Shown: in pieces, positions 1-64,000 of the stretch | How positions within the stretch are numbered: the stretch's first letter is position 1 | How the letters are laid out: every line of letters begins with the position of its first letter | Assembly (NCBI GenBank): GCA_044426085.1 | Contig: JAWXUU010000011.1 | Span: 3,069 to 67,068 of the forward strand | Length of the DNA: 64,000 nucleotides | Reading direction: 5' to 3' | DNA from: Bacillota bacterium | Lineage (GTDB): Bacteria > Bacillota > Clostridia > Christensenellales > CAMQZB01 | Program-made: the position numbers and the translations under genes | The notes under the pieces: model-generated | Databases searched by the model: none | Told to the model about the DNA's origin: nothing | The model's input: the letters and a program-made list of their open reading frames with translations, nothing else

Positions 1-104
1 AAATAAAATCGCAAGATTTTTTTCAGAAGAAGTCGCTTTGGTGGTTTACGAAACAAAACAAACCACTTTAAATGCCGAGCTTACCTAATAAAGGAAGCTA
101 ATGA

Positions 105-626
<522 letters not shown>

Positions 627-646
627 GTCTTTAAACAGGAGAAATT

Positions 647-2728
647 ATGCCAAGAGAAATTGACTTGAAATACACGAGAAACATCGGTATCATGGCGCAT
701 ATCGACGCGGGTAAAACAACTACATCAGAAAGAATTTTGTTCTACACTGGTAAAGTTCATAAAATCGGCGAAGTACACGAAGGTGGCGCAACAATGGACT
801 GGATGGAACAAGAACAAGAACGTGGTATCACTATCACTTCTGCTTGTACAACAACTGTTTGGGCTGACCACAAAATCAACCTTATCGACACACCAGGGCA
901 CGTAGACTTCACTGTTGAAGTTGAAAGATCACTTCGTGTTCTTGATGGTGCTGTTGCTCTTTTCTGTGCTAAGGGTGGTGTTGAACCACAATCTGAAACA
1001 GTTTGGAGACAAGCAGATAAATACAAAGTTCCAAGAATTGCATTCGTAAACAAAATGGATATCAACGGTGCAAACTTCTTTGGCGCTGTAGAAATGATGA
1101 AATCTCGTTTGGGTGCAAATGCAACTCCAATCGAAATTCCAATCGGAAAAGAAGCAGAATTCGCCGGTGTTATCGACCTTATTGAAAATCACGCAACTTA
1201 TTATCTTGACGACCTTGGTCGCGATATGGAAGTTCGTGAAATTCCAGAAGACATGAAAGACATCGCTGAACAATACAGAATGGAACTTATCGAAAAAGTT
1301 TCAGAATGTGACGATGTTCTTTTCGAAAAATTTGTTGCTGAAGAAGAAATCACAAACGACGAAATCAAAGTTGCACTAAGAAAAGCTACGCTTGCAATGA
1401 TGGTTACTCCAGTTCTTTGTGGCTCAGCATACAAAAACAAAGGCGTTCAACCACTTATGGATGCAATCATTGCATACCTTCCTTCTCCACTTGATGTTGA
1501 AGACATCGTTGGTCAAGATGAAGATGGCAACGAAATGCACAGAACTGCTGGCGACAGCGAACCACTTGCTGGTCTTGCTTTCAAAATCGCAGTTGACCCA
1601 TACGTTGGTAAAATTTCATTCTTCAGAAACTATTCTGGTGTTTTGAAATCAGGTTCTTACGTTCTTAACTCAACAAAGAATAAGAAAGAAAGAATCGGAC
1701 GTATTTTGCAAATGCACTCTAACCAAAGAAAAGAAATCGATGAACTTTGCTCAGGCGACATCGGTGCTATCGTTGGTTTGAAATACACAACAACTGGTGA
1801 CACACTTTGTGATATTGATAACGTAATTATTTTGGAAAGCATGGAATTCCCAGAACCAGTTATCAAAGTTGCAATCGAACCAAAAACAAAAGCTGGTCAA
1901 GAAAAAATGACTCTTGCTCTAATTAAACTTGCTGAAGAAGATCCAACTTTCAAAGCATATACAGATCAAGAAACAGGTCAAACAATCATCGCCGGCATGG
2001 GTGAACTTCACCTAGAAATCATCGTTGACAGAATGATGAGAGAATTCAAAGTTGAAGCAAACGTGGGTGAACCACAAGTTGCCTACCGCGAAACTTTCAA
2101 AAATCTTGCAGACGTTGAAGGTAAGTTCGTTCGTCAATCAGGTGGTTCTGGTCAATACGGACATTGTAAAGTTCGCTTTGAACCACTCGAACCAGGTCAA
2201 GGTTATCAATTCGTTGATGAAACTGTTGGTGGATCAATTCCAAAACAATTCATCGCTCCAATTGATAAAGGTATCCAAGAAGCTTCTAAAAACGGTGTTC
2301 TTGCAGGCTACGAATGTGTAGACTTCAAAGCAACAGTTTACGATGGTTCTTTCCACCAAGTTGACTCATCTGAAATGGCGTTCAAAATCGCAGGTTCAAT
2401 GGCGTTCAAAGAAGGTATGAAGAAAGGTACTCCAGTGCTTCTCGAACCAATGATGAAAGTTGAAGTTGTTCTTCCAGAAGACTACTTCGGTGATATCATG
2501 GGTAACGTATCATCTCGTCGTGGTATTATCTGTTCAACAGAAGATAGAAACGGATCAAAAGTTATCAATGCTGAAATCCCACTATCAATGATGTTCGGAT
2601 ATGCAACAGATTTGCGTTCAAGAACACAAGGTCGTGGTTCGTTCTCTATGCAGTTCAGCCACTATTCTGAACTTCCAAAATCGCTTGCTGAAAAAGTAAT
2701 CGGTGACAGAGCGAAGAAAAACGACTAA
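647..2728 (+). CDS. fusA: Elongation factor G
   Basis: 693-aa translation with GTPase motifs [17 protein letters not shown] and NKMD. Full-length EF-G architecture and rpsG-fusA-tuf synteny. Confidence 0.97.
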
Positions 2729-2741
2729 TAATAAGCAAAAA

Positions 2742-2780
2742 AGTTGCATTTTTTCTACATTTTTTAAAAAAAATGCAACT
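2742..2780 (+). terminator. Hairpin after fusA (terminator/attenuator candidate)
   Basis: Inverted repeat AGTTGCATTTTTT / AAAAAAAATGCAACT directly after the fusA stop, with A/T tracts on both sides. Confidence 0.45.
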
Positions 2781-2796
2781 AATAGCATAAAAGGTG

Positions 2797-2825
2797 TTGT
2801 ATGACATCGCAAAAAATGCTATAAT
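2797..2825 (+). promoter_or_regulatory. Candidate sigma-A promoter for tuf
   Basis: TTGTAT (2797-2802), 17-nt spacer, TGcTATAAT (TATAAT 2820-2825). Sequence-only prediction. Confidence 0.4.
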
Positions 2826-2898
2826 ATAAAAAATTTCTTTTTAACAAAAAGGATTTAATAAAAAAACATATATAAAGATTATCAGGAGGAATTTTATA

Positions 2899-4107
2899 AT
2901 GGCAAAAGCTAAATTTGACAGAAGTAAGCCACACGTAAACATTGGTACTGTTGGTCACGTCGATCACGGTAAAACAACTTTGACAGCAGCAATCACAATG
3001 GTTATGGCTGCACAAGGTGGCGCTGAAGCTATGAAGTACGATCAAATCGACAAAGCTCCAGAAGAAAGAGAAAGAGGTATTACAATCAACACAGCTCACG
3101 TTGAATACCAAACACCTAACAGACACTACGCTCACGTAGACTGCCCAGGACATGCCGATTACGTTAAAAACATGATCACAGGTGCTGCACAAATGGACGG
3201 AGCTATTCTTGTAGTTGCTGCGTCTGACGGTCCAATGCCACAAACAAGAGAACACATCTTGCTTGCGTCACAAGTTGGTGTTAAACACATCGTTGTTTTC
3301 ATGAACAAAACTGACCTTGTTGATGATGAAGAACTTCTTGAACTTGTAGAAATGGAAATCAGAGAATTGCTTTCTAAATATGGCTACCCAGGAGACGACA
3401 TCCCAGTTGTTAAAGGTTCAGCTGTTAAAGCAATGGAATCATGCGCAACTTCAGGCAACGCTGATGATGCTGCTTGTGATTGCATTAAAGAACTTATGGA
3501 TGCAGTTGATAACTATATCCCAGCTCCAGAAAGAGATGGCGACAAACCATTCTTGATGCCAGTTGAAGGCGTACACACAATCGCAGGTCGTGGAACAGTT
3601 GTTACAGGCCGTGTAGAAAGAGGTGTATGTAAAGTTGGTGAAACAATTGAAATCGTTGGTATCAAAGAAAAATCAGCTTCAACAGTTGTAACTGGTCTTG
3701 AAATGTTCCACAAATCACTTGATGAAGCTATGGCAGGGGACAACATTGGTGCTCTTCTTCGTGGTGTTGATAGAAACGCCGTTGAAAGAGGTCAAGTACT
3801 TGCTAAACCAGGTTCAATCAAACCACACAAAAAATACGAAGGTCAAGTATACGTACTAACTAAAGATGAAGGCGGACGTCACACTCCATTCTTCAACGGA
3901 TACAGACCACAATTCTTCTTCAGAACTACTGACGTAACAGGTTCACTACACTTGCCAGCAGGCGTAGAAATGGTTATGCCTGGTGATAACATCACTATGA
4001 CAATCGAACTTATCACTCCAGTTGCTATCGAAGAAAACCTACGTTTCGCTATCCGTGAAGGTGGCAGAACTGTTGGTTCAGGTGTCGTAACAAAAATCTT
4101 GGACTAA
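2899..4107 (+). CDS. tuf: Elongation factor Tu
   Basis: [39 protein letters not shown]. 402 aa. AGGAGG at 2884-2889. Confidence 0.97.
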
Positions 4108-4120
4108 TTTGCATAAAATA

Positions 4121-4147
4121 AAGAGACCTTCGGGTCTCTTTTTTTTA
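4121..4147 (+). terminator. Rho-independent terminator of tuf
   Basis: AAGAGACC-TTCG-GGTCTCTT stem-loop followed by a T tract. Confidence 0.8.
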
Positions 4148-4289
4148 TGCAAATTAGTCCGCCCCGCTGTAGTGGGTCTTTTTGGGCTTTTTCAGCCCGA
4201 TGCGAGCTCGGCATATGCTAATATCGCCTTCACTCGCCTCGAACTGAAAAATTCCCAAAAATCCTCCACCACAGCTGCTTGCCCCAGTT

Positions 4290-4640
4290 GTGCGTAGGTT
4301 CGCGGGTGGGGCGACCCGTTGGGTCGCGGCAATGTTTTAAGTTTTTGCAAGCGAAAGCTTTGCTTTCGGCTTGTGGGGGTGCCCTTTGGGCACTTTCAAT
4401 GTTTTAAGTTTTTGCAAGCGAAAATCTTCGATTTTCGACTTGTAAGGAATTTTTTCAATTATTAGGTTGCAAGCGAGGGCTGTTGCCCTCGGCTTGTAAG
4501 GAATTTTTTTTAATTATTTGGTTGCAAGCGAAAGTTTTACTTTCGGCTTGTAAGGAATTTTTTCAATTATTAGGTGCAAGCAAAGGCTTTGCCTTTGGCT
4601 TGTGGGGGTGGCGACGAAGTCGCCACGGGCAATTTATGAG
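4290..4640. repeat. Array of about 55-60-bp hairpin repeats with covarying inner stems
   Basis: Five units TGCAAGCG-[inner hairpin]-CGGCTTGT. Inner stems are GAAAGC/GCTTTC, GAAAATC/GATTTTC, GAGGGC/GCCCTC, GAAAGT/ACTTTC and AAAGGC/GCCTTT. Most units are followed by AAGGAATTTTTT. GC-rich hairpins (GGGGCGACCC..GGGTCGC, GGGTGCCC..GGGCAC, GGTGGCGAC..GTCGCCAC) are interspersed. Confidence 0.7.
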
Positions 4641-4947
4641 TGGGGCGAATGGGAAGAGTGGATAGAATTTGTGTTTAGGCAAGGAAAATGCTGAAAGGGA
4701 GGGCGCGTACTCATGTACGTAACCGACCGAAGGCATTTGACACAGCATAAACGCAAATTATATCCACTCTTTTGGTTTGTTTGCACAAGCGTTGCTTTTG
4801 TACGGCGTGGGAACTTTGTTTTAGTGTTTTGGCTTGTTATACGTTGACTTTTTGTGTTAAATAATGATATACTTTTGGCATAATCAAATAAGGGGAAACT
4901 CAGGTGGCTATTAACATTGAGAATCATGATGTAGCAAGCAAGGTAAA

Positions 4948-5472
4948 GTGAAAGAAGAGCCACAAGTTTCTGTTGAAGGTAGTAAAGTGAAAAAAGAAAA
5001 AATTAAAAAAGAAAAAACTAAAAAAGAAAAAACTAAAAAAGAAAAAGTTAATAAAGAAAAAGTTGAAAAATCCAAAGGTGCGGACAAATTAACTGTCGGC
5101 AATTTTATCAGCGAGATGGATTCAAAATTTGAAAAATTCGCGTTTGGTGGTGTTGCGGGCAAGCTTAAGGTTGTTTCGAAAGTGCTTATGTATTTGTTTA
5201 TTTTGTTCGGATTTTTCGGGCTTATTTTGACAGCTATGCTAACTTCAAGCTTGGGCGTTGTTGGTGTTTTAGTGGCGCTGTTTTTGGTGTGTGTATTTAT
5301 TTTTGTGGGGTACACAATTTCCGCATTGCTTTATGGTTTTGGGCATGCGATTGAAAATTCTGAAAAGTCGAAATCAGACTTAGGCAGTGTGATTTTGCAA
5401 AGCGCAACCACTGCTCAGATTCAAAAACAAGACGCAGAAATCCAAATCGATAACGAGTTCCCAGAATTTTAG
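4948..5472 (+). CDS. Hypothetical membrane protein with Lys/Glu-rich N-terminal repeats
   Basis: GTG start. 174 aa. KKEK(I/T/V) repeats followed by hydrophobic helices. No family recognised. Confidence 0.45.
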   Translation: MKEEPQVSVEGSKVKKEKIKKEKTKKEKTKKEKVNKEKVEKSKGADKLTVGNFISEMDSKFEKFAFGGVAGKLKVVSKVLMYLFILFGFFGLILTAMLTSSLGVVGVLVALFLVCVFIFVGYTISALLYGFGHAIENSEKSKSDLGSVILQSATTAQIQKQDAEIQIDNEFPEF

Positions 5473-5480
5473 AGGTTATA

Positions 5481-7580
5481 ATGAAATACGAGATTATAAA
5501 GGCGACGGATAATAAAACCTTTATGCTTGATTGTCCCATTCAGCTTATCAAAAGCATGGTGACAAGGGAAGCAGAAACGGGGATTTATTATTTAAACGTG
5601 AGATATTTCAGCATGGCAGAAAAGGATATCCAAACTGTCTGTTTGAAGTTGAGCGTGAAATCTAAGGGCGCTATCAAAATCAATTCTACATATATCTTCC
5701 AGCCAAAAAACGGCAGTGGAATGATTCAAAACGATAAACCGCACCCATTTTATTTGGGTGAATATAAAGATGTCGATTTTTTTGTTTCAAAGATAATTTT
5801 CACCGATGGTTCGCAGTGGCTTGGTTCTTCCAAACCGCAGTATTCCGACGTGCCGGAAAAAGCTGACATCGCAAAATACGATAAATATAAATATCACATT
5901 GATAAGAAGTTCCAAGGCGTGAATGTCAAATATGCCTTTTCAGAAAACGCACATTTGTGGCGTTGCGTTTGTGGCTGTGTAAACCAAAACAAGCAGTGTT
6001 TTTCTTGCGGTTGCGACGGGCTTGAAACGCGCAATTTCTTTGATGCCGAAAGGTTAGAGCGTGAATACAGCTGGTGGCAAGAAAAGCTTGCGTGCGACGA
6101 AAGCATGGTGTCAGAACTTGAAACGTTGCAAGAAACAAAGCGTTATTCTGAAATTTTCGACGCGCAAATAAGAAAGACAAAATCACAAAGCTCAAAAGAT
6201 GTCGCAGATGCTATTGTCACAATCAACGAGATATATAACGAAGAAAACTTCCTAAAAAAAGTGCAAGCGGAAGAACTTTTGGCGCGTGCAAATGCCAAGT
6301 TTGAAGAACGAAAAGAAGCTGAGTGGGGTCAAAGACATTGGATGGCTTCAATCCAAAACAAACTTGCGGAAGAAAAACGTATCAAACAAATCAAAACAGC
6401 AAAAAGAAACAAAGTGACAGCGATTATATCAACAACTGTCCTATCCATTTGCGTAATTGCAGTGTCGCTTTTCTATGCGATGACCAACTATGTCATTCCA
6501 GAATGGCAATACACAAGCGGTATGGAAAGTTTCAACAATCAGCAATATTCCGAGGCTATCGACATTTTCACCGAGCTTGGCGAATATGAAGATTCGTCCG
6601 ATATGGTGCTGGAAAGCTGGTATCAAATGGCGGTCGATTATATCGAATCAGATGATTATAACAGCGCAAGAAACGTGTTCCTCACGATTTCAGAATATAA
6701 AAACTCTGCAGTATATTTGGTGATTGCCGATAAAATGGAAGGTGAAGATTATCTTTCTCAAGGCAGGTTTGAAGACGCACTTGAAATGTTCGCACTCGTT
6801 GCGGATGAAGATGGTGTTGCGCTTATGCAAGATGAATGTTATTATGGGCTTGCGCTTGCCGCTTTCAATTCTGATGATATAGACACCGCTCTTGAAATGT
6901 TCTTGCTTGCCAATGAATACAGCAATTCGGAAGATTACATCGTCAGCATCATCAAAACAAAAGCCGACGCGTATTATCAAGCGGGTGATTATGCAAACCT
7001 TATCACTCTTCTTGAATTCAGAACGGATGATTTTGTTGCTACCTACCTTGCTGAAGTTGTTCCGATATACGAAAGCTATGCTCAAGCATATTATGACAAC
7101 GGTGATTATGCAACGTCAAAAACAATGTATCTTATTTTGGCAAACGTGACTGATTATCTCGGCTCAACGGCGAGCAATCGTGTTGTGGCATACCCAGTGT
7201 TCTGCGATGCGAGAATGTACGCAAACAACTATGATGAAGTTGTCAAGGTGTTTGATTTGAGCTACGAATCGTTCGACGTTATCGAAGATGTTCAAGGCTA
7301 TATGGTTCAATTCCTTGCTGAATATAAATGGGTGACTTATGCCGGCACATCAACAGACAGCAGTGATTCAACAACCGATCGTTATATCAGCGTGGATGAA
7401 GATGGCTACGCAACATATTCTATGCAATCTTCAACATCAGGCAGTGGCGACTTGACATATTATGACGGCATGCTTTATGTGGATGGCGAAAAATTGTTCG
7501 AAATGCGTATCACAAGCTACAGCAGTATCGTGTTCACAATCAGCAAAACTGAATATGTTTATGCAAGAACAAACGGATAA
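5481..7580 (+). CDS. Hypothetical membrane protein with zinc-ribbon-like Cys cluster and TPR/Sel1-like helical repeats
   Basis: 699 aa. Contains CVCGCVNQNKQCFSCGC, a coiled-coil stretch and one TM helix (TAIISTTVLSICVIAVSLFYAM). This is followed by repeated Y/D/A-rich helical units (SEAIDIFTELGEYEDS, YNSARNVFLTISEYKNS ...). Confidence 0.6.
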   Translation: MKYEIIKATDNKTFMLDCPIQLIKSMVTREAETGIYYLNVRYFSMAEKDIQTVCLKLSVKSKGAIKINSTYIFQPKNGSGMIQNDKPHPFYLGEYKDVDFFVSKIIFTDGSQWLGSSKPQYSDVPEKADIAKYDKYKYHIDKKFQGVNVKYAFSENAHLWRCVCGCVNQNKQCFSCGCDGLETRNFFDAERLEREYSWWQEKLACDESMVSELETLQETKRYSEIFDAQIRKTKSQSSKDVADAIVTINEIYNEENFLKKVQAEELLARANAKFEERKEAEWGQRHWMASIQNKLAEEKRIKQIKTAKRNKVTAIISTTVLSICVIAVSLFYAMTNYVIPEWQYTSGMESFNNQQYSEAIDIFTELGEYEDSSDMVLESWYQMAVDYIESDDYNSARNVFLTISEYKNSAVYLVIADKMEGEDYLSQGRFEDALEMFALVADEDGVALMQDECYYGLALAAFNSDDIDTALEMFLLANEYSNSEDYIVSIIKTKADAYYQAGDYANLITLLEFRTDDFVATYLAEVVPIYESYAQAYYDNGDYATSKTMYLILANVTDYLGSTASNRVVAYPVFCDARMYANNYDEVVKVFDLSYESFDVIEDVQGYMVQFLAEYKWVTYAGTSTDSSDSTTDRYISVDEDGYATYSMQSSTSGSGDLTYYDGMLYVDGEKLFEMRITSYSSIVFTISKTEYVYARTNG

Positions 7581-7682
7581 ATTATTATAAAACATAAAAG
7601 TGGAAACTTAAAAATAAAGCTTAAAATGAAAGCTTGAAACTTGAAAATAAAGGTTTAAACAAAAGTTGAAACTTGAAAAAAT

Positions 7683-7719
7683 AAAAACTGCGAAAGTCAA
7701 AAAAACTTTCGCAGTTTTT
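7683..7719. terminator. Bidirectional terminator between convergent genes
   Basis: CTGCGAAAGT / ACTTTCGCAG stem flanked by an A run and a T run. It overlaps the last codons of sigF. Confidence 0.6.
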
Positions 7720-8416
7720 GCATTATTTTGGATTCTATGCGGGAAATTTGCACTTGCGACACTCCGAAGTGCACGGCGATTTCGCCTTGTGTTTTATCGT
7801 GGAAATATCGCATAAACAGGATTTTTTGTTCCCTTTCATCAAGTGTTTTGATTGCGTCTTTAAGTGCGATTTTATTTAGCATTTTTTCGGGGGAAAGTTT
7901 GCCTTCTATCTTTTCGATATACATTCTTGAATTGCCCGAAGCGCTGTCTGGCTTGTCGAACAGCGAAAGCGTGCCACGCGCCGATTGAACCGCCAAAACA
8001 ACATCAGCTTGCTCGCATTCTAGGGCGGTTGCAATTTCGGATATTGTGGGTTCGTTTTGGTGAATTTTGCGATAGTCGTCGGAAAATTTAGCGACTTTAT
8101 AATAAAGAACTTTTATCGAGCGGGAAATTTTGATGTTGCCGTCGTCACGCATAAATCGCTTGATTTCGCCGAGAATCATGGGCACTGCATAAGTGGAAAA
8201 CATCACGCCAAACGCGGGGTCAAACCCCTTTATTGCTTTCAAAAACCCCACGCATCCAAGCTGAAACAAATCGTCATAATCAACACCTTTGGCAAGGTAT
8301 CTGCGAACAAGGCTTTTGATAAGCGGATAGTTGTGAAAAAGCAGTTTTTCCTTGGCACTTTCGTCGCCGTTCTGAGCCGTATTTATCAACTTCAGGGTCT
8401 CTTCGTGTGACAGCAT
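7697..8416 (-). CDS. sigF: Sporulation sigma factor F
   Basis: 239 aa with sigma-70 regions 2-4 (DLFQLGCVGFLKAIKGFDP, TQGEIAVHFGVSQVQISRIE). It is the last gene of a spoIIAA-spoIIAB-sigF operon. Confidence 0.9.
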   Translation of the reverse strand: MLSHEETLKLINTAQNGDESAKEKLLFHNYPLIKSLVRRYLAKGVDYDDLFQLGCVGFLKAIKGFDPAFGVMFSTYAVPMILGEIKRFMRDDGNIKISRSIKVLYYKVAKFSDDYRKIHQNEPTISEIATALECEQADVVLAVQSARGTLSLFDKPDSASGNSRMYIEKIEGKLSPEKMLNKIALKDAIKTLDEREQKILFMRYFHDKTQGEIAVHFGVSQVQISRIESKIMQKLRKFF

Positions 8417-8459
8417 GGCTATCCCTCCTTAAATTTATGTAGTGCCTTGAAAGGTAGGT

Positions 8460-8870
8460 TCAAAATTGCTTTTTGATTTTAACAAGAAGCCCAACCTCGC
8501 AGTTTTCAACAGTCATTTCGTCGGTAAGGGCGGAAATCAGCGTGAAGCCAAGCCCTGCGCGCTCTTCGTTTTCTTTAGTGGTGAAAAACGGCTGTGTCGC
8601 CTTTTTTATATCGGGAATTCCGCACCCAAAATCGCGAATAGATATTTCCATCAAGCGGTCGCAAACGGAGCAATCAAGGTGAATTTCTCCGCCGTTTTTG
8701 TGGTATGCGTGAACAACGCAATTTGTGACTGCTTCGGAAATCGCCGTTTTGATATCGGAAATCTGTTCAAGGGTTGGCGAAAGTGGAAGTGCGAAAGTTG
8801 CGACAACATTGCGAAGAAAACTCTCGTTTTCAGATATGGCATCGGTTTTTATGTGAAAATTATTTTGCAT
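8460..8870 (-). CDS. spoIIAB: Anti-sigma F factor (serine kinase)
   Basis: MQNNFHIKTDAISENESFLRNVVATF...AISEAVTNCVVHAY. HATPase-like. AGGAGA RBS before ATG at 8870 (track ORF extends to 8903). Operon position supports the call. Confidence 0.9.
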   Translation of the reverse strand: MQNNFHIKTDAISENESFLRNVVATFALPLSPTLEQISDIKTAISEAVTNCVVHAYHKNGGEIHLDCSVCDRLMEISIRDFGCGIPDIKKATQPFFTTKENEERAGLGFTLISALTDEMTVENCEVGLLVKIKKQF

Positions 8871-8880
8871 GGTATCTCTC

Positions 8881-9186
8881 CTAAATCTTTGGCATAATCT
8901 CATACAGCCCCGTGGTTTTCATGATTTTATCCATCTGTGGCTGTGGGTTGCGAATATAAAGCGGTGTTTTATTGCGTGATAAAAGCTTGAATCTGCCAAT
9001 AAAAAGCCCAATCCCTGTGGAATCGGCAAAAGCAAGCTGGGATAGGTCAAAAATCACCTTCTGAAAATGCGTGGAAACAATCACGGCATCAATTTTGTCC
9101 CGAACAAGCCCCGCGGCATATTCATCCAGTTCGCCGTTAAACCAGAAAATCAAGTCGGAATCTATTATCTGATATTTAATTTGCAT
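8881..9186 (-). CDS. spoIIAA: Anti-anti-sigma F factor (STAS domain)
   Basis: MQIKYQIIDSDLIFWFNGELDEYAAGLVRDKID...DSTGIGLFIGR. GGAGGG RBS before ATG at 9186 (track ORF extends to 9276). Confidence 0.9.
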   Translation of the reverse strand: MQIKYQIIDSDLIFWFNGELDEYAAGLVRDKIDAVIVSTHFQKVIFDLSQLAFADSTGIGLFIGRFKLLSRNKTPLYIRNPQPQMDKIMKTTGLYEIMPKI

Positions 9187-9275
9187 GTGAAACCCTCCTT
9201 GGTTTATTATATTAGAAATAACAAATAAAAGTGGTAGAGTTTTTGACGAAAAAAGGGGCAACGCGAAGCGTTGCA

Positions 9276-9458
9276 ATTAAAAATTAAAAATTGAAAATTA
9301 AAAATTGTGGTAATGCACTCGCCTTCGGCTCGTGCTTTTCAATTATATTTGTAATCAATGGTAGGAACGTAACTATTTAATAGGAGCGTTCCTTTTTTTT
9401 TGTATCCAAATATAATTGAGTGCACGAGCAACGCGAGTGCCTACCACAATTTTTAATT
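9276..9458. repeat. Palindromic MITE-like intergenic element, copy 1
   Basis: (AAAATT)n arm + TGTGGTAATGCACTCGCCTTCGGCTCGTGC ... central hairpin GGAACG..CGTTCC + T run ... GCACGAGCAACGCGAGTGCCTACCACA + AATTTTT arm. The same architecture occurs at 26275-26478 and 33957-34180. Confidence 0.75.
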
Positions 9459-9557
9459 ATCAAAGCTTGAAAAATTTTTGTATCTAGAAACCCTACGCTT
9501 TCCCCTCTAAAAAATCCGCTTTGTACTAAAAAAGTTTAAAAAACATGCAAAAAACTC

Positions 9558-9587
9558 TTGACTTTATATTGGTATATTTGATATTAT
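9558..9587 (+). promoter_or_regulatory. Candidate tRNA-operon promoter P1
   Basis: TTGACT (9558-9563), 18-nt spacer, TGaTATTAT (9582-9587). Confidence 0.4.
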
Positions 9588-9684
9588 ATTAATGCTCACC
9601 AAAAGGAAACGACGCGGTGACAGAGTCGTTTGCTATAAGAGATAAATAAAACTTAAAGTTTTTTTAGAAAGTTTGCCAAAACGC

Positions 9685-9714
9685 TTGACAACTAATAGTG
9701 ATTTGTAGTAAAAT
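9685..9714 (+). promoter_or_regulatory. Candidate tRNA-operon promoter P2
   Basis: TTGACA (9685-9690), 18-nt spacer, TAAAAT (9709-9714), about 35 nt upstream of tRNA-Pro. Confidence 0.5.
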
Positions 9715-9747
9715 GCAATAGCGTTGTGAGTCAGATATGACACATTT

Positions 9748-9824
9748 CGGGGTGTAGCGCAGTTTGGTAGCGCACGTGGTTTGGGACCATGGGGCCGAAG
9801 GTTCGAATCCTTTCACCCCGACCA
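9748..9824 (+). tRNA. tRNA-Pro (UGG)
   Basis: Cloverleaf folded by hand. Acceptor CGGGGTG/CACCCCG, anticodon loop TTTGGGA, T-loop GGTTCGAATCC, encoded CCA. Confidence 0.9.
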
Positions 9825-9837
9825 CAACAAACTTTAA

Positions 9838-9914
9838 GGGCCTTTAGCTCAGTTGGTTAGAGCGGTCGGCTCATAACCGATTGGTCAGGGGTTCAAGTCC
9901 CTTAAGGCCCACCA
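9838..9914 (+). tRNA. tRNA with CAU anticodon (elongator Met or Ile2)
   Basis: Acceptor GGGCCTT/AAGGCCC, anticodon loop CTCATAA, encoded CCA. It is not initiator-like, because the anticodon stem lacks three G-C pairs. Confidence 0.85.
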
Positions 9915-9953
9915 ATAACAACTTAATACCGTTTTCCAATGGGTAAAAAGCAT

Positions 9954-10030
9954 GGCCTGGTAGTTCAGATGGTTAGAACGCTAGCCTGTCACGCTAGAGG
10001 TCGAGAGTTCGAGTCTCTTCCAGGTCGCCA
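9954..10030 (+). tRNA. tRNA-Asp (GUC)
   Basis: Acceptor GGCCTGG/CCAGGTC, anticodon loop CTGTCAC, encoded CCA. Confidence 0.9.
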
Positions 10031-10036
10031 TTTTTT

Positions 10037-10112
10037 GCCCCGGTAGCTCAGTCGGTAGAGCAGTAGACTGAAAATCTACGTGTCGGTGGTTCGATTCCGC
10101 CCCGGGGCACCA
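10037..10112 (+). tRNA. tRNA-Phe (GAA)
   Basis: Acceptor GCCCCGG/CCGGGGC, anticodon loop CTGAAAA, encoded CCA. Confidence 0.9.
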
Positions 10113-10153
10113 TTTGGAAAAACAAAACAATGAAAAGGCAATAAGGCAAATAT

Positions 10154-10230
10154 GCTGGTGTAGCTCAACTAGGCAGAGCAACTGACTTGTAATCAGTAGG
10201 TTGCGGGTTCGATTCCCATCACCAGCTCCA
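10154..10230 (+). tRNA. tRNA-Thr (UGU)
   Basis: Acceptor GCTGGTG/CACCAGC, anticodon loop CTTGTAA, encoded CCA. Confidence 0.88.
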
Positions 10231-10270
10231 TTGAAATTTTAGGATTTAGCAATAAATCCTAAAACCATAT

Positions 10271-10360
<90 letters not shown>

Positions 10361-10463
10361 AGCATTAAATCTAACGATTTAGTGCTTTTTTTATGTATTT
10401 TTATCGAAAATCACTGCTTTTTCCTATTAAATAAATAGGATCACGTTTATAACGCTTTTTTTG

Positions 10464-10485
10464 TGGGTAAGTTTTTGGGTAAGTT
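10464..10485. promoter_or_regulatory. Candidate arm-type integrase binding sites (2 x TGGGTAAGTT, 12-bp period)
   Basis: Direct repeats at 10464-10473 and 10476-10485, abutting the int stop. A third copy lies at 23258-23267 near the other end of E1. Confidence 0.5.
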
Positions 10486-11588
10486 CAGACCATTTTTTCT
10501 GCCTGTTCATATTCAAAATCATCCCTAACTTTCGTGTATACATTCATGGTCATATCTATCTTGCTGTGCCCCATCCACTTCTGCACAACCTTTGCTGGTA
10601 TTCCTTTTTCGTGGCAAATAGTCGCAAATGTCGTTCTTAAATCCTTTAGCGTTTTGTCTGGGATAATAAGATGAAAATGCTTCAGCATTGTCCGCATATT
10701 CAACTTTTCAAAAACTCTATCTTCCAGAACTTCGCCATCTGGGAAAAGCTTCTCCACGTTGGGGAACAGTGGAACAGTCCGCCTTGCGCCTTTGGTCTTA
10801 GTTCCACGCAAGTATATTGTCCTTTTCTCTCTGTCTATATCCGACATTCGCAACCGCAAGCCTTCACCAGCGCGCGCGCCGGTGAAAAGGCAAAATAAAA
10901 AATATCTGTTTTCAAGAACGTTAGTGTCAAGATTAAGCAGCTGCTGTATCTGATCTTGAGAAAGATATTCCGACTTGATTTCTGCCAGTGGCGCTATTGT
11001 CAAACCTTCAGCAACATTTTCTTTGATGTGCTTGTTTCTTATTGCGCATTTGAAAATATCACTAATATAATATTTAAGTTTCTTCTGTGAAGTGTGTCCA
11101 GCTTTCATGCTGTTGATGCATTGTTGGATGTCCTTATGTGTGACTTTGCGCAGCTCCTTATTTTCCAGTGTTGGATATAAGCTGATTGTGACCAGTGATT
11201 TTATATTGGATAATGTTTTGGGCGTTATCTTGCCTTCTTTATAAAGTTCCAGATATTCCTCAAACCATTCTCCGAAAGTGATTTTCTTTTTTTGTTGTAT
11301 TTCTTTTTTCTCGGTTTTGTTTTCATCCCTCCATTTTTTAAATTTTTTGTTGACTTCGAGCTTTGTCTTTCCGTAAATTGATTTTGAAACGCCATCTTGG
11401 CGAACTCTCAGCTCATACGTTCCGTTCGCTCGTGTTCTTATTTTAGCTTTTGTCATGTCTGATATCTCCTTTTCGATTTCAGCACATCCCATAGCTTGCC
11501 CACTCTGTTCTCGCTCTTTCGTATACTCCATGAGTATAGTTGTAAGCTTCAGTATCTCTTCTAACATCCTCTTTTGAAAATTGTCCAT
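10485..11588 (-). CDS. Tyrosine recombinase / phage-type integrase
   Basis: Arm-binding-type N-terminus (ANGTYELRVRQDGVSKSIYGKTKLE) and a C-terminal catalytic region (ARAGEGLRLRMSDID, RTVPL, LRTTFATICHEKG, GHSKIDMTMNVY). AAGGAGGG lies before ATG 11588. An alternative internal start at 11456 also has AAGGAG. Confidence 0.9.
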   Translation of the reverse strand: MDNFQKRMLEEILKLTTILMEYTKEREQSGQAMGCAEIEKEISDMTKAKIRTRANGTYELRVRQDGVSKSIYGKTKLEVNKKFKKWRDENKTEKKEIQQKKKITFGEWFEEYLELYKEGKITPKTLSNIKSLVTISLYPTLENKELRKVTHKDIQQCINSMKAGHTSQKKLKYYISDIFKCAIRNKHIKENVAEGLTIAPLAEIKSEYLSQDQIQQLLNLDTNVLENRYFLFCLFTGARAGEGLRLRMSDIDREKRTIYLRGTKTKGARRTVPLFPNVEKLFPDGEVLEDRVFEKLNMRTMLKHFHLIIPDKTLKDLRTTFATICHEKGIPAKVVQKWMGHSKIDMTMNVYTKVRDDFEYEQAEKMV

Positions 11589-11696
11589 AAATATAGACCC
11601 TCCTTATTTGTCGTAAGGAAAGTCTACACTATATATTTTTTAAATATAAGTCTTGTCTTTTGAGTGAATATATAATAATATATTATATTATTATAT

Positions 11697-12497
11697 TTAG
11701 GTTTTTTCTTTAGGTCTTTTAATTATGTAGATAATTAACATTAATAGTATTGTGCATAAAAATGTTATAATCAAATATTGTAAACTCTGTAATTGTTTTT
11801 CTGCACTATCTTTTATATAAAAATTATAGATGCCATTATTTCGCATATTAATATATTTTGTATAATAAATATAATAACCAAGAGAAGTAAAAACTGAACC
11901 CCAAGCTATTAATAATATTATTTTTAGGAATATGCTTGAGTATAATATTTTTAAATTTGCAAAAATGCTAGGATATTCAAAAGATTCTGGTGATAACTCT
12001 TCTGTTGTATCATTTTTTTCTTCAATTATTTGTTGAGTAGGTGGGATAATATCTGGTAACTCTTTATGTGTTGTTGGTTCTTCAGCTTGAATTTTTTTTA
12101 TTTTTGATTTTGTTGGTGCTGTTATTATGATTATTAATATAACTAAGTAAATTAGCGGGTGCATTGTTTTTACAAGTATAGGGTTATATTGTGATGCTAA
12201 TGAGCCTAAAGCACTCGATGCTAGTAAGCTTATAGTTTCCAATGCGAGAATATCTTCATGTGTTGCAGTAAATAAATATCCATTTGATTGATGTGTTACT
12301 ATAACAAAATAATTTTCTCCTATTGGATTTTGGTAGTATTTTATTGATGATATGCCTGTAAGAGTATTTACTGCACTAGATAATGAATTAATGTTTATTG
12401 ATGATGTATCTGTTGTTATAAGCCCATAATCTGTTGATAGTATTTGGTAGTTAAATAGCATTATAAGAAATAATATTCCTATTGAAAATTTCTTCAT
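11697..12497 (-). CDS. Hypothetical multi-pass membrane protein (lysogeny-module cargo)
   Basis: 266 aa. AAGGTGA RBS. N-terminal signal-like helix, a mid helix and C-terminal helices. Extremely AT-rich. It sits between the repressor and int. Confidence 0.6.
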   Translation of the reverse strand: MKKFSIGILFLIMLFNYQILSTDYGLITTDTSSININSLSSAVNTLTGISSIKYYQNPIGENYFVIVTHQSNGYLFTATHEDILALETISLLASSALGSLASQYNPILVKTMHPLIYLVILIIIITAPTKSKIKKIQAEEPTTHKELPDIIPPTQQIIEEKNDTTEELSPESFEYPSIFANLKILYSSIFLKIILLIAWGSVFTSLGYYIYYTKYINMRNNGIYNFYIKDSAEKQLQSLQYLIITFLCTILLMLIIYIIKRPKEKT

Positions 12498-12506
12498 AAT
12501 ATCACC

Positions 12507-12875
12507 TTATTTATATCTTTGTTGTTGCTCTTCTAATATTGCTGCAGCTCTTCCAAGTAGCTTCCAGCGATACTCTTTTTCTAAAGCTTCCCAAAATTGC
12601 TTCATTTCTTCATCTTCACGTGAGAGTTTTTTAGGTTGTGTTTTATATTCAATTACACCAAAGTCATTTTCTCTTCCAATTAAAAAATCAGTTGTACAAT
12701 TAAAAAAAATCGCAATTTTCTCAAGATAATCTATTGTTGGCCTTTGATTTTTGTTGAACCAGCCATTTATTGTTGTGTATGGGATTTTACACTGTATGGA
12801 TAATTGTCTTTGATTAATTTGGTTTTCAAACATTAATTCCTTTACTCTAATTGTAAATTTTTCTTGAACTTCCAT
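12507..12875 (-). CDS. XRE-family HTH repressor (cI-like)
   Basis: HTH_3-like QRQLSIQCKIPYTTINGWFNKNQRPTIDYLEKIAIFFNCTTDFLIGRE. Divergent from the rightward operon. Confidence 0.8.
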   Translation of the reverse strand: MEVQEKFTIRVKELMFENQINQRQLSIQCKIPYTTINGWFNKNQRPTIDYLEKIAIFFNCTTDFLIGRENDFGVIEYKTQPKKLSREDEEMKQFWEALEKEYRWKLLGRAAAILEEQQQRYK

Positions 12876-12924
12876 AATTTTACCTTTTTTGTTACATTAT
12901 ACTTTAGATATACTTAAAAAGGTA

Positions 12925-12953
12925 TTGACATACGTAATTAAGTATGTTATTAT
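12925..12953 (+). promoter_or_regulatory. E1 rightward promoter with overlapping palindromic operator
   Basis: TTGACA (12925-12930), 17 nt, TGtTATTAT (12948-12953). The 18-bp near-palindrome CATACGTAATTAAGTATG (12929-12946) fills the spacer. Confidence 0.6.
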
Positions 12954-13075
12954 ATATCTAATTCAGTATATATGTCTTAAACGGTATAATTTAATACACG
13001 TAGACTAACACGCTGAAAAATGCGTTTAGAATAAAATTGTGATGCTTGGAAATGACAGCATCAAAGGAGATTAAA

Positions 13076-13489
13076 ATGGAAGAAATGAAAAACAAACAAC
13101 AAGTAAATGGTGAAAAACCAGGTCAACAAGCAACTGCTGAAAAATCTGAAGAAAAGCCGATTGTTGAAGTTGTTGAGCAAAAATCAATGTTCTTGGGTAA
13201 GCAAGTACAAACTTACGTTAAGGACTTTGCAACTGGGGAGTGTGCCGAAACTCGTAAAATTTCAGTAGGGATTAAGGTGTCTGAAGATGATGGTCCAGGA
13301 TTTGGAATGCTTGCAAAAACATATTCTGTTAATCAAGCTGCTTTCGATGCATCTTATTATGCAGCTGAAGTTGGTGATGCTTGTAGTATCACAACCGAGC
13401 GTACTACATATGATGGCAAAACTTCAGAACGTGTGAAAGCATTCTTGATCAGGAAGCCAGACGGTAAAATCTATGGTATAGAGTGGTAA
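13076..13489 (+). CDS. Hypothetical protein (first gene of E1 rightward operon)
   Basis: AAGGAG 7 nt before ATG 13076 (track ORF opens at a TTG at 13046). 137 aa with an acidic/Lys-rich N-terminus. No family recognised. Confidence 0.6.
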   Translation: MEEMKNKQQVNGEKPGQQATAEKSEEKPIVEVVEQKSMFLGKQVQTYVKDFATGECAETRKISVGIKVSEDDGPGFGMLAKTYSVNQAAFDASYYAAEVGDACSITTERTTYDGKTSERVKAFLIRKPDGKIYGIEW

Positions 13490-13721
13490 TTTTTTTCATA
13501 AAAGCTTTGGGGTATTGGGCTTATCAATTCTCCACCAATAGTAACTAAGTACAAAGTAACATTTTTTTCATACATGTGGCTAGGGGATTGCCCTTAAAAT
13601 CCCTTCTCTTTATGCAAATATTCACTATTTGCATATTTGTATATATAGCGTTTATAAGAATTTAGATTGCTTGCAATTTAAAAATATAAAATAAGCTGGT
13701 GTTCCCAGCGGAGGTAATAAT

Positions 13722-13979
13722 ATGTGGATTGGTAAAACCAAAAAAGGTAAAGACGTGACGCTTCTGACTCCTTCTGAAAAGTATGAGAAGTATACTAAAG
13801 AAAAAAAGTCTGGGTATAAGTATACAAATTCTGGACGTCCTAAACTTAATGAAAAGAAACAATGGATAAAATTGTCTTCAGAAGAAAAGGCTTATCGTGA
13901 TGGTTATAGAGCTCATGCAATTGATTCTTCTAAAGTCTATAATTCGAAGAACAATAAAAAGAAAACATCTAGGTATTAG
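13722..13979 (+). CDS. Hypothetical small basic protein
   Basis: GGAGG RBS. 85 aa, Lys-rich. Confidence 0.55.
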   Translation: MWIGKTKKGKDVTLLTPSEKYEKYTKEKKSGYKYTNSGRPKLNEKKQWIKLSSEEKAYRDGYRAHAIDSSKVYNSKNNKKKTSRY

Positions 13980-13990
13980 GGGGTAAACAA

Positions 13991-14242
13991 ATGAATTGGA
14001 AAGTAATCGCTATTATATTAGCAGTTGTCTTGGTGCTAGTTATAGTTTCGTGTGGTGTGTTTACAACTGACACCGAAGAAGAAGCTCTGGAAACGGGTGA
14101 ATCGTTTGAATTGTCTGGTTCAATCGAATCAGATACAATGTCAAGTTATATGAGCCTTTTAACAGATAATTGGCTTATGATTGCTCTTGTTATTCTCGCT
14201 TGCTATGCCGGCAAGAGCTACGTCGACTATAAATTAAGATAA
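13991..14242 (+). CDS. pVIII-like small membrane protein (candidate major coat protein)
   Basis: 83 aa. It has a signal-like helix (WKVIAIILAVVLVLVIVSCG), an acidic segment (TTDTEEEALETGESFELSG...) and a hydrophobic helix (WLMIALVILACYAG), and ends in the basic tail KSYVDYKLR. Homologue in E2 at 39164-39427. Confidence 0.6.
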   Translation: MNWKVIAIILAVVLVLVIVSCGVFTTDTEEEALETGESFELSGSIESDTMSSYMSLLTDNWLMIALVILACYAGKSYVDYKLR

Positions 14243-14259
14243 TAGGAGTTAAATAAAAA

Positions 14260-15564
14260 ATGAAATCAAAAATTAAAAATAATAAAAAAATATTGTTGTT
14301 GTTGGTGCTTACCCTTGTTATTGCACTGACTTACTCACTTTGTGTAGGTTTCACCTACGCCGAAGACACACCGAGATATATCTCTGACGACTATGGTATC
14401 GCAACAACTGATATTGTTAACGAAGAAACTCCAGCTGCGGATCCGGAAGACGGCAGCGTAGGTGATATCACTGAAACTTCTTACGATATTGGTCAAGCTA
14501 CATATGAATATGACGACATCGATGCTGATGAGCTTGCTGAATCAACATATGCTCCAGTTATCTCGCCAACAGACTCTGTGACTATAACAGCTTCAGTTGT
14601 TTATTCAGATACTGCAATTGATGAAACTGGATATTTGCAAATCATTGCAAAAACTCCATCAGATACAGTCTTTGCAAACTATGATGAAGTTATCACAGTG
14701 GCGGATTCAATCACATCAGAAACATCTTACACTGGTTCTTATACATTCTCAAACCTTGAAGCCGGCGAATATGAATTCATGTTCATGTTCTACACTTCAG
14801 CTGACGAAGTTGATGCAGTTTATTCAGTAGTCCAAACTGTTATGGTTTCAGGTTCTATCACAGAAATGTCAACAATCTCTTCAATCACAGTAAATTATGG
14901 CAGCTGCGTTTTCGCAAGCTTTACTCATGAAGCAGATGAAAACATGGGTACACTAGCTTATAACTGGTATATCGACGATGAATATTTCACAACAACTGAA
15001 GACCCTGAAATTGATATTTGCAATATGCCGGTTGGTGAATATGTAATGTATTGCAACATCGTTCCAGAAGTGGGCGTAGCAACAAAAACAAATTCATTTA
15101 ACGTGACAGTTCTTGCTATTGTTTCAGATGATGATGTTGTTATTGTATCTCCAACTTCAGTTGAAATCACTGAAGGCGAAAACGCAACTGTTATGGTTGA
15201 TGTTTCTGCACCAGCAGATTCAACAATCTCTTATATTTGGTATGTTTCTAATGTTCAAATCACAGATGTAAACAATTCGATTGTTTCTTTCTCTGGTCTT
15301 TCAGTCGGTGAATATTCTGTTTACTGTGTAGTCACTGTGGACGGTGTTTCTTATGAAACAGATGCAGCAACAATCACAGTTATTGAAAATACTTCAGTGG
15401 GCGTGACAGACACAGATACAGACACAGATACAGACGCTGATGCAGATGCAGAAGATGAAGAAGAAAGCACTCTTGACGGAATTCTTGAGTTCTTGAAAAC
15501 TTACTGGCTAATAATCGGTTGTATCATTGTTGTTGTCTTTGTTATCTATAAAAAGAAGCAATAA
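14260..15564 (+). CDS. Secreted, C-terminally anchored surface protein with two Ig-like modules
   Basis: 434 aa. N-terminal signal/TM, acidic region, two W(Y)..G.Y..YC modules, (TD)n/(AD)n acidic linker, and a TM helix ending YKKKQ. Homologue in E2 at 39445-40902. Confidence 0.75.
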   Translation: MKSKIKNNKKILLLLVLTLVIALTYSLCVGFTYAEDTPRYISDDYGIATTDIVNEETPAADPEDGSVGDITETSYDIGQATYEYDDIDADELAESTYAPVISPTDSVTITASVVYSDTAIDETGYLQIIAKTPSDTVFANYDEVITVADSITSETSYTGSYTFSNLEAGEYEFMFMFYTSADEVDAVYSVVQTVMVSGSITEMSTISSITVNYGSCVFASFTHEADENMGTLAYNWYIDDEYFTTTEDPEIDICNMPVGEYVMYCNIVPEVGVATKTNSFNVTVLAIVSDDDVVIVSPTSVEITEGENATVMVDVSAPADSTISYIWYVSNVQITDVNNSIVSFSGLSVGEYSVYCVVTVDGVSYETDAATITVIENTSVGVTDTDTDTDTDADADAEDEEESTLDGILEFLKTYWLIIGCIIVVVFVIYKKKQ

Positions 15565-15581
15565 AAATATAAGGGGTTTAT

Positions 15582-16337
15582 ATGAGAAAAAAAATATATA
15601 AACTCACTGTTTTCATTGTTTTGTTAACTCTTAGCTTTGCACTCTTCTCTGGCTTTACTTGGTGTCCTTATTGCAGTGAGTTATGTGAAGATTGCGGAGC
15701 AACGGGTTCAAGCAGTGAGTGTATTGATATGACACGTTATATATCTGAAGATGATTATTATTCCTATGCTGAAGACGAATACTTCTCTTGGGGATATGAA
15801 AAATTGTGTTTGGATATAAAGGGAACGTATGTTTGTGAATTGTGTTGGACAGTTACGCAAGCGGAAAATGATGATGTTTATTATTATGTAAACTATGAAA
15901 CGGGGATTGAATACATCTCTTACACTTGCCCAAATTGCGAAAATGTCCACATTATTCAGCTGAGCGATATCGTTTGGGAAGATTATTCTTATACGTATTA
16001 TGCTGACTATTTGACGGCTGTTTTCTTCCCTTGTGAAGATTTCAGTTTTGCATATGGCTGTCAAGCTGAAGACTGTGCAACTTGCGACGGTGTTGGTTAT
16101 TCACTTTGCAATCATCCAACAGTAGATACTGAAGATTTAGATATTGAAGATGAGTCCGACTCTGATGCCGGTGATGACGTTCCAACGGTCGACACAACGC
16201 AAAGCGCAACAAGCTCTGATGTAACTTTCTTCTCTGATGCATTTGAATGGGTGGAAGCAAATATTTTTATATCAATAATAATTGGTGGAGTAGTGATTAT
16301 CCTTTTGTTATTGCTTATTAAGAAAATGATGGGTTAA
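15582..16337 (+). CDS. Cys-rich secreted, C-terminally anchored protein
   Basis: 251 aa. Signal/TM, CxxC motifs (CPYC, CEDC, CELC, CPNC, CATCDGVG), acidic linker, and a TM helix ending KKMMG. Confidence 0.7.
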   Translation: MRKKIYKLTVFIVLLTLSFALFSGFTWCPYCSELCEDCGATGSSSECIDMTRYISEDDYYSYAEDEYFSWGYEKLCLDIKGTYVCELCWTVTQAENDDVYYYVNYETGIEYISYTCPNCENVHIIQLSDIVWEDYSYTYYADYLTAVFFPCEDFSFAYGCQAEDCATCDGVGYSLCNHPTVDTEDLDIEDESDSDAGDDVPTVDTTQSATSSDVTFFSDAFEWVEANIFISIIIGGVVIILLLLLIKKMMG

Positions 16338-16340
16338 AAT

Positions 16341-17906
16341 ATGAAAAAGATATGTAAGAAAAATAAAAATGTGCCAATTATCGCTGTTATTATTATATCA
16401 GTGATTTTTGGCATATTTTGCTTTCCAGCAGTTGCTTTCGCAGATGTTTATGTTGATTCTTACATATACGATTGTCCTGATTGTGAAAGTGGCACTGTCA
16501 CAAATCATCTAATATATGATTGTTCTGTATACGGCTGTATTGATGGTACGATTTCTTCAGATGTTACAACCACTTGCACAAGTTGTTCTGGGAATGCTGT
16601 TCTTTATACATATACTTCAACAACATGTTCGGCGTGTTCTGGGCTTGGCTATTATTATTCTTATAGCTATGATGGAGATGAAAGTAAACCTGAGTTTGTT
16701 AAAATTTTTGGTTGTACTGCATGCGGTGGATATGGTAGTGGTAATGAGTATAATGGAAGGACGTTTAGTTCTGCATTTTCATCTGCAATTACTTCTTTTG
16801 AGTCTTATATATCTTCCGGCACTGCGGCTTATGGTGCTGGAGTGATAACGTCTGTATCTTCAGCTGATTGTCCTTCATGTACTGATGGAAATATTTATTC
16901 CACAGCTTTTTCCGATTGTCCAGTATGTGTTGATGGAATTGTTGATGAAGTTTATTATACATCTTGTGATATATGTGATACTTTAGGTATTATTTTAGAC
17001 TCAAATGTATACACCTTCGATTGTCCAGATTGCACTGATGGAACATACACCACAGCAACAACAACTGACTGTCCAAACTGTACCGATGGAACAAAAACAA
17101 CCACAACAACGTCAACTTGCACGTCTTGCACAAATGGTTATGACTATTCATCTTTCTGCCTGAATTGTAGCGGTTATGGTTATTATGTAGAACCTATTTA
17201 TTATAAAAATACAACTTTAGTGGGGTATCTTCTATATGGATGCACTACTTGCGGGGGTTCGGGTTCATCTTCTGCGGTTGAATATGCCGATTTAGATTTT
17301 GATAATATAACATACGGTTGTGGAAAGGGTGATTGCTCCGATTGTGTTGGTGGGTTGATTTACACTGATACAATCTCCGATTGTACAACTTGCGGTGGTG
17401 AAGCTGTTTTATATGGCGACACTACATATGAATGCCCGACATGTTCTGGCATATCTTGCGTATTTAAAGGTATTGACATCCTCACAGTCTTGCCTGATGT
17501 TGCAATCCTTGACGATTCTTCTATAAATGTATCATTCGATACGTATGAAATAAATGACGTGGGCACTGTTGAATATATCTGGGTTATAAACAATAGTATC
17601 TATTCTTCTTCAAGCTCGCCAAATTTGGAACTTTCTTCAATTCCTATTGGAACTTACAAAGCTTATTGCATTGTGCTTTCGCAGTATGGGTTCACAACAG
17701 AAACGAATGAATTTACAATTTATTGTATTGATATAAATGACTATGGAAGCTTAGATTCTTCTGATAGTAGTGATAATTTTTCATTCACGGATGTGTTTTC
17801 TTCCGTGCTTGGGAATGGTTTTTCTAATGTAATTTTAATAACGGTATGTGCTGTGATTTTAATCCTTTTCTTATGCGTTATTTTTCTATATATAAAAAGG
17901 GGGTAA
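16341..17906 (+). CDS. Secreted protein with array of DnaJ-type CxxCxGxG / CxxCxDG knuckles, an Ig-like module and a C-terminal anchor
   Basis: 521 aa. I count 15 CxxC motifs (for example CSACSGLG, CTACGGYG, CLNCSGYG, CTTCGGSG, CPDCTDG, CPNCTDG). It also has one W..G.Y..YC module and a TM helix ending YIKRG. Confidence 0.8.
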   Translation: MKKICKKNKNVPIIAVIIISVIFGIFCFPAVAFADVYVDSYIYDCPDCESGTVTNHLIYDCSVYGCIDGTISSDVTTTCTSCSGNAVLYTYTSTTCSACSGLGYYYSYSYDGDESKPEFVKIFGCTACGGYGSGNEYNGRTFSSAFSSAITSFESYISSGTAAYGAGVITSVSSADCPSCTDGNIYSTAFSDCPVCVDGIVDEVYYTSCDICDTLGIILDSNVYTFDCPDCTDGTYTTATTTDCPNCTDGTKTTTTTSTCTSCTNGYDYSSFCLNCSGYGYYVEPIYYKNTTLVGYLLYGCTTCGGSGSSSAVEYADLDFDNITYGCGKGDCSDCVGGLIYTDTISDCTTCGGEAVLYGDTTYECPTCSGISCVFKGIDILTVLPDVAILDDSSINVSFDTYEINDVGTVEYIWVINNSIYSSSSSPNLELSSIPIGTYKAYCIVLSQYGFTTETNEFTIYCIDINDYGSLDSSDSSDNFSFTDVFSSVLGNGFSNVILITVCAVILILFLCVIFLYIKRG

Positions 17907-17908
17907 TC

Positions 17909-18040
17909 ATGAATAAACTCTTGATGTTTTTGGTATTGGTAATTGTTTTGTTGTTTACTCTGGATTCTTTGGGATATGTCGATTATTTCGATTTCATCGA
18001 ACCAGGGCAAGCAGTGTTTAGTAATATATTTGGAGAGTAA
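17909..18040 (+). CDS. Conserved 43-aa hydrophobic micro-protein
   Basis: MNKLLMFLVLVIVLLFTLDSLGYVDYFDFIEPGQAVFSNIFGE. GGGGG RBS. Same position and clear similarity to E2 43255-43395 (..LGYIDFFEFVEPDTAIFS..IFGE). Confidence 0.65.
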   Translation: MNKLLMFLVLVIVLLFTLDSLGYVDYFDFIEPGQAVFSNIFGE

Positions 18041-18043
18041 GAT

Positions 18044-19705
18044 ATGACAAAAATTTTTAAAAAAATTTTCAATATGGAAAATTTAAAAAAAGCTGCTGCG
18101 TTATTTGTAATCCTCGCAGTTTTGCTTTCTTTGTTCACTGGTTGCACTGTATCCATGAGCGATGATTGTTGCGATGATTGCGATGGATCTTATTTAGTAT
18201 TTGCATCAGAATATCCAACAGACTCTTGTGCGGATCCAAACTGCACCGATTGCACCGATTGCGAAAGTGTTTGTGTCGACTGTTCTGACTGTGATTTTGA
18301 TGTAGAGTTAATAAGTTCATCTTGGGTTGATTGTGCGGATTGCACCGACGGTGGCTCATACGTTGTTTCTTCTCGTGTTTGTACAACTTGTAGCGGTGTT
18401 GGAATTTTAACAAATCGTGTCACATCAACATGCCCAACTTGTCTGGGAACGGGCGTTGGTGTTTCTTATGTACAATGTATAGCTTGCGGCGGTGATGGCG
18501 TTTTTGTTTGTCCTGTTTGTGAAGGCTTGGGTTATTACACATCTAATGAGGAAAATTATGGTTGTACAAATTGTGGTGGTAACGGTCTTAGAATGGAAGG
18601 TGCTACTGCTCGAGCTGGAACTGGAACAGTAGATTGTGCTAACTGCGTTGATGGTTATTATACTTCAACTCGCTGCGGCACTTGTTCTGGAGCGGGTACT
18701 GTAGCTTCATGGGTTGCATCTGATTGTACTGTAACGGCTTGTAATGATGGAATAATCACAACAACAACTTGGGTTGAGTGTTCAACTTGTTTCGGTTCTA
18801 AAGGTTGGTGGATTGATAACGATACTACATATTGTGATTATTGCGGTTATTCACAGCTCGCAACTTGCCCCGATTGTTATGGTTATGGTTATGTGACTTT
18901 AGATGGTGAAAATTATGGCTGTGTTACTTGTGGTGGTAATGGTCTTAGAATGAATGGTGCGACGGCTATCGCTGGTTCTGGAACTATAGATTGTTCATAT
19001 TGTACTGATAGCGTGTATTACACTATTGACTTTGTATGTGTAGATTATGACGGCTATGGTTTTGATGATTATTCTGTAACTGTTAAACATGGTGATTCTA
19101 TCCCATCTATTCTCGGGTGGTCTGAAGATACATATTATTACACAACAACTCAAGCTGGCGGAACTACAATATCAAAAGATTCTGTTGCTGCAGATGATAT
19201 GACAATTTATGTGCAGATTTTAGGAGTGAGTGAAACTTTTACTGTCGCATATTATGAAGTCTCTTGGTCTTCAACATCATGTCAATATAATTTTGCATCA
19301 TCTGATATTTTGAGTGCAAATAGTATTATTGTTCCTTATGATGCGGATGATTTGATGTATGGTTCATCTTTTGAAGAATATGCAGATATTTATTCTTTTT
19401 TGGGCTGGACAACTTCTGATGATTTTTATATAAGTGTTGATTATAATGATTTTGATTCTTCGGATGTGATTGATTTTGATAGTTATCAAGTGACGTCTGA
19501 TTTAAGCTTATTTGCTGTTTATGATTGGACTGAACCAGCAGTGGATAATGATTCATTTTTTGAAGGTTTATTTGATTCTGATTCAAATTTATTTGAAGTA
19601 TTATTTGACTTCGATTCAAGCTTGGCAAATTATCTGGTCTATGGTCTTATAGCCTTGGTAGTTATCGGCATACTTTTGTTCGTGGTTTTGATGTTTAGAA
19701 AGTAG
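18044..19705 (+). CDS. Lipobox-bearing protein with duplicated DnaJ-type zinc-knuckle array, Flg_new-like C-terminal repeats and a C-terminal anchor
   Basis: 553 aa. Lipobox-like LFTGC. Internal duplication (CPVCEGLGYY..NYGCTNCGGNGLRMEGATA..VDCANCVDGYYT versus CPDCYGYGYV..NYGCVTCGGNGLRMNGATA..IDCSYCTDSVYYT). The Cys-free C-terminal part has ..LGW....D.T.Y / FLGWTTS...DLSLFAVYDW, resembling Listeria-Bacteroides repeats. TM helix ending MFRK. Confidence 0.8.
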   Translation: MTKIFKKIFNMENLKKAAALFVILAVLLSLFTGCTVSMSDDCCDDCDGSYLVFASEYPTDSCADPNCTDCTDCESVCVDCSDCDFDVELISSSWVDCADCTDGGSYVVSSRVCTTCSGVGILTNRVTSTCPTCLGTGVGVSYVQCIACGGDGVFVCPVCEGLGYYTSNEENYGCTNCGGNGLRMEGATARAGTGTVDCANCVDGYYTSTRCGTCSGAGTVASWVASDCTVTACNDGIITTTTWVECSTCFGSKGWWIDNDTTYCDYCGYSQLATCPDCYGYGYVTLDGENYGCVTCGGNGLRMNGATAIAGSGTIDCSYCTDSVYYTIDFVCVDYDGYGFDDYSVTVKHGDSIPSILGWSEDTYYYTTTQAGGTTISKDSVAADDMTIYVQILGVSETFTVAYYEVSWSSTSCQYNFASSDILSANSIIVPYDADDLMYGSSFEEYADIYSFLGWTTSDDFYISVDYNDFDSSDVIDFDSYQVTSDLSLFAVYDWTEPAVDNDSFFEGLFDSDSNLFEVLFDFDSSLANYLVYGLIALVVIGILLFVVLMFRK

Positions 19706-19716
19706 GGCGGTGACTT

Positions 19717-20088
19717 ATGGAATATACAACATTTGAAATCGTATTAAATATTGTGCTTATGATTGGTGTTTGGGTTATATGTGGAATTTCTCTTTGGAGA
19801 TGTGAGAAGTATTGCAAGAAAAAGAAAAAAGAAAAGGAAGCTGAAATTGCTGAATTTAAATCGCTTATAGAAAAGCAAAATTCTTTACTTTTGGATATAT
19901 GTGCTCAGACTCAAGCTTTAGTTGAAAAATTAGCACCAGGAGCAATTGTTAAAGATATGGGTATTCCGTATTATAATGATTGTCTTGGTGATGGAGTTGG
20001 TGATATCAATTCAATATGTTACGGCGCAATTGATGCCGGCACTAAAGAGTGGAAAAAACGGATGAATGTTTATAAAGAAGGTAAATAA
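19717..20088 (+). CDS. Hypothetical small membrane protein (N-terminal TM, coiled-coil)
   Basis: 123 aa. TM helix VLNIVLMIGVWVICGISLW followed by KKKKKEKE. Confidence 0.55.
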   Translation: MEYTTFEIVLNIVLMIGVWVICGISLWRCEKYCKKKKKEKEAEIAEFKSLIEKQNSLLLDICAQTQALVEKLAPGAIVKDMGIPYYNDCLGDGVGDINSICYGAIDAGTKEWKKRMNVYKEGK

Positions 20089-20428
20089 CGTGGAAAACTA
20101 CACAAATTTGTTATTGCTTGCAATTGTTTTGTTGATTGCTATTATCGTTATATCAAAGCTTGGTTTTGTATCAATCAAAAAGAAGAAAATAAAAATGGAA
20201 CTTGAGCATCTTAAAGATATATATTTGATAAGCTGGCGCGAGCTTGCGGATCTGCGCATTGATGAAAAATCCGAAAAAGTGAATGCTACGGCAATTTTTT
20301 CCCAAACACAATATTTAAATATTTTGGTTGGTAGGGTTCATGGCTACTGCTATTTGTTGGATTATACATATGAGTATGGCGCAAATAGTATCGTTATTTA
20401 TGATAAAAAGAAGAATGAGGTAATTTAG
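20066..20428 (+). CDS. Small membrane protein conserved upstream of the ATPase
   Basis: 120 aa (an alternative GTG start at 20090 has GAAGG upstream). The C-terminal block GRVHGYCYLLDY...IVIYDKKKNEVI aligns with E2 44983-45252 (GRIDGVCEILQY...VKIFKKNNLIKL). Confidence 0.6.
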   Translation: MFIKKVNNVENYTNLLLLAIVLLIAIIVISKLGFVSIKKKKIKMELEHLKDIYLISWRELADLRIDEKSEKVNATAIFSQTQYLNILVGRVHGYCYLLDYTYEYGANSIVIYDKKKNEVI

Positions 20429-20429
20429 T

Positions 20430-21557
20430 TTGGTAGCCAGATTGAAAGAAATATCACCATCAATATTTTATTTTGGAATCCCTTTAGGTATCTGGGCTTC
20501 TGTTTTAATATTTATGATATTGAGAGCAATTCTTCCTTTTGTTTCTCTAAGCTGGATAGATATTGTTCTTTTTATACCGCCATGCATATTCATTTTTGTG
20601 CATGGCAAGTTATTTATCCAAATTATAAAGGGTATTATGCAATGTCTTGCGGAAAGCTTCGATCAGATAAATGAAGTTTACGTTATGCCTATTTGTGGCA
20701 TGGCGCGCGGCGGTAAAACCTTGTTGGGTTCTGCGATAGTTGTTCGCAAAAGTCAAATAAATTGGTATAAATTGCAGATGCAATATTTCAAAATGTCTAA
20801 ACTGCAATGGCTTTCAAAATATATTGATAATGAAGTATGGTCCGCGCGATGGTTTGAAGTTAAGGATTCATATGAGTATTGGATATCTTATCCAGAATAC
20901 ATACCATGTTTACTTTCTTCAATTCGAATCACGGATAAATACGGCAGATATTCTAAAGAGCTTCATCTGGAACACCTTTTGCAAAAAGAGCGTATCCCTG
21001 CATATTCTTATATTTTACTTGATGAAGCTGGTTCGGTGGTTGGGTTGTATTATTCAATGAATAAAGACCAGTCACTTATCAATTTTATCCGCTGGATTGG
21101 GCAGTTTTGCGAAGTTCATTTGATATTGACAGAACAGCGTGAATCGAATATAGCGATTGATATCAGAGAAGTCGTTGGTGCAGTTGTTATGGTTGAGATG
21201 GAAAAAAAGATGCAAGCGGTAAAAGGCTTGCAATTTGTCGAGAAGCTCGTGCAAATTGGCCATCAAAAAGGATGGTCGCCGAAAGCTTTTGATTGTATCC
21301 AAAAATTAGAGAATTGGTTTAATAAAGTCGGTTATTTTGCATTCACTATGTATGTTGATTATGGCAATGGTGTTGAAACAATTCATTCAAACATGTGTTG
21401 TAACATGCCGTATAGCTATGAATCGAGAGCATTTTCCCCACTGTATAAAGCGTTGGATAAGTCGTTCGGTGAAAATTCTTCAGATTGCAAGTTGATTTAT
21501 CCAGAATCACAAATGGGGCATTCAATATTAGATTACGAGGTAAAAGTCGATGGCTAA
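20430..21557 (+). CDS. Membrane-anchored P-loop NTPase (candidate assembly/export or DNA-translocating ATPase)
   Basis: TTG start. 375 aa. 2-3 N-terminal TM helices, Walker A GMARGGKT, Walker B YILLDEAG. Homologue in E2 at 45264-46403. Confidence 0.7.
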   Translation: MVARLKEISPSIFYFGIPLGIWASVLIFMILRAILPFVSLSWIDIVLFIPPCIFIFVHGKLFIQIIKGIMQCLAESFDQINEVYVMPICGMARGGKTLLGSAIVVRKSQINWYKLQMQYFKMSKLQWLSKYIDNEVWSARWFEVKDSYEYWISYPEYIPCLLSSIRITDKYGRYSKELHLEHLLQKERIPAYSYILLDEAGSVVGLYYSMNKDQSLINFIRWIGQFCEVHLILTEQRESNIAIDIREVVGAVVMVEMEKKMQAVKGLQFVEKLVQIGHQKGWSPKAFDCIQKLENWFNKVGYFAFTMYVDYGNGVETIHSNMCCNMPYSYESRAFSPLYKALDKSFGENSSDCKLIYPESQMGHSILDYEVKVDG

Positions 21558-21816
21558 AAAATATGATATGAGAAGATATTATTGTATTCAAGCGCAGAAG
21601 CGAAAAAAGAGCATGGGAACAGAAACTCAAGCCGCTGCAGCTCTTGATGAGATAATAGAGAAAGAGCGTGAGAACGTGGTTCTGACGCCTCAAGAAAAGA
21701 TAGATAAGGCTTACGCAATGAATAGGCTGTTTGCTGGCTCAAAAAGCACTTGGCAAGAATCGGTAGTTGCTCAGCTTGCTGAGCGTGAGCAAAGCGAACC
21801 AACGGAGCTGGATTAA
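21550..21816 (+). CDS. Hypothetical small protein
   Basis: 88 aa. Overlaps the ATPase stop by 8 nt. Charged and helical. Confidence 0.45.
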   Translation: MAKKYDMRRYYCIQAQKRKKSMGTETQAAAALDEIIEKERENVVLTPQEKIDKAYAMNRLFAGSKSTWQESVVAQLAEREQSEPTELD

Positions 21817-21859
21817 CTTTCCATCTTCATCAGCATCTAAAAATTGCGCGCGCAAGCGC

Positions 21860-21987
21860 GTCCTTGCATTAGCTTGAAGCACTAGTTGCGCTCGCCAGCG
21901 AGCGCAACCTTCAAGCCAAGGACTGCTAAAAATGCCAAAAATTCGCAAAGGATTTTTGGTTTACCCCCCACCGCTAATAGGGGGGTA
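21860..21987. promoter_or_regulatory. GC-rich nested inverted repeats (candidate origin) upstream of rep
   Basis: Perfect palindrome GTTGCGCTCGC-CA-GCGAGCGCAAC (21885-21908) nested in GTCCTTG..CTTGAAG / CTTCAAG.CAAGGAC (21860-21923). Also CCAAAAAT..ATTTTTGG (21934-21959) and TACCCCCC..GGGGGGTA (21962-21987). Confidence 0.5.
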
Positions 21988-22047
21988 CTGTTACAAGCAT
22001 GAAACGGCTTAAAGCCTTATGGCATAAGGGGAAAGTGGGTTTTAAAA

Positions 22048-23229
22048 ATGAATGAAAAAAATGAAGAAAAAAAAGGTAGAAAATGTCTTTATGACTGGGT
22101 TTCAATTTCATCAAAAATTCATACTGTTGATGAAATTATGTATATGTTAGGTATGGAGCAGTGTAAGTGGCAAAAAATGAAAGGTTTTTATGGGTATAAG
22201 CAAAGATTGTATTTTGAAAGTGTATCAATTCATTATGAAGGGCATGGAAACATGGGGGTATTTCTCGAAATGTCTGGTCAAGGCTGTAGAGCTTTTGAAA
22301 CGTTAGGCAATGGTAATTTTGAATGTTTATTTGATTTGGTTATTGCAAATCCAACAAATATGAATATAACTCGTTTAGATGTGGCTTACGATGATAAAGG
22401 TGATAAAAGTCTACCGCTGAAAAAAATTCTTGAAGACACGCAAAATGAAAATTTTGTTTCAATGTGGCATGAATATGAATATCTTTCTGGATCTAAAGGT
22501 ACAACGATTTATCATGGTTCAAAGCATTCTGATGTCAGACTTCGCATATATGATAAAGCTGCAGAACGTGGATACGATAAATTTGACGTCCAGTGGGTTC
22601 GTTGTGAGCTTCAGCTCCGCGATGATCGCGCTTTGAATTTTATTAAGCTTGATATGCCTATTGGTGATAAGTTTAGTGGTGTTCTGAAAAATTATATAAG
22701 ATATATTGTTCCTGATCGTTCTCGAAAATTCAATTGTTCAATGACAAAATATTGGAAAAAAATCTTAGGTGATATTGAAAAGATTTCAATATATTCAAAG
22801 CCAGGGTTGGAATACAACTTGATGAACATCCACAGACATATAATTCGCAGCTGCGGTGGTGGTGTCAAAACTCTTTTGAAAATATATGGTGTTGATGGTT
22901 TTGTGAACTTGGTAAACAAATATTCAAAAATAACGAATCCAAAACATATAAAAATTCTGACAGACTTTGAAAGCTTCAATGATTTTGAAAATTTGTTGAA
23001 TAATGACAAAGTAATGAAAAGTTTCTTCGGCTATGAATACTACATGTACAAGACTTATATCGACAGCATTGACATGTTGACTGAAGAAGATATTAAAGAT
23101 GAAAATGCAACAGTCGAAGAAGCCAAGGAACTTGAGTTCGAAAGAAAAATTGTCGATGACTTAGTTGAAATCAAGAAGCTTCAGGAACGTAGCAAAAAAC
23201 GTGAATGGATATATGATGTTCATGATTAA
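22048..23229 (+). CDS. Rep_trans-family rolling-circle replication initiator
   Basis: 393 aa with NITRLDVAYDD, VRLRIYDKAAERG and VRCELQLRDDRA. These motifs are characteristic of the Rep_trans (pT181 RepC / Tn916 Orf20 / some inovirus gpII) family. Confidence 0.8.
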   Translation: MNEKNEEKKGRKCLYDWVSISSKIHTVDEIMYMLGMEQCKWQKMKGFYGYKQRLYFESVSIHYEGHGNMGVFLEMSGQGCRAFETLGNGNFECLFDLVIANPTNMNITRLDVAYDDKGDKSLPLKKILEDTQNENFVSMWHEYEYLSGSKGTTIYHGSKHSDVRLRIYDKAAERGYDKFDVQWVRCELQLRDDRALNFIKLDMPIGDKFSGVLKNYIRYIVPDRSRKFNCSMTKYWKKILGDIEKISIYSKPGLEYNLMNIHRHIIRSCGGGVKTLLKIYGVDGFVNLVNKYSKITNPKHIKILTDFESFNDFENLLNNDKVMKSFFGYEYYMYKTYIDSIDMLTEEDIKDENATVEEAKELEFERKIVDDLVEIKKLQERSKKREWIYDVHD

Positions 23230-23313
23230 AAAGGTTGCATTTTGTTTTTAAAATTGTTGGGTAAGTTATAGGGTATGCGGTGCGAAAGTCCTTATTTATA
23301 AGGTTTTCTAGCT

Positions 23314-23372
23314 ACTGTAAATCTGCCGTCTCCGACTTCGGTGGTTCGAATCCACCACCACCCACCACGAAA
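23314..23372 (+). repeat. attR of E1 (59-bp copy of tRNA-Tyr 3' part)
   Basis: Identical to 10302-10360. No 5' half of a tRNA is present. Confidence 0.9.
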
Positions 23373-23402
23373 GAACTAAGTCAAGTACTTAGTTCTTTTT
23401 TT
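23371..23402 (+). terminator. Probable native tRNA-operon terminator displaced by E1
   Basis: AGAACTAAGT-CAAGT-ACTTAGTTCT + T run directly after attR. E1 supplies a look-alike hairpin (AAGCATTAAATC..GATTTAGTGCTT + T run) after attL. Confidence 0.7.
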
Positions 23403-23430
23403 ATGCCCATATACCCCACACCCTATGCCG

Positions 23431-24185
23431 CTGTGGTGGCGGATTCGAACGTTCGCCTACGAGCGAAGCGAGTGCACGAGAATGCAAAAACCATAACAAA
23501 GAAGAAAAGCCATAGAAGAGCTCACCCAAAACAAAGCTGAAAAAAGTTTCGAGTATCCACCCGACTGCTTACCAATATCCAAATAGCATGCACCCGAAAG
23601 GCGAAGCTCTTTCGGCTTTTTTTTACGCAAAACACCATAAAAACAGAACGCCTACGAGCGAAGCGAGTGCACGAGAATGCAAAAACCACAACAAAGAAGT
23701 AAAGCCAGAGAAGAGCCCACCCAAAACAAAGCTGAAAAAAGTTTCGAGTATCCACCCGATTGCTTACCAATGCCAAAATAGCATGCCCCCGAAAGGCGAA
23801 GCTCTTTCGGCTTTTTTTACGCAAAATACCCTTCAGCAGAACGCCGCTGTGGTGGCGGATTCGAACGTTCGCCTACGAGCCAATTGAGTGCACGAGACGG
23901 AAAATGCCAAAATCGGGCTTTCTGCTGCGTTAGCGGGACATTTTGTTCAGGTCACGTATAACATACGCTCCCTTCACAAAATAACCCACTGCCTTGCACA
24001 AAACCCAATTTTGACATTTTCCGCTTCTAAAGTACTATATTGTTAATTTAAAATATCTAACAGAGAAGAGCTCACCCAAAACAAAGCTGAAAAAAGTTTC
24101 GAGTATCCACCCGACTGCTTACCAACACCAAAATAGCATGCACCCGAAAGGCGAAGCTCTTTCGGCTTTTTTTACGCAAAAAATC
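23431..24185. repeat. About 190-bp tandem repeats, each ending in a hairpin + T tract; third copy split by a palindromic insertion
   Basis: Copies start at about 23453 and 23650 (GCCTACGAGCGAAGCGAGTGCACGAGAATGCAAAAACC...CCCGAAAGGCGAAGCTCTTTCGGCTTTTTTT). The third copy is split (23866-23895 and 24062-24180) by an insert bounded by GGAAAATGCCAAAATCGGG / CCCAATTTTGACATTTTCC. Confidence 0.75.
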
Positions 24186-24242
24186 CAAGCCTAATTAGCT
24201 TTTTGAATAATAAAAACCCATCACAATTAGCATTTTTCGCCC

Positions 24243-24273
24243 AAAAAAAGGCACCGCATTTCTGTGGTGCCTT
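24243..24273 (-). terminator. Terminator of nagB
   Basis: On the minus strand: AAGGCACCACAGAAATGCGGTGCCTT followed by a T run. Confidence 0.7.
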
Positions 24274-24338
24274 GATTTTAAATATTAAATTTTTGATTTC
24301 AAACATTAAATTCTTGACACAAAAGTCAAAATCAGAAC

Positions 24339-25064
24339 CTATAAAAGGCTTGCTGCGTCTTTGTCGCAAACGACAGTCACGTCTGGGTGGTATTGAAGGA
24401 TAGAAGCTGGCATATCAGGGCGGATGTCGCCTTTCACGAGTCCCAAAATAGCAGCGGCTTTATCTTTTCCGCTAGCAACAAGAAGAATCTTCTTTGCCTT
24501 CATGATAGTGCCGATACCCATTGAAAACGCTCTTGTTGGAACGTCAGCTTTTGATGGGAAGAAGCGAGAATTTGCCTCGATTGTGCTGTTGTGAAGTGTC
24601 ACGCAGTTTGTACCTTTAGAAAAGCAGTCAGCTGGTTCATTAAAGCCGATGTGACCGTTTCCGCCGATGCCAAGAAGTTGCAAATCGACACCGCCGAGTG
24701 AATCGATAACAGCATCGTATCTTTCGCATTCTGCATCTGTATCTGCGTTCAAGCCGTTTGGAATATACGTGTTTGCAAGGTCGATATCCACCTTAGAAAA
24801 CAGGTTGTCCAACATGAAGAAATAATAACTTTGGTCGTGTTCTGGACTGATTCCAACATATTCATCAAGGTTTGCAGATTTCACTTTTGCAAAGCTGACT
24901 TTGCCGTTGTTATATTCTGAAACGATGTGTTTATAAGTGCCGATTGGGCTTGAACCAGTTGCAAGTCCCAAAACGCTGTCTGGTTTGCTGGCAACTTGAT
25001 TTTTGATGATTTCTCCCGCTTGGAAGCTTAGCTCGTCATAATTTTCTGCAACTATAATTTTCAT
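24339..25064 (-). CDS. nagB: Glucosamine-6-phosphate deaminase
   Basis: MKIIVAENYDELSFQAGEIIKNQV...LGLATGSSP...NLDEYVG...GIGGNGHIGFNEP. AAAGGGGA RBS before ATG 25064 (track ORF extends to 25106). Confidence 0.9.
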   Translation of the reverse strand: MKIIVAENYDELSFQAGEIIKNQVASKPDSVLGLATGSSPIGTYKHIVSEYNNGKVSFAKVKSANLDEYVGISPEHDQSYYFFMLDNLFSKVDIDLANTYIPNGLNADTDAECERYDAVIDSLGGVDLQLLGIGGNGHIGFNEPADCFSKGTNCVTLHNSTIEANSRFFPSKADVPTRAFSMGIGTIMKAKKILLVASGKDKAAAILGLVKGDIRPDMPASILQYHPDVTVVCDKDAASLL

Positions 25065-25402
25065 TTTAGTGTCCCCTTTGACTACTTTTTTCTTATTATA
25101 ACACACTTTTGAGCGTTTGTGAATAGGTAATATAAAAATTCAAGGCATAAAATTTTGCCAAAAATTGTTGGCAATTCTATTATTTGCAAATTTATGAAAG
25201 AAATAACAAGTAAATAACAAGTAAATCGCAATAACAACAAAAAATCGCAAAAATCTTTTTGCATGGTAGTAGACAAGTTTTGTAAAGAAAATGGGGCAAT
25301 GGTAATACCTAGTTTATATTGGTGCTATAACATAAATTCAATTACTTAAGAAAAGGCTTTGCAAGTTGTAGGATTCTTGCAAAAGGATGAAAGGAGTGGA
25401 TC

Positions 25403-26257
25403 ATGAAAATAAAATTGATAACCGACAGTGCTTGCAGTGTTCCAAAGGATATTGCGGAAAAATACGATATAGAAATCGTGCCACTTGGCATAGTTTTTGG
25501 CAGTGAAGAATTCAAAGACGGTGTGACAATCACGACAGATGAATTTTTCGAAAGACAGGTGTCGGGGGAAAATTATCCAACGACAAGCCAAGTGAATCAA
25601 TATGAATGGCAAGATTGTTTCAACAAATTTTTGGGTGAATACGACCATTTGGTGGTTATGACGATGTCTTCTGTCATGAGCGGAACGCACCAAAGTGCAG
25701 TGAATGCAATCAAAGAACTTGGTGCTGATAACATTCATCTTTTTGATACAGAATCTGTTTCTGTGCCTTGCGGGCTTTGTGTTTACGCAGTGGCGCAGTT
25801 CATGCAGACGTGTGATGATATTGAAGAAATCAAAAAAGTCGCTCAAAACTACATCAACAGGGTAGATGTTTATGCCACATTTGAATCGCTGAAATACCTT
25901 AAAGCGGGTGGAAGGCTTTCAACTGTTTCGGCAATTATCGGCACAATGCTTAAGGTAAAAATCATACTTTCAACAAAGGATAAAGTTGTCACTGGTGTTG
26001 AAAAAGTCATTTCTTCAAAAAAGGCGATGCGAAGGATTAAAGAGATCGTCGAAAAATATCACGACCCATCAATGCCGATGATATTTGCAAAGGGCACAAA
26101 CCACGAAGAAGTTGTGGCTGTCATGAATGACTATCAACAGAGTTTTGATTTGAAAGAAGCTCTTCTAGCTTCCATCGGTTGCACTGTCGGCACCCACACC
26201 GGCCCAGGCTCTTTCGGCGTGGCATTTTTCAGAAAAGAAGAGTTTAGAAACGTGTAA
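25403..26257 (+). CDS. DegV-family fatty-acid-binding protein
   Basis: MKIKLITDSACSVPKDIAEKYDIEIVPL... 284 aa, typical DegV length and N-terminus. Confidence 0.85.
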   Translation: MKIKLITDSACSVPKDIAEKYDIEIVPLGIVFGSEEFKDGVTITTDEFFERQVSGENYPTTSQVNQYEWQDCFNKFLGEYDHLVVMTMSSVMSGTHQSAVNAIKELGADNIHLFDTESVSVPCGLCVYAVAQFMQTCDDIEEIKKVAQNYINRVDVYATFESLKYLKAGGRLSTVSAIIGTMLKVKIILSTKDKVVTGVEKVISSKKAMRRIKEIVEKYHDPSMPMIFAKGTNHEEVVAVMNDYQQSFDLKEALLASIGCTVGTHTGPGSFGVAFFRKEEFRNV

Positions 26258-26274
26258 AAAAATGCGGAGCATTT

Positions 26275-26478
26275 TTGAAAAGTGAAAAGTGAAAAGTGAA
26301 AAGTGAAAATTGTGGTAATGCACTCGCCTTCGGCTCGTGCTTTTCAATATAATAGTAAACAATAAAAGGAACGCTACAAAAATAGCGTTCCTTTTTTAGT
26401 ATCCAAATATAAATTGAGTGCACGAGCTTGCGAGTGCTTACCATAATTTTCACTTTTCACTTTTCACTTTTCACTTTA
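26275..26478. repeat. Palindromic MITE-like intergenic element, copy 2
   Basis: (GTGAAAA)n arm + TTGTGGTAATGCACTCGCCTTCGGCTCGTGC ... GGAACGCTACAAAAATAGCGTTCC + T run ... GCACGAGCTTGCGAGTGCTTACCATAA + (TTTTCAC)n arm. Confidence 0.8.
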
Positions 26479-26517
26479 AAAAATGTAGTGCAGAATTTTG
26501 CAACAAGATAAGCTCGA

Positions 26518-27942
26518 TTATCTCAAAAGCGTGTTTTCCGGTTTTGCAAAGCTTCTCTTCGTTTCTTTTGCTACCACGTTTGAAAGGGCGAGAAGGGCGA
26601 TGACGTTCGGGATTGCCATAAGTGCGTTCACGATATCGGCGATTGTCCACACGGCAGAAATTGTCATGTATGGACCGATTGCGACGAAAGAGATATAAAG
26701 CACGCGGAAAATCATAACTGCGAGTCTGCTTCCGCCAAAAAGGTATTCCACGCATTTTTCAGAGTAATAATCCCAGCCGAGAATTGTTGTGAACGCGAAA
26801 AACATCAAACAAACCATCAAAACAAATGATGTGAACGATTCGTGGAAAGGCAGAGCGTTTGCAAAAGCGTACATAGTGATTCCAACCCCCGCAAGTCCAA
26901 GATCAGGGTTCCAAGCGCCCGTCATCACGATTGCAAGTCCAGTTATTGAACAGATGATAATCGTGTCGATAAACGTGCCTGTCATGCTGATAAGACCTTG
27001 GCGAACAGGGTCTTTTGTTTGCGCTGCAGCCGCCGCGATTGGCGCAGAACCGATACCCGCTTCGTTTGAGAAAATACCCCTAGCAACACCGTTTCGCATT
27101 GCCATAACCATCGAAATACCAAGCCCACCACCAAGCACAGCTTGTGGGTTGAACGCTGAAGATACGATTGTTGCCACCGCAGATGGGATAGAAGATAAGT
27201 TCAAAACAATAATCAAAATTCCAAGAATAAAATAAGCAATTGCCATGAACGGAACAACGATTTGAGCCACTTTTGAAATTCTTTTTATGCCACCGATAAT
27301 AACAAGCGCGGCGCAGATTGTGACGATTGTGCCTGTGATAACCGTTGTGAGAGTGATTGCTGTTGTGCCGATATAAAACAGTGTGCCTGAATATGTTGGG
27401 TCAAAGAATGATTGAGTCGCCGATGTGATACCGTTGATTTGCGTCATTGTGCCGATTCCTAAAAGCCCAACAAGGCAACCTGAAATCGCAAAGAAAATCG
27501 CAAGCGGTTTCCATTTTGGACCCATACCTTGCTCGATATACATAAAAGGTCCACCAAGAATTGTGCCGTCTTCTTTCACTTTTCTATATTTGATTGCAAG
27601 AAGACCTTCGGAATATTTAGTAGCCATTCCGAAAAATGCTGCAACAATCATCCAAAAAAGTGCGCCAGGTCCGCCCGCAGCAATCGCCGTTGCAACACCC
27701 ACGATATTTCCCGTGCCAATCGTTGCAGAAAGCGCTGTGCAAAGTGCACCAAAGGATGTGACTTCACCCGTGCCACCTTCTTCGTTTTTCACCATGTATT
27801 TCAGTGCTGTGCCAAGTTTTGTCACCTGCAAAAGCTTAACTTTCCAAGTGAGCCAAATTCCGCAACCGAGTATCAAAACCATCAGCGGAACACCCCAAAC
27901 AAATGCGTCAATAGCAGAAAGAACTCTATCAACTGTTTCCAT
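26518..27942 (-). CDS. Alanine/glycine:cation symporter (AGCS family)
   Basis: 474 aa, multi-pass. AGCS-typical N-terminus (FVWGVPLMVLILGCGIWLT) and GTGNIVGVATAI. Preceded by a glycine riboswitch. Confidence 0.88.
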   Translation of the reverse strand: METVDRVLSAIDAFVWGVPLMVLILGCGIWLTWKVKLLQVTKLGTALKYMVKNEEGGTGEVTSFGALCTALSATIGTGNIVGVATAIAAGGPGALFWMIVAAFFGMATKYSEGLLAIKYRKVKEDGTILGGPFMYIEQGMGPKWKPLAIFFAISGCLVGLLGIGTMTQINGITSATQSFFDPTYSGTLFYIGTTAITLTTVITGTIVTICAALVIIGGIKRISKVAQIVVPFMAIAYFILGILIIVLNLSSIPSAVATIVSSAFNPQAVLGGGLGISMVMAMRNGVARGIFSNEAGIGSAPIAAAAAQTKDPVRQGLISMTGTFIDTIIICSITGLAIVMTGAWNPDLGLAGVGITMYAFANALPFHESFTSFVLMVCLMFFAFTTILGWDYYSEKCVEYLFGGSRLAVMIFRVLYISFVAIGPYMTISAVWTIADIVNALMAIPNVIALLALSNVVAKETKRSFAKPENTLLR

Positions 27943-28217
27943 AATAATACCTCCTATAGTATCCGGGCACTTCTAAAAACTCTAAACGCAAATTTGAACT
28001 CCGAAAAGACTTGATTTTATGCAAAATTCCCAACAAGGCAACCTAGCCCCAGCGTCGAAATTTTTATAAAATACGTTTTTTGAAATTCATATCTGCATTT
28101 ATATTTTTAAGAAATTCCCATAAAAAATTAAGTCGCGTGTGGAAAATTTGATAAAATTATGGGGAAATAAAAAAGAGAGGTATATAATACGCTCTCAAAA
28201 GAATCGGAAAACACCGC

Positions 28218-28264
28218 AATAAAAATGATTGTTTGAATAATCAAAACCGATTATAAACAATCAC
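28218..28264 (-). terminator. Riboswitch expression-platform terminator
   Basis: Minus strand: GTGATTGTTTATAATC-GGTTTT-GATTATTCAAACAATCAT followed by TTTTTATT. Confidence 0.65.
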
Positions 28265-28269
28265 TACTG

Positions 28270-28452
28270 CGGAAATAAATTCTGTCCTTTTGCCTGAGAG
28301 ATTTACAGAAAATCTGCTTGCACCTTCGGCACTCAATTCGCGATTGAGCTTCTCCAGAATGCCATCAATTTACTGTCTTTGATGAAAATATATTCATCAC
28401 CTGAGAGTATAATTCCTTCGGTGGGCGAATTTCGCCTCTTTCCAGCAAACAT
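28270..28452 (-). promoter_or_regulatory. Tandem glycine riboswitch
   Basis: Minus strand reads CTGGAAAGAGGCG..CGCCCACCGAAGGAA..CTCTCAGGTGATGAA..TCATCAAAGACAG, then CTGGAGAAGCTCAATCGCG..GAGTGCCGAAGGTGCAAGC..CTCTCAGGCAAAAGGACAGAA. These match the conserved cores of the two glycine aptamers. Confidence 0.8.
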
Positions 28453-28597
28453 CGTTTGGCATATTTTGGGGCTTAAAAGCACCCTTAAATTTTTTATCAA
28501 TGCAATATCGCACGCAACACTGCAAACAGAATTATATCAAGTGCGCGGATAAAATGTCAACAAAAAATAATGATAAAATATTAATTTGTTAAAATAT

Positions 28598-28626
28598 TTG
28601 CAAATTATACATTATTATGGTATATT
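28598..28626 (+). promoter_or_regulatory. Promoter of the RluA-family gene (probably giving a leaderless mRNA)
   Basis: TTGCAA (28598-28603), 17 nt, TGgTATATT (28621-28626). The ATG at 28633 is 7 nt after the -10 and has no SD. Confidence 0.5.
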
Positions 28627-28632
28627 CTTATC

Positions 28633-29514
28633 ATGAGTGAAAAAAAGAAGTTTATCGCAACAAAAAACACAAGTGTGCATGAAAATTTGAAGTGTGTTCT
28701 TTCGCGAAGCTTGATTGGGAAAATCAAGCAAAACGGGAGTGTTTTTGTCGATGATAAATTTGTGAAAATGTCGCATGTTGTTTGCATTGGCGAAGAAATT
28801 CTGATAAGTTTTCCAAAGCGAGCAAAGCAAAGCGTTTCACCTTTCGATTTCCCACTTGAAATAATTTATGAAGATGACGACTTGATTGTTGTGCAAAAGC
28901 CGTCGGGCATGCAAACCCATTGCAGTAGGTCTGATTTTAAATCCACGCTTGAAAACGCATATTGCGGACTTTTGGTTTCGCGTGGTGAAAGTGTGGAAAA
29001 CTTCACATTCCACCCAATCACAAGGCTGGATTGTGAAACAAGCGGACTTGTGCTTATCTGCAAAAACCCAATTTCAACTGCAAAGATATCGGAAGATATG
29101 AAAAGCGGAAAAATAAAAAAACAGTATATCGCGCTTGCAAATGGCGAGATAAAAAGCGACTTCAAAACGGAGCTATACATGGATAGGGTTTGTGAAAAAT
29201 CCCCCCACCGCTGGATTGTTGACGGTGGAAAATACAGTGAAACCGCCTTTAAAATTATCGAAAAGGTCAATGGGGACATGCTTGTTGCAGTCTTTCCCAA
29301 AACGGGGCGAACTCATCAAATAAGGGTGCACCTTGCATTTTGCGGTCACGCAATTGTGGGGGATAAACTGTATCAAAACGGCGGTTTGTTGCAGGGTGAA
29401 AAGCCAGATGGGCGACTTATGCTTTTTATGCACGCGCTTGAATTTGAAAACATGAATGGCGAAAAAATCAACGTGCAATCAAAATGCGACGTTTCAGAAT
29501 ATATCAGAATGTAA
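28633..29514 (+). CDS. RluA-family pseudouridine synthase
   Basis: S4-like N-terminus, IIYEDDDLIVVQKPSGM, HPITRLDCETSGLVLICKN, GRTHQIRVHLA. Confidence 0.88.
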   Translation: MSEKKKFIATKNTSVHENLKCVLSRSLIGKIKQNGSVFVDDKFVKMSHVVCIGEEILISFPKRAKQSVSPFDFPLEIIYEDDDLIVVQKPSGMQTHCSRSDFKSTLENAYCGLLVSRGESVENFTFHPITRLDCETSGLVLICKNPISTAKISEDMKSGKIKKQYIALANGEIKSDFKTELYMDRVCEKSPHRWIVDGGKYSETAFKIIEKVNGDMLVAVFPKTGRTHQIRVHLAFCGHAIVGDKLYQNGGLLQGEKPDGRLMLFMHALEFENMNGEKINVQSKCDVSEYIRM

Positions 29515-29546
29515 ATCACAATAAAGCTGAATAAATCAGAACATAA

Positions 29547-29575
29547 AAAAGACCGATAAAAAATCGGTCTTTAAA
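29547..29575. terminator. Bidirectional terminator (rluA-like / ppa)
   Basis: AAGACCGAT-AAAAA-ATCGGTCTT with flanking A and T runs. Confidence 0.75.
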
Positions 29576-29626
29576 TTTGCAATTATTTATTTTTTAGTTG
29601 TGTGATTTCCAACTGTTTGTTTTGGA

Positions 29627-30166
29627 TTATACTTCTTCGTTTGGGAATGCTTTTTTGTAAGCGTCCAAACAACTGCTGATAATTTTCACTGCAACATCTC
29701 TGCCTTGCACCGCATCAACGCAAGTTCCGCCGTGTTCAAGTTCTTTATAAACCGAGAAGAAATGACGCATTTCCTCGAAGATGTGACGTGGCAAGCTGTC
29801 GATATCGCGATATCCGCGATAGTTAGGGTCAGAATATGGGATAGCGATAATCTTTTCGTCGTTTTCACCTTTGTCAGTCATTGTCATAACCCCGATTGGG
29901 AAACATCTAACAAGTGAAAGTGGTTCAAGTTTTTCACTGCAAATAACAAGCACGTCAAGTGGGTCGTGGTCTTCTGCGAGCGTGCGTGGAATAAAGCCAT
30001 AGTTTTGTGGATAATGAGTAGCTGTGAAAAGAATTCTGTCTAGAATCAAAAGTCCAGTTTCTTTATCAAGTTCGTATTTTTTGTTGCTACCTTTTGGGAT
30101 TTCGATAACTGCAATGAAATCCTCTTGCGATATTCTCTTTTCGTCAATTTCGTGCCAAATGTTCAT
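29627..30166 (-). CDS. ppa: Inorganic pyrophosphatase (family I)
   Basis: 179 aa. YELDKETGLLILDRIL..YPQNYGFIPRTLAEDHDPLDVLV. Confidence 0.9.
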   Translation of the reverse strand: MNIWHEIDEKRISQEDFIAVIEIPKGSNKKYELDKETGLLILDRILFTATHYPQNYGFIPRTLAEDHDPLDVLVICSEKLEPLSLVRCFPIGVMTMTDKGENDEKIIAIPYSDPNYRGYRDIDSLPRHIFEEMRHFFSVYKELEHGGTCVDAVQGRDVAVKIISSCLDAYKKAFPNEEV

Positions 30167-30342
30167 TTTAGCCTCCTTTTGTGGCGTCTGCCGATACTGC
30201 TTCGTATCAGCTAAAACTTTACCTATTCGTCTTTTTTATGATTGTACCACATAAAAGAGAAATAACGAAACGATTTTGGGGGACTTTGTGATTTTTTTGT
30301 CAAATACTTATAAAAATTATGTCACTACTCAGTTTGTGAGTT

Positions 30343-30642
30343 TTATATTATTGGGTGGTCTTGGTGTTGCGGTTCTTGTTGTTCCTTTGGTTGGGGTGGT
30401 TTTTCGCAGTCGCAAATATCAACTAAAATCACATCGTCGCCAATTTTCACAATCTTATTCCAAGGCACAAACGCAACTTCGCCGTTTCTGAATATGGCAA
30501 AGCTTTTTTCGCTTGGTAGGATAATCCCTAAAATCTGCCCGCAACTTGCGTCGATAAGGCAGTCAATAATCCGCCCAAGTTTTTTGCCGTCAGTCACGCT
30601 CACGACATCTTTTTGTCTTAATTCACAATATTCTATCTTCAT
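30343..30642 (-). CDS. PRC-barrel protein, YlmC/YmxH family
   Basis: MKIEYCELRQKDVVSVTDGKKLGRIIDCLID...VPWNKIVKIGDDVILV. 99 aa. Confidence 0.8.
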   Translation of the reverse strand: MKIEYCELRQKDVVSVTDGKKLGRIIDCLIDASCGQILGIILPSEKSFAIFRNGEVAFVPWNKIVKIGDDVILVDICDCEKPPQPKEQQEPQHQDHPII

Positions 30643-30715
30643 ATTAACCTCACTTTATAATGCTCCTTATATATTGTATGCAAATTTCATCAATAAATGC
30701 CACACAAACTGGCAA

Positions 30716-31309
30716 TCAAACAATGAACACTCCGCCGATTAAAATAAAGTATAAATAAACCCAAACGGCGGTCAAAACGGGCAGTGCCACCATAAGGATA
30801 GTGTTTGTTGTGCGGTATTTGAATAATAGAAAGGATAGATATTCCCCAAGTGCGCCCCCGAAAATTGCGACGAGCATGATTTTCAAATCGGGAATGCGTT
30901 CGTATCTTTTGAAGTTTAGTTTTTCCTCTGCAAGAATTGTATCCTTTTGAAGCTTGTCACCGTTGTGTGGTTGTGGTTGTGGTTGTGGTTGTGGGTGCGG
31001 TTGTGACTGTGGTCGTGGGTGCGTGGCTGTGGCTGTGGCGGTTTTGGCTTTCTCGTTTTCTTTTTTTGTGGTTTTTGATTTTGCCGTTGCAACAGTCTCG
31101 CTTTTTGTTGTTTCGCCTTTCTCTTTTTCGCTTTTCAAATTGTTTTTCTCGGTTTCTTCTTTTTTATTTGATTCAAGCTGTTTGATAGGCGTTGGCTGTG
31201 GGGTTGGCTGTCCGTTTTTCAATCTGTCGGCGCGTTGAATTTTCACAATTCGAAACCCGAAGATGTTTATCGCAAGTATATATGAAATAGAAATGATGGC
31301 AAGAAGCAT
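30716..31309 (-). CDS. DUF1294-like membrane protein with low-complexity insert
   Basis: C-terminal ERIPDLKIMLVAIFGGALGEYLSFLLFKYRTT resembles the DUF1294 core. A central Lys/Glu/Thr-rich and HPQPQPQPQP segment is encoded by (GTGGTT)n-type repeats at about 30960-31020. Confidence 0.55.
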   Translation of the reverse strand: MLLAIISISYILAINIFGFRIVKIQRADRLKNGQPTPQPTPIKQLESNKKEETEKNNLKSEKEKGETTKSETVATAKSKTTKKENEKAKTATATATHPRPQSQPHPQPQPQPQPHNGDKLQKDTILAEEKLNFKRYERIPDLKIMLVAIFGGALGEYLSFLLFKYRTTNTILMVALPVLTAVWVYLYFILIGGVFIV

Positions 31310-31426
31310 AAATTTCCTCCGATTTTTCTTATATCATTGGCAATTTTTCCCAAAAATATGCAGATGTTGTCATATTTGGGTGGGTGTGGTCATATATTTT
31401 GATATAAAATAAAGGCGGGAAAGGCA

Positions 31427-32884
31427 ATGAAGCAGGAAAACATGTATCAAGATATCGCAAGGCGCACTGGTGGCGAAATATATTTGGGGGTCGTGGGTCC
31501 AGTGCGAACGGGCAAGTCGACGTTTATTTCAAAGTTTATCGAACAGCTTGTTTTGCCTAATATAAAGGATGAAAGTGAAAAAGCCCGCATAATTGACGAA
31601 ATGCCTCAATCGGGAAGTGGAAAAAGCGTGACCACGGCAGAGCCTAAATTTTGCCCAACGGGTGGAACGATTATCGAAAAAGCGGGGGTTGTGGGCAAGA
31701 TCAGGCTTTGCGATTGTGCGGGGTATCTTGTGGATGGTGCTGTGAAGATTGGTGATGATGAAAGGTTGATAAGCACAATGTGGTCTGAATCGCCAATAAG
31801 CTTTGAAAAAGCAAGCGAAATTGGAACAAGCAAAGTTGTGAAGCAGCACTCCACCGTCGCTGTTTTGGTGACTTGCGATGGCAGTATTGTGGATTTGCCA
31901 AGGGAAAATTATCAAAGCGCGGAAGAGCGAACTGTTCGCGAGCTGAAAGCCATAGGCAAGCCTTTTATCATAATTTTAAACACCCGCATGCCAAAAAGTG
32001 AAAATACAACAAAGCTTGCGGGGGAACTTTCACAAAAGTATAACGCAAGGGTGATTGCGACAGACGTCGCGCAAATGCAAGAATTGGAGGTATGTGAAAT
32101 TTTGCAAGAATTATCAAAGGAATTTAAAATCAAGAAGTTTGAAATGAAAATGCCCAAATGGATGCAAGCATGCGAAAAAGATAGCGATGTTATAAGCGAG
32201 ATTTTTTCCAAACTCACGGCGGTTGATATGGATAAAATCGCGACGGCGGAGCAAGCTTGTGAAATTTTCAGTGGCGGTGATATCACGCTGAAAGGTGTGG
32301 AAAAAGACTTAGGCACAGGGATTGTGACGGGGGAATTTGAAGCGCGGGAAGGTTTGTTTTTTGAAGTGCTTTCAAAAAATTGCGGGGTGGAAATCAGTGA
32401 TGAATTTTCCCTTATCGCAACGCTTAAGCAACTTCAAAGTGCAAAGGTGGAATATGAAAAACTCAAAGACGCACTTTATGAAGCGGAAGCGACGGGATAT
32501 GGAGTTGTTTTGCCAAGTTTATCGCAATTGGAACTTTACGAGCCAGAACTTCTCAAGGAAGGCAGTCAGTTTGGTGTGCGATTGAAAGCGAAAGCGCCAT
32601 CGCTTCACATCATGCGCGTTGATGTGGAAACAGAACTTCACCCAATCGTGGGCAGTGAAGCGCAGGGCGAAGAACTGGTCAGTTCAATGCTGAAAGATTT
32701 CGAATCAAACCGCGGTGATATTTGGGATACCAACATGTTCGGGCGTCCGCTTTCGGGGCTTATTCGCGACGGCATAAATCAAAAATTGTCGCAAATGCCA
32801 ACGTCGGTGCGCGGAAAAATGCAAAGGACAGTGTCGAGAATTGTCAACGAAGGCAAGGGCGGAGTCATCTGCATTCTCTTATAA
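31427..32884 (+). CDS. spoIVA: Stage IV sporulation protein A
   Basis: DIARRTGGEIYLGVVGPVRTGKSTFISKFIEQLVLPNI (Walker A). About 485 aa with the conserved C-terminus ..VNEGKGGVICIL. Confidence 0.92.
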   Translation: MKQENMYQDIARRTGGEIYLGVVGPVRTGKSTFISKFIEQLVLPNIKDESEKARIIDEMPQSGSGKSVTTAEPKFCPTGGTIIEKAGVVGKIRLCDCAGYLVDGAVKIGDDERLISTMWSESPISFEKASEIGTSKVVKQHSTVAVLVTCDGSIVDLPRENYQSAEERTVRELKAIGKPFIIILNTRMPKSENTTKLAGELSQKYNARVIATDVAQMQELEVCEILQELSKEFKIKKFEMKMPKWMQACEKDSDVISEIFSKLTAVDMDKIATAEQACEIFSGGDITLKGVEKDLGTGIVTGEFEAREGLFFEVLSKNCGVEISDEFSLIATLKQLQSAKVEYEKLKDALYEAEATGYGVVLPSLSQLELYEPELLKEGSQFGVRLKAKAPSLHIMRVDVETELHPIVGSEAQGEELVSSMLKDFESNRGDIWDTNMFGRPLSGLIRDGINQKLSQMPTSVRGKMQRTVSRIVNEGKGGVICILL

Positions 32885-33024
32885 TATTTTTCTCCAACAG
32901 CTTGCATTTTTTTGCAAGCTGTTTTGCTTTTGTTGTGAAAAACTCTTGTAAATTTAAGAAAAAAGGTATAGAATATAAGTGTTAATGAACTTCTAAAAAT
33001 TTTTAAAATACGGAGGATAAAAAT

Positions 33025-33912
33025 ATGTTAGATAACTTTGTTTCTTATGTTTATTATTACACTGGATATAATATTAGCGGTGTTGTTGATATGATTTTTA
33101 GCATTGCGATGATTTGCATTGCGATGTTTGTTTTGCTCTGGCTTAATAAAAAGCTTTGCAAGGGGATTGAAGCAAGAATGACAGCAAGTGAGAAAGGCGA
33201 ACACGTGAATGTGGTTGAGTGGATAAGAAAAATTATTAAATGCTTAATAATTTTCTTCTGCATTATCACAGCACTGTATCAAGTTCAAGGTCTTGAACAA
33301 CTCATGACATCAATTTTGGCTGGGTCTGGTATTCTTGCAATCGCAATCGGGCTCGCTTCGCAAGATGCCGCGTCAAACTTGATTTCAGGTATTATGGTTT
33401 CAATTTTCAAACCGTTTGCCGTTGGCAACACAATCAAACTTGTGGGAAGCGGAACTATTGGAACAGTGGAAGAAATAACTCTTCGCCACACTGTGCTAAG
33501 AACTATCGAAAATAAACGCGTTATCGTTCCAAACAGCACAATCAACAGCGAAACTATTGAAAATGCTCATTTTGGCGATTCTGAAATCTGCAACTATGTG
33601 GAAATTGGCATAACTTACGAATCGGATATCACAAAGGCAAAGGCGCTTTGTCTTGAAGAAACTTTGAAAAACGAGCGAGTGATTGATAAAAGAACTCCAG
33701 AACAAAAACTTGCGGGTGATCCGCTTGTGAACGTTATCGTTTTCCGCTTGGATGATTCCGCAGTCGTTCTCCGAATCGCATTGTGGTCGCAAGACGCCGC
33801 AAACGGTTTTGCCGCCAAAGGCGAAATCATGGAAAGTATCAAATGCAGATTCGATAAAGTAGAAGGCGTAGAAATGGCATACCCACATGTGGTTGTTGTG
33901 CCAAAAGCGTGA
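33025..33912 (+). CDS. Small-conductance mechanosensitive channel (MscS family)
   Basis: TM helices followed by GLASQDAASNLISGIMVSIFKPFAVGNTIKL..GTVEEITLRHTVLRT..NKRVIVPNSTI. Confidence 0.88.
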   Translation: MLDNFVSYVYYYTGYNISGVVDMIFSIAMICIAMFVLLWLNKKLCKGIEARMTASEKGEHVNVVEWIRKIIKCLIIFFCIITALYQVQGLEQLMTSILAGSGILAIAIGLASQDAASNLISGIMVSIFKPFAVGNTIKLVGSGTIGTVEEITLRHTVLRTIENKRVIVPNSTINSETIENAHFGDSEICNYVEIGITYESDITKAKALCLEETLKNERVIDKRTPEQKLAGDPLVNVIVFRLDDSAVVLRIALWSQDAANGFAAKGEIMESIKCRFDKVEGVEMAYPHVVVVPKA

Positions 33913-33956
33913 ATGGGAGTTATAAAAGCGTTGCTGACGTAGCGAACGGCTGAACA

Positions 33957-34180
33957 TAAAATTAAAAATTAAAAATTAAAAATTAAAAATTAAAAATTGT
34001 GGTAATGCAATCGCTCCGCTCTTGCTTTCAATTTTTAAGCCTTGTTATTTAATGCTATGGATGCCGCTAGAGCGTAAGTTTCATAGTAGGCAAACTTTAA
34101 TTTGCATGCACGAGCTTGCGAGTGCTTACCACAATTTTTAATTTTTAATTTTTAATTTTTAATTTTTAATTTTTAATTTA
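33957..34180. repeat. Palindromic MITE-like intergenic element, copy 3
   Basis: (AAAATT)n arm + GTGGTAATGCAATCGCTCCGCTCTTGC ... GCACGAGCTTGCGAGTGCTTACCACAA + (TTTTTAA)n arm. The centre differs from copies 1 and 2. Confidence 0.75.
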
Positions 34181-34220
34181 AAAAACCTTTCTCTCAAAAC
34201 TAACAAAAAAGGAATAACAC

Positions 34221-34796
34221 ATGATAACCAAAACACTGCTGATTGCCAGCAACAATGCGCATAAAATTGAAGAGATAAAAAGCATACTTGGGGGCAAGTT
34301 TGAAAAGATTTTGTCGTTGAAAGAGGTTGGGTGCAATCTAGAACCTGAAGAAAACGGCGAGACATTTTTTGATAATGCACTGATAAAGGCGCGTGAAATT
34401 TCCCTTGCAACGGGGTATGCGACGATTTCGGACGACAGTGGCATTGTGGTTGATGCCCTTGGCGGTGCACCTGGGGTGCATTCTGCAAGGTATTCCGAAG
34501 CGGGCACAGACGAGGAAAACAATAAAAAACTGCTCAAAAATCTTGCGGGCAAGGATAGAACGGCTAAGTTTGTTTCCAGCGTGGTGCTGTTTTTTTCGGA
34601 AGATGAAATATATTCAGGGCATGGCGAAGCGCACGGCGTGGTTTTGGAAGAATACCGCGGAAGTGGCGGGTTTGGATATGACCCACTGTTTTTGTCGGAT
34701 GATTTGGGCAAAACGTATGCCGAGGCAACAAGCGAAGAAAAAAATTTAATTTCCCACCGCAAAAGGGCGCTTGAAAATTTGCTTGCTAAAATTTGA
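34221..34796 (+). CDS. rdgB: Non-canonical purine NTP pyrophosphatase (RdgB/HAM1)
   Basis: LLIASNNAHKIEEIKSILG, ETFFDNALIKA, SDDSGIVVDALGGAPGVHSARY, GFGYDPLF, ISHRKRAL. Confidence 0.9.
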   Translation: MITKTLLIASNNAHKIEEIKSILGGKFEKILSLKEVGCNLEPEENGETFFDNALIKAREISLATGYATISDDSGIVVDALGGAPGVHSARYSEAGTDEENNKKLLKNLAGKDRTAKFVSSVVLFFSEDEIYSGHGEAHGVVLEEYRGSGGFGYDPLFLSDDLGKTYAEATSEEKNLISHRKRALENLLAKI

Positions 34797-34902
34797 AGAT
34801 AAGAAGATAATAAAATAAGATTGCAAATAAAAAAGATTGTAAATAAAAATTAAAAGATAATCAAAAGATTTGATAGCATTGGTTTTGCAAAGGGGGTGTA
34901 GC

Positions 34903-35367
34903 GTGAAAAATATACTGGTTGTTTCTGATTTGCATTATGAGAAAGTGAACATACAAAAAATAATGCCTAAAATTGCGGAAGCTGATATGATAGTTTTCTG
35001 CGGTGATGGGTATGATAGTTTTGTGGAAAAAACGAAAGCAGTTGCGGGCAAGGTGTTTGCGGTCAAAGGCAATTGCGACACTTTTTCGAATGTGGAAGAT
35101 TTGATTCTGCAAGTGGAAAATTTGAAAATTTTGGTCACTCACGGGCATAAGCACGGCGTGAAAAGCGGACTTTTCAACCTTCGTGACGCGTGTTTGCAAG
35201 CGGGGGCGAGCGTTGCGTTTTTTGGGCACACGCATTATGCCACGGAAGTTTGCGACGGCGGAGTGAAGATGATAAACCCCGGCGCGATATCAGATACGTT
35301 CGAGCCAACATACTATTTCTGTACAGTTTCGGGGGATAAATTGTTTGGAAAGCATGTGGAAGTGTAG
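34903..35367 (+). CDS. YfcE/MJ0936-family metallophosphoesterase
   Basis: AGGGGG RBS before GTG 34903 (track ORF opens at 34870). ILVVSDLHYE, FCGDG, VKGNCD, VTHGH, FGHTH. Confidence 0.8.
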   Translation: MKNILVVSDLHYEKVNIQKIMPKIAEADMIVFCGDGYDSFVEKTKAVAGKVFAVKGNCDTFSNVEDLILQVENLKILVTHGHKHGVKSGLFNLRDACLQAGASVAFFGHTHYATEVCDGGVKMINPGAISDTFEPTYYFCTVSGDKLFGKHVEV

Positions 35368-35568
35368 GCAAATTGTGATTTTTTAAAAATAAATGAAAAA
35401 AATTGAAAAAACTTACAAAAAACTGTAAAAATTTAAAAAAAAAGTGGCAAAAATAGGTGCATTTTGCAAAAGTTTGTGCTATACTAGCAAAGCACTCGGA
35501 AGAGGTATGCAAAAAAGATAAAAACTTACTAAATATTCAAAAAAAGTGAAAAAAGCAGTGTAAAAACC

Positions 35569-35598
35569 TTGACAAGCAATTATATTTTATGATAAAAT
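35569..35598 (+). promoter_or_regulatory. Candidate promoter of second tRNA cluster
   Basis: TTGACA (35569-35574), 18 nt, TGaTAAAAT (35593-35598). Confidence 0.5.
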
Positions 35599-35649
35599 TG
35601 ATAAGCGTTGAGGAAGTGCAGGCGAGATAATCGCAAGCGTATGTTTGAT

Positions 35650-35723
35650 GCAGGTGTAGTTCAATGGTAGAACTCCAGCCTTCCAAGCTGGTCACGAGGG
35701 TCCGATTCCCTTCACCTGCTCCA
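35650..35723 (+). tRNA. tRNA-Gly (UCC)
   Basis: Acceptor GCAGGTG/CACCTGC, anticodon loop CTTCCAA, encoded CCA. Confidence 0.9.
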
Positions 35724-35729
35724 TTTTAT

Positions 35730-35806
35730 GTGCCTGTAGCTCAGTAGGATAGAGCAACAGCCTTCTAAGCTGTGGGCCAGGGGTTCGACTCCCTTCAGGC
35801 ACACCA
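35730..35806 (+). tRNA. tRNA-Arg (UCU)
   Basis: Acceptor GTGCCTG/CAGGCAC, anticodon loop CTTCTAA, encoded CCA. Confidence 0.9.
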
Positions 35807-35808
35807 AT

Positions 35809-35885
35809 GGTGATCTTAGCTCAGTTGGTAGAGCGCCAGATTGTGGCTCTGGAGGTCATGAGTTCGATCCTCATAGGTCACCCCA
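35809..35885 (+). tRNA. tRNA-His (GUG)
   Basis: Extra 5' G (G-1), anticodon loop TTGTGGC, encoded CCA. Confidence 0.9.
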
Positions 35886-35922
35886 ATAAAACACATAAAA
35901 CTTTTTTCCACGAAACTTTCGT

Positions 35923-35997
35923 TGGGGTATCGCCAAGCGGTAAGGCATCAGACTTTGACTCTGACATTCGTAAGTTCAAATCTTGCTACCCCAGCCA
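35923..35997 (+). tRNA. tRNA-Gln (UUG)
   Basis: TGGGGTATCGCCAAGCGGTAAGGCA.., anticodon loop CTTTGAC, encoded CCA. Confidence 0.9.
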
Positions 35998-36001
35998 TTG
36001 T

Positions 36002-36077
36002 GGTTCATTAGCTCAGGTGGTAGAGCACATGACTTTTAATCATGTTGTCCGGAGTTCGAATCTCCGATGAATCACCA
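36002..36077 (+). tRNA. tRNA-Lys (UUU)
   Basis: Acceptor GGTTCAT/ATGAATC, anticodon loop CTTTTAA, encoded CCA. Confidence 0.9.
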
Positions 36078-36080
36078 TTC

Positions 36081-36156
36081 GCATCTTTAGCTCAGTCGGT
36101 AGAGCAAATGACTCTTAATCATTGGGCCCAGAGTTCGAATCTCTGAAGATGCACCA
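36081..36156 (+). tRNA. tRNA-Lys (CUU)
   Basis: Acceptor GCATCTT/AAGATGC, anticodon loop CTCTTAA, encoded CCA. Confidence 0.9.
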
Positions 36157-36163
36157 GAATTCT

Positions 36164-36247
36164 GCGGATATGGCGGAATTGGCAGACGCGCTAGACTTAG
36201 GATCTAGTGTCTACGACATGGGGGTTCAAGTCCCTTTATCCGCACCA
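36164..36247 (+). tRNA. tRNA-Leu (UAG), integration target of E2
   Basis: Acceptor GCGGATA/TATCCGC, anticodon loop CTTAGGA, long variable arm, encoded CCA. Its 3' part is repeated at 49005-49060 and partly at 49227-49254. Confidence 0.9.
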
Positions 36248-36251
36248 TTCT
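36196..36251 (+). repeat. attL of E2 (56-bp core repeat)
   Basis: CTTAGGATCTAGTGTCTACGACATGGGGGTTCAAGTCCCTTTATCCGCACCATTCT, identical to 49005-49060. Confidence 0.9.
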
Positions 36252-36417
36252 TAAAGAGCCTTTCAGAAATGAAAGGCTCTTTTACTTTTCCCTTTATTTA
36301 TGGGGGTTGTAGCCATTTTTTGTGCTTTTATTTTTATAGATTTTAATTTTTGTTAAATTTCATATTTTTGCTAAAAAACAGCAAATTTTCGCAAAAAAAT
36401 AAAAAAACTGTAATTTA

Positions 36418-36440
36418 TTGGGGTACTAATTGGGGTACTA
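36418..36440. promoter_or_regulatory. Candidate arm-type sites (2 x TTGGGGTACTA, 12-bp period)
   Basis: Direct repeats at 36418-36428 and 36430-36440, just 3' of the int stop. Related TTGGGGACTA / TTGGGGGTT lie at 48934-48952 near the other end. Confidence 0.5.
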
Positions 36441-36476
36441 GATACCATCTTAAAATCAATGCTTTTTTGCGATAGT

Positions 36477-37574
36477 CTACTTTTTGTCTAGTGTATTGTT
36501 ATTAAACTGCTCGGCTATTTGTTGATCAAACTTTTCGCTTTCACGTAATGCAAAATCTTCACGCACATCGGTGTATATATCCATAGTCATGGCTATTGTT
36601 GTGTGCCCCATCCACGATTGCACAACCTTTTGTGATATACCATATTCATGGCAATTTGTCGCAAAGGTCTTGCGTAAATCTCGCACTGTTCGATTTTCAA
36701 AAATTTTGTGAAATTGACGTGTAACATAATCGGGTTTGTAATCAAATTTAAGTTCTTTATCTCCCAACAACCGTTTAACACTATCAAAGAACGGTAACAT
36801 CCTTTGCGACTTCTTAGTTTTTGTCCCATTAACTTTGAAAAAGTTTTCTGTGCATTCTTTCGGATTAAATCGCAAAGCTTCGCTTCTGCGTTGCCCAGTT
36901 AAAAGCACGAATATATAATATTTTTTCAAATTCTCTGACACTGCTTTTGTTTTGAACAAAATTTCTTGTTCTGCTTTCGTTAGTGCAATAGAATGGATTT
37001 TATCATAGACAACAACATTTAATTGCTCCGCTGGATCAATTTTAATTACGTTGTTTATTCTTGCCGTTTTAAACAGTGATTTTATATAGCACCTTATTTT
37101 ATGCCTTGTGTTTCCGCCTTCGATATTATTCAAAAGTCGTTGCAAATCTGCATTAGTTATCCGTCTGATGTTTTTAGAGCCGATATTGCCACGGATATGC
37201 TTATTGGTTATGTACTGAATACTTTTGAATGTATCTTTAGAACATGAAGGCTTTTTATATATTTCTAGCCATTCATCAAGCCATTGCCCTACTGTTGTAA
37301 CAGTAGGCTTTTTTGTTTTTTCTGGTTTAAACTCGGCTTTCCATGCTTTGTATTTTTGTACTACAATAGCTTGTGTTTTGCCGTAAAAACCTATTCTTTC
37401 ACCTTCGTATGTGATTCTTAGCTCCCACACGTTGTTTTTTCTTTTTCTTAAAGTGTTTCCTGCAACTTTCATTATTTCTTCTTCCTTTTGGTTGTTATTT
37501 TGAAATAATGCAGTTTCTTTCGCACTTCCCCCCGCTGGTTCGTACCAGTTATGACTTTGTGTTGCACCATCCAT
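36477..37574 (-). CDS. Tyrosine recombinase / phage-type integrase
   Basis: NNVWELRITYEGERIGFYGKTQ arm-binding-type N-terminus. GQRRSEALRF, LRKTFATNCHEYG, GHTTIAMTMDIY. Coordinates give the maximal ORF. An AAGGAAG RBS favours ATG 37472. An upstream mini-ORF with a strong SD is out of frame (see findings). Confidence 0.88.
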   Translation of the reverse strand: MDGATQSHNWYEPAGGSAKETALFQNNNQKEEEIMKVAGNTLRKRKNNVWELRITYEGERIGFYGKTQAIVVQKYKAWKAEFKPEKTKKPTVTTVGQWLDEWLEIYKKPSCSKDTFKSIQYITNKHIRGNIGSKNIRRITNADLQRLLNNIEGGNTRHKIRCYIKSLFKTARINNVIKIDPAEQLNVVVYDKIHSIALTKAEQEILFKTKAVSENLKKYYIFVLLTGQRRSEALRFNPKECTENFFKVNGTKTKKSQRMLPFFDSVKRLLGDKELKFDYKPDYVTRQFHKIFENRTVRDLRKTFATNCHEYGISQKVVQSWMGHTTIAMTMDIYTDVREDFALRESEKFDQQIAEQFNNNTLDKK

Positions 37575-37710
37575 AAATGAAATTAATCCATGGATAAGTG
37601 CGTATTGTTTGTTGATTGCAGTTTGCTGTTCTTGGTTAGCTTCTGCGATTGCTAGTAGAATTTTTTATATTTTCTTTCATATAAAAACTCCTTTTAATTA
37701 ATAAATTCTT

Positions 37711-38052
37711 TTAATTAATAAATTCTTTTGATGTTTGAAGCCCTTGTATGTATGCCATGGCTTTTATTTTGCCGATAGCATTTAATGTGTTAAATGCTAT
37801 AAATAACTCATGTTCTTGTTTTGTTAATGCTGGTCGTTGTTCTGTGCGTTCAATCACCTCTTTATTTTCCCTCCCGAGAAGATGATCGACAGAAACATTA
37901 AAAAAGTCTGCCAAAAGAATGAGTTGTTCTGGCGAAGGTTGCCTTCTGCCCGTTTCATAGTGTGCGTACGCTTGATAAGTGATACCTAATACATTTGCAA
38001 CTTCTCGTTGATTAAGTTTGCTTCCAGTACGCAAGTTGTATAAATTATTCAT
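37711..38052 (-). CDS. XRE-family HTH repressor (cI-like)
   Basis: MNNLYNLRTGSKLNQREVANVLGITYQAYAHYETGRRQPSPEQLILLADFFNVSVDHLLGRE (track ORF extends to 38091). Confidence 0.8.
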   Translation of the reverse strand: MNNLYNLRTGSKLNQREVANVLGITYQAYAHYETGRRQPSPEQLILLADFFNVSVDHLLGRENKEVIERTEQRPALTKQEHELFIAFNTLNAIGKIKAMAYIQGLQTSKEFIN

Positions 38053-38106
38053 TCTTTGATAATAGTTTAAGTTTGTGAAAAAAACAAACAAAATGTGTGA
38101 TAGTAC

Positions 38107-38135
38107 TTGACATACTACATATAGTGTGGTATTAT
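38107..38135 (+). promoter_or_regulatory. E2 rightward promoter flanked by direct-repeat operators
   Basis: TTGACA (38107-38112), 17 nt, TGgTATTAT (38130-38135). AACAAAATGTGTGATA (about 38084-38102) and AACAAAATGTTTGGTA (about 38145-38162) flank it. Confidence 0.55.
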
Positions 38136-38341
38136 TAGCACATCAAACAAAATGTTTGGTATAAAATGCATTAATTGCAATCATCATACCTCCTTAAAAT
38201 ATAATAACGGCTATCTGGGTGCGAGCCACCCAGAACGGCTGGAGGGGCGGTGACAAAAGGGAACATATGAAACAGAACTAACCGCCGTGGGGCGTTAGAA
38301 ATAAAAAAGTGCTTGGCGTAGCTGGGCGAAGGATATGAAAA

Positions 38342-38611
38342 ATGAATAAACTGGAATTTGTTACATCGCATGGGGATGATTTGAAATCATTCAACGATGA
38401 ACAAGAAAGCAACAAGAAAACAATCAATGCATTGAAATTTAAAAATCAGCTGCTGAAAGAAAAGTTTAGCTTGCCAGAAACGCAAGCGGAGTATGAAGAG
38501 AACTTGCGAGTAATCAACGAACTTGAATTTGCCAACACGTTGCTGGCGAAAAATATCGTGAAGTCGCAAAACATCATCGCAAGCGCGTTGGTAACAGAAG
38601 AATGGGATTAG
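38342..38611 (+). CDS. Hypothetical coiled-coil protein
   Basis: 89 aa. First gene of the rightward operon. Charged and helical. Confidence 0.5.
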   Translation: MNKLEFVTSHGDDLKSFNDEQESNKKTINALKFKNQLLKEKFSLPETQAEYEENLRVINELEFANTLLAKNIVKSQNIIASALVTEEWD

Positions 38612-38774
38612 GGTGAAATCATGCAACATAAAATAATGCAAATATATAAATCTTTTAATGATTGGTTAAAAAGAAACATCAAAGAAATTATATGGCTAGT
38701 TTGTTTGAGCGGTGTAACATATGGTGTTGCAACTTATTTGCTAGTTCCATTGTTTGGAATATAGGCGGTGCAAG

Positions 38775-38987
38775 ATGGCGGAGATTAGGATCACGGGAAC
38801 GAAAGAAGAGCTTGACAGCTTGTTCAGCAAAATAAATGGTGATGAAGATATAAGGATTTCGCAAGTGCAAAACGTGCGGAATGAATTTTATCCGAATCAG
38901 ATCGGCAAGAATGCATTTATGGGATATATTAATATATCTTTTGTCGGTCTTCAAAATGCCAGTGACAAAGTGGCTAGAAATATCTAG
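38775..38987 (+). CDS. Hypothetical small protein
   Basis: MAEIRITGTKEELDSLFSKINGD... The ATG at 38775 lies inside the track ORF 38754-38987. Confidence 0.4.
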   Translation: MAEIRITGTKEELDSLFSKINGDEDIRISQVQNVRNEFYPNQIGKNAFMGYINISFVGLQNASDKVARNI

Positions 38988-39163
38988 CAAACTTTTTTCA
39001 TATGTGGGGCTGGCGTAGTTAGCCCCTTCCTTTGAATCAAAAAGGTGGATTATGTGCAAAAAATATGTGAATAGGGCACGAGAGCCCAACATATTTCAAA
39101 CTTAGGCGAATAGTTTTATTCGCCTATTTCCACGTAAAAATATAGAAAGGGAGAAAAATAATA

Positions 39164-39427
39164 ATGAATTGGAAAATATTAGCAATTGTGTTGATTGTAG
39201 TTGTTGTTATCGTTGGGGCTTATAGCTTTGGAATCGGGTATTTCACTGAAGAAGAATCCGTTGACGATGGAACGGCGGAAGTGCTAGAAAGTTTTGATGT
39301 AAGTGGTAGCATTCAATCGGACTTCTGGGATAGTTTCAGTGATTGGCTTTGGGCTAATTTGTGGTGGATGTGTGGTGCTGGTCTTATCGTTTGGGGTGTG
39401 ACAAGCTATGCAAAATCACGAAAATAA
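39164..39427 (+). CDS. pVIII-like small membrane protein (candidate major coat protein)
   Basis: 87 aa. MNWKILAIVLIVVVVIVGAYS signal-like helix, acidic segment, Trp-rich hydrophobic helix, basic tail YAKSRK. The N-terminus aligns with E1 13991-14242. Confidence 0.6.
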   Translation: MNWKILAIVLIVVVVIVGAYSFGIGYFTEEESVDDGTAEVLESFDVSGSIQSDFWDSFSDWLWANLWWMCGAGLIVWGVTSYAKSRK

Positions 39428-39444
39428 ATAGGAGAAAAATAACA

Positions 39445-40902
39445 ATGAAAACGAAAATTAAAAATAAAAGTAAAATTATGAAACTGCTTTCAGTTTCGCT
39501 TGTGGCTGTTCTGTGCATGTCAACGTTGGTGGGTTTCGCTAACCCTGCCGAAACGTGTTTCGCTTGCACAGATTGTGATGATTGTGTGTCAGATATGGCA
39601 CTTGATGGCGATGACATGCCAGTGGCTCAAATTGCTTGCGATGAAAGCTGTGGATGTGGCGGAACTGACTACACACTTTATGGCTGTGATTCCATTTGTG
39701 AATGTGGCACTGCAGTAGCTATCATTGATGACGGCATTGCAACTATCAGTGATGATTCAGAAGAAGACACACTTGTTGTTGGAACATACACATATTCATA
39801 TGATTTGGGACTAGCTTCTTATTCATATGATGAATCAGAACTAACTGCAGATAACGAAGATATCACAACAACATCATACAGCCCATCAATCTCTGGTGAT
39901 GCTGATGTGACAATTTCAGCTTCTGTTCAATATCCAGAAAGCGCGGACGGTGATGAAGGTCTAGTTCAAATTTACTATCTTGGACCAGATGAGAGCACTT
40001 TCGCTGCATATCTAGACGACCCAGAACAAGTCATTGCTGAAATCGATTATGAAGAAACATACACATATTCATACACATTTGAAGACCTTGAAGCTGGTAT
40101 GCATAAAATCATTTTCAAGTTCTATTCAGACGATGATGACGTGAACGCAGTTTACACAACAGCAAGCACAGTTATTGTTTCTGGAACAATCACAGAAATG
40201 TCAACAATATCAGACGTATCAATGACTTCTGGAACAGACACAGATGTTTCATTCACATTCACAACAAACGGTGATTTGGGCGACCTTTCATATGTTTGGT
40301 ATCTCAACAATACAGCATACGAAACAACAGAAGATCCAGAAATCACTTTGAACACTCTTGAAGCTGGTATCTACACTATGTTTTGTAGAATCAAACCATC
40401 AGTTGGAACAGCTGTCGATACAAACTCTTTCACAGTGACAGTAGGTTCTGCCGTTGGCGAAGGTGGTATTATCATCGTTTCGCAACCAAGTGACGTACAA
40501 GTTAAAGCTGGTGAAGCTGCAACAGTTTCAATCTCGATGACAGCAGAAGACGGTCTTGCTATTGGATACGAATGGTATATCAACGATAGTGCTATTGAAA
40601 ACAGCAACACATCAACAATTTCATTCAAAGACCTTTCAGTTGGTTCGTATGACGTATATTGTGACGTTTCTATCGATGGCGAATATTCTTTCACAACAGA
40701 CATTGCAACGATTTCTGTTATCGAAGAAGACGCAGACGCTGACACTGAAACAGACGCAGACGCGGACGTTGACAGTGAAGAAGATGAAGAAACATTCTTG
40801 ACAAAAGCAAACAACTGGTACGACGAAAACACAACTCTATTTTGGGTTATTATCGGTCTTGGTGTTGTCGTTATTATTTATCTAGTAAAGAAAAATAAAT
40901 AG
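39445..40902 (+). CDS. Secreted, C-terminally anchored surface protein with two Ig-like modules
   Basis: AGGAG RBS before ATG 39445 (track ORF opens at 39361). 485 aa. Cys-rich N-terminal part, long alignable stretch with E1 14260-15564 (..VSGTITEMSTIS..), acidic (AD/TD) linker, and a TM helix ending KKNK. Confidence 0.78.
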   Translation: MKTKIKNKSKIMKLLSVSLVAVLCMSTLVGFANPAETCFACTDCDDCVSDMALDGDDMPVAQIACDESCGCGGTDYTLYGCDSICECGTAVAIIDDGIATISDDSEEDTLVVGTYTYSYDLGLASYSYDESELTADNEDITTTSYSPSISGDADVTISASVQYPESADGDEGLVQIYYLGPDESTFAAYLDDPEQVIAEIDYEETYTYSYTFEDLEAGMHKIIFKFYSDDDDVNAVYTTASTVIVSGTITEMSTISDVSMTSGTDTDVSFTFTTNGDLGDLSYVWYLNNTAYETTEDPEITLNTLEAGIYTMFCRIKPSVGTAVDTNSFTVTVGSAVGEGGIIIVSQPSDVQVKAGEAATVSISMTAEDGLAIGYEWYINDSAIENSNTSTISFKDLSVGSYDVYCDVSIDGEYSFTTDIATISVIEEDADADTETDADADVDSEEDEETFLTKANNWYDENTTLFWVIIGLGVVVIIYLVKKNK

Positions 40903-40910
40903 GTGAAAAC

Positions 40911-42260
40911 ATGAAGAAAAATACTGTTAAAAAATTGAATACTGTTTTTGTCAGTTTTCTGCTGATATTAACAGTATTTTTCTGTTCTTTTGGTTCATGT
41001 TTTACCACAGCTTTTGCAAGTGACTTATTCCCTTGCGATTGCCCAGATTGTTCTGACGGCACAACAACAACGCAAATAACAACAGATTGCACAGCGAGTG
41101 GGTGTGTGGATGGTGAAATAACAACAGAAGTATCTTCAACATGTTTGACTTGTTCTGGTAATGCTGTCGTTTATACATCTACATCAGCTACATGTACTAC
41201 TTGTAGTGGTGTTGGAAGTTTTGTTTGTTCGTCATGTAGTGGAAAGGGTTACATCACTTTTGGGGAAGACATTGATGATTATACATCATATCATTGTATT
41301 GCATGTACAGCATGTGGGGGTTTCGGTGGTAGTCCTGTTGGGTATGGTTCATCAACTCTTGCTAAAAGTCAATTTGATTCCCGTGTTTTGAGTGGCACTG
41401 CCGCATATGGTTCGGGTTCAATTTCATGTTCTGTGTGTTCTGGGACAGGCACAAAAACAACAGTAACATCATCAGACTGCCCAGACTGCACCGACGGCAA
41501 TATATATACTACAGCAACATCAGATTGCCCAGCTTGTATCGATGGTGAAATAACAACAGAATCAACAATCACATGCCCAACGTGCGACGGCACTCAAATT
41601 ATATATATCGGACTGGACAACCTTTCCACGATACCGACAGTTCTCATGACAGAAGACACAGAATTCACTGTCGTATTCACATATGGTGAACTTGGTGATG
41701 TGGGTTCTTTAGAATTTGTTTGGTATATCAACAACATTGCATATAAAGTCACGGATACGGCGAGTTTAACACTCACTGAGCTTCCAGTGGGTATTTATGG
41801 AATGTATTGTGAAATAACTTCATCGGTAGGTTTTTCCACAACCACAAACCAGTTTGAAATACAAGTGAATCCAGCACAGCAAACGACGTATATTCAAATA
41901 GCACAGCAACCTTCATCTTATACGATTAAGCAAGGGGAATCGGTGGCTATTGAACTCGATGAAGAAAATGCTTCAGCAGTTGTTTGGTATGTGAACGATA
42001 TTGAAACAGCGTCTGACGTCATGGAAATTGACCTTTCCGTTTATGATATCGGGGTTTATGAAATCTATTGTGAATATACAATCGAAGAAGAAAGCTTCAC
42101 ATCAGACGTCGCAACGGTTTCTATCGTTAACGATGACGGTTTTACAGAAGATATTGAATCAGCTTGGGATAATGTTGTCAGTGGCTTCTGGATAGCTATT
42201 GGGGCGGGTCTTGCAGCTGCATTACTTGCATATCTTGCAGTCAAAGCAAGTAAAAAATAG
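40911..42260 (+). CDS. Secreted Cys-knuckle protein with two Ig-like modules and a C-terminal anchor
   Basis: 449 aa. The N-terminal half aligns with the N-terminal half of E1 16341-17906 (CPDCSDGTTTTQITTDC..CLTCSGNAVVYTSTSATCTTCSGVG). TM helix ending KASKK. Confidence 0.8.
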   Translation: MKKNTVKKLNTVFVSFLLILTVFFCSFGSCFTTAFASDLFPCDCPDCSDGTTTTQITTDCTASGCVDGEITTEVSSTCLTCSGNAVVYTSTSATCTTCSGVGSFVCSSCSGKGYITFGEDIDDYTSYHCIACTACGGFGGSPVGYGSSTLAKSQFDSRVLSGTAAYGSGSISCSVCSGTGTKTTVTSSDCPDCTDGNIYTTATSDCPACIDGEITTESTITCPTCDGTQIIYIGLDNLSTIPTVLMTEDTEFTVVFTYGELGDVGSLEFVWYINNIAYKVTDTASLTLTELPVGIYGMYCEITSSVGFSTTTNQFEIQVNPAQQTTYIQIAQQPSSYTIKQGESVAIELDEENASAVVWYVNDIETASDVMEIDLSVYDIGVYEIYCEYTIEEESFTSDVATVSIVNDDGFTEDIESAWDNVVSGFWIAIGAGLAAALLAYLAVKASKK

Positions 42261-42272
42261 GAAGGTACTGCA

Positions 42273-43250
42273 ATGAAAAAAGCACGACAACAATTTAATA
42301 AACGAATATTTGCATTCATGATTGCTGTTGTGCTTTTATTCAGCGCGGTAGTCCCAACTGTGGTTTATGCAAGTAGTTATTATGAATGTGACTGCACGGC
42401 ATGCGTTGATGGGGTGATAACAACAACGTCAACAATCGATTGCACTAACACAGCTTGCGTGAATGGCACAGTGTCAACAACAGTTTCTTCAACTTGCACG
42501 GCTTGCAGTGGCAGTGGTTATAGTTATTCATTTTGCCCAACTTGTGGCGGTGAAGGATATTATGTCACGCCTATCTATTATAAAGAAACCACTGTTGTCG
42601 GGTATCTGCTTTACGGTTGCACAACTTGTGGCGGTTCTGGTGATTCTTCTGCAGTTAGTTATTCTGATTTGAATTTCGACAACATCACATACGGCTGTGG
42701 ACGGGCTGTCTGCTCATCTTGTACAAACGGCACTGTATACACCACAACAACGGAAACTTGCACAACGTGTTCTGGCATTGGAACGCTCACAGAAACAACA
42801 TTTGAAGACTGCACCACATGTGACGGCAGTGGAAGCTTTGTTTATGGGATAGACAATATATCCAGAATATCCACGCAAATTATATCGCTGGGTGATAGCA
42901 AAGAAGTTTCTTTCACTTTCGATACTGTTGGTGATGTTGGGGATATTGAATATTATTGGTTTGTTGATGACGTGATGACCAAAATGACAATTGAATCAAA
43001 TTATACGATAGATATTGCAACAGTTGGAACATATGAAATCTATTGCACAATAGTTCCCGCGGTTGGGTATACGTATCAGACGAATACTTTTAAGGTGTAT
43101 GTGACTGGCTCAATTTTTGACAGTTCAAGCACTGATACTGATGATAGCAGTTCGCTTTCGGGGGTAAATATGAATTATGTTTATATAGCACTTGCGGTTT
43201 TAGCTGTTTGCGTGATAGCGGGTGTAGTGATTATAAGAAAAAGGGGGTAA
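42273..43250 (+). CDS. Secreted Cys-knuckle protein with one Ig-like module and a C-terminal anchor
   Basis: 325 aa. It aligns with the second half of E1 16341-17906 (FCPTCGGEGYYVTPIYYKETTVVGYLLYGCTTCGGSGDSSAVSYSDLNFDNITYGCG). TM helix ending IRKRG. Confidence 0.8.
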   Translation: MKKARQQFNKRIFAFMIAVVLLFSAVVPTVVYASSYYECDCTACVDGVITTTSTIDCTNTACVNGTVSTTVSSTCTACSGSGYSYSFCPTCGGEGYYVTPIYYKETTVVGYLLYGCTTCGGSGDSSAVSYSDLNFDNITYGCGRAVCSSCTNGTVYTTTTETCTTCSGIGTLTETTFEDCTTCDGSGSFVYGIDNISRISTQIISLGDSKEVSFTFDTVGDVGDIEYYWFVDDVMTKMTIESNYTIDIATVGTYEIYCTIVPAVGYTYQTNTFKVYVTGSIFDSSSTDTDDSSSLSGVNMNYVYIALAVLAVCVIAGVVIIRKRG

Positions 43251-43254
43251 TAAA

Positions 43255-43395
43255 ATGCTTAATCTTTTACGATTTATTATAATCCTATTCATCGTGTTAT
43301 TTGCGGTGGATTATTTGGGTTATATAGATTTTTTTGAGTTCGTTGAACCAGACACAGCGATTTTCAGCTTTTTGAGCGGGATATTTGGAGAATAA
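43255..43395 (+). CDS. Conserved 46-aa hydrophobic micro-protein
   Basis: MLNLLRFIIILFIVLFAVDYLGYIDFFEFVEPDTAIFSFLSGIFGE. GGGGG RBS. Not in the ORF track (under 60 aa). Homologue of E1 17909-18040. Confidence 0.65.
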   Translation: MLNLLRFIIILFIVLFAVDYLGYIDFFEFVEPDTAIFSFLSGIFGE

Positions 43396-43398
43396 AAT

Positions 43399-44970
43399 AT
43401 GAAAACAATGAAAAATAAAATAAAAAACAACAACAAAAGAATACTCGCATTGACCCTCACACTTTGCGTTATTCTAGCACTCTTTGCGGGTTGCACGTTC
43501 AGTTCTGCAGATACTTGCACGGATCCAAACTGCACAAGCTGTAGCCATGTTGTTTACGCTTCTGAATATGATGTCGAAGTAGCGGCTTACATAGATTGTC
43601 CAGATTGTACGGGCGGTGGTGAATATGTTACAACCACAAGCGATTGCACAACGTGTGGTGGTGATGGTTTAGTTGGTTCATTTGCTACTGTCTCTTGTAC
43701 AAATTGTAATGGTACTGGATATGCTGATTCTACTATCACATGTACTGCATGTAGTGGCTCTGGTCTCTTGGAGTGTTCAACATGTAGTGGATTGGGTTAT
43801 TACGATGTTATAGAAGAGGGCACTGGAACACCTATACGTTATACTTGTGCAGATTGTGGTGGTTGTGGAAAAAGAATGGGTTCTTTTACAACAACTGGAA
43901 CTGGTTATGTTTCTTGCACTATATGTGGTGGTGATGGATTATATGATACATCGCGTTGTACAGAGTGTGATGGTTCGGGGAGTACATATTCTTATTTTAC
44001 AGCTACATGTACCGCAACTGGTTGTGATAACGGAATTATTACTACATCTACTTGGATTTCATGTAGCACTTGTAATGGTGTAGGTGGTTGGATTGAAGAT
44101 GATGATACAACAGATACACCTTCGCCAACAATATCTCCATCTGTTGGCTGTTTATCATGTGGTTATGATGGCACAATTGCTTGCTATGATTGTGATGGAT
44201 TGGGGTATTACGATGTAGAAGAACAAGGTACTGGAACGCTGATAAGATACACCTGTGCAACTTGCGGTGGTGATGGTGGTAGACTCGATGCCGTAGGCTC
44301 AACAACTGGAACAGGTGAAATAGATTGTCCATATTGTACAGATATTTCTTATGCTACAATAACTTTTATAACAAATTATGCTACAACTGAAACTATGACA
44401 GCTACAATAGGTGAAGTTATTCCAACGTTTAGGGGCGTTTCTGCAGATAGTTATTATCTAACATCAGACAGTGATGGAGATATTATTGTTTCCAAAAGTA
44501 CGCTTGTTTCTGATGATATGACATTGTATATTTGGTTTGATGGGTACGAACCTTCATATACTTATGTTTATATTTATCTATTTGAAAGTAGTTGGTCGGT
44601 TTTTGGCACTTGGGAATTAGTCGATTATATATCTGTAGAGGTTGGTTCAACTATTGGTGATATTGAATCGGATTATATAAGCAGTGATTATGATTTGTAT
44701 TATAATCAAGGCAATACTATTTCCGTTTCATATTCTGATATTATTGAAGATTCTACCGATGGATATACATATATTTATGCAATATATAACGGTGATGATT
44801 CAGATGATTCAAGTTCAAGTGATTCCGCTTTCAGGGATGGTGTTGATAGTGCTCTTGATAATATATTCGGAACAGATTGGTTTGGTTCTTCAGATTCAAA
44901 CTGGTCAACTTACGTTGCAATAGCACTTGTTGTTCTGGTACTTCTATTGTTTATAGTAGTTTTTAAATAA
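43399..44970 (+). CDS. Lipobox-bearing protein with duplicated DnaJ-type zinc-knuckle array and a C-terminal anchor
   Basis: 523 aa. Lipobox-like LFAGC. Same internal duplication as E1 18044-19705 (CSTCSGLGYYDV..RYTCADCGG versus CYDCDGLGYYDV..RYTCATCGG). Cys-free C-terminal part, acidic/Ser linker, TM helix. Confidence 0.8.
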   Translation: MKTMKNKIKNNNKRILALTLTLCVILALFAGCTFSSADTCTDPNCTSCSHVVYASEYDVEVAAYIDCPDCTGGGEYVTTTSDCTTCGGDGLVGSFATVSCTNCNGTGYADSTITCTACSGSGLLECSTCSGLGYYDVIEEGTGTPIRYTCADCGGCGKRMGSFTTTGTGYVSCTICGGDGLYDTSRCTECDGSGSTYSYFTATCTATGCDNGIITTSTWISCSTCNGVGGWIEDDDTTDTPSPTISPSVGCLSCGYDGTIACYDCDGLGYYDVEEQGTGTLIRYTCATCGGDGGRLDAVGSTTGTGEIDCPYCTDISYATITFITNYATTETMTATIGEVIPTFRGVSADSYYLTSDSDGDIIVSKSTLVSDDMTLYIWFDGYEPSYTYVYIYLFESSWSVFGTWELVDYISVEVGSTIGDIESDYISSDYDLYYNQGNTISVSYSDIIEDSTDGYTYIYAIYNGDDSDDSSSSDSAFRDGVDSALDNIFGTDWFGSSDSNWSTYVAIALVVLVLLLFIVVFK

Positions 44971-44982
44971 GGTGGTGAAATT

Positions 44983-45252
44983 ATGACAATCAAAATTTGG
45001 TTTTTAACAATAAAATTCGGCAACAAACTGACAAGCTATGAAAAAAACTACATAAAAATGCTTATCCGCCTTTATAAGACAAATATACGAGCTTTAAAAA
45101 ACACGGAAAACAAAAAGCCTTATGAAACTGAAATTATCAGAATAAAAGGCAGAATAGACGGTGTTTGTGAAATTTTGCAGTATAGAGCGGAATTCAGCCA
45201 AACATCTGATGATGTCAAAATTTTTAAAAAGAATAATCTGATAAAGCTATAG
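44983..45252 (+). CDS. Small protein conserved upstream of the ATPase
   Basis: 89 aa. The C-terminal block aligns with E1 20066-20428. Confidence 0.55.
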   Translation: MTIKIWFLTIKFGNKLTSYEKNYIKMLIRLYKTNIRALKNTENKKPYETEIIRIKGRIDGVCEILQYRAEFSQTSDDVKIFKKNNLIKL

Positions 45253-45263
45253 GAGTGAATCAT

Positions 45264-46403
45264 ATGCGGTTTATCAAAGAAGCTAAAAGCAACTTGCTAT
45301 ACAATCTTGCACTGATCGCAATATCAATCGCACTCACTGCACTTGGCTACGCAGTTTTTCACTTTTTCGGTGGCGTAGTTCCCGTGCTACTTTTTGCGGG
45401 TGGCATTGCATTGATAGGTTGCTCAACAATAAGTTTTATCGAGTGCCTAGTTTTAAGTAGACAAGCATTCAAAAGCCAGAATGAATATAAAAAGGTGCAC
45501 GCGGTGGAAGAAATCACAGGTCCCCCCGGTGCTGGCAAAACAACGCTTACAAACGTGTTTTTTTATCTTTCAGTGCTGAACATGCAAAAGAAGCTGGAAA
45601 AAGACTACTACGTGAACGAGTGCCACGCCCTTAAAGCTCACTGGATTAAAAATTCAGTGTTTCGTGAAAATCTTGCAGAAACGCGCTATGCGAAAGAATA
45701 TTATGATAAATCCGAATTTTATCCATGTGCATTTTCTAATCAGTCCATGAAAATCAAGGGCGTATCGGTGCATAAGTTCACGCACGATCACAGCGTAGGA
45801 AAAAAGGTTGTTCCGCCATATTCGGTGGAAGATGTGGAAGAAGCGTCTGATATCTACTACACAACAACACATGCAGACAGAGTGCCAGAATGGGGAACAG
45901 ACGCAAGGTTCAAACGCCATCAAGTGAAAGAAACTTTTCTTGTTGAGCAAGAAGTTACGAACATAAATAAAGATGTCCGAAGGGTAGTCGGCGTGACAAT
46001 GGAACTTGAAGAAAGAATCATGCTAGGACAACCCCAGCTTGCGATGTGGATTTATGGGGAGATGCTGAAATTTGGAATGAAGCACAACATCATAAACGGA
46101 GCATTCACAGATATCTTTGACTTTCTTGGCAAGATAATAGGCAAAGTGGGCGTTGTTAAGTGGAAATATTATACCATGTCGGGAACGGAAAGCAAGATCC
46201 AACGACCGCCCCAAAAAGGTACATTTACAGCGTTTATGGACTTACCAATAGAATTTGACAGTCGTATGTTCAGAAACGTTCCACAGACAAGGAATCTTAA
46301 GGATAAACGTATGCCAGAAGGATATAAGAGCCTTGTTTTGGAAAAAGACAGTGCAGAAGCAGAGCTTATGCGAACTGCTAAAATGAAGAAAAAGGAAGAT
46401 TAA
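45264..46403 (+). CDS. Membrane-anchored P-loop NTPase
   Basis: AGGAG 8 nt before ATG 45264 (track ORF opens at GTG 45255). N-terminal TM helices, Walker A GPPGAGKT, acidic Walker-B-equivalent PPYSVEDVEEAS aligned with PAYSYILLDEAG of E1. Confidence 0.7.
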   Translation: MRFIKEAKSNLLYNLALIAISIALTALGYAVFHFFGGVVPVLLFAGGIALIGCSTISFIECLVLSRQAFKSQNEYKKVHAVEEITGPPGAGKTTLTNVFFYLSVLNMQKKLEKDYYVNECHALKAHWIKNSVFRENLAETRYAKEYYDKSEFYPCAFSNQSMKIKGVSVHKFTHDHSVGKKVVPPYSVEDVEEASDIYYTTTHADRVPEWGTDARFKRHQVKETFLVEQEVTNINKDVRRVVGVTMELEERIMLGQPQLAMWIYGEMLKFGMKHNIINGAFTDIFDFLGKIIGKVGVVKWKYYTMSGTESKIQRPPQKGTFTAFMDLPIEFDSRMFRNVPQTRNLKDKRMPEGYKSLVLEKDSAEAELMRTAKMKKKED

Positions 46404-46404
46404 T

Positions 46405-46689
46405 ATGAACAATTATATATACATAAATCAGAATAAAAAAAGGGATAAGCTCGTTAGGGAGCTTTCAAACCAACTCAACAGCGTGGAAGCTGTGGAAAGG
46501 TTTCTTACAGATAAAGTTTACAGCGAGCTTACTGGAATTCGGATACCCTTACCAGATCAAGAGCGAGCCATCAAGCGTTTCACAACGATGAAACGCAATG
46601 ATATAAACAAAATTTTAGCAAGTATATATTTGCCAGTCAATGATGATATGGATGAACAATCCATCTTCGAAAGTCTATACTTGTTATAA
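46405..46689 (+). CDS. Hypothetical small protein
   Basis: 94 aa. Starts 2 nt after the ATPase stop. Confidence 0.45.
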   Translation: MNNYIYINQNKKRDKLVRELSNQLNSVEAVERFLTDKVYSELTGIRIPLPDQERAIKRFTTMKRNDINKILASIYLPVNDDMDEQSIFESLYLL

Positions 46690-46778
46690 AATCACATGAA
46701 AATATGTAAATAAATACGCTTAAAAAGCTCATTTTTAAGTGGTGTTTTAAGTCATGTCAAAAATAGGGAGAAAAACAT

Positions 46779-47582
46779 ATGAATGAAAGCAATCCAAGTT
46801 ATTTCGCAATCTTGCCAGCAAATGTGCGATATGATAAAAATATCAAAGCCAGTGCAAAATTGTTATTTGCTGAGATCTCAGCTCTTTGCAATAAAAATGG
46901 CACATGCTTTGCCAGCAACAAATATTTTGCCGACTTGTACGGTGTCGACAACAGATCTATACAGCGTTGGTTGACATCTTTGTCAGATAATAATTACATA
47001 ATAATCGATAATAATTCTAGTGAAAATAGCACTAGAAGAATCATATATCTTGTCACGCCTAATGGCGGACAAAAATGTCATACCCCCATGACAAATTTGT
47101 CATACCCCCATGACAAAAATGTCACCCATAATAATAATATTAATAATAATATTAATAATAAAGAATCTATCTATCATTCTAGTAAAGAAGTTGATACTTC
47201 TGATAGATTGATTGATAGTGATGATTTTACATCAGAAGGAGATGTGAATAATCATGAGTTAGAATTTTATAAAGAAATTGTGAATGTTGAATTAGAGAAA
47301 GGAGTTTGCAAGCATGTTGAATTTATGAGAAATATAATAGCCGAGATTGTGAGTAAGGAATTTTGGTATGTAAACGGTAACAAAGTTAGGTCAGCTGATT
47401 ATTTAAAAGAATTGTCAGTCATATTACGTATAAGTGATTGTAATTATCAGATAAACGAAGTTTTGGAAACCGTTGACATGCAAAAAGGCATTAAGAACAA
47501 GCTAGGCTATGTTATTTCAAGTCTATACAACAAATGCAAACAAATATCTCTAGAAAACAGTCAAAGTGCGGGTAAATGGTAA
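46779..47582 (+). CDS. RepA_N / DnaD-like winged-helix replication initiator
   Basis: N-terminus YFAILPANVRYDKNIKASAKLLFAEISALCNKNGTCFASNKYFADLYGVDNRSIQRWLTSLSDNNYIII fits the RepA_N-type pattern of Firmicute plasmids and phages. Direct repeats lie in the central coding region. Confidence 0.55.
   Translation: MNESNPSYFAILPANVRYDKNIKASAKLLFAEISALCNKNGTCFASNKYFADLYGVDNRSIQRWLTSLSDNNYIIIDNNSSENSTRRIIYLVTPNGGQKCHTPMTNLSYPHDKNVTHNNNINNNINNKESIYHSSKEVDTSDRLIDSDDFTSEGDVNNHELEFYKEIVNVELEKGVCKHVEFMRNIIAEIVSKEFWYVNGNKVRSADYLKELSVILRISDCNYQINEVLETVDMQKGIKNKLGYVISSLYNKCKQISLENSQSAGKW
47051..47127. repeat. Intragenic iteron-like direct repeats (candidate origin)
   Basis: TGTCATACCCCCATGACAAA at 47076-47095 and 47098-47117 (22-bp period, each containing TGTCAT/ATGACA). 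Half-sites TGTCACGCC (47051) and TGTCACCC (47120). Confidence 0.55.
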
Positions 47583-47698
47583 ATTAATTTTTCTATTGCC
47601 AATACAGCTTGCTGTGTTGCGAAAAATTACCGCACTGGCTATTATCCAAGAAAATTACTATCTCAAACGTAGTGAAATCTAAAAATAATGACAAAGTC

Positions 47699-47766
47699 GT
47701 GCGTAGCACAATAGAAATGATGTAATCGTTGCGTAGCAACAAACCATACAACAGTCGCGTAGCGAC
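47699..47766. promoter_or_regulatory. Three covarying GTA-loop hairpins downstream of the initiator gene
   Basis: GTGC-GTA-GCAC (47699-47709), GTTGC-GTA-GCAAC (47728-47740) and GTCGC-GTA-GCGAC (47754-47766). Confidence 0.45.
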
Positions 47767-47795
47767 GTTTCGAATTTTTGAAAATGGGGGTATTT

Positions 47796-47999
47796 ATGAT
47801 AAACAAGAAAAAATACAGTGAAACAACAATGAAAAACTGGAGCAAAGACGAGCTTATAGATTATATCCGCATGCTAGAACATAATAACGAAGCAATCGAC
47901 CAGCGAGCTGACAGAATATCTGATATATTACTGCAAGTATACAATGAAGATGAAGTAGTCGCAAAGGCGCTGGATAAATTTTTAATCAAAATGATTTAA
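47796..47999 (+). CDS. Hypothetical small protein
   Basis: MINKKKYSETTMKNWSKDELIDYIRMLEHNNE.. GGGGG RBS before ATG 47796. Confidence 0.45.
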   Translation: MINKKKYSETTMKNWSKDELIDYIRMLEHNNEAIDQRADRISDILLQVYNEDEVVAKALDKFLIKMI

Positions 48000-48197
48000 G
48001 GCGGTGTGGAATGATCGATAAGATGAAATTAGTTAAAAACCAAGGGGGGGGGGTGACTCCTTGAAGTGCAAGAAGTGTGGGCGAAAATATGAAGTAAGGG
48101 ATGAAAACGTATTTGAAATAGAAACGCTGTTAAACGAAAATTGTTTAATAACGTATTGCCCTTTCTGTGGGGCGGAAAATTTAAAGGAGTAAAGCAT

Positions 48198-48386
48198 ATG
48201 AATGAAACAAATGAAATAATTGCAAAGCTACAAGCTGATAACGAACAGTTGAAAGAAGAAAATAGAATCTTACAAATAGAAAATGACTGCATGATTAAGC
48301 AATGTGTATCAGAAGTAAAGGCACGCAATGATATATGCAAAAAAATGCAAAAACTGCTAATTAAATATTGGTATAATGAGGAGTAA
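48198..48386 (+). CDS. Hypothetical coiled-coil micro-protein
   Basis: MNETNEIIAKLQADNEQLKEENRILQIEND.. AAAGGAG RBS before ATG 48198. Confidence 0.45.
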   Translation: MNETNEIIAKLQADNEQLKEENRILQIENDCMIKQCVSEVKARNDICKKMQKLLIKYWYNEE

Positions 48387-48391
48387 AACAT

Positions 48392-48676
48392 ATGAAAAAA
48401 CAAGAAGATATTTTGAAAAAATTTGGTTTTAAGAAGTATAACTTCGGTGAAGGATATTTTCATTATGAAAAAGATGATTATTATTTCGTGATAAATTATA
48501 ATACAAAACACATTGTAAAATTTTATAAAGAAACAAATGAGCCTTTGTCACTTACCTTTGAGGATGTGGATTTGTTAAGCAGAGTTTTTAAAGGCAAATA
48601 CTACTACGAAGAAAACATGTGGTTTTTGTTTTGGTGTTTTGTTGGGGCTCTTGGCTTTTTGCTGATGTGTTTGTAG
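48392..48676 (+). CDS. Hypothetical protein with C-terminal TM helix
   Basis: 94 aa. GAGGAG RBS. C-terminal WFLFWCFVGALGFLLMCL. Confidence 0.45.
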   Translation: MKKQEDILKKFGFKKYNFGEGYFHYEKDDYYFVINYNTKHIVKFYKETNEPLSLTFEDVDLLSRVFKGKYYYEENMWFLFWCFVGALGFLLMCL

Positions 48677-48699
48677 CTTACGAGCAAGTGGGGGTAACG

Positions 48700-48873
48700 A
48701 TGAAATATAAACTATTACCGCAAGTTATAATAAACTACTACATAGATAATCGAACAGAACGCATGTTCCACTTCTGTATGCGTTGTGCAAAACTAAACAA
48801 CTGCTTTTCAGCTGTCTGGGATGTTCTCGGTCATGACTTCGTCAGCATGTATTGGGATTTTCACCATAATTAA
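48700..48873 (+). CDS. Hypothetical small protein
   Basis: MKYKLLPQVIINYYIDNRTERMFHFCMRCAKLNNC.. GGGGG RBS before ATG 48700. Confidence 0.35.
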   Translation: MKYKLLPQVIINYYIDNRTERMFHFCMRCAKLNNCFSAVWDVLGHDFVSMYWDFHHN

Positions 48874-49004
48874 TTAGATTGTGATCACAAAGTAAGAAAG
48901 TGTAGAAAGAGAATAAATTGTGATCACAATTTGTTGGGGACTATTGGGGGTTGAAGTGCTCAGAAACCGCATTCTATAAGGGATTCCGTGCCACTTTCGA
49001 GTGG

Positions 49005-49060
49005 CTTAGGATCTAGTGTCTACGACATGGGGGTTCAAGTCCCTTTATCCGCACCATTCT
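49005..49060 (+). repeat. attR of E2 (56-bp copy of tRNA-Leu 3' part)
   Basis: Identical to 36196-36251. Followed by its own hairpin terminator AAAGCACCTAGGTA..TACCTAGGTGCTTT. Confidence 0.9.
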
Positions 49061-49226
49061 AAAGCACCTAGGTAATCATACCTAGGTGCTTTTACTTTGC
49101 CCTAAAATACCAAAAGGGACTTGAACACGGAGCGACCCGAACGCAGAGAGGGGGGAAACGTGCGATGAAACGCACGTTTTTAGCGTAGCGGCGTGAAAGT
49201 GGAGTGGCAAAGCCACGCAACGGAGC

Positions 49227-49254
49227 AAGTCCCTTTATCCGCACCATTCTTAAG
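49227..49254 (+). repeat. Third, partial copy of the tRNA-Leu 3' end (att scar)
   Basis: CAAGTCCCTTTATCCGCACCATTCTTAA matches 36225-36252. An inverted fragment AAAGGGACTTG lies at 49111-49121. Followed by hairpin AAGACCCTCT..AGAGGGTCTT + T run. Confidence 0.8.
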
Positions 49255-49329
49255 ACCCTCTAGCCAGAGGGTCTTTTTACTATCCTTTTTTAGGTTGTAG
49301 GCAAATAAATAAAGGAATGGAGGCAGTGA

Positions 49330-49821
49330 ATGAATAGATACTATATAGAAATAGAAGAAGAAAAAATTGATGATATAGAATCGATGTTATTGTGTTTTTC
49401 TGATGGTTATGAATCAATTCGAATTTTTGGTGAAGAAATCATTGATATGAAGCTTGAATTTGAAGAAGAAATGGTTTTTAATAACATTGGATTTAACAGA
49501 GTTTTAAAAGACGGATTTCTAAAAATTAGATTCAGCAAGAGCTTGAACTCAAATAAAAGATGTGCGTGTTTCAATTTCTCAAAAAATGACAAGATAAAGA
49601 AAAAGCAAATCGAAAAAAGATTGTGTGATTTATGCGATATCCAAGCCATAGAAGTCCATAAGAAAAGCAACAATTGTGAAGAAGAATTCGATGTGCCGTG
49701 TAAAATCAAAATCAAGCACGGCAAAATCAAAGCCAAAATTTCTTCAAGCTGCCAAATTGATAAAGATGGTGACTTACTAATCCAAATGGGCGAATCATCA
49801 GGGTTTGTCAAAACAAAATAA
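49330..49821 (+). CDS. Hypothetical protein
   Basis: 163 aa, GGAGG RBS, acidic N-terminus, Lys/Cys-rich C-terminal half. No family recognised. Confidence 0.5.
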   Translation: MNRYYIEIEEEKIDDIESMLLCFSDGYESIRIFGEEIIDMKLEFEEEMVFNNIGFNRVLKDGFLKIRFSKSLNSNKRCACFNFSKNDKIKKKQIEKRLCDLCDIQAIEVHKKSNNCEEEFDVPCKIKIKHGKIKAKISSSCQIDKDGDLLIQMGESSGFVKTK

Positions 49822-49849
49822 AACTAAATAGATTAAAAACAGAAATAAA

Positions 49850-49890
49850 AAATGCACCCAAAGCCGAATAAAGCTTTCGGTGCATTTTTT
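49850..49890 (+). terminator. Rho-independent terminator
   Basis: TGCACCCAAAGC..GCTTTCGGTGCA followed by TTTTTT. Confidence 0.7.
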
Positions 49891-49985
49891 GCAGGTTGAG
49901 AATGGCGTTCCCAACCTATGCCAATGCATAAAAGAGAGCTTTTTTAGGCTCTGTGTCAAATGTTGGGGTGGAAATTGGGGTGGAT

Positions 49986-50132
49986 TTAACCCTTTTTTTG
50001 GGGTTTTACCTTGAGTGCTTCGCTAAGTTCAAATTCAGGTCTAACCTCGGTATATGTGTTCATTGTCATACTAATATTAGTGTGTCCAAGCCATTTTTGC
50101 ACTACCTTTGGTGATATCCCTTTTTCGTGGCA
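49986..50132 (-). pseudogene. Integrase remnant (C-terminal about 48 codons only)
   Basis: Minus-strand translation CHEKGISPKVVQKWLGHTNISMTMNTYTEVRPEFELSEALKVKPQKKG* aligns with the C-termini of both intact integrases. Homology stops abruptly near 50132. Two TTGGGGTGGA repeats (49963-49984, 12-bp period) lie 3' of its stop. Confidence 0.75.
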
Positions 50133-50217
50133 GTTTGGGGTGATAATTTTAATATTTTTTCCTAATCTTTATAGGAAGCAAGAGCTTGATTTTTTAGAGG
50201 TTCACAAAGATTATTTT

Positions 50218-50790
50218 ATGGAATTTTATTGGTCAGAAACGGAGGAAGCAAATAATTATAGGTACATTGTTTATGATAGGTATGTGGAAACAAGTGTAAG
50301 TTCAGCAACAAAAGTGCTAGCATTTGGTGATGATTTGTATCTAACATATGTGGCATATCGTGACGATGGAAAGATAAAATTTTGGAGCGCGCCGAAAGAA
50401 GATAAGATGTATACATATAAAGATATCTCGGAAATTCCAAACGACGAATGGAGAATTTACGAGGTCTATTGTTGGGGCAGTCATTCAACAGAAATAGAGT
50501 TTATTTTGGATAGTGGCGCAAGCGACAAGTTCTATACATACGCAAGCTCATATAACACAGTGATGGAGTCAACACCTGATTATGTTGTGACACATAACTA
50601 TATAATGAACGGTGACTATCAAGGTTATTATATGTGGAAAAACGAGTTTTTCTTTAAAGATGGTCTAGCTGTCAAGCAAGTTGAATATATGGATTTGAAT
50701 AACAATAATAACTGGGATGCAGATGAAATCACAAAGATAAAAATCCAAGATATGTATTGCGAAGTTGACTTAACAAAAGTCGGAATATAA
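50218..50790 (+). CDS. Hypothetical protein
   Basis: The track ORF opens at 50011 but its first 69 codons are antisense to the integrase remnant. ATG 50218 (MEFYWSETEEANNYRY..) is the first plausible start. No clear SD. Confidence 0.4.
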   Translation: MEFYWSETEEANNYRYIVYDRYVETSVSSATKVLAFGDDLYLTYVAYRDDGKIKFWSAPKEDKMYTYKDISEIPNDEWRIYEVYCWGSHSTEIEFILDSGASDKFYTYASSYNTVMESTPDYVVTHNYIMNGDYQGYYMWKNEFFFKDGLAVKQVEYMDLNNNNNWDADEITKIKIQDMYCEVDLTKVGI

Positions 50791-51060
50791 GAAACTTTCC
50801 AAGAAATACCTCAAAAAACAACAAAAGCATAGCAGGTTTCCCTGCACAATGCTCCCACGCAACTGCTGTCACCGTTTTTCCCTTTGTCTATAAGGGGAAA
50901 GTGGCATTTTTAAATGACAAGTGGCAGCAGTTCTTATCCTGCTAAGAGTTAATTTAACTTATTGTAGTAGTAAAAATAATAAAACAGCTTATTAATATCT
51001 CTTTATTTAGCATATAATAATGTAAGGGTATATTTGGCAGAAATCTAATTTATAAAAACC

Positions 51061-51089
51061 TTGACAAGTATTTATGCGTATGGTATACT
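51061..51089 (+). promoter_or_regulatory. Strong consensus promoter of the repeat-RNA/toxin locus
   Basis: TTGACA (51061-51066), 17 nt, TGgTATACT (51084-51089). Confidence 0.65.
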
Positions 51090-51134
51090 CTTAATGTAAG
51101 GTAGCTCACTTGAGTATGCTTGCAAGTGGATTGA

Positions 51135-51230
51135 CACTTAAAACCCAGATATTTGCCGAGAAATCGGAGGTTGATAGGCAACACTAAAACCTAGATTAGC
51201 CCGAAAGGGTAGTTGGTGGGCAACACTAAA
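51135..51230 (+). ncRNA. Tandem 47/42-nt structured repeats (candidate type III antitoxin RNA)
   Basis: CACT(T)AAAACC..hairpin..GGCAA units start at 51135, 51182 and 51224. Internal hairpins covary (CCGA-GAAA-TCGG versus CCC-GAAA-GGG). The repeats lie between the promoter and a terminator, directly upstream of a CDS. Confidence 0.5.
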
Positions 51231-51244
51231 ATCAATCAAAAAGC

Positions 51245-51280
51245 AAAGGTTTGCTTCTGCGGAAGTAAACCTTTTGTTTG
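51245..51280 (+). terminator. Hairpin between repeats and downstream CDS
   Basis: AAAGGTTTGCTTC-TGCG-GAAGTAAACCTTT followed by TGTTTG. Confidence 0.5.
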
Positions 51281-51294
51281 TATTAAGGAGACAA

Positions 51295-51921
51295 ATGATA
51301 AAAGATAAGGATGACGCAAGAAAGGTTATTTTGAATGCATCAAAAAAATATGCGGAGCTTTTAGGGAAAGATTTCTTTGTGATAGCAGAAAGGAGTAATT
51401 CATATAAATGGACGGAAGTAGCTTTTTGTGAAAAGAATTTTTTACATCTTACAGGGGTGAAATTTTTCCAAAAGACACAAGAAGATAATGCATTAACATT
51501 TTTTGATAAAGCATTAAATAACAAACTAGCAAACAGTGATTTTGAAATCGTTAATGACCTTACATATAAGAAATTAAGTGTGCTTGAAAATGCTTGTAAT
51601 TTTACGCAAAGCGGTAAAATGCATGGCAATTTCGATGGGCAAAAGAGATACTTGAAAACAGGGGCTTTGGTTGGCACTGTTTCGTGGTATCTTGGGTTTG
51701 TTTATGATGAAGATGAAAAATCAATGTTGCCAAACACTTTGATGAAAGAAGATATTCGTGATGTCAGCGAACCATTTGGAATTATCATGATGATAGAAAA
51801 AACACGTATGGTAGATTTGAAGTATGAACTAGATAACATTGTTTACATAAATAACAAACGTTTCGATGTTAATAATATAAAGAATTTACCGAAAGAAATA
51901 AAAAACAAGATCGAATTTTAA
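51295..51921 (+). CDS. Hypothetical protein, candidate type III toxin (endoribonuclease)
   Basis: AAGGAG RBS before ATG 51295 (track ORF opens at 51274). 208 aa. No family recognised by eye. The call rests on locus architecture only. Confidence 0.4.
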   Translation: MIKDKDDARKVILNASKKYAELLGKDFFVIAERSNSYKWTEVAFCEKNFLHLTGVKFFQKTQEDNALTFFDKALNNKLANSDFEIVNDLTYKKLSVLENACNFTQSGKMHGNFDGQKRYLKTGALVGTVSWYLGFVYDEDEKSMLPNTLMKEDIRDVSEPFGIIMMIEKTRMVDLKYELDNIVYINNKRFDVNNIKNLPKEIKNKIEF

Positions 51922-51940
51922 TTAATTCTATGCATAAGCA

Positions 51941-51978
51941 AAAATGAGCTACTCGGGATTTCCGAATAGCTCATTTTA
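51941..51978. terminator. Bidirectional terminator
   Basis: AATGAGCTA..TAGCTCATT with inner TCGGGA/TCCGA, between convergent genes. Confidence 0.65.
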
Positions 51979-51993
51979 ATGTTATGGTTTGTC

Positions 51994-52260
51994 TTAAAAA
52001 AGACCGATATCAAGCACTGTTTCGATTATGTTGTGTGTACCATCATCAGCGATACTTATGATGTCAACAAAAATCGTATTTTCGTAATTATCAATCATTA
52101 TATTTTGTTTTTCTCTAGGGATTTTTTTATTGTTTTCAGCTTGTCTTACAAATGCCCAATCCTCAGCTTCATCGTAGTTTTCAAAGTATGCGAATTGCCC
52201 ATCTTCATAGTTTTCAAAAGCCAAATAAATTTCATTTGGTTCTAGGTTGTCTTCTCTCAC
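51994..52260 (-). CDS. Hypothetical acidic protein
   Basis: GTG start with GGAG upstream. 88 aa, strongly acidic (EIYLAFENYEDGQFAYFENYDEAEDW). Confidence 0.5.
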   Translation of the reverse strand: MREDNLEPNEIYLAFENYEDGQFAYFENYDEAEDWAFVRQAENNKKIPREKQNIMIDNYENTIFVDIISIADDGTHNIIETVLDIGLF

Positions 52261-52300
52261 GTGTCACTCCTTTTGTTACTTATGCCATGCATTAGCTATT

Positions 52301-52660
52301 TTATTTATGTGTTTTATATAAGTCATAATTTTTGTCAAGCACAACATATCCAAATTCACGCCTAGGTGTGTTAATGATTTTGTCAATACTGGCTCGTTTT
52401 TCGTTTAGGAGAAAAGCAACACAATCCATAACATCAACAATAGAAACATTCTCCACCTTGAGCCATACATCATAGCTATAAGAATAAAGGTTATTCAAAT
52501 CTTCAAAGTTAATTTTGTCGAAAAGCTCGCCCTCTAGTGTTGCCATATTAACTATATCTTCAAAAACTTTTTTGTGGACATAGCTTTGGCTAAGTGCATG
52601 AACAAATTCTTTGGTGTTCGTTTGTGCTTCTTTAATAATAGTTTCAATATCAAATTTCAT
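52301..52660 (-). CDS. Hypothetical protein
   Basis: 119 aa. GGGGG RBS. Co-oriented with 51994-52260. Confidence 0.5.
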   Translation of the reverse strand: MKFDIETIIKEAQTNTKEFVHALSQSYVHKKVFEDIVNMATLEGELFDKINFEDLNNLYSYSYDVWLKVENVSIVDVMDCVAFLLNEKRASIDKIINTPRREFGYVVLDKNYDLYKTHK

Positions 52661-52896
52661 AATATCACCCCCTTAACCGCTTATTGTGCCAAATAAAATA
52701 TAGCAAGATATTTGCTTTTCAGTAGGGAAGTAATACCTGCATTTTTCTAGTGCCATAATAGCCATTTCTCTAAGTTTATTCTTAACATTTACTCCTTTCT
52801 GCGATTGCAGTGCTTTTTATGTCTTTAACCCTCAAATTGCTTTTTTTGAGAGTTTTTGAAGCCTTTAAATTTAATTATTGAAAAGTTGAAATATTC

Positions 52897-53180
52897 ATTT
52901 TGAGCCTAGCTCTGTGTTTGTTTAATATGAAAGTTTATCGCTTTTTCAGGGACCGTTTCGTCGCCTTATGCCACCAATAGAACTGAATTTGTAAAATTAT
53001 CAAGAAATCGCACAAACGATAATAAAAAAATTTATTGAAGTAAAACGAAAAGAAAATTTTTTATGATTCTTTAGAATTTGAAAAATTATGTTATATTCAG
53101 AGTGGCTTGGGGACGAAATGGCTGAAAAACGATAAACATAAAATAAGCACAGCTCAAATTTAAAATGAAAATGAAAACAC
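52897..53180. repeat. About 285-bp element with about 70-bp imperfect terminal inverted repeats
   Basis: The left arm ..TTTATCGCTTTTTCAGGGACCGTTTCGTCGCC pairs with the right arm GGGGACGAAATGGCTGAAAAACGATAAACATAAAATAAGCACAGC.. A solo copy of the right arm lies at 61553-61632. Confidence 0.6.
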
Positions 53181-53238
53181 TAAATGAATACCAACGTAGT
53201 TGGCTAAAATAAAAAATAGCGATAATAATCGCTATTTT

Positions 53239-53730
53239 TTATTTTAAATATTGTAAGTTATCTTCTTGCATTTGTGTAGTTAAATCTATAAAGGTCTTCT
53301 TCTTTTTGATTGCGTATTCAAATGTATTAAAAGCGCCACCGCCAGTTCGTGTGACGTAGGTTATGACATAATCTGAATTATCAACCATCCATTGGTTGCG
53401 CTTAATTATGGCGAAACGAGGCATAACTTCAGTTTCAAAAGGATAGATTGTGTATGCATTATATTTTTCTAATTGATATTCATAATGATTCAGGTGAGAT
53501 TGTGTAATATAGGGGACGACAACAATATTTTGAATGCTAGAAAATTCTTTTTGCACGTCAAAAACAGCGGAAAGCGCCAATGTATCAAACTCGCCGTATC
53601 CACCAGAATAAAACGTTGTCACGCCAAGGCATGCCAAGTGACGAACTTCGTCCACTAATTTTTTATACAATAATTTATCGTTATAAATATGTTTGTGTCC
53701 GCAAAATGTGCATTTCATATTTGTCTCCAT
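53239..53730 (-). CDS. SLOG-superfamily protein (DUF1273/YpsA-like)
   Basis: CTFCGHKH near the N-terminus, YSGGYGEFDTLA, RNQWMVDNSDYVITYV..GGGAFNTFEYA. This pattern is typical of DUF1273. Confidence 0.6.
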   Translation of the reverse strand: METNMKCTFCGHKHIYNDKLLYKKLVDEVRHLACLGVTTFYSGGYGEFDTLALSAVFDVQKEFSSIQNIVVVPYITQSHLNHYEYQLEKYNAYTIYPFETEVMPRFAIIKRNQWMVDNSDYVITYVTRTGGGAFNTFEYAIKKKKTFIDLTTQMQEDNLQYLK

Positions 53731-53845
53731 GTGCTTTTTTGATTAATTATAAACTAATTTTTATATTTCCGCAACAGCGGAAATATAAATTTGCGTAATT
53801 TCATATAATAAATTTACGCAGCAACGGAAATTTAGGGGGTATAGC

Positions 53846-54085
53846 ATGAAATTAAATGCAGCGATTGCAAAAAGAGTTATAGAATTAAAAGAAGAAAGTG
53901 GATTAAATCTATATGCGTTTGGCAAGCTAGTTGGTGTTGCTAGTTCAACACTAGATGATGTAATAAAATGTAAAAATGATACTGTCAAAATAAGAATCAT
54001 TTTTGAAATTACTCAAGGGTTAAATATATCTTTAAAAGAATTTTTCGATAGACCATACTTCGATAAAGAAAATCTAATAGACTAA
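53846..54085 (+). CDS. XRE-family HTH protein (1 of 3 in tandem)
   Basis: MKLNAAIAKRVIELKEESGLNLYAFGKLVGVASSTLDDVIK.. 79 aa. GGGGG RBS. Confidence 0.7.
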   Translation: MKLNAAIAKRVIELKEESGLNLYAFGKLVGVASSTLDDVIKCKNDTVKIRIIFEITQGLNISLKEFFDRPYFDKENLID

Positions 54086-54108
54086 TGCCTATATAAGAGG
54101 TGGATATT

Positions 54109-54315
54109 ATGAAATTTAGTGAAAGATTGAAAGAATTGCGACAAGAACGAAATTTAACAACAACATCGCTAGGAAAAGAAATTGGTGTAAGCAATTCAAC
54201 TATATCAAGATGGGAAAACGAAGAAATTGTGCCAACCATTATTTATTTGTATAAACTAGCTGTATTTTTGAAGTTAGTGCAGATTTTTTTGATTGGCTTA
54301 AGTGATGAAATTTGA
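54109..54315 (+). CDS. XRE-family HTH protein (2 of 3)
   Basis: MKFSERLKELRQERNLTTTSLGKEIGVSNSTISRWENEE.. GAGG before ATG 54109. Confidence 0.7.
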   Translation: MKFSERLKELRQERNLTTTSLGKEIGVSNSTISRWENEEIVPTIIYLYKLAVFLKLVQIFLIGLSDEI

Positions 54316-54332
54316 TTTTTTAGAGGAATAAT

Positions 54333-54575
54333 ATGAAACTTACAACAGCTGTCAGCAAGCGAATAAGAGAACTTTTGAATGAAAGAGGCATGACTCAATA
54401 TCAGCTTTATAAAAAATCAGGCGTGCCACAATCTACAATAAGCACAATATTATCAGAAAAAGACAAAACATCAAAATTGTTGACAATAGCGCAAATTGCA
54501 CAAGGCTTTGATATGGGGCTGGAAGAATTCTTTGCAAGTGCAAATTTCTCTTTTACGGAGTTAGATGTTGAATAG
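54333..54575 (+). CDS. XRE-family HTH protein (3 of 3)
   Basis: MKLTTAVSKRIRELLNERGMTQYQLYKKSGVPQSTISTILSEKD.. 80 aa. Confidence 0.7.
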   Translation: MKLTTAVSKRIRELLNERGMTQYQLYKKSGVPQSTISTILSEKDKTSKLLTIAQIAQGFDMGLEEFFASANFSFTELDVE

Positions 54576-54667
54576 ATTGATGAAAACTTTTCATTGACTA
54601 TTGTGGTGTGTTAGAATGAAATAAATAAAAATGCAATTCTTGTATTGCATTATACAGGGGAAATTTA

Positions 54668-55456
54668 ATGGAACGCATAAATTACGCTATTGATAATATA
54701 TTGGAACATGTTCACGAATCTAGCGGGATAGATAATACTAAATCATTAGGGTTAAAATTTGAATGGTTAAATACAAGAGAGAATAACTATAGATTTGAGG
54801 ATGTAGATAATTTAATATTATATTATTATGATTCAATTATAGTCAAAACATTGTTTTTAACCAGCGGCTTTAATGAGGGTATATTTTTATGTAAAGCTAA
54901 CGACAAAAAAGAAATTTGTCTAAAAAAAGAAATTTGTCTAAAAAAATGGATTTGTCTAAAAAAAAGGATTTTTCTAAAAAACGAAATTGATCTAAAAAAG
55001 GGGATTTGCCTAGAGAAGAGATTCATTATAAAAACGACAAGAGCGTTAAGGAAAATGTATTTACTATTGCAGTATGCAGAGGCATCAATCAAGGAGTTGA
55101 TAGATAGCAATAGCAAACAATGTACGGTAGGTGATTTCTTTAAGAGATATGATTTAACTGAGGATATACTTGATAGTAAGACTAATCTGAGTAATGAATA
55201 TTTATTTTCTAAGTCCTCACGGAGCACAGATAAAGATAAGTATAATTATTATTTATCCAATGTTTATAAAACAGTAATTTTTTTAGAGAATTTTTATTTA
55301 GAAGTAGGTGAGGGTAAAAAGAAATCTTTCAGTGAGTTTTTATGTTATGACTTATCTGAGCTAGATAAAATAATCGAAGAGGGCATAGAGTTATTTATCA
55401 AGTTAAATGAAAATTTCACTAATTATTTATTGGAGCAAGAATTATATGAGTTGTAA
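54668..55456 (+). CDS. Hypothetical protein with internal hexapeptide tandem repeat
   Basis: 262 aa. KKEICL KKEICL KKWICL KKRIFL KNEIDL KKGICL. Its stop overlaps the start of the next gene. Confidence 0.55.
   Translation: MERINYAIDNILEHVHESSGIDNTKSLGLKFEWLNTRENNYRFEDVDNLILYYYDSIIVKTLFLTSGFNEGIFLCKANDKKEICLKKEICLKKWICLKKRIFLKNEIDLKKGICLEKRFIIKTTRALRKMYLLLQYAEASIKELIDSNSKQCTVGDFFKRYDLTEDILDSKTNLSNEYLFSKSSRSTDKDKYNYYLSNVYKTVIFLENFYLEVGEGKKKSFSEFLCYDLSELDKIIEEGIELFIKLNENFTNYLLEQELYEL
54905..55030 (+). repeat. 18-bp tandem repeat (6-7 copies) inside the CDS
   Basis: AAAAAAGAAATTTGTCTA x2, followed by progressively diverged copies, in frame. Confidence 0.85.
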
Positions 55457-55958
55457 GAAGGAATTGAATGGATTAATTAAGGCATTTGAAAAAAGTAAAA
55501 TCAAGGTAAATTCCAAAGCAAATAAATGTGTGGGTTTCGGAATAAATACTGGAGGCAGGTATTTCCTTTCATTAAGTGGAGTAAAAGGAGATTATATTGG
55601 GAATACATTTCCTGCATGGAAATATAATCATTCTTCAAATTTTGCACTAGTTCAAAAGGAGCTTGTTTCATTTTTTAATAAAGCTGGAAGAAGAAGGGTT
55701 GTCGTAGCGCATTTAACAGACAAGTGTGAAACGGACTACAGCGCGTGGAGATCAAATTGTAAAATAATAAGATGTGATATGGTTGATTTTAATTATCAAT
55801 ATCCAAACAGTGCGGAAATTTCAAGATTATTTTCTTGTGTTGAACGCAAAATATTATCGGGAAGTACACCTTGTCGAATACGTAAAATTTATGTTAGTAA
55901 AGAACCATGTATGTTGTGTAAAGGTTTTTTGAAAAAGGTAGATATCATTAATAAATAA
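55446..55958 (+). CDS. Deaminase-fold protein (CxE ... PCxxC zinc motif)
   Basis: 170 aa from ATG 55446 (track ORF opens at 55407). FSCVERKIL...SKEPCMLCKGFL matches the [HC]xE / PCxxC signature of the cytidine/nucleic-acid deaminase superfamily. The gene is translationally coupled to the upstream gene. Confidence 0.55.
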   Translation: MSCKKELNGLIKAFEKSKIKVNSKANKCVGFGINTGGRYFLSLSGVKGDYIGNTFPAWKYNHSSNFALVQKELVSFFNKAGRRRVVVAHLTDKCETDYSAWRSNCKIIRCDMVDFNYQYPNSAEISRLFSCVERKILSGSTPCRIRKIYVSKEPCMLCKGFLKKVDIINK

Positions 55959-57014
55959 GTAACAAATAGTTAGGGATAAAAAAATATCGTGAAAGGTGAC
56001 ACTTGTGTTTTTCGGTGATTACGATGTGAGTGGCGTTATCTAATATTGATTGGATAAAGGATTTAAATAAAGACTTTTAAGCATCAAAAGACACCTTGCG
56101 TCGTCACTTTTCGTGGTTATAATGACTTTATAAAACAAAGGTGGATAATTTATGGCATATTCAAGGTGTCAAGGGCTTTCTTCTATGGTGTTTGACAAAA
56201 TCATTGGTGATACGATTGATGCGGTGAAAGTGCAAAGTGATTCTTTAATCAACCTATTGAATTTTTCAGCAAGCAGGATTTAAACACAACGATAAGAGTG
56301 AGGTAAGCGAGCCTATTTATAGCAACCATCCAGCACAGTTCGATGACACGTAGCTTAAGGTTGCAGCTCTCATAATGTATCCAATTTAATTCATCTGAAA
56401 TGCGACAATAGGTATCAAGCATAATAGAAAGCATTTCGAAGTTTGTTCCTATAATTATATTTATTTAAAACTTATTTTTTTGCGGGTCATGTAAATGATA
56501 GTGTATATTTCCATTGTTGTTGATATACTGGAATGTCATAAACGGTCTTGCACGGAGGAGCGGACTATCTGCTTCGCTAGAAAGGAGATTAGTGGCAAAT
56601 GTGTAGCAATGATTTAGTTTTTATACCAGCAAGTTTAAGGTTGTTTTGGAAGATGTTCTCTATGATGTAAATAGAATGGGGATCACATAAAAACCTCCAC
56701 GTTTTTTGTTAGGTTTTTTTCTCAATATGCTCAAAAATACTTATAACAAATTAATTCTGTCTAGTAAAAGAACTTTAATATGTTATATTTTTAGACTTAA
56801 GATTAAATTTTATAAGAATATTTAGCTGCAATTCGTAAATATTTGTAATATTAAATTATGGATGAAAATTTTAAAATAAATATTTTTTATAAATAAAAAG
56901 CCAAAAATAAATATTGATTTTTATATTGTTGTATGTTATGCTTGTGTTATATAATTTTATTAATATAGTAGAAAATAATACTTAATAAAAATTATAAAAG
57001 AGAGGAAGTCATGT

Positions 57015-57296
57015 ATGTTAAATGGGTTTAAGACTGGTTTGGTAATATTTATTTCAATAATTTTAGCAATAGTATGTGAGGTAGTTTCAAAATCGTATGC
57101 GTTTTTATACTTTGAACAATCGCATTATAATAATATTATGATTGCATTGTTCTCTGGTTTAATAGTGCTAGGATTGTTTGGTGGAACTGTTATTCAGATT
57201 GCATCTAATGGAACGTTAAATATGTTTGGATATAAAAGTAATTTTATTGTATATGATATACCTATGGCACTCAAATTTTTTAGTTTAAGTCATTAA
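57015..57296 (+). CDS. Small multi-pass membrane protein
   Basis: 93 aa, three hydrophobic helices. GAGG RBS. First gene of a five-gene operon. Confidence 0.55.
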   Translation: MLNGFKTGLVIFISIILAIVCEVVSKSYAFLYFEQSHYNNIMIALFSGLIVLGLFGGTVIQIASNGTLNMFGYKSNFIVYDIPMALKFFSLSH

Positions 57297-57316
57297 TAAG
57301 TTCACAAGCTATATTT

Positions 57317-57532
57317 ATGTTATTAGGTTTTGTATTTTTGCTTTTGCAGTGGTTTAATGCTATTGCAATGATTTTCTTTATATCAATAACGACTACCTTA
57401 TGTATCATAGGAACGTCAATCAAAATTTTGAAATGCAATGGTTTTGTAATTAACAGAAGTGCAGATTATTTTGATAAAAAAATTGATAAATTGTTAAAAA
57501 AATGTAAGAATAAGCAAGATGGTGAACAATGA
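57317..57532 (+). CDS. Small membrane protein
   Basis: 71 aa, two helices. Its stop overlaps the next start (ATGA). Confidence 0.5.
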   Translation: MLLGFVFLLLQWFNAIAMIFFISITTTLCIIGTSIKILKCNGFVINRSADYFDKKIDKLLKKCKNKQDGEQ

Positions 57533-58572
57533 AAAATTTAGATAGAAATAAAAAAGGAATTAAAAAGTATAAAGCACAAGTTTCAGTTATGATCGAGAAT
57601 TTTTTGGTAGACTGTATTGGATATATGCATGGTAGAAATGAGTATAAATATGATTATTTATATGAAAAATATTTCGAACAATATAAGTTATTGCATAATA
57701 AACAAATTGAAATGTTTATGTATTTTGTAGATAAAGTTCTTTGTAAAAAAATTGAATCTAGTGAGGATGAAGAAGCTAATATAGAATTATTTAAACAATT
57801 ATTTTTAAATGATGAAATTGTAAAGACTAGTAACGTATATGTTCAAAACAACAACTGTCATTCATTGCAAGTGTTAATTAGAAAAACCAAAAAATGTACA
57901 TCCGAGTTATATTACTTAATACTAGATTATGTTAAAGTATACGAACTAGAAAGAAAAAGCGGTATGACATTAAATGAAAATTTGTATATTCAATCGTATA
58001 AGAACAATAATTTAAAATTTATCGAAAACGAATTTATAAAGTCAATTGATAGTCAAGAAGGACTTGAATTATTCAAATTCATGATTAAAGTTTTGTGTGA
58101 GAATGCCGATAATAGATTAGCTTCCGTTTTGAGAAAAATGAGATGGGAATCTTCTATAAGAAACTCTGGAGACTTACATGTAGAATTGCTAATTTATTTT
58201 AATTACTTTTGTAATAATATTATAGTACCAGAATCAATAAAAGATGAAGTTAGGAATATCTTAAATTTTAACGCATATGGGGAAAACTCCTTTTTAGAAT
58301 ATATGAAAAGTTATCCATCATCTAGTTTAAAAATAGGAGCTAATTTAGAAGATATGGAGAATACGCAATATAGATTAGATGGACTTGCGTATAGAATTGT
58401 ATTGACACATGAATACGTTTCAAAATATAAGGTTTATTTTGCGATTATTAATAATATATCTAATTTGGATTTTCATAGTGTTAAACGTAATGCATTGTCG
58501 AGTCTTGTGCAGATGTTTAATGATGAACAGCTTGATGTAGCTCATATGGAAGAATGTAAAAAATTTGCTTAA
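57529..58572 (+). CDS. Hypothetical helical protein
   Basis: 347 aa. No recognisable motif. Translationally coupled to the upstream gene. Confidence 0.55.
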   Translation: MKNLDRNKKGIKKYKAQVSVMIENFLVDCIGYMHGRNEYKYDYLYEKYFEQYKLLHNKQIEMFMYFVDKVLCKKIESSEDEEANIELFKQLFLNDEIVKTSNVYVQNNNCHSLQVLIRKTKKCTSELYYLILDYVKVYELERKSGMTLNENLYIQSYKNNNLKFIENEFIKSIDSQEGLELFKFMIKVLCENADNRLASVLRKMRWESSIRNSGDLHVELLIYFNYFCNNIIVPESIKDEVRNILNFNAYGENSFLEYMKSYPSSSLKIGANLEDMENTQYRLDGLAYRIVLTHEYVSKYKVYFAIINNISNLDFHSVKRNALSSLVQMFNDEQLDVAHMEECKKFA

Positions 58573-58599
58573 TTTTATCATGGAACATGTATTGATTCA

Positions 58600-59022
58600 A
58601 TGGAAATAAATGTTAGCTTTCTGGGAGGTCTTAAAAATGTATATTGGAAAGAAGAGAAAAAAGCAATAAATACATTTGCTGAACCTTTTTTTGAGAATAT
58701 TTATGGAAACTTACAAAATATGTTTGACTCAAAATCAGAATGCGAAATCTATGAAAAATCTGTTTGTTTACCAAACAATAAAAATGCTGATATGGCTTTT
58801 AAAATGCTCACGGAACAATTTAGCAACGTGAATGTGGTGGGAATTAGAAAACTAGAAGATTCAGATTGTAGTCAAAAGTATGTCAAACTAGAACAGGATA
58901 AAGTATTGTTACCTACTGTAAATGGCATAAAAGTCGAAGTTTCTGAAAAAGAAGCCATTGAGTATCTAAAAAATAAATATATCATTGTGGTGTTGGCAGA
59001 AAGAGCAAGTAAACAAGACTAA
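58600..59022 (+). CDS. Hypothetical protein
   Basis: 140 aa. No recognisable motif. Confidence 0.5.
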   Translation: MEINVSFLGGLKNVYWKEEKKAINTFAEPFFENIYGNLQNMFDSKSECEIYEKSVCLPNNKNADMAFKMLTEQFSNVNVVGIRKLEDSDCSQKYVKLEQDKVLLPTVNGIKVEVSEKEAIEYLKNKYIIVVLAERASKQD

Positions 59023-59086
59023 TATATATGGATAAGAAAATTATTAAATGATAAAATGAAAATATAATTAATTAAGAAGGCGAAAA

Positions 59087-60838
59087 ATGAAGAAAAATGA
59101 TTCAATACAAACGGAAAAATTTGTATACAAATTAATTAAACAAATAGGAGAAGGTGGGAATAGTTATGTTTGGAAAGCTAAAATAGTAAATAAAAATAAA
59201 GATGTAGAAGACAATAGAATAGTAGCTATTAAATGTCTAAAGTATAAGGAAAATAAATCTACAAAGATTAGCAGATTTAAACAAGAAATTAAATTTTGCA
59301 TAAAAAACAATCACGATAATATTATTTCAATAATAGATCAGGGTGAGGTTGAGGATGTGTTTTTTTATGTTATGCCTATATATGAAACAACATTAAGAAC
59401 TATAGTGAATAATAGGCAAGCTTATTTGTTAAAACAAAAATTTGATTATATTATTAAAATTTGCGAAGGAATAAAATTTATTCATGATAAAAACATAATT
59501 CATAGAGATTTAAAACCAGAAAATATTTTAATTAATCAAGAATCAATAGTGCTATGTGATTTTGGGATTGCGCATTTTGAAGATTCAATTTTGACTGTTG
59601 AAGAAGATTTGTTGGCTAATAGAGCGTATGCTTCTCCTGAACAAAAAGGAGTAGGAAAAGCGAAAGAAATTACTTCAGCGACAGATATCTTTTCTTTAGC
59701 TTGCATCATCAATGAGTTGGTTACAGGTTGTAATCCTGCAGGTAAAAACTTCGTTAAAATAGGTGATGTGGTGCCTTTTCTTTATCCTTTAGACGATTTG
59801 ATTGGACAGTGCTTGGACTACAATCCAAATAAAAGGCCATCTATAGATATTCTTTTATTGAAGATAAAATTGTTTTTAGGGAAAATAAATAGCGACATGC
59901 AAGAAATTGTATCACTTAATACAATTGGTAAAACAACACTAAGTGAAAAAGAAAAAGATATTATAAATCAGTCTGGCGAGGATATTTTGACAGCGAAGCA
60001 ATTTTTTGAAAACAAGAGTAATGAATTTCTTGAAAAATTGAATTTTAATTATCATTGTAATATTCATTATCAAATAGATGAATATTTAAAGAAAATTTAT
60101 TTTCAGAAGACATTATTAGATATTTGCATAAAAAAATTCGAATACGAAAGCCATGTGTATACTGATGGTAAACCTTATATATCGTTAGATTTAAATAAAG
60201 AAGAAGATTTGGAACGATATAATAGATTGAAGCAAGTTTTATCTAGATATAAGTTAAAGAATTTGGCATGGAAAGGAATAGAAGGAAGTATAAACAAGCA
60301 CTTTTTGTCATGTTGTGACTATCACTGTGATGAAATTTTGGATAAAATTAAGACAATAGAAAATGAAATTTCTGAATTAGAGGATGCTCCAATTTTGTAT
60401 ATTGTTATGAAATTTAGAGATAATGCGATTTCTAATTTATTTGAAGCGAAAGAGGCACAGTTAGATCATCATGTATTCGTTAATTGGGACAAAACATTAA
60501 ATGGATTTAGTTATCCGCAAGAGAATATGTATTATAAAGAACCAATGGAGAAATTACTTGCAATTTTGGAAGAGTTTAAGTTGAAATGGGGCATTATATT
60601 CCAGCAGGTTGGAATAAATGAATTTACTATAATGTTTCAAGCAAAAAGTAGCTATGATGATTTTGTAAAATTCTCGATAGATACTGCAAAAGGATATTAT
60701 ATTTTTGAAGGAGATGTTTTGGATATCTTAAGAGTTGAAAATGAGTATGATGGAATTGTTCAAGTAAAAAATTTTAATACATTTGATATAACAAACACGT
60801 TAGCAAAAATTTTAAAAATTAGAAAGATTAATGAGTGA
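59087..60838 (+). CDS. Hanks-type Ser/Thr protein kinase with about 300-aa unknown C-terminal domain
   Basis: GEGGNSYVWKA (G-loop), VAIK, HRDLKPENIL, DFGIA, ASPEQ. No TM or PASTA. The C-terminal half is unassigned. Confidence 0.8.
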   Translation: MKKNDSIQTEKFVYKLIKQIGEGGNSYVWKAKIVNKNKDVEDNRIVAIKCLKYKENKSTKISRFKQEIKFCIKNNHDNIISIIDQGEVEDVFFYVMPIYETTLRTIVNNRQAYLLKQKFDYIIKICEGIKFIHDKNIIHRDLKPENILINQESIVLCDFGIAHFEDSILTVEEDLLANRAYASPEQKGVGKAKEITSATDIFSLACIINELVTGCNPAGKNFVKIGDVVPFLYPLDDLIGQCLDYNPNKRPSIDILLLKIKLFLGKINSDMQEIVSLNTIGKTTLSEKEKDIINQSGEDILTAKQFFENKSNEFLEKLNFNYHCNIHYQIDEYLKKIYFQKTLLDICIKKFEYESHVYTDGKPYISLDLNKEEDLERYNRLKQVLSRYKLKNLAWKGIEGSINKHFLSCCDYHCDEILDKIKTIENEISELEDAPILYIVMKFRDNAISNLFEAKEAQLDHHVFVNWDKTLNGFSYPQENMYYKEPMEKLLAILEEFKLKWGIIFQQVGINEFTIMFQAKSSYDDFVKFSIDTAKGYYIFEGDVLDILRVENEYDGIVQVKNFNTFDITNTLAKILKIRKINE

Positions 60839-60954
60839 AAGTTGTAAGTATGATTAATCTTGTGATTTTGAAATACAAATTAACTGCTAAGGAAAAATAG
60901 GAATGTGTAATATATACTTCTCATGTTTGTTATTTTTTTATGCAACGAGTACTC

Positions 60955-60989
60955 AAAAGGCATAGGTACCCAGTACCTGTGCCTTTTTT
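60955..60989 (+). terminator. Rho-independent terminator
   Basis: AGGCATAGGTAC-CCA-GTACCTGTGCCT followed by TTTTTT. Confidence 0.7.
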
Positions 60990-61220
60990 ATATCCATAAT
61001 CACAAGAAACGGAAATTTGGATTCCATATTAGCACCGTTATAAACAATGTATTTGTTTTAAGTGTATCTGGTAAATATTGCGGTGGTGTTACGTGCTAGC
61101 TTGCTGCGGAGTTTATTCGTAGTTTCTGTTTAAAATCCTATGTTGGCACAAAACAAAATACTTATTTACAAAGTTAATGTAAAATGGTATAATGATAATA
61201 TCAATATAAACTGAGGTGTA

Positions 61221-61552
61221 ATGTCAAAATAGCGATTGTTGATGACAAAAATTATATATAGATAAGATTTGGTCAGAACTTGAAATAATCTTTAGCGATG
61301 AATCTAAACACATGCATATTGACACTTAGAGCAATGGTCATGATATACTCTTGGAAGATAAGTTTAAAGAATACAGTATAATTTTACTTGACATTGATAT
61401 GCCAAGTATTGATGGCTTTGCAGTGGCTAATGAAATAAGAACTAGAAATAAAGATATCATCTTTTATCACAAACAGAGATGATAAAGTTTGTGCTTCTTT
61501 CAAGTTTAAGCTATTCAGATTCATTTGTAAATTACATCTTAAAAATGAGTTA
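61221..61552 (+). pseudogene. Decayed response-regulator receiver domain
   Basis: GAGGTG RBS, MSKIAIVDDKNYI* followed by out-of-frame pieces ..IILLDIDMPSIDGFAVANEIRTRNKDII.. and ..FITNRDDKVCASFKFKLFRFICK.. There are several stops and frameshifts. No output domain is present. It ends at a repeat copy. Confidence 0.7.
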
Positions 61553-61632
61553 GGCGAAATGGATCAAAAAACGATAAACATAAAATAAGCACAGCGCAGT
61601 TCGAAAAGAAAATGAAAACGCCATATGAATCG
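61553..61632. repeat. Solo copy of the right arm of the 52897-53180 element
   Basis: GGCGAAATGGATCAAAAAACGATAAACATAAAATAAGCACAGCGCAG..GAAAATGAAAAC aligns with 53110-53185. Confidence 0.65.
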
Positions 61633-61802
61633 TTGAGTATCTGATTGTGGTCACGCAGTTTATGTGTGAGTGTGGTATTTTAACGTTGTGCATTTCTACA
61701 ATGGTACCTATTTAATATATAATTTTTACAAAAATTTTCATAATGTATTGCCTTTTTTTGCAATTACATGTTAAACTTTTTATCAAAATAGGAGAATAAA
61801 AA

Positions 61803-62660
61803 ATGAACACAAATATTGATAATAGAAGAAAAAAATTAATTAATAGTTCGCATGGTGATGGAGAATGGTGGAAAATGGTTTATCGAGGATATGAATTTAT
61901 AGAACACGAATGCGAAAAGAATGAGGATTTATGTTCTTCTTTGAAGGTTAACTCAATCAAATTTAGCAGATATATATATCAAGATGTCAGAAATGGAGAA
62001 GTAGATCATGCGCATCGTCATATAGCTAATAATGTTGTTAATGAATTGAAAGAGTGCGGATATATAAAATTTCTTAAGAAAAATGATGTATGGATGTTAA
62101 AAATTGCTGATAAATTAGATATCTTTGATGATTCCATTATAAAATCAAAATTTAAACATGTCAAAATGGAAGAGAAGGCAATTTTAACAAGTAAAGAGAA
62201 AGCACGGAAAGTACATCAGCATCTTTTGAAAAATGGCATAAACATTTATGAATGGGAAAGAAAGTGTTTTAAATGTGGTAAAAAAACGAAAGTTAAAACG
62301 TATTTGCTAGCTAATCAAATATTGAATGAACTAGGTGAAGAGTTTGTTCCGTGTGCTAAGGAATATAGGGATTTTAATTTGTTTGAAACATTAGGTTTGG
62401 GATATTTTGATAGTTTAGATAATTACCTTATGGAATTGTATCCTACAATAAAGAAAAAATATTCAAAAGAAATGGGGAAAGAATATGTAATGAATACCTG
62501 CAATATATGTGGAATGCACTTTGGAATAAACTACACTGTGTATCAACCAAAGGAAATTTTAAATATGCCTAAAAAAGATTTGGAAAATCTGATTGTAGAT
62601 AGAGTCGATATAAAAGATTTAATCAGTGAATTTGACATATTGATATACATGAAAGATTAG
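61803..62660 (+). CDS. Hypothetical protein with two zinc-ribbon-like CxxC pairs
   Basis: 285 aa. GGAG RBS. CFKCGKKTK ... CNICGMHFG. No family recognised. Confidence 0.55.
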   Translation: MNTNIDNRRKKLINSSHGDGEWWKMVYRGYEFIEHECEKNEDLCSSLKVNSIKFSRYIYQDVRNGEVDHAHRHIANNVVNELKECGYIKFLKKNDVWMLKIADKLDIFDDSIIKSKFKHVKMEEKAILTSKEKARKVHQHLLKNGINIYEWERKCFKCGKKTKVKTYLLANQILNELGEEFVPCAKEYRDFNLFETLGLGYFDSLDNYLMELYPTIKKKYSKEMGKEYVMNTCNICGMHFGINYTVYQPKEILNMPKKDLENLIVDRVDIKDLISEFDILIYMKD

Positions 62661-62773
62661 AGAAGATGAGTTTTGTTTTTCGTCCATTGTATAGCTTTAT
62701 ATAAATAGCATTTGGCGTTGACGCCATATGTATAAAATGATATAATCTATTTATCAATATCATGGAGGTGTTT

Positions 62774-63277
62774 ATGTTACAACTGATATTAAGCTCATCG
62801 CTTGCCGAAATGGATAAGGATATACTTGTAGAAATCTATGAAAAATACAGTGGTGTTATTCGTAAAACAGCTATGGGAATTGTGAAAAACGCTAGCGACA
62901 TGGAAGATGTTGAACACGATGTTATATTGAAGCTCATAAAAAATATAGAAACATTGAAACAGCTAGAGGAAAAATCCATTGCGGGTTATATAATAACGAC
63001 TGCAAAGTTCACGAGTTTTGATTTGCTCCGAAAAAGGAATCGCAGAAAGGAAACTTTGCTTGAAGATGTCTTTTCTTCGGTAGATGAAAGAGAAATTGAA
63101 GATAAAAAAGAGATTGCAGGTTTTTCAAGTTTAGCGCAAAAAGAGCAGTTGCTTATGAATTTAAAATATGTTGAAGAAATGTCGTCAAAGGAGATTGCAA
63201 AGCAATTTAATACGACAGAAAACGCAATAAATTTAATTTTGTTTAAGGCGAAAGAAAAAATTAGAAAAAATTTATAA
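62774..63277 (+). CDS. ECF-type sigma-70 family sigma factor
   Basis: GGAGG 5 nt before ATG 62774 (track ORF opens at 62762). Region 2 (EDVEHDVILKLIKN, AGYIITTAKFTSFDLLRKR) and region 4 HTH (MSSKEIAKQFNTTENAINLILFKAKEKIRK). Confidence 0.75.
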   Translation: MLQLILSSSLAEMDKDILVEIYEKYSGVIRKTAMGIVKNASDMEDVEHDVILKLIKNIETLKQLEEKSIAGYIITTAKFTSFDLLRKRNRRKETLLEDVFSSVDEREIEDKKEIAGFSSLAQKEQLLMNLKYVEEMSSKEIAKQFNTTENAINLILFKAKEKIRKNL

Positions 63278-63340
63278 AAAGCAGAAAGATTTTATATTTT
63301 TAGAACGTCTTATAAGTGAAAGATAAAATCGGAGGATAAA

Positions 63341-64000
63341 ATGAAATCGCTCAAACAAATACAAAATGAAATTGAAGACTTGCGTATCATGGAAAACGTG
63401 ATGATATCCATGCAAGATGAAGGTGAAAAGGTCATTGAAAATATCGGTGACTACGATAAGTATAAATCAGCTTCAAACAAAAAAATAAACAAACTCAAAA
63501 GTCGTGCGAAACTAAAAGAAATATGCTTGCATGCATTTAAATTCAGCAAAAAAGCAGTTGCGTGTTTTGGAGTATTGGTGATTTTTGCCACAGCTATGAT
63601 AGTTCCAAACCAAACAGTCATGGCACAAATAGCAGAATATCTAGCAACGAGATACGAAACGCATTTTGAAATCCAAACGGGAACAAATGGCGAGGATATA
63701 AATTTTATGCACAATGCTGAGAACTGTTTTGGGTATTTGCCAGAAGGGTATGAAATTTCAGAAATAGATTTGACAAAAAGTTCTATTCAAGCCACCTCAG
63801 TCAAATTAGTAAACGATGAGATTTCTATGCTAGAAATTAATATTACAAACGATTTAAATTTCTATGTTGATGCGGAAAACGGAACAGTGATTGAAGAAGG
63901 CTATTTTGAAGGCAGCCCATATACCTATATGCTCAATGAAGAAAACAATAGTCAAATATATATTATAAAAACAGATGATACAATTATCTATTGTAAACAC
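63341..64000 (+). CDS. Putative anti-sigma factor / DUF4367-like membrane protein (3' end outside window)
   Basis: GGAGG RBS before ATG 63341. I read 220 codons to the window edge with no stop. One TM helix (AVACFGVLVIFATAMIV). It directly follows the sigma gene. It is absent from the ORF track because it is open-ended. Confidence 0.6.
   Translation, partial: MKSLKQIQNEIEDLRIMENVMISMQDEGEKVIENIGDYDKYKSASNKKINKLKSRAKLKEICLHAFKFSKKAVACFGVLVIFATAMIVPNQTVMAQIAEYLATRYETHFEIQTGTNGEDINFMHNAENCFGYLPEGYEISEIDLTKSSIQATSVKLVNDEISMLEINITNDLNFYVDAENGTVIEEGYFEGSPYTYMLNEENNSQIYIIKTDDTIIYCKH

Follow-up and report, generated by a model that had tools for sequence, protein, structure and literature searches.

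Type III toxin-antitoxin (TA) systems now comprise three related toxin families, ToxIN, CptIN and TenpIN, together with AvcID and AbiF. The latter two combine a protein toxin, a cytidine deaminase in AvcID and a HEPN/Abi_2 protein in AbiF, with an upstream non-coding RNA antitoxin; both have been linked to phage defense and are now counted as type III. ToxI is built of 36-nt repeats that are nearly identical and fold individually (PMC4627078). CptIN is a type III system of the Lachnospiraceae for which a structure from Eubacterium rectale is available: the CptI unit is an H-type pseudoknot whose first loop is 1 nt long and which also has an A-rich loop, and CptN, a 155-aa protein with a ToxN/Kid-like fold, assembles with CptI into a closed 2:2 complex (PMC4627078). 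TenpI repeats are longer and non-identical, and their conserved A-run has been proposed to make A-minor contacts (PMC12283969). Phage PhiTE encodes a pseudo-ToxI, an antitoxin-like RNA that sets a precedent for mimicry of these antitoxins (PMC3475682). A separate line of work defined the PBECR4 domain as one of a set of predicted RNases; PBECR domains were read as RNases that phages or plasmids inject for attack, and no RNA partner or TA role was mentioned (PMC5512222).

The locus described here lies in a 64,000-nt stretch of contig JAWXUU010000011.1 (hereafter the window), and its features are collected in Table 1. An earlier, sequence-only reading of this DNA had proposed a type III TA locus made up of a consensus promoter with a TG motif, tandem RNA repeats with GAAA-tetraloop hairpins, a terminator and a Shine-Dalgarno (SD)-led 208-aa ORF. 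Each of these elements was confirmed at the position claimed, the repeats being two imperfect units with partial units beside them, and both GAAA-tetraloop hairpins fold as described. The promoter is the top promoter-like site within 50800-52100, and the RNA is likely to start 7 nt past the -10 hexamer. A similar promoter occupies the equivalent position in the locus of the closest homologue (L001), in most related loci and in Erysipelothrix phage phi1605. The terminator between the RNA and the ORF has 13 pairs over 51245-51274 followed by a T-rich tail (-20.2 kcal/mol, z = -5.9). A crude scan of 78 related loci detected a strong hairpin with a T-run behind it in at least 59; the others mostly have a hairpin ahead of TTTAAA. 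A second hairpin terminator is common to the ORF and a convergent gene (51994-52260, minus strand). The order of promoter, repeats, terminator, SD and ORF recurs in related loci and in phi1605. Locus criteria for type III TA systems go back to Blower et al. 2012, and as far as they are relayed in PMC12283969 they include tandem repeats between promoter and terminator and a Rho-independent terminator 5' of the toxin gene; in the window, two imperfect units with their partial units occupy the first position and the hairpin at 51245-51284 the second.

Table 1. Features of the locus, in window coordinates
Feature	Position	Strand	Description
Promoter, sigma-70 type	51061-51089	+	11/12 consensus positions plus TG motif
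-35 hexamer	51061-51066	+	TTGACA
Promoter spacer		+	17 nt, TG at 51081-51082
-10 hexamer	51084-51089	+	TATACT
Whole non-coding RNA	51096-51284	+	~189 nt, likely start site to end of terminator U-tract
P0, variable 5' hairpin	51096-51123	+	GTAAG...CTTGC with inner GCTC/GAGT stem; RNAfold
H0 hairpin	51124-51139	+	AAGTG-GATTGA-CACTT; partial unit, 3' end of a unit
T1	51140-51147	+	A-run 51140-51143 and CCCA 51144-51147
hp1, unit 1	51156-51167	+	CCGA-GAAA-TCGG; helix 80-91% paired
H1 hairpin	51170-51182	+	GTTG-ATAGG-CAAC; stem 98-99% paired
T2	51186-51193	+	A-run 51186-51189 and CCTA 51190-51193
hp2, unit 2	51199-51210	+	GCCC-GAAA-GGGT; helix 91-92% paired, both-side changes at 5/5 pairs
H2 hairpin	51212-51224	+	GTTG-GTGGG-CAAC; loop TGGG (51217-51220) pairs with T1
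T3	51228-51237	+	A-run 51228-51231 and TCAATC 51232-51237; partial unit, 5' end of a unit
Intrinsic terminator between RNA and ORF	51245-51284	+	13-bp stem, C(UGCG)G loop, T-rich tail
Shine-Dalgarno	51285-51290	+	AAGGAG, 4 nt 5' of ATG; direct sequence reading
ORF, 208 aa, Pfam PF18813 (PBECR4)	51295-51921	+	ATG 51295-51297; stop ends at 51921
Hairpin terminator 3' of ORF	51941-51977	.	-19.7 kcal/mol, z = -6.6

A repeat search of the window recovered a 20-nt repeat (GTTGATAGGCAACACTAAAA and GTTGGTGGGCAACACTAAAA) at 51170 and 51212, spaced by 42 nt, and a 12-nt repeat (TAAAACCCAGAT and TAAAACCTAGAT) at 51139 and 51185, spaced by 46 nt. The string GGCAACACTAAAA occurs twice in the window, compared to 0.21 occurrences expected by chance. 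Tandem Repeats Finder reported no repeat in 50900-51400, because the two units are only ~70% alike and differ by indels. Both observations could be taken to mean that the resemblance to type III loci is superficial, with repeats that are accidental or decaying and an ORF that is an ordinary prophage gene with no tie to the upstream DNA. The repeats are more than chance, however, since they are conserved in other genomes. Most related loci have two units, with one unit in L024, L040 and L083 and three in L008 and L026; several have near-identical units of 49-57 nt. Partial units stand at both ends of the array, such that each full unit lies between equivalent junctions.

The RNA upstream of the PBECR4 gene is a real, conserved structured RNA. 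Within a module, an A-run leads into a short segment (T), which is followed by a variable hairpin and then by a hairpin (H) whose 4-bp stem closes a 5-nt loop. Through pairing of its loop with a T segment, each H stem becomes part of a pseudoknot adjoining an A-run. The pairing pattern is fixed: H0 pairs with T3, H1 with T2 and H2 with T1, so that units 1 and 2 pair reciprocally and the flanking partial units pair with each other. Five hairpins and three pseudoknot helices have covariation support in MAFFT alignments that were built without reference to the structure. In these alignments, 86-95% of cells pair, compared to 73-80% in shuffles, and the covariation score is 0.43-0.48, compared to 0.20 in shuffles (none of 500 reach the observed value) and 0.05-0.14 in slid controls. 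Every pair of the three tertiary helices has changed on both sides, and these helices are 94-100% paired; in an independent set of viral sequences, the structure is retained at 93.7% versus 72%. Pairing within units (T1-H1 and T2-H2) was considered and rejected: 76.6% of cells would pair, versus 75.1% in shuffles, and the pairing is perfect in only 6 of 43 sequences, all 6 of which carry the same T segment and the same H loop in unit 1 as in unit 2. RNAfold applied to single sequences recovered the local hairpins and missed the tertiary helices, and the z-score for L001 was unremarkable. The units are not independent, near-identical repeats. Instead, they are parts of a single fold: the 5' segment of each of the two units pairs with the loop of the other.

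Compensatory changes can be followed through the individual helices. The H0 stem pairs covary (GC in 36 sequences, AU in 6), and the H0 loop (GATTGA, 51129-51134) is 96-98% paired with T3, with 6/6 pairs changed on both sides; the combination is GATTGA/TCAATC in the window, GGTTGA/TCAACC in the Lachnospiraceae, GACTGA/TCAGTC in L012 and GTGCAA/TTGCAC in L008. T1 and the H2 loop are 100% paired in sets of 50 and of 43 sequences, and all four pairs show changes on both sides. The H1 loop (TAGG, 51175-51178) is 94-95% paired with T2, again with 4/4 pairs changed on both sides, being TAGG/CCTA in the window, CAAG/CTTG in L001 and CAGG/CCTG in most Lachnospiraceae. The H1 stem, GTTG/CAAC in the window, changes to GCTG/CAGC, or to GTCT/AGAC in phi1605. 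Together, H1 and T2 form a local H-type pseudoknot with a 4-bp S1, a 1-nt L1, a 4-bp S2 and an A-rich third loop of 7 nt. In the variable hairpins, hp1 has changes on both sides at 5/5 pairs and is a 5-bp stem with a ~9-nt loop in most relatives, while the hp2 position reads TGCT-GAAA-GGCA in L001. A hairpin is also present at the P0 position in most loci; its sequence varies, and its MAFFT columns pair in only 44% of cells.

Additional evidence for a functional unit came from the linkage of the RNA to the PBECR4 gene. A covariance model (R1), with which the window RNA core scores 81.8 bits, placed the RNA directly 5' of, and on the same strand as, 81 of 81 PBECR4 genes that had been taken from Clostridia genomes by protein similarity. 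The RNA also precedes the PBECR4 gene of phi1605, and some loci have tandem RNA-gene modules. Locus L008, a candidate for a PBECR4 gene without the RNA, was ruled out as such by a diverged, three-unit variant of the RNA 5' of its gene. The RNA is more conserved than the ORF: between the window and L001, which encodes the only close homologue of the ORF (59% amino acid identity), the RNA is 83% identical over its full length and 86% in its core, compared to 69% for the ORF DNA. The linkage and the covariation, which includes long-range helices, refute the explanation by chance or decay, to which we assign next to no probability. Clustering of all ORFs from 80 loci revealed no conserved protein neighbor around PBECR4, and the flanking genes vary from locus to locus; the RNA and the ORF are a conserved two-part module without a protein partner. 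In Rfam 15, no match overlapped the RNA (51096-51284) at E up to 10 when 50000-53000 of the window was searched, and none fell at the RNA at E up to 1 in 10 typical loci. A literature search with the RNA core sequences found nothing relevant, a megablast comparison of 13 kb around the locus with phages and plasmids gave no match, and neither did tblastn against plasmids.

The ORF is a member of the PBECR4 family, which is predicted to consist of endoRNases with the BECR fold, and would be the toxin of the pair. The Pfam match is strong (E = 1.7e-23, 84.4 bits against a cut-off of 27) and nearly complete (profile positions 2-183 of 188), and the expectation of an RNase-type protein is borne out at the level of prediction. 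The ORF has the invariant or near-invariant residues of the family (E41, H51, T53, K93, N147, T148, D153 and R155). Among them, His51 lies on a helix (46-53) and Thr148 on a late strand (143-150), alongside Lys93, Arg155 and Glu41; H51 is invariant and T148 is at least 90% conserved, a pattern that agrees with PMC5512222. Pfam searches at E up to 1 matched PBECR4 alone, with no ToxN_toxin, Abi_2/HEPN or cytidine deaminase domain in the ORF. PADLOC and NCBIfam did not recognize the ORF, and PHROGs yielded no informative match. A profile search of PDB sequences returned no ToxN or AbiQ match at E up to 10 and no CptN chain. The structure comparison with ToxN, AbiQ and CptN suggested by the sequence-only reading was made using an AlphaFold2 model (pLDDT 94.6): Foldseek found no match in the PDB at E of 0.001 or below (best E = 0.078, TM <0.2), RelE and CdiA chains appeared with probabilities of at most 0.18, none of the three named toxins resembled the model, and no CptN was among the 50 best matches. 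Identification of the ORF as ToxN/AbiQ, CptN or TenpN was therefore rejected for lack of a sequence or fold match in Pfam, NCBIfam, the PDB profile search and Foldseek, and the earlier hint of a CptIN affiliation falls with it. A library of representatives at 50% identity contains 614 PBECR4 relatives at E of 0.001 or below, most of ~200 aa; a word-indexed protein search found only one non-identical homologue. PBECR4 is reportedly named in an Enterococcus transcriptome study. To our knowledge, it has never been linked to a type III TA system before.

Searches that started from the RNA revealed many copies without a PBECR4 gene, accounting for 42 of 111 metagenome sites (~38%) and 18 of 25 viral contigs; the gene accompanies the RNA at the other 62% of metagenome sites and on 7 of the 25 viral contigs. 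These orphan copies keep all helices and often have a terminator of their own. Phage status was verified for one orphan-bearing viral lineage only, with contigs of 81-141 kb and through L087 alone. L087 carries an orphan copy at 2226-2357; it encodes a head maturation protease, its NrdD gene is interrupted by a homing endonuclease, and it is a confirmed large phage. Some orphans are decayed loci (L105, L109 and L230), and the orphan at L216 may precede a divergent protein missed by the profile. No conserved protein partner was found around the orphan RNAs, and an orphan phage RNA had no blastn match among GenBank phages. By analogy with pseudo-ToxI, the phage orphans fit an antitoxin that would act in trans.

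The orphan copies also bear on whether the RNA could be a cis-acting leader, i.e., a riboswitch or protein-binding attenuator that sets read-through of the terminator and does not neutralize the protein. In favor of this model, the RNA, terminator and ORF form one transcription unit, the terminator adjoins the structured region, and the fold is as complex and conserved as that of a riboswitch aptamer. RNA copies with no PBECR4 gene downstream nonetheless keep the full structure in phages and integrated elements, and the variation in module number from one to three would be unusual for a ligand-binding aptamer. Moreover, T3 and the terminator stem do not overlap, no conserved antiterminator pairing was seen by eye, and a toxin-like RNase would be left without an immunity factor. 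We regard a cis-acting leader as unlikely.

Only slightly more probable, and still improbable, is a second alternative, in which the RNA is a cofactor, scaffold or natural substrate of PBECR4, as part of a ribonucleoprotein enzyme or of an RNA-maturation system of mobile elements, and the orphans are free small RNAs with a role of their own. The asymmetry of the linkage, strict when viewed from the protein and loose when viewed from the RNA, is consistent with this proposal, as is the position of orphan copies next to tRNA genes in phages (L098 and L103/L110). Given the many gene-less copies, the RNA might indeed have its own function. On the other hand, covariation at the variable positions of the RNA is internal, between T segments and H loops, with no evident external target. 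The loops of hp1 and hp2 can shrink to a GAAA tetraloop, and both have this form in the window. The arrangement of promoter and terminator, which favors an excess of RNA, is that of type III antitoxins (PMC12283969), and PBECR domains work elsewhere without this RNA, in polyvalent phage proteins (PMC5512222).

We therefore favor the reading of the locus as a member of a new, type III-like family with an RNA antitoxin and an RNase toxin, with a probability of roughly 0.7. The layout, the conserved two-part module, the predicted RNase family and the orphan phage RNAs speak for the type III proposal as first made from the sequence; its hint at CptIN was not borne out. A more specific version, which we consider a little better than an even bet, holds that solo PBECR4 RNases and their pseudoknotted repeat RNAs constitute an unrecognized, widespread type III TA and abortive-infection family of gut Clostridia and Erysipelotrichia, in which the fold of the toxin is unrelated to those of ToxN, CptN and TenpN, the antitoxin consists of two different units that pair reciprocally from loop to tail, and phages counter the system with the RNA alone.

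Under the favored, type III-like reading, the strong promoter would drive synthesis of a structured RNA of ~190 nt, and read-through of the terminator into the PBECR4 gene would be limited to a fraction of transcripts, leaving the RNA in excess over the protein. PBECR4, a predicted metal-independent endoRNase, would act as the toxin; the RNase activity is predicted from the Pfam assignment and from the family definition of Iyer et al. (PMC5512222). The folded RNA would bind and block the RNase, probably after the RNase has cut the three equivalent junctions of H, A-run and T, and cutting would leave two units of ~42-52 nt kept together by their reciprocal pairing. Because the units differ in most loci and pair with one another, the RNA may also stay uncut and act as a single molecule, in contrast to classical antitoxins, which are processed to identical units. 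If transcription stopped or the RNA decayed, for example during phage infection, the RNase would be freed to cleave cellular or phage RNA. We infer the binding and inhibition of the protein by the RNA, the cleavage at A-runs, the stoichiometry of the complex and the role in phage defense.

If this proposal is correct, the combination of a repeat RNA, a terminator and an RNase toxin would have originated separately on another protein scaffold, of the predicted BECR type, and the solo PBECR4 genes, so far read only as weapons of phages and plasmids, would gain a role. The RNA, whose three pseudoknots have covariation support and whose units follow a set rule in pairing with each other, could be useful for work on RNA structure and for the design of orthogonal RNA-protein pairs. 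The orphan phage copies would then point to an arms race through RNA mimicry, with gut bacteria on one side and their phages on the other.

Comparison with the described systems reveals parallels in architecture and differences in the parts. Neither the toxin domain of AbiF nor that of AvcID was found in the ORF by Pfam, and PADLOC was likewise negative. ToxIN and AbiQ share with this locus the overall layout, arrays that begin and end in partial repeats, and A-rich unit junctions, and phage escape by pseudo-ToxI is paralleled here by the orphan RNAs. ToxIN and AbiQ act in abortive infection, a role that would be putative for the present locus. ToxI differs in its near-identical, self-folding repeats of 36 nt, and the ORF is unmatched by Pfam ToxN_toxin. 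TenpIN is similar in that TenpI is also built of imperfect units containing an A-run (PMC12283969); its toxin family is different, and pairing between units has not been described for TenpI. Among the PBECR domains of polyvalent proteins (Iyer et al. 2017, PMC5512222), the ORF corresponds to a full-length, solo PBECR4 with the His and Thr/Ser positions of the active families. CptIN is likewise found in gut Clostridia and has a promoter, about two tandem repeats of ~45 nt, a terminator and a toxin gene. The ORF, a PBECR4 protein of 208 aa, has no match to the 155-aa CptN, and the RNA sequences are unrelated. At the level of the RNA fold, both systems use H-type pseudoknots in which the first loop has 1 nt and another loop is A-rich. 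The pseudoknots described here form between units, whereas those of CptI form within one unit; two units paired reciprocally in this way would suit a 2:2 complex of the CptIN type.

The locus opens with the best promoter-like site of its region, which is followed by an RNA built of imperfect repeats, a terminator and an ORF preceded by a Shine-Dalgarno sequence. Two occurrences of GGCAACACTAAAA are present in the window, where 0.21 would be expected. Tandem Repeats Finder missed the array because its units, of 47 and 42 nt, are only ~70% alike. The sequence-only reading had described a promoter, repeats, hairpins with GAAA loops, a terminator and a Shine-Dalgarno-led ORF, and this description agrees with the sequence; both hairpins, hp1 and hp2, fold as it predicted. 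The loop of the terminator hairpin after the RNA, in the window and in related loci, is nearly always C(UNCG)G (CUGCGG, CUACGG or CUUCGG), a degree of conservation greater than an ordinary terminator loop needs.

Features of the locus, its surroundings and related loci; coordinates are those of the window unless a related locus (L number) is named
Feature	Location	Strand	Details
Promoter	51061-51089	+	TTGACA, 17-nt spacer, TATACT; TG ahead of second hexamer; 11/12 consensus positions
12-nt direct repeat	51139 and 51185		
20-nt direct repeat	51170 and 51212		
Terminator between RNA and ORF	51245-51274	+	13-bp stem, T-rich tail
C(UNCG)G loop of terminator	51257-51262		
Shine-Dalgarno	51285-51290	+	AAGGAG
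208-aa ORF	51295-51921	+	ATG at 51295; stop codon ends at 51921
Second terminator, after ORF	51941-51977		Common to ORF and convergent gene
tRNA-Leu	36164-36247		Last of 7-tRNA array
Tyrosine integrase gene	36477-37574	-	Adjoins tRNA-Leu
Replication initiator ORF	22048-23229		Rep_trans and Rol_Rep_N domains
Three small ORFs	53846-54575		XRE-type HTH-like by eye
262-aa ORF	54668-55456		Short tandem peptide repeat (KKEICLKKEICLKKWICLKKRIFLKNEIDLKKGICLEK)
phi1605 PBECR4 locus	L235 2785-3615		Homologue annotated from locus position 3058
Tandem RNA copies	L064 2161-2292, 3179-3316, 5237-5367		
Tandem RNA copies	L025 2290-2423, 3338-3477		
RNA variant with unit 1 insert	L029 ~2207-2411; L051 2271-2417; L101 280-448; L112 651-820		
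Orphan lineage copy	L087 2226-2357		Near-identical in L088, L089, L090, L097, L104, L150; no PBECR4 downstream
Orphan RNA beside tRNA genes	L098 5129-5264; L103 4374-4511; L110 1417-1554		
RNA before Fic/Doc-family gene	L095 1121-1254	-	RNA, terminator, 51-aa ORF, Fic/Doc-family gene

The whole ORF matches Pfam PF18813, PBECR4 ("phage-Barnase-EndoU-ColicinE5/D-RelE like nuclease 4"), over profile positions 2-183 of 188 (E = 1.7e-23; 84.4 bits, cut-off 27); PADLOC and NCBIfam gave no match, and PHROGs only noise. An exhaustive search of a 50%-identity representative library returned 614 relatives at E <= 0.001, most of them ~200 aa long, of which only P0002, the protein of locus L001, exceeds 40% identity (59-60%). 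Residues H51 (motif NFLHLTG), K93, G127 and P146 are invariant in alignments, and E41, T53, N147, T148, D153 and R155 are nearly so. The window protein retains the His and Thr/Ser pattern described for active PBECR families by Iyer et al. (PMC5512222), and family membership predicts that it is an RNase. In a confident AlphaFold2 model (pLDDT 94.6, pTM 0.90), H51 lies within helix 46-53 and T148 within strand 143-150 of a late beta-meander; two unnamed viral proteins have the same fold (TM 0.66-0.70). Neither a profile search over all PDB sequences nor a Foldseek search of the model against the PDB gave anything significant (best Foldseek E = 0.078, TM < 0.2); RelE and CdiA chains reached probabilities of <= 0.18 only, and ToxN, CptN, TenpN and AbiQ chains were absent from the 50 best matches. 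By these searches the ORF belongs to none of the three toxin families (ToxN, CptN, TenpN) that are classical for type III systems.

Evidence that the RNA belongs with this gene came from comparison of loci. L001, a MAG contig whose flanking genes are unrelated to those of the window, has the same promoter, RNA and terminator; identity is 86% in the RNA core and 69% in the ORF DNA, and the flanks align at 64.5%. A further 80 loci of Clostridia genomes, retrieved by protein similarity, encode proteins 28-42% identical to that of the window; most are MAGs of Lachnospiraceae, Oscillospiraceae and Monoglobus, and single loci are in bins assigned to Synergistaceae and to Bacteroides. The window RNA as a single nhmmer query matched just upstream of the gene in ~50 of the 80, a profile found the RNA in 79, and a covariance model, R1, placed it directly upstream of PBECR4 on the same strand in 81/81 loci, among them L008 with a diverged three-unit RNA. 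Chance is excluded as an explanation. The window itself holds one copy (81.8 bits with R1). When all ORFs of the 80 loci were clustered, no neighbouring protein proved to be conserved; the only "ORFs" that recur lie antisense to the RNA or to the gene and are artefacts. The conserved unit is therefore RNA plus PBECR4. A crude scan found a terminator-like hairpin between the two in at least 59 of 78 loci; in most of the remainder, TTTAAA comes after a hairpin. Of the 80 fetched genes, ~7 look truncated, possible causes being toxin inactivation and MAG assembly errors. Tandem modules also occur, two to three per locus, with some genes frameshifted or fragmented.

The module also occurs in Erysipelothrix phage phi1605 (GenBank MF172979.1, L235), where TTGACA-17-TATACT precedes an unannotated RNA (83.6 bits), a terminator and a PBECR4-matching "hypothetical protein", flanked by genes for a type III restriction subunit and a recombinase. 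For this homologue, the alignment and a Shine-Dalgarno-like sequence favour an ATG at locus position 2990 over the annotated start. The DNA of the window is chromosomal and comes from a spore-forming Firmicute of low GC (36%); EF-G, SpoIVA and two tRNA arrays are encoded in it. From the integrase gene to beyond the locus, most genes are unassignable; the rest include an HTH_36 protein, a YpsA/SLOG protein and several predicted XRE-type HTH ORFs. Given this gene content and the integrase beside tRNA-Leu, the module probably lies in an integrated element, with positions 36164-37574 probably its attachment end. Elsewhere in the chromosomal context, the ORF with rolling-circle replication initiator domains may be a remnant of an integrated plasmid or other mobile element. 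The 262-aa ORF, just downstream of three small ORFs, has no Pfam match.

From 5' to 3', the RNA comprises a variable hairpin (P0), a hairpin matching the 3' end of a unit (H0), a run of A plus 4 nt (T1), a variable hairpin (hp1), a GTTG-N5-CAAC hairpin (H1), another run of A plus 4 nt (T2), a variable hairpin (hp2), a second GTTG-N5-CAAC hairpin (H2), a run of A plus 6 nt matching the 5' end of a unit (T3), and the terminator. Because H0 and T3 correspond to unit ends, the array has two full units between two partial ones, and its three junctions are equivalent. This structure was tested on two MAFFT alignments, neither fitted to it: A4 (50 sequences, <90% identity) and A5 (a 43-sequence core). 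Paired cells made up 86% of A4 (shuffles 73%) and 95.1% of A5 (80.3%); covariation scores were 0.433 (shuffles 0.207) and 0.475 (0.197), reached by 0/500 shuffles in either case, and slid controls gave 0.09-0.14 and 0.05-0.11, respectively.

Best supported are three tertiary helices, with both-side changes at every pair: H0 loop with T3 (96-98% paired), T1 with H2 loop (100%) and H1 loop with T2 (94-95%). For H1 loop/T2, the window has TAGG/CCTA, L001 CAAG/CTTG and Lachnospiraceae CAGG/CCTG; for H2 loop/T1, TGGG/CCCA in the window is replaced by CAGA/TCTG or CGGA/TCCG; for H0 loop/T3, GATTGA/TCAATC is replaced by GGTTGA/TCAACC, GACTGA/TCAGTC or GTGCAA/TTGCAC. H1 and T2 form a local H-type pseudoknot (4-bp stem, 1-nt loop, 4-bp stem, A-rich 7-nt loop), and H0 and H2 swap tails. 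Pairing within units was at shuffle level (76.6% vs 75.1%). Cross-unit pairing is perfect in 36/43 sequences and within-unit pairing in only 6/43, which are those with identical T segments and H loops in both units. The covariation that the sequence-only reading saw in hp1 and hp2 is real and strong; in most relatives their loops are ~9 nt, not tetraloops. Most loci have two units; L024, L040 and L083 have one, and L008 and L026 three. Near-identical units of 49-57 nt occur in several loci. The H(i) loop pairs with T(n+1-i), n being the unit number, a rule checked on one- and two-unit forms only, because the units of three-unit forms are identical. In one variant, a larger conserved insert (GACGCT...AGCGTAA...GGGCTTGCACAT...GAGCCGT...) replaces or expands the unit 1 region, with H0, H2 and T3 retained.

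An RNA-first search of viral and metagenome collections used an exact 23-nt motif across H2 and T3. It matched 29 viral contigs, 26 of them confirmed by R1; these sequences, independent of the seed, are 93.7% paired (shuffles 72%) in an alignment fitted to the model. A PBECR4 profile found the gene downstream in only 7 of 25 viral contigs checked, and none within 1.3 kb downstream in the other 18. At metagenome sites with enough downstream sequence, PBECR4 was present in 69/111 and absent in 42/111; the 42 include some decayed genes (L230; likewise L105 and L109) and one site (L216) that may precede a divergent protein. Linkage is therefore strict from the protein and looser from the RNA, the pattern expected of a protective trans-acting RNA partner. 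A purely cis-acting leader is quite unlikely, being weakened by these orphan copies, by the variable unit number and by the lack of overlap between RNA fold and terminator.

In one orphan lineage, at least six contigs of 81-141 kb carry nearly the same copy. A long closing stem (AATATCAGAGAAGGATTTGGC ... GCCAATCCTTCCTCTGATATT) surrounds each, and the next gene encodes a Dam-type methylase. The member checked, L087, is a genuine phage by its gene content (head maturation protease, Dam-type methylase, NrdD split by a homing endonuclease), and its copy retains every helix within a closing stem of ~20 bp, read by eye. RNA of this lineage may be a phage decoy antitoxin; escape of phage PhiTE from ToxIN by pseudo-ToxI repeats (PMC3475682) is a direct precedent, by analogy, for orphan copies in phages. 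Orphan copies share no protein neighbour. Among the metagenome sites without PBECR4, a recurrent family in an integrase-bearing element (L159) ends in a terminator of its own, with a convergent gene beyond it. On L095, a viral contig, the gene that follows is of the Fic/Doc family (Pfam Fic, E = 7e-15), not PBECR4, through either a swapped toxin cassette or coincidence. On three other viral contigs, orphan RNAs adjoin tRNA genes and may be transcribed and processed jointly with the tRNAs. Colicin-type BECR RNases target tRNA, and these copies would be of interest if PBECR4 does likewise.

The reading with the best support, at a probability of roughly 0.7, is a toxin-antitoxin module resembling type III, in which the terminator would keep the RNA in excess over the protein and the folded RNA would block the predicted RNase. 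It is close to a coin toss whether the RNA is also cleaved by the RNase at the three H/A-run/T junctions, which would leave two units joined by reciprocal pairing, or acts as an uncut molecule. That the RNA is a cofactor or substrate of PBECR4 instead of its inhibitor is unlikely.

We found no Rfam 15 family matching the RNA, no report in the literature searched linking PBECR4 to an RNA, and no earlier account there or in Rfam of the RNA itself or of PBECR4 having an RNA partner. By locus criteria the system is type III; by toxin homology it is none of ToxIN, CptIN, TenpIN, AbiF and AvcID. The RNA is similar in kind to CptI and TenpI, with pseudoknots and runs of A, and shares non-identical repeats with TenpI, but differs from both in sequence and in its between-unit pseudoknots. 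In CptIN, two proteins and two RNAs assemble into a closed complex, and the proposed two-unit product would suit such an assembly.

Follow-up and report, generated by a model that had tools for sequence, protein, structure and literature searches.

A small deaminase-fold protein and its overlapping partner gene in an AT-rich island of a Clostridia genome: a candidate toxin-antitoxin or abortive-infection module

We favour, with moderate confidence, the reading that two overlapping genes in the 64,000-nt window (the whole stretch of DNA analysed here) of a Clostridia genome encode a cytoplasmic nucleic-acid deaminase toxin, P0001, and its co-translated inhibitor, P0002, in a module of the toxin-antitoxin or abortive-infection kind. 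Its substrate would most likely be a base, probably cytosine, within a polynucleotide (single-stranded DNA or RNA) and not a free nucleoside. Both proteins would be made together in the cytoplasm, P0002 being encoded by the upstream gene of the overlapping pair. This acidic, fast-evolving partner would bind the deaminase and hold it inactive, like a type II-like antitoxin. Loss or titration of the partner, e.g. upon shut-off of host expression by a phage, would free the deaminase, which would then attack nucleic acids and bring growth to a halt (abortive infection or island addiction). All of this, from zinc binding, enzymatic activity and substrate to toxicity, neutralisation by P0002 and any part in defence, is inferred.

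The gene pair and its island

The pair and its immediate surroundings comprise the following features:

53846-54575, plus strand: three tandem small XRE-type HTH genes (ORFs; Pfam HTH_3 in two of the three)
54588-54617, plus strand: promoter-like site, TTTTCA, 18-nt spacer, TG-TAGAAT (extended -10) (consensus scan)
54668-55456, plus strand: partner gene P0002, 262 aa, proposed inhibitor/antitoxin or sensor of the deaminase (ORF, translation, RBS)
54905-55012, plus strand: in-frame 18-nt tandem repeat in the partner gene, 5-6 copies, (KKEICL)n (TRF, repeat families)
55446-55958, plus strand: deaminase-fold gene P0001, 170 aa (ORF, family alignment, AF2, structure matches)
55836-55919, plus strand: stretch coding for the predicted catalytic core (invariant alignment columns; sequence/profile matches)

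Both ORFs described in an earlier note on this DNA, with products of 262 and 170 aa, are present, and the start of the deaminase gene is indeed located within the end of the partner gene: its ATG lies inside ...TATGAGTTGTAA, hence the two genes overlap by 11 nt. The partner gene has the ribosome binding site AGGGGA (54656-54661) 6 nt 5' of its ATG, and the deaminase gene has GGAG 10 nt 5' of its own. An alternative in-frame ATG at 55407 would extend the deaminase to a 183-aa product; the homologues all begin at the 170-aa start. We regard the pair and its motif as beyond chance, because a 262-codon ORF in DNA of 29% GC has a chance probability of ~2e-10 (calculated from base composition), the pattern [CH]xE-x15-35-PCxxC occurs only once in the 37,887 residues of all six-frame ORFs of >=60 aa in the whole window, and five motif residues are invariant in the relatives. 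The promoter-like site approximately 50 nt 5' of the partner gene is weak evidence, since such sites are not found above shuffled expectation in this region.

The pair is located in a mobile AT-rich island of this gut-type genome, with 27-31% GC compared to 38-40% for the genome core. Its neighbours in the island include a PBECR4 nuclease, a SLOG protein and a defence-type kinase, which is discussed below. The pair may be regulated by the products of the three XRE genes that immediately precede it on the same strand; these genes are not conserved in the two other loci in which the pair was found.

P0001 and its family

P0001 is most likely a zinc-dependent, catalytically competent deaminase of the CDA fold. 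The CxE and PCxxC motifs reported in the earlier note are present as C131-V-E133 and P154-C155-x-x-C158. The gap between the two motif strings had been given as 22 aa and is in fact 15 residues; 22 aa corresponds to the span from Cys131 to Pro154. Conservation of the Cys and Glu residues in homologues had been named as a check, and in an alignment of 12 sequences with 26-39% identity to P0001 the residues C131, E133, R134, K135, P154, C155 and C158 are invariant, as are SCxERK and PCxxC across the whole family. The predicted catalytic core consists of Cys131-x-Glu133-Arg-Lys at the start of helix 2, strand 3, and Pro154-Cys155-x-x-Cys158 at the start of helix 3.

The second check, structure prediction, also gave a deaminase fold, both in the AF2 model (pLDDT 81.4) and in the structure matches; a single-sequence AF2 model with a pLDDT of 38 was unusable. 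Neither of these computational checks thus refuted the idea put forward in the earlier note. In the predicted structure, C131-V-E133 is situated at the start of helix 132-139, while PCxxC comes after strand 145-150 and opens helix 156-161. The three-layer alpha/beta/alpha order matches that expected for the CDA fold, i.e. helix 1, strand 1, strand 2, helix 2, strand 3, helix 3, strand 4 (and strand 5). PCxxC of P0001 aligns to the same element in CDADC1, Tad2 and TadA; the match to CDADC1 has an E value of 9e-5, and hhalign against TadA gave 84% probability (E 8e-6) over strand 3 and helix 3. P0001 ends after strand 4, thus having lost strand 5, and carries an 85-residue insert, both of which are traits of toxin deaminase clades (PMC3239186). 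Furthermore, the ESM-Atlas places P0001 next to toxin-deaminase families by features and next to RHS C-terminal toxins by structure. The family alignment also revealed an additional invariant Cys28 ahead of strand 1, which could indicate a different metal site or regulation and is counted against our main reading.

[quoted passage not shown] This match suggests that P0001 could be a catalytically dead deaminase-fold protein acting only as a binding or scaffold module. However, none of the catalytic residues (Cys, Glu, Pro-Cys-x-x-Cys) varies among 12 divergent sequences, and such conservation is not expected for a non-catalytic scaffold, which makes this explanation very improbable. The likeness to EspK may reflect only the shared three-layer sandwich.

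P0001 could instead be a small-molecule deaminase on a mobile island, serving the detoxification or salvage of nucleosides or of a blasticidin-S-like antibiotic, with the upstream ORF being unrelated or a chaperone. However, P0001 has a pI of 9.7 and a net charge of about +17, which together with the invariant Arg-Lys after the catalytic Glu suits a polynucleotide better, and the insert and the loss of strand 5 point to the toxin clades (PMC3239186). Moreover, no Pfam dCMP_cyt_deam match above threshold was obtained and an acidic overlapping partner occurs in three out of three loci, so that we consider a small-molecule deaminase improbable.

The P0001 family comprises approximately 12 sequence clusters among billions of proteins. 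All members are stand-alone proteins of 165-234 aa from uncultured Clostridia, and the short ones end 8-12 residues past CxxC. No fused long form was detected in a full-library HMMER search, and a word-indexed homology search with P0001 alone returned only P0001 itself. Likewise, tblastn detected nothing among 50,697 phage and 72,556 plasmid records, a scan of viral contigs found no member, and none was found in 400 genomes of the order, some of them from the same genus. Two larger proteins considered as relatives, P0008 (591 aa) and P0010 (1253 aa), were rejected as repeat-driven false positives, i.e. repeat proteins matching in many short stretches. The earlier statement that the family is unassigned holds, as no Pfam, NCBIfam or PADLOC model claims P0001; searches with NCBIfam, PADLOC and PHROGs gave no meaningful match for P0001 or P0002. 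It had also been stated that P0001 is not a housekeeping Cdd, Dcd or TadA, which agrees with the presence of three canonical PF00383 deaminases elsewhere in the same genome, to which P0001 is additional. These canonical enzymes, the lack of a match in the 400 genomes and the location in a low-GC island beside the nuclease, the SLOG protein and the defence-type kinase argue for an accessory rather than a housekeeping protein. The family is most likely a previously unassigned, very rare clade of the deaminase superfamily. Given this rarity and its occurrence solely in uncultured Clostridia, its ecological weight is probably small.

Comparison with described deaminase families and toxin systems

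Among the Pfam families, the best match of P0001 is OTT_1508_deam (PF14441), with 18.6 bits and an E value of 0.0019 over residues 124-164, from CxE through PCxxC; the match was returned for three of the seven core members scanned, none of them above the gathering cut-off of 27 bits. [quoted passage not shown] In the family alignment there is no conserved GxxK ahead of P154, and helix 4 and the loop are missing, since the short members end so close behind CxxC. [quoted passage not shown] In the P0001 family, every member has F or Y two positions ahead of C131, the insert has no invariant His, and the Pfam scan of the seven core members gave no YwqJ-like match. [quoted passage not shown] The subset traits are present in the P0001 family (Cys28 and the insert); as to the clade traits, P154 is not preceded by a conserved Glu, helix 4 is absent and no Pfam match was returned. 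Finally, for SCP1201-like deaminases no Pfam match was obtained at E up to 1 with the seven core members. The first ligand of P0001 is a Cys, whereas it is His or Asp in the SCP1.201 (DddA, BaDTF1) and BURPS668_1122 clades (PMC3239186), and in contrast to these toxin deaminases P0001 has no PAAR, RHS or LXG fusion.

One of the systems closest to P0001 is SsdA (BaDTF2; PDB 9c63), a DYW-like ssDNA cytosine deaminase toxin of Pseudomonas syringae, which represents the C-terminal tip of a T6SS-delivered toxin and has its immunity gene downstream (10.1101/2024.09.08.611884; PMC7901873). P0001, in contrast, is stand-alone, predicted to be cytoplasmic and preceded by its partner; its first ligand is Cys instead of the His in the HxE motif described for the DYW clade, it stops after strand 4, and there is no match to SsdA at the sequence level.

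In a further explanation, the pair would be an orphaned toxin tip with its immunity protein, a cassette from a polymorphic toxin system of the secreted type that is used on other bacteria after recombination into a delivery gene. The closest structural and feature neighbours of P0001 are C-terminal toxin domains of RHS, T6SS and T7SS proteins, and stand-alone toxin cassettes without trafficking modules were described by Iyer et al. 2011 (PMC3239186). However, none of the family members, all between 165 and 234 aa, is fused to a trafficking domain, searches of the 94.6%-complete genome detected neither LXG nor WXG100 nor RHS repeats, no full-length toxin gene exists close to the pair, and the candidate immunity gene is located upstream and overlaps the start of the toxin gene. 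Immunity genes are normally found 3' of the toxin gene. Hence, a secreted cassette appears quite improbable. The earlier note had left the choice between a toxin/immunity and a defence module; owing to the lack of a trafficking domain, of a fused homologue and of the delivery repeats, and to the upstream position of the partner, its secreted polymorphic-toxin version is disfavoured, and the intracellular toxin-antitoxin or defence version is the one that we favour.

For this intracellular version a precedent exists in AvcID (DcdV/DifV), in which a deoxycytidylate-deaminase toxin is encoded in a genomic island, silenced by an antitoxin from an upstream gene and released on phage-induced shut-off (PMC10511110), and its arrangement is the working model that we propose for P0001/P0002. 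AvcD, however, combines an N-terminal P-loop kinase-like domain with a dCMP-deaminase-type domain, has free nucleotides as its substrate and a small RNA as its antitoxin, whereas P0001 has only 170 aa and no P-loop domain, and its partner is a protein-coding ORF. PADLOC returned no match for P0001 at E up to 10, including its models for AvcD and defensive dCTP deaminases. If our reading is right, the pair would represent a cytoplasmic deaminase toxin module with a protein antitoxin, whereas AvcID, the sole deaminase toxin-antitoxin defence system found in the literature searched, uses an RNA antitoxin and free nucleotides. The enzyme would then define a new small clade (165-170 aa) in the nucleic-acid deaminase superfamily, without strand 5 but with the 85-residue insert and the extra invariant Cys. 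Small bacterial toxin deaminases such as DddA, SsdA and BaDTF3 have repeatedly been turned into base-editing tools, hence a compact enzyme with a natural inhibitor would be of practical interest.

The partner, its counterparts at other loci and a nearby protein kinase

P0002, the proposed inhibitor/antitoxin or sensor, is a mildly acidic protein (pI 5.7). It had been described as repeat-containing, and its gene does harbour a repeat of 18-nt period in 5-6 in-frame copies, the first two units of which are identical. The idea that this repeat represents a type III RNA antitoxin was dropped, because Rfam detected no RNA family in 49000-64000 and the repeat is in frame within a long ORF with a good RBS. 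No relative of P0002 was detectable; the word-indexed homology search returned nothing, P0002 itself included, and its exact sequence is absent from a collection of 15 billion proteins. Pfam and PADLOC gave no match; DNA-binding or known antitoxin domains (HTH, RHH, AbrB) were not found, nor were the known immunity families Imm1-4 and SUKH detected with Pfam. Type II antitoxins usually carry a DNA-binding domain for autoregulation.

The genomic context could be read at three loci, namely the window, L002 and L003/L004. At all three, the basic deaminase gene begins within the end of an acidic ORF that precedes it, with an overlap of 11 nt in the window, 8 nt in L002 and 41 nt in L003 when counted from the first ATG (8 nt from a later in-frame ATG). 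The partners have pI values of 5.7, 4.8 and 5.0, the deaminases of 8.7-9.8. The earlier claim of a two-gene unit is thus strengthened by two further loci with an unrelated acidic ORF in the same position, and the layout matches that of type II toxin-antitoxin genes (antitoxin first, overlapping frames) in each case. Homology among the three partners is not claimed, since BLASTP and MAFFT gave only E values of 0.025-0.08 and a short shared patch; as they are not detectably homologous, the assumption of the same function is based on position, overlap and charge only. Downstream of the deaminase, no gene is conserved among the three loci.

A possible third component is located 3.1 kb downstream of the pair in the window:

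59087-60838, plus strand: Hanks-type Ser/Thr kinase, 583 aa, possible third component (Pfam Pkinase; PADLOC mad6 / PD-T4-6)

Its catalytic domain matches the PADLOC models mad6 and PD-T4-6 with E values of 1e-50 to 1e-45, while its C-terminal 300 residues are outside any Pfam assignment. These models cover the kinase only, and the described systems, so far as they are listed in PADLOC 2.0, contain no deaminase. In L003/L004, a kinase, a 44-nt gap, the 200-aa partner and the deaminase follow each other in an operon. The window and L003 kinases have 31% identity over 458 aa, extending into the non-catalytic C-terminal domain, and their C-terminal parts alone match with an E value of 1e-5. When the 400 genomes of the order were searched with a full-length two-sequence profile, every kinase match ended in the catalytic domain (position <=307 of 612), hence this kinase subtype is rare in the order. 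This profile replaced a query with the C-terminal domain alone (0 of 400 genomes), which is no valid background, as it fails to retrieve even the L003 kinase.

These observations allow the alternative that kinase, partner and deaminase form one functional unit, in which the PD-T4-6/mad6-like kinase would sense infection and, for example, phosphorylate the partner or the enzyme. The presence of a homologous kinase beside the pair in two of the three loci, the rarity of its subtype and its match to defence kinases are in favour of such a unit. However, it is seen at just two loci, the window kinase belongs to a separate five-gene operon with approximately 1 kb of ORF-free DNA between it and the pair, and the L002 genome contains the pair but, with the kinase query, no such kinase; HipBA is found there instead. 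Moreover, PD-T4-6-type kinases have been reported as single-gene systems, and unrelated systems are commonly co-located in defence islands. Altogether, we regard a functional unit with the kinase as rather unlikely. The more specific proposal of a three-component anti-phage system, in which a rare PD-T4-6-like kinase with a new kind of C-terminal sensor domain would control the ~170-aa deaminase via the acidic hypervariable partner, we rate as unlikely. If it were true, protein phosphorylation would be tied to the editing of bases in nucleic acid of the phage or the host, and the enzyme would stand for a new clade of minimal deaminases, marked by the additional conserved Cys and a distinct substrate specificity. 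The recurrence of a rare defence-type kinase nearby provides a testable hypothesis on kinase-controlled effectors.

The overlapping gene pair and its partners

The earlier note, made from the sequence alone, had described a repeat-containing partner gene (P0002) running into the gene of a small protein with CxE and PCxxC motifs (P0001). Both open reading frames, the repeat and the motifs were recovered in the window:

54588-54617, + strand: promoter-like site with an extended -10, 5' of the P0002 gene
6 nt before the P0002 ATG, + strand: ribosome-binding site AGGGGA
54668-55456, + strand: P0002 gene, ORF of 262 aa
54905-55012, + strand: 18-nt tandem repeat, in frame within the P0002 gene, 5-6 units, encoding (KKEICL)n
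10 nt 5' of the P0001 ATG, + strand: GGAG
55446-55958, + strand: P0001 gene, ORF of 170 aa

The P0001 ATG lies inside ...TATGAGTTGTAA, hence the two genes overlap by 11 nt; an in-frame ATG at 55407 is not supported as the start, because the 170-aa start is common to all homologues. Units 1 and 2 of the repeat are identical. The motifs read C131-V-E133 and P154-C155-M-L-C158, and the 22 aa previously placed between the two quoted motif strings must be corrected to 15 residues, 22 being the distance that fits Cys131 to Pro154. In the 37,887 residues of six-frame ORFs from the whole window, there is a single instance of the pattern [CH]xE-x15-35-PCxxC.

For P0002, neither relatives nor domains were found with Pfam, PADLOC and homology searches, and residues 186-250 gave only weak PHROG matches of unknown function. 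The ORF is credible, because the chance probability of 262 codons in DNA of 29% GC is about 2e-10, the ribosome-binding site is good and the repeat is in frame. The exact P0002 sequence is absent from a collection of 15 billion proteins, in which P0001 is present on 9 contigs; the (KKEICL)n copy number may vary between samples, or the gene may often be left uncalled.

The pair architecture was read at three loci, the window and two others from Clostridia. In L002 (a Clostridia MAG, 118-kb contig), a 121-aa ORF (5625-5990) overlaps the deaminase start by 8 nt (ATGAATAA). In another Clostridia MAG (one locus, covered by L003 and L004), the overlap of a 200-aa ORF (L003 1996-2598) with the deaminase gene is 41 nt when the first ATG is taken as the start, and 8 nt (ATGAATGA) when translation begins at a later in-frame ATG. 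The three partners have no detectable homology by BLASTP and MAFFT: the foreign partners match the same P0002 region at E 0.025 and 0.084, and there is no BLASTP match between them. This weak similarity falls on the C-terminal part of P0002, residues 167-230 (window 55169-55357), where a [NK]F[FYL]L[EH] patch, short in MAFFT, is shared; it may reflect either common ancestry or chance.

All three partners are acidic (pI 5.7, 4.8 and 5.0), and the deaminases are basic in 12/12 members (pI 8.7-9.8), P0001 having a net charge of about +17. Such an arrangement, in which a basic enzyme follows an overlapping, acidic and fast-diverging partner, is typical of a toxin and its protein inhibitor. P0001 is strongly positively charged and has an invariant Arg-Lys beside the catalytic Glu, both of which would favour a polynucleotide over a free nucleoside as its substrate.

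Predicted deaminase fold and family

Sequence matches of P0001 to deaminases reach the superfamily level only. The Pfam model OTT_1508_deam scored 18.6 bits (E 0.0019, residues 124-164) at a cut-off of 27, and dCMP_cyt_deam_1 and MafB19-deam gave isolated weak matches in other family members; NCBIfam and PADLOC gave no match for P0001. A PHROG dCMP-deaminase family matched at E 0.011. In the PDB, the strand-3/PCxxC segment of the family profile matched CDADC1 (E 9e-5), Tad2 and TadA, and hhalign of the family against a TadA alignment gave 84% probability and E 8e-6 on the same 20 columns.

The single-sequence AlphaFold model of P0001 (pLDDT 38) was not usable; with the 12-sequence family alignment, pLDDT was 81.4 and pTM 0.81, and the model has the following elements:

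residues 2-18: first helix
residues 29-34 and 39-43: strands
after strand 39-43: insert of about 85 residues with one helix, three short strands and two short helices
residues 132-139: helix opening with C131/E133
residues 145-150: strand
residues 156-161: helix opening with C155/C158
residues 166-169: last strand

Foldseek gave no significant match to this model in the PDB or among viral models. In the Foldseek-independent VIA-align search (48,161 chains), deaminase-fold proteins make up about 26 of the best 28 rows, and a second structure search gave the same picture. ESM-Atlas neighbours, with scores at the level of leads, include MsddA-like, Toxin-deaminase, OTT_1508, SCP1.201, YwqJ and MafB19 clusters by features and RHS C-terminal toxins and cytidine deaminases by structure.

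VIA-align scores of deaminase-fold proteins against the P0001 model
SsdA-type T6SS cytidine deaminase toxin 9c63_A: 6.2 (rmsd 4.6 A, 118 aligned)
E. coli CDA and blasticidin-S deaminase: 5.7 (rmsd 2.8 A, 88 aligned)
dCMP/dCTP deaminases: 5.3-5.4
ADAT2/3: 5.2
DddB: 5.0
TadA: 4.5-4.8
DddA: 4.5-4.7
MafB2-CT: 4.5

A word-indexed single-sequence search returned only P0001 itself. Exhaustive HMMER over 1.84 billion representatives gave six true relatives (165-184 aa, E 1e-6 to 1e-21); two further matches were repeat-protein artefacts. A profile search added four members and a genome locus one. Every member is stand-alone (165-234 aa), with no fused long form among those recovered by HMMER and profile searches. 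They derive from metagenome assemblies and, in a few cases, from NCBI MAGs; two records carry a title, 'uncultured Clostridia bacterium' and 'MAG: Clostridia bacterium'. The aligned relatives are 26-39% identical to P0001, and the motif residues are conserved in them: M1, C28, S44, G45, S130, C131, E133, R134, K135, P154, C155 and C158 are invariant in the 12 sequences, and residue 27 is K or R throughout. Searches of 400 other genomes of the same order, among them the sole other genome of the genus, gave no family member, and neither did the phage collection, the plasmid collection or viral contigs. On other contigs, the host genome carries three ordinary deaminase genes of PF00383, hence P0001 is an accessory enzyme and, as the earlier note had judged by eye, not a housekeeping one.

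Placement among deaminase clades

No Pfam clade model reached its threshold for the family, and the signatures tabulated in Iyer et al. 2011 (PMC3239186) are shared only in part. Truncation after helix 3 or strand 4 is common to the toxin clades and the P0001 family. As in SCP1.201 and BURPS668_1122, a Lys stands two residues past the catalytic Glu in the family. Basic residues precede strand 1 and immediately follow the Glu, as in the DYW-like group, to which SsdA is assigned, and the combination of a Cys just before strand 1 with an insert is shared with a subset of XOO_2897. The YwqJ signature Gx[CH]xE is absent, as are the OTT_1508 GxxK and strand-4/helix-4 loop. In the alignment, the three longer members run past strand 4 into an apparent immediate hairpin strand, so that the family would fall in the 'C-terminal hairpin' division. 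Hence, we file it as an unassigned superfamily clade, in character closest to toxin deaminases; in the predicted model, the closest structural analogues of P0001 are the interbacterial toxins SsdA and DddA. P0001 represents a new, very rare clade, the features of the named ones being absent from it or present only in part.

The invariant Cys28 (codon 55528-55530), before strand 1 and preceded by K/R in 12/12 members, stands outside the canonical zinc motifs. Candidate roles for it are coordination of the metal as a fourth ligand, participation with the insert in a second metal site, and lining of the pocket.

Role of the pair and the neighbouring kinase

From about 50 kb to the window end GC is 27-31%, compared to 38-40% before. 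This island holds a PBECR4 nuclease, a YpsA/SLOG protein, three XRE HTH genes immediately 5' of the pair, and an operon whose last gene encodes a 583-aa Hanks kinase (59087-60838). Among the PADLOC defence kinases, this kinase matches mad6 (E 1e-50) and PD-T4-6. Approximately 1 kb 3' of P0001 (55959-57014) lies between the pair and the kinase operon; ORFs there do not exceed 61 aa, and neither an Rfam match nor a convincing terminator was found.

The earlier note had proposed a toxin/immunity or defence module. A secreted polymorphic toxin would accord with the toxin-like character of the enzyme, but the host genome (94.6% complete) has no LXG, WXG100 or RHS-repeat match and no secretion or trafficking genes adjoin the pair, which makes secretion unlikely. 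The intracellular form of the proposal, a toxin-antitoxin or defence pair with an upstream, overlapping, acidic partner, is supported, and within it we infer zinc binding, substrate, toxicity, neutralisation and defence. AvcID (PMC10511110), a deaminase toxin-antitoxin system, is its nearest working analogue, and a stand-alone deaminase with an upstream overlapping protein partner is a new arrangement.

The kinase could also belong with partner and deaminase to one three-component system. In L003/L004, a 572-aa kinase (L003 233-1951 = L004 3211-4929) lies directly upstream of the pair with a 44-nt gap. Its alignment with the window kinase spans 458 residues at 31% identity and extends far past the catalytic domain; compared by themselves, the C-terminal parts still match at E 1e-5. 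With a two-kinase profile, 190 of 400 other genomes of the order gave kinase matches (best score 119 bits). Among the matches listed, none extends past the catalytic domain and all end by position 307 of 612, hence the subtype is rare there. As background, a C-terminal-domain query of the window kinase was uninformative, because it misses the L003 kinase. Against a joint system, the L002 genome has the pair and no such kinase was found in it. With only three loci, we consider this extension doubtful, and the two-gene pair is preferred.

In L003 the order kinase, partner, deaminase forms one apparent operon, and in two Clostridia genomes that are not related, members of the deaminase family have as neighbour a rare Hanks-type subtype with a shared, unassigned C-terminal domain. 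Directly after the L002 pair come HipB/HipA and an SF1 helicase of 908 aa (AAA_30/UvrD_C), another conflict-gene cluster (6758-10900) at the edge of housekeeping genes. In L004, 3' of the deaminase (6318-8191), a 113-aa protein with a hydrophobic segment at its N-terminus and a 229-aa protein, both without Pfam match, and a 206-aa membrane-anchored protein sit between the module and MarR/thioredoxin genes.
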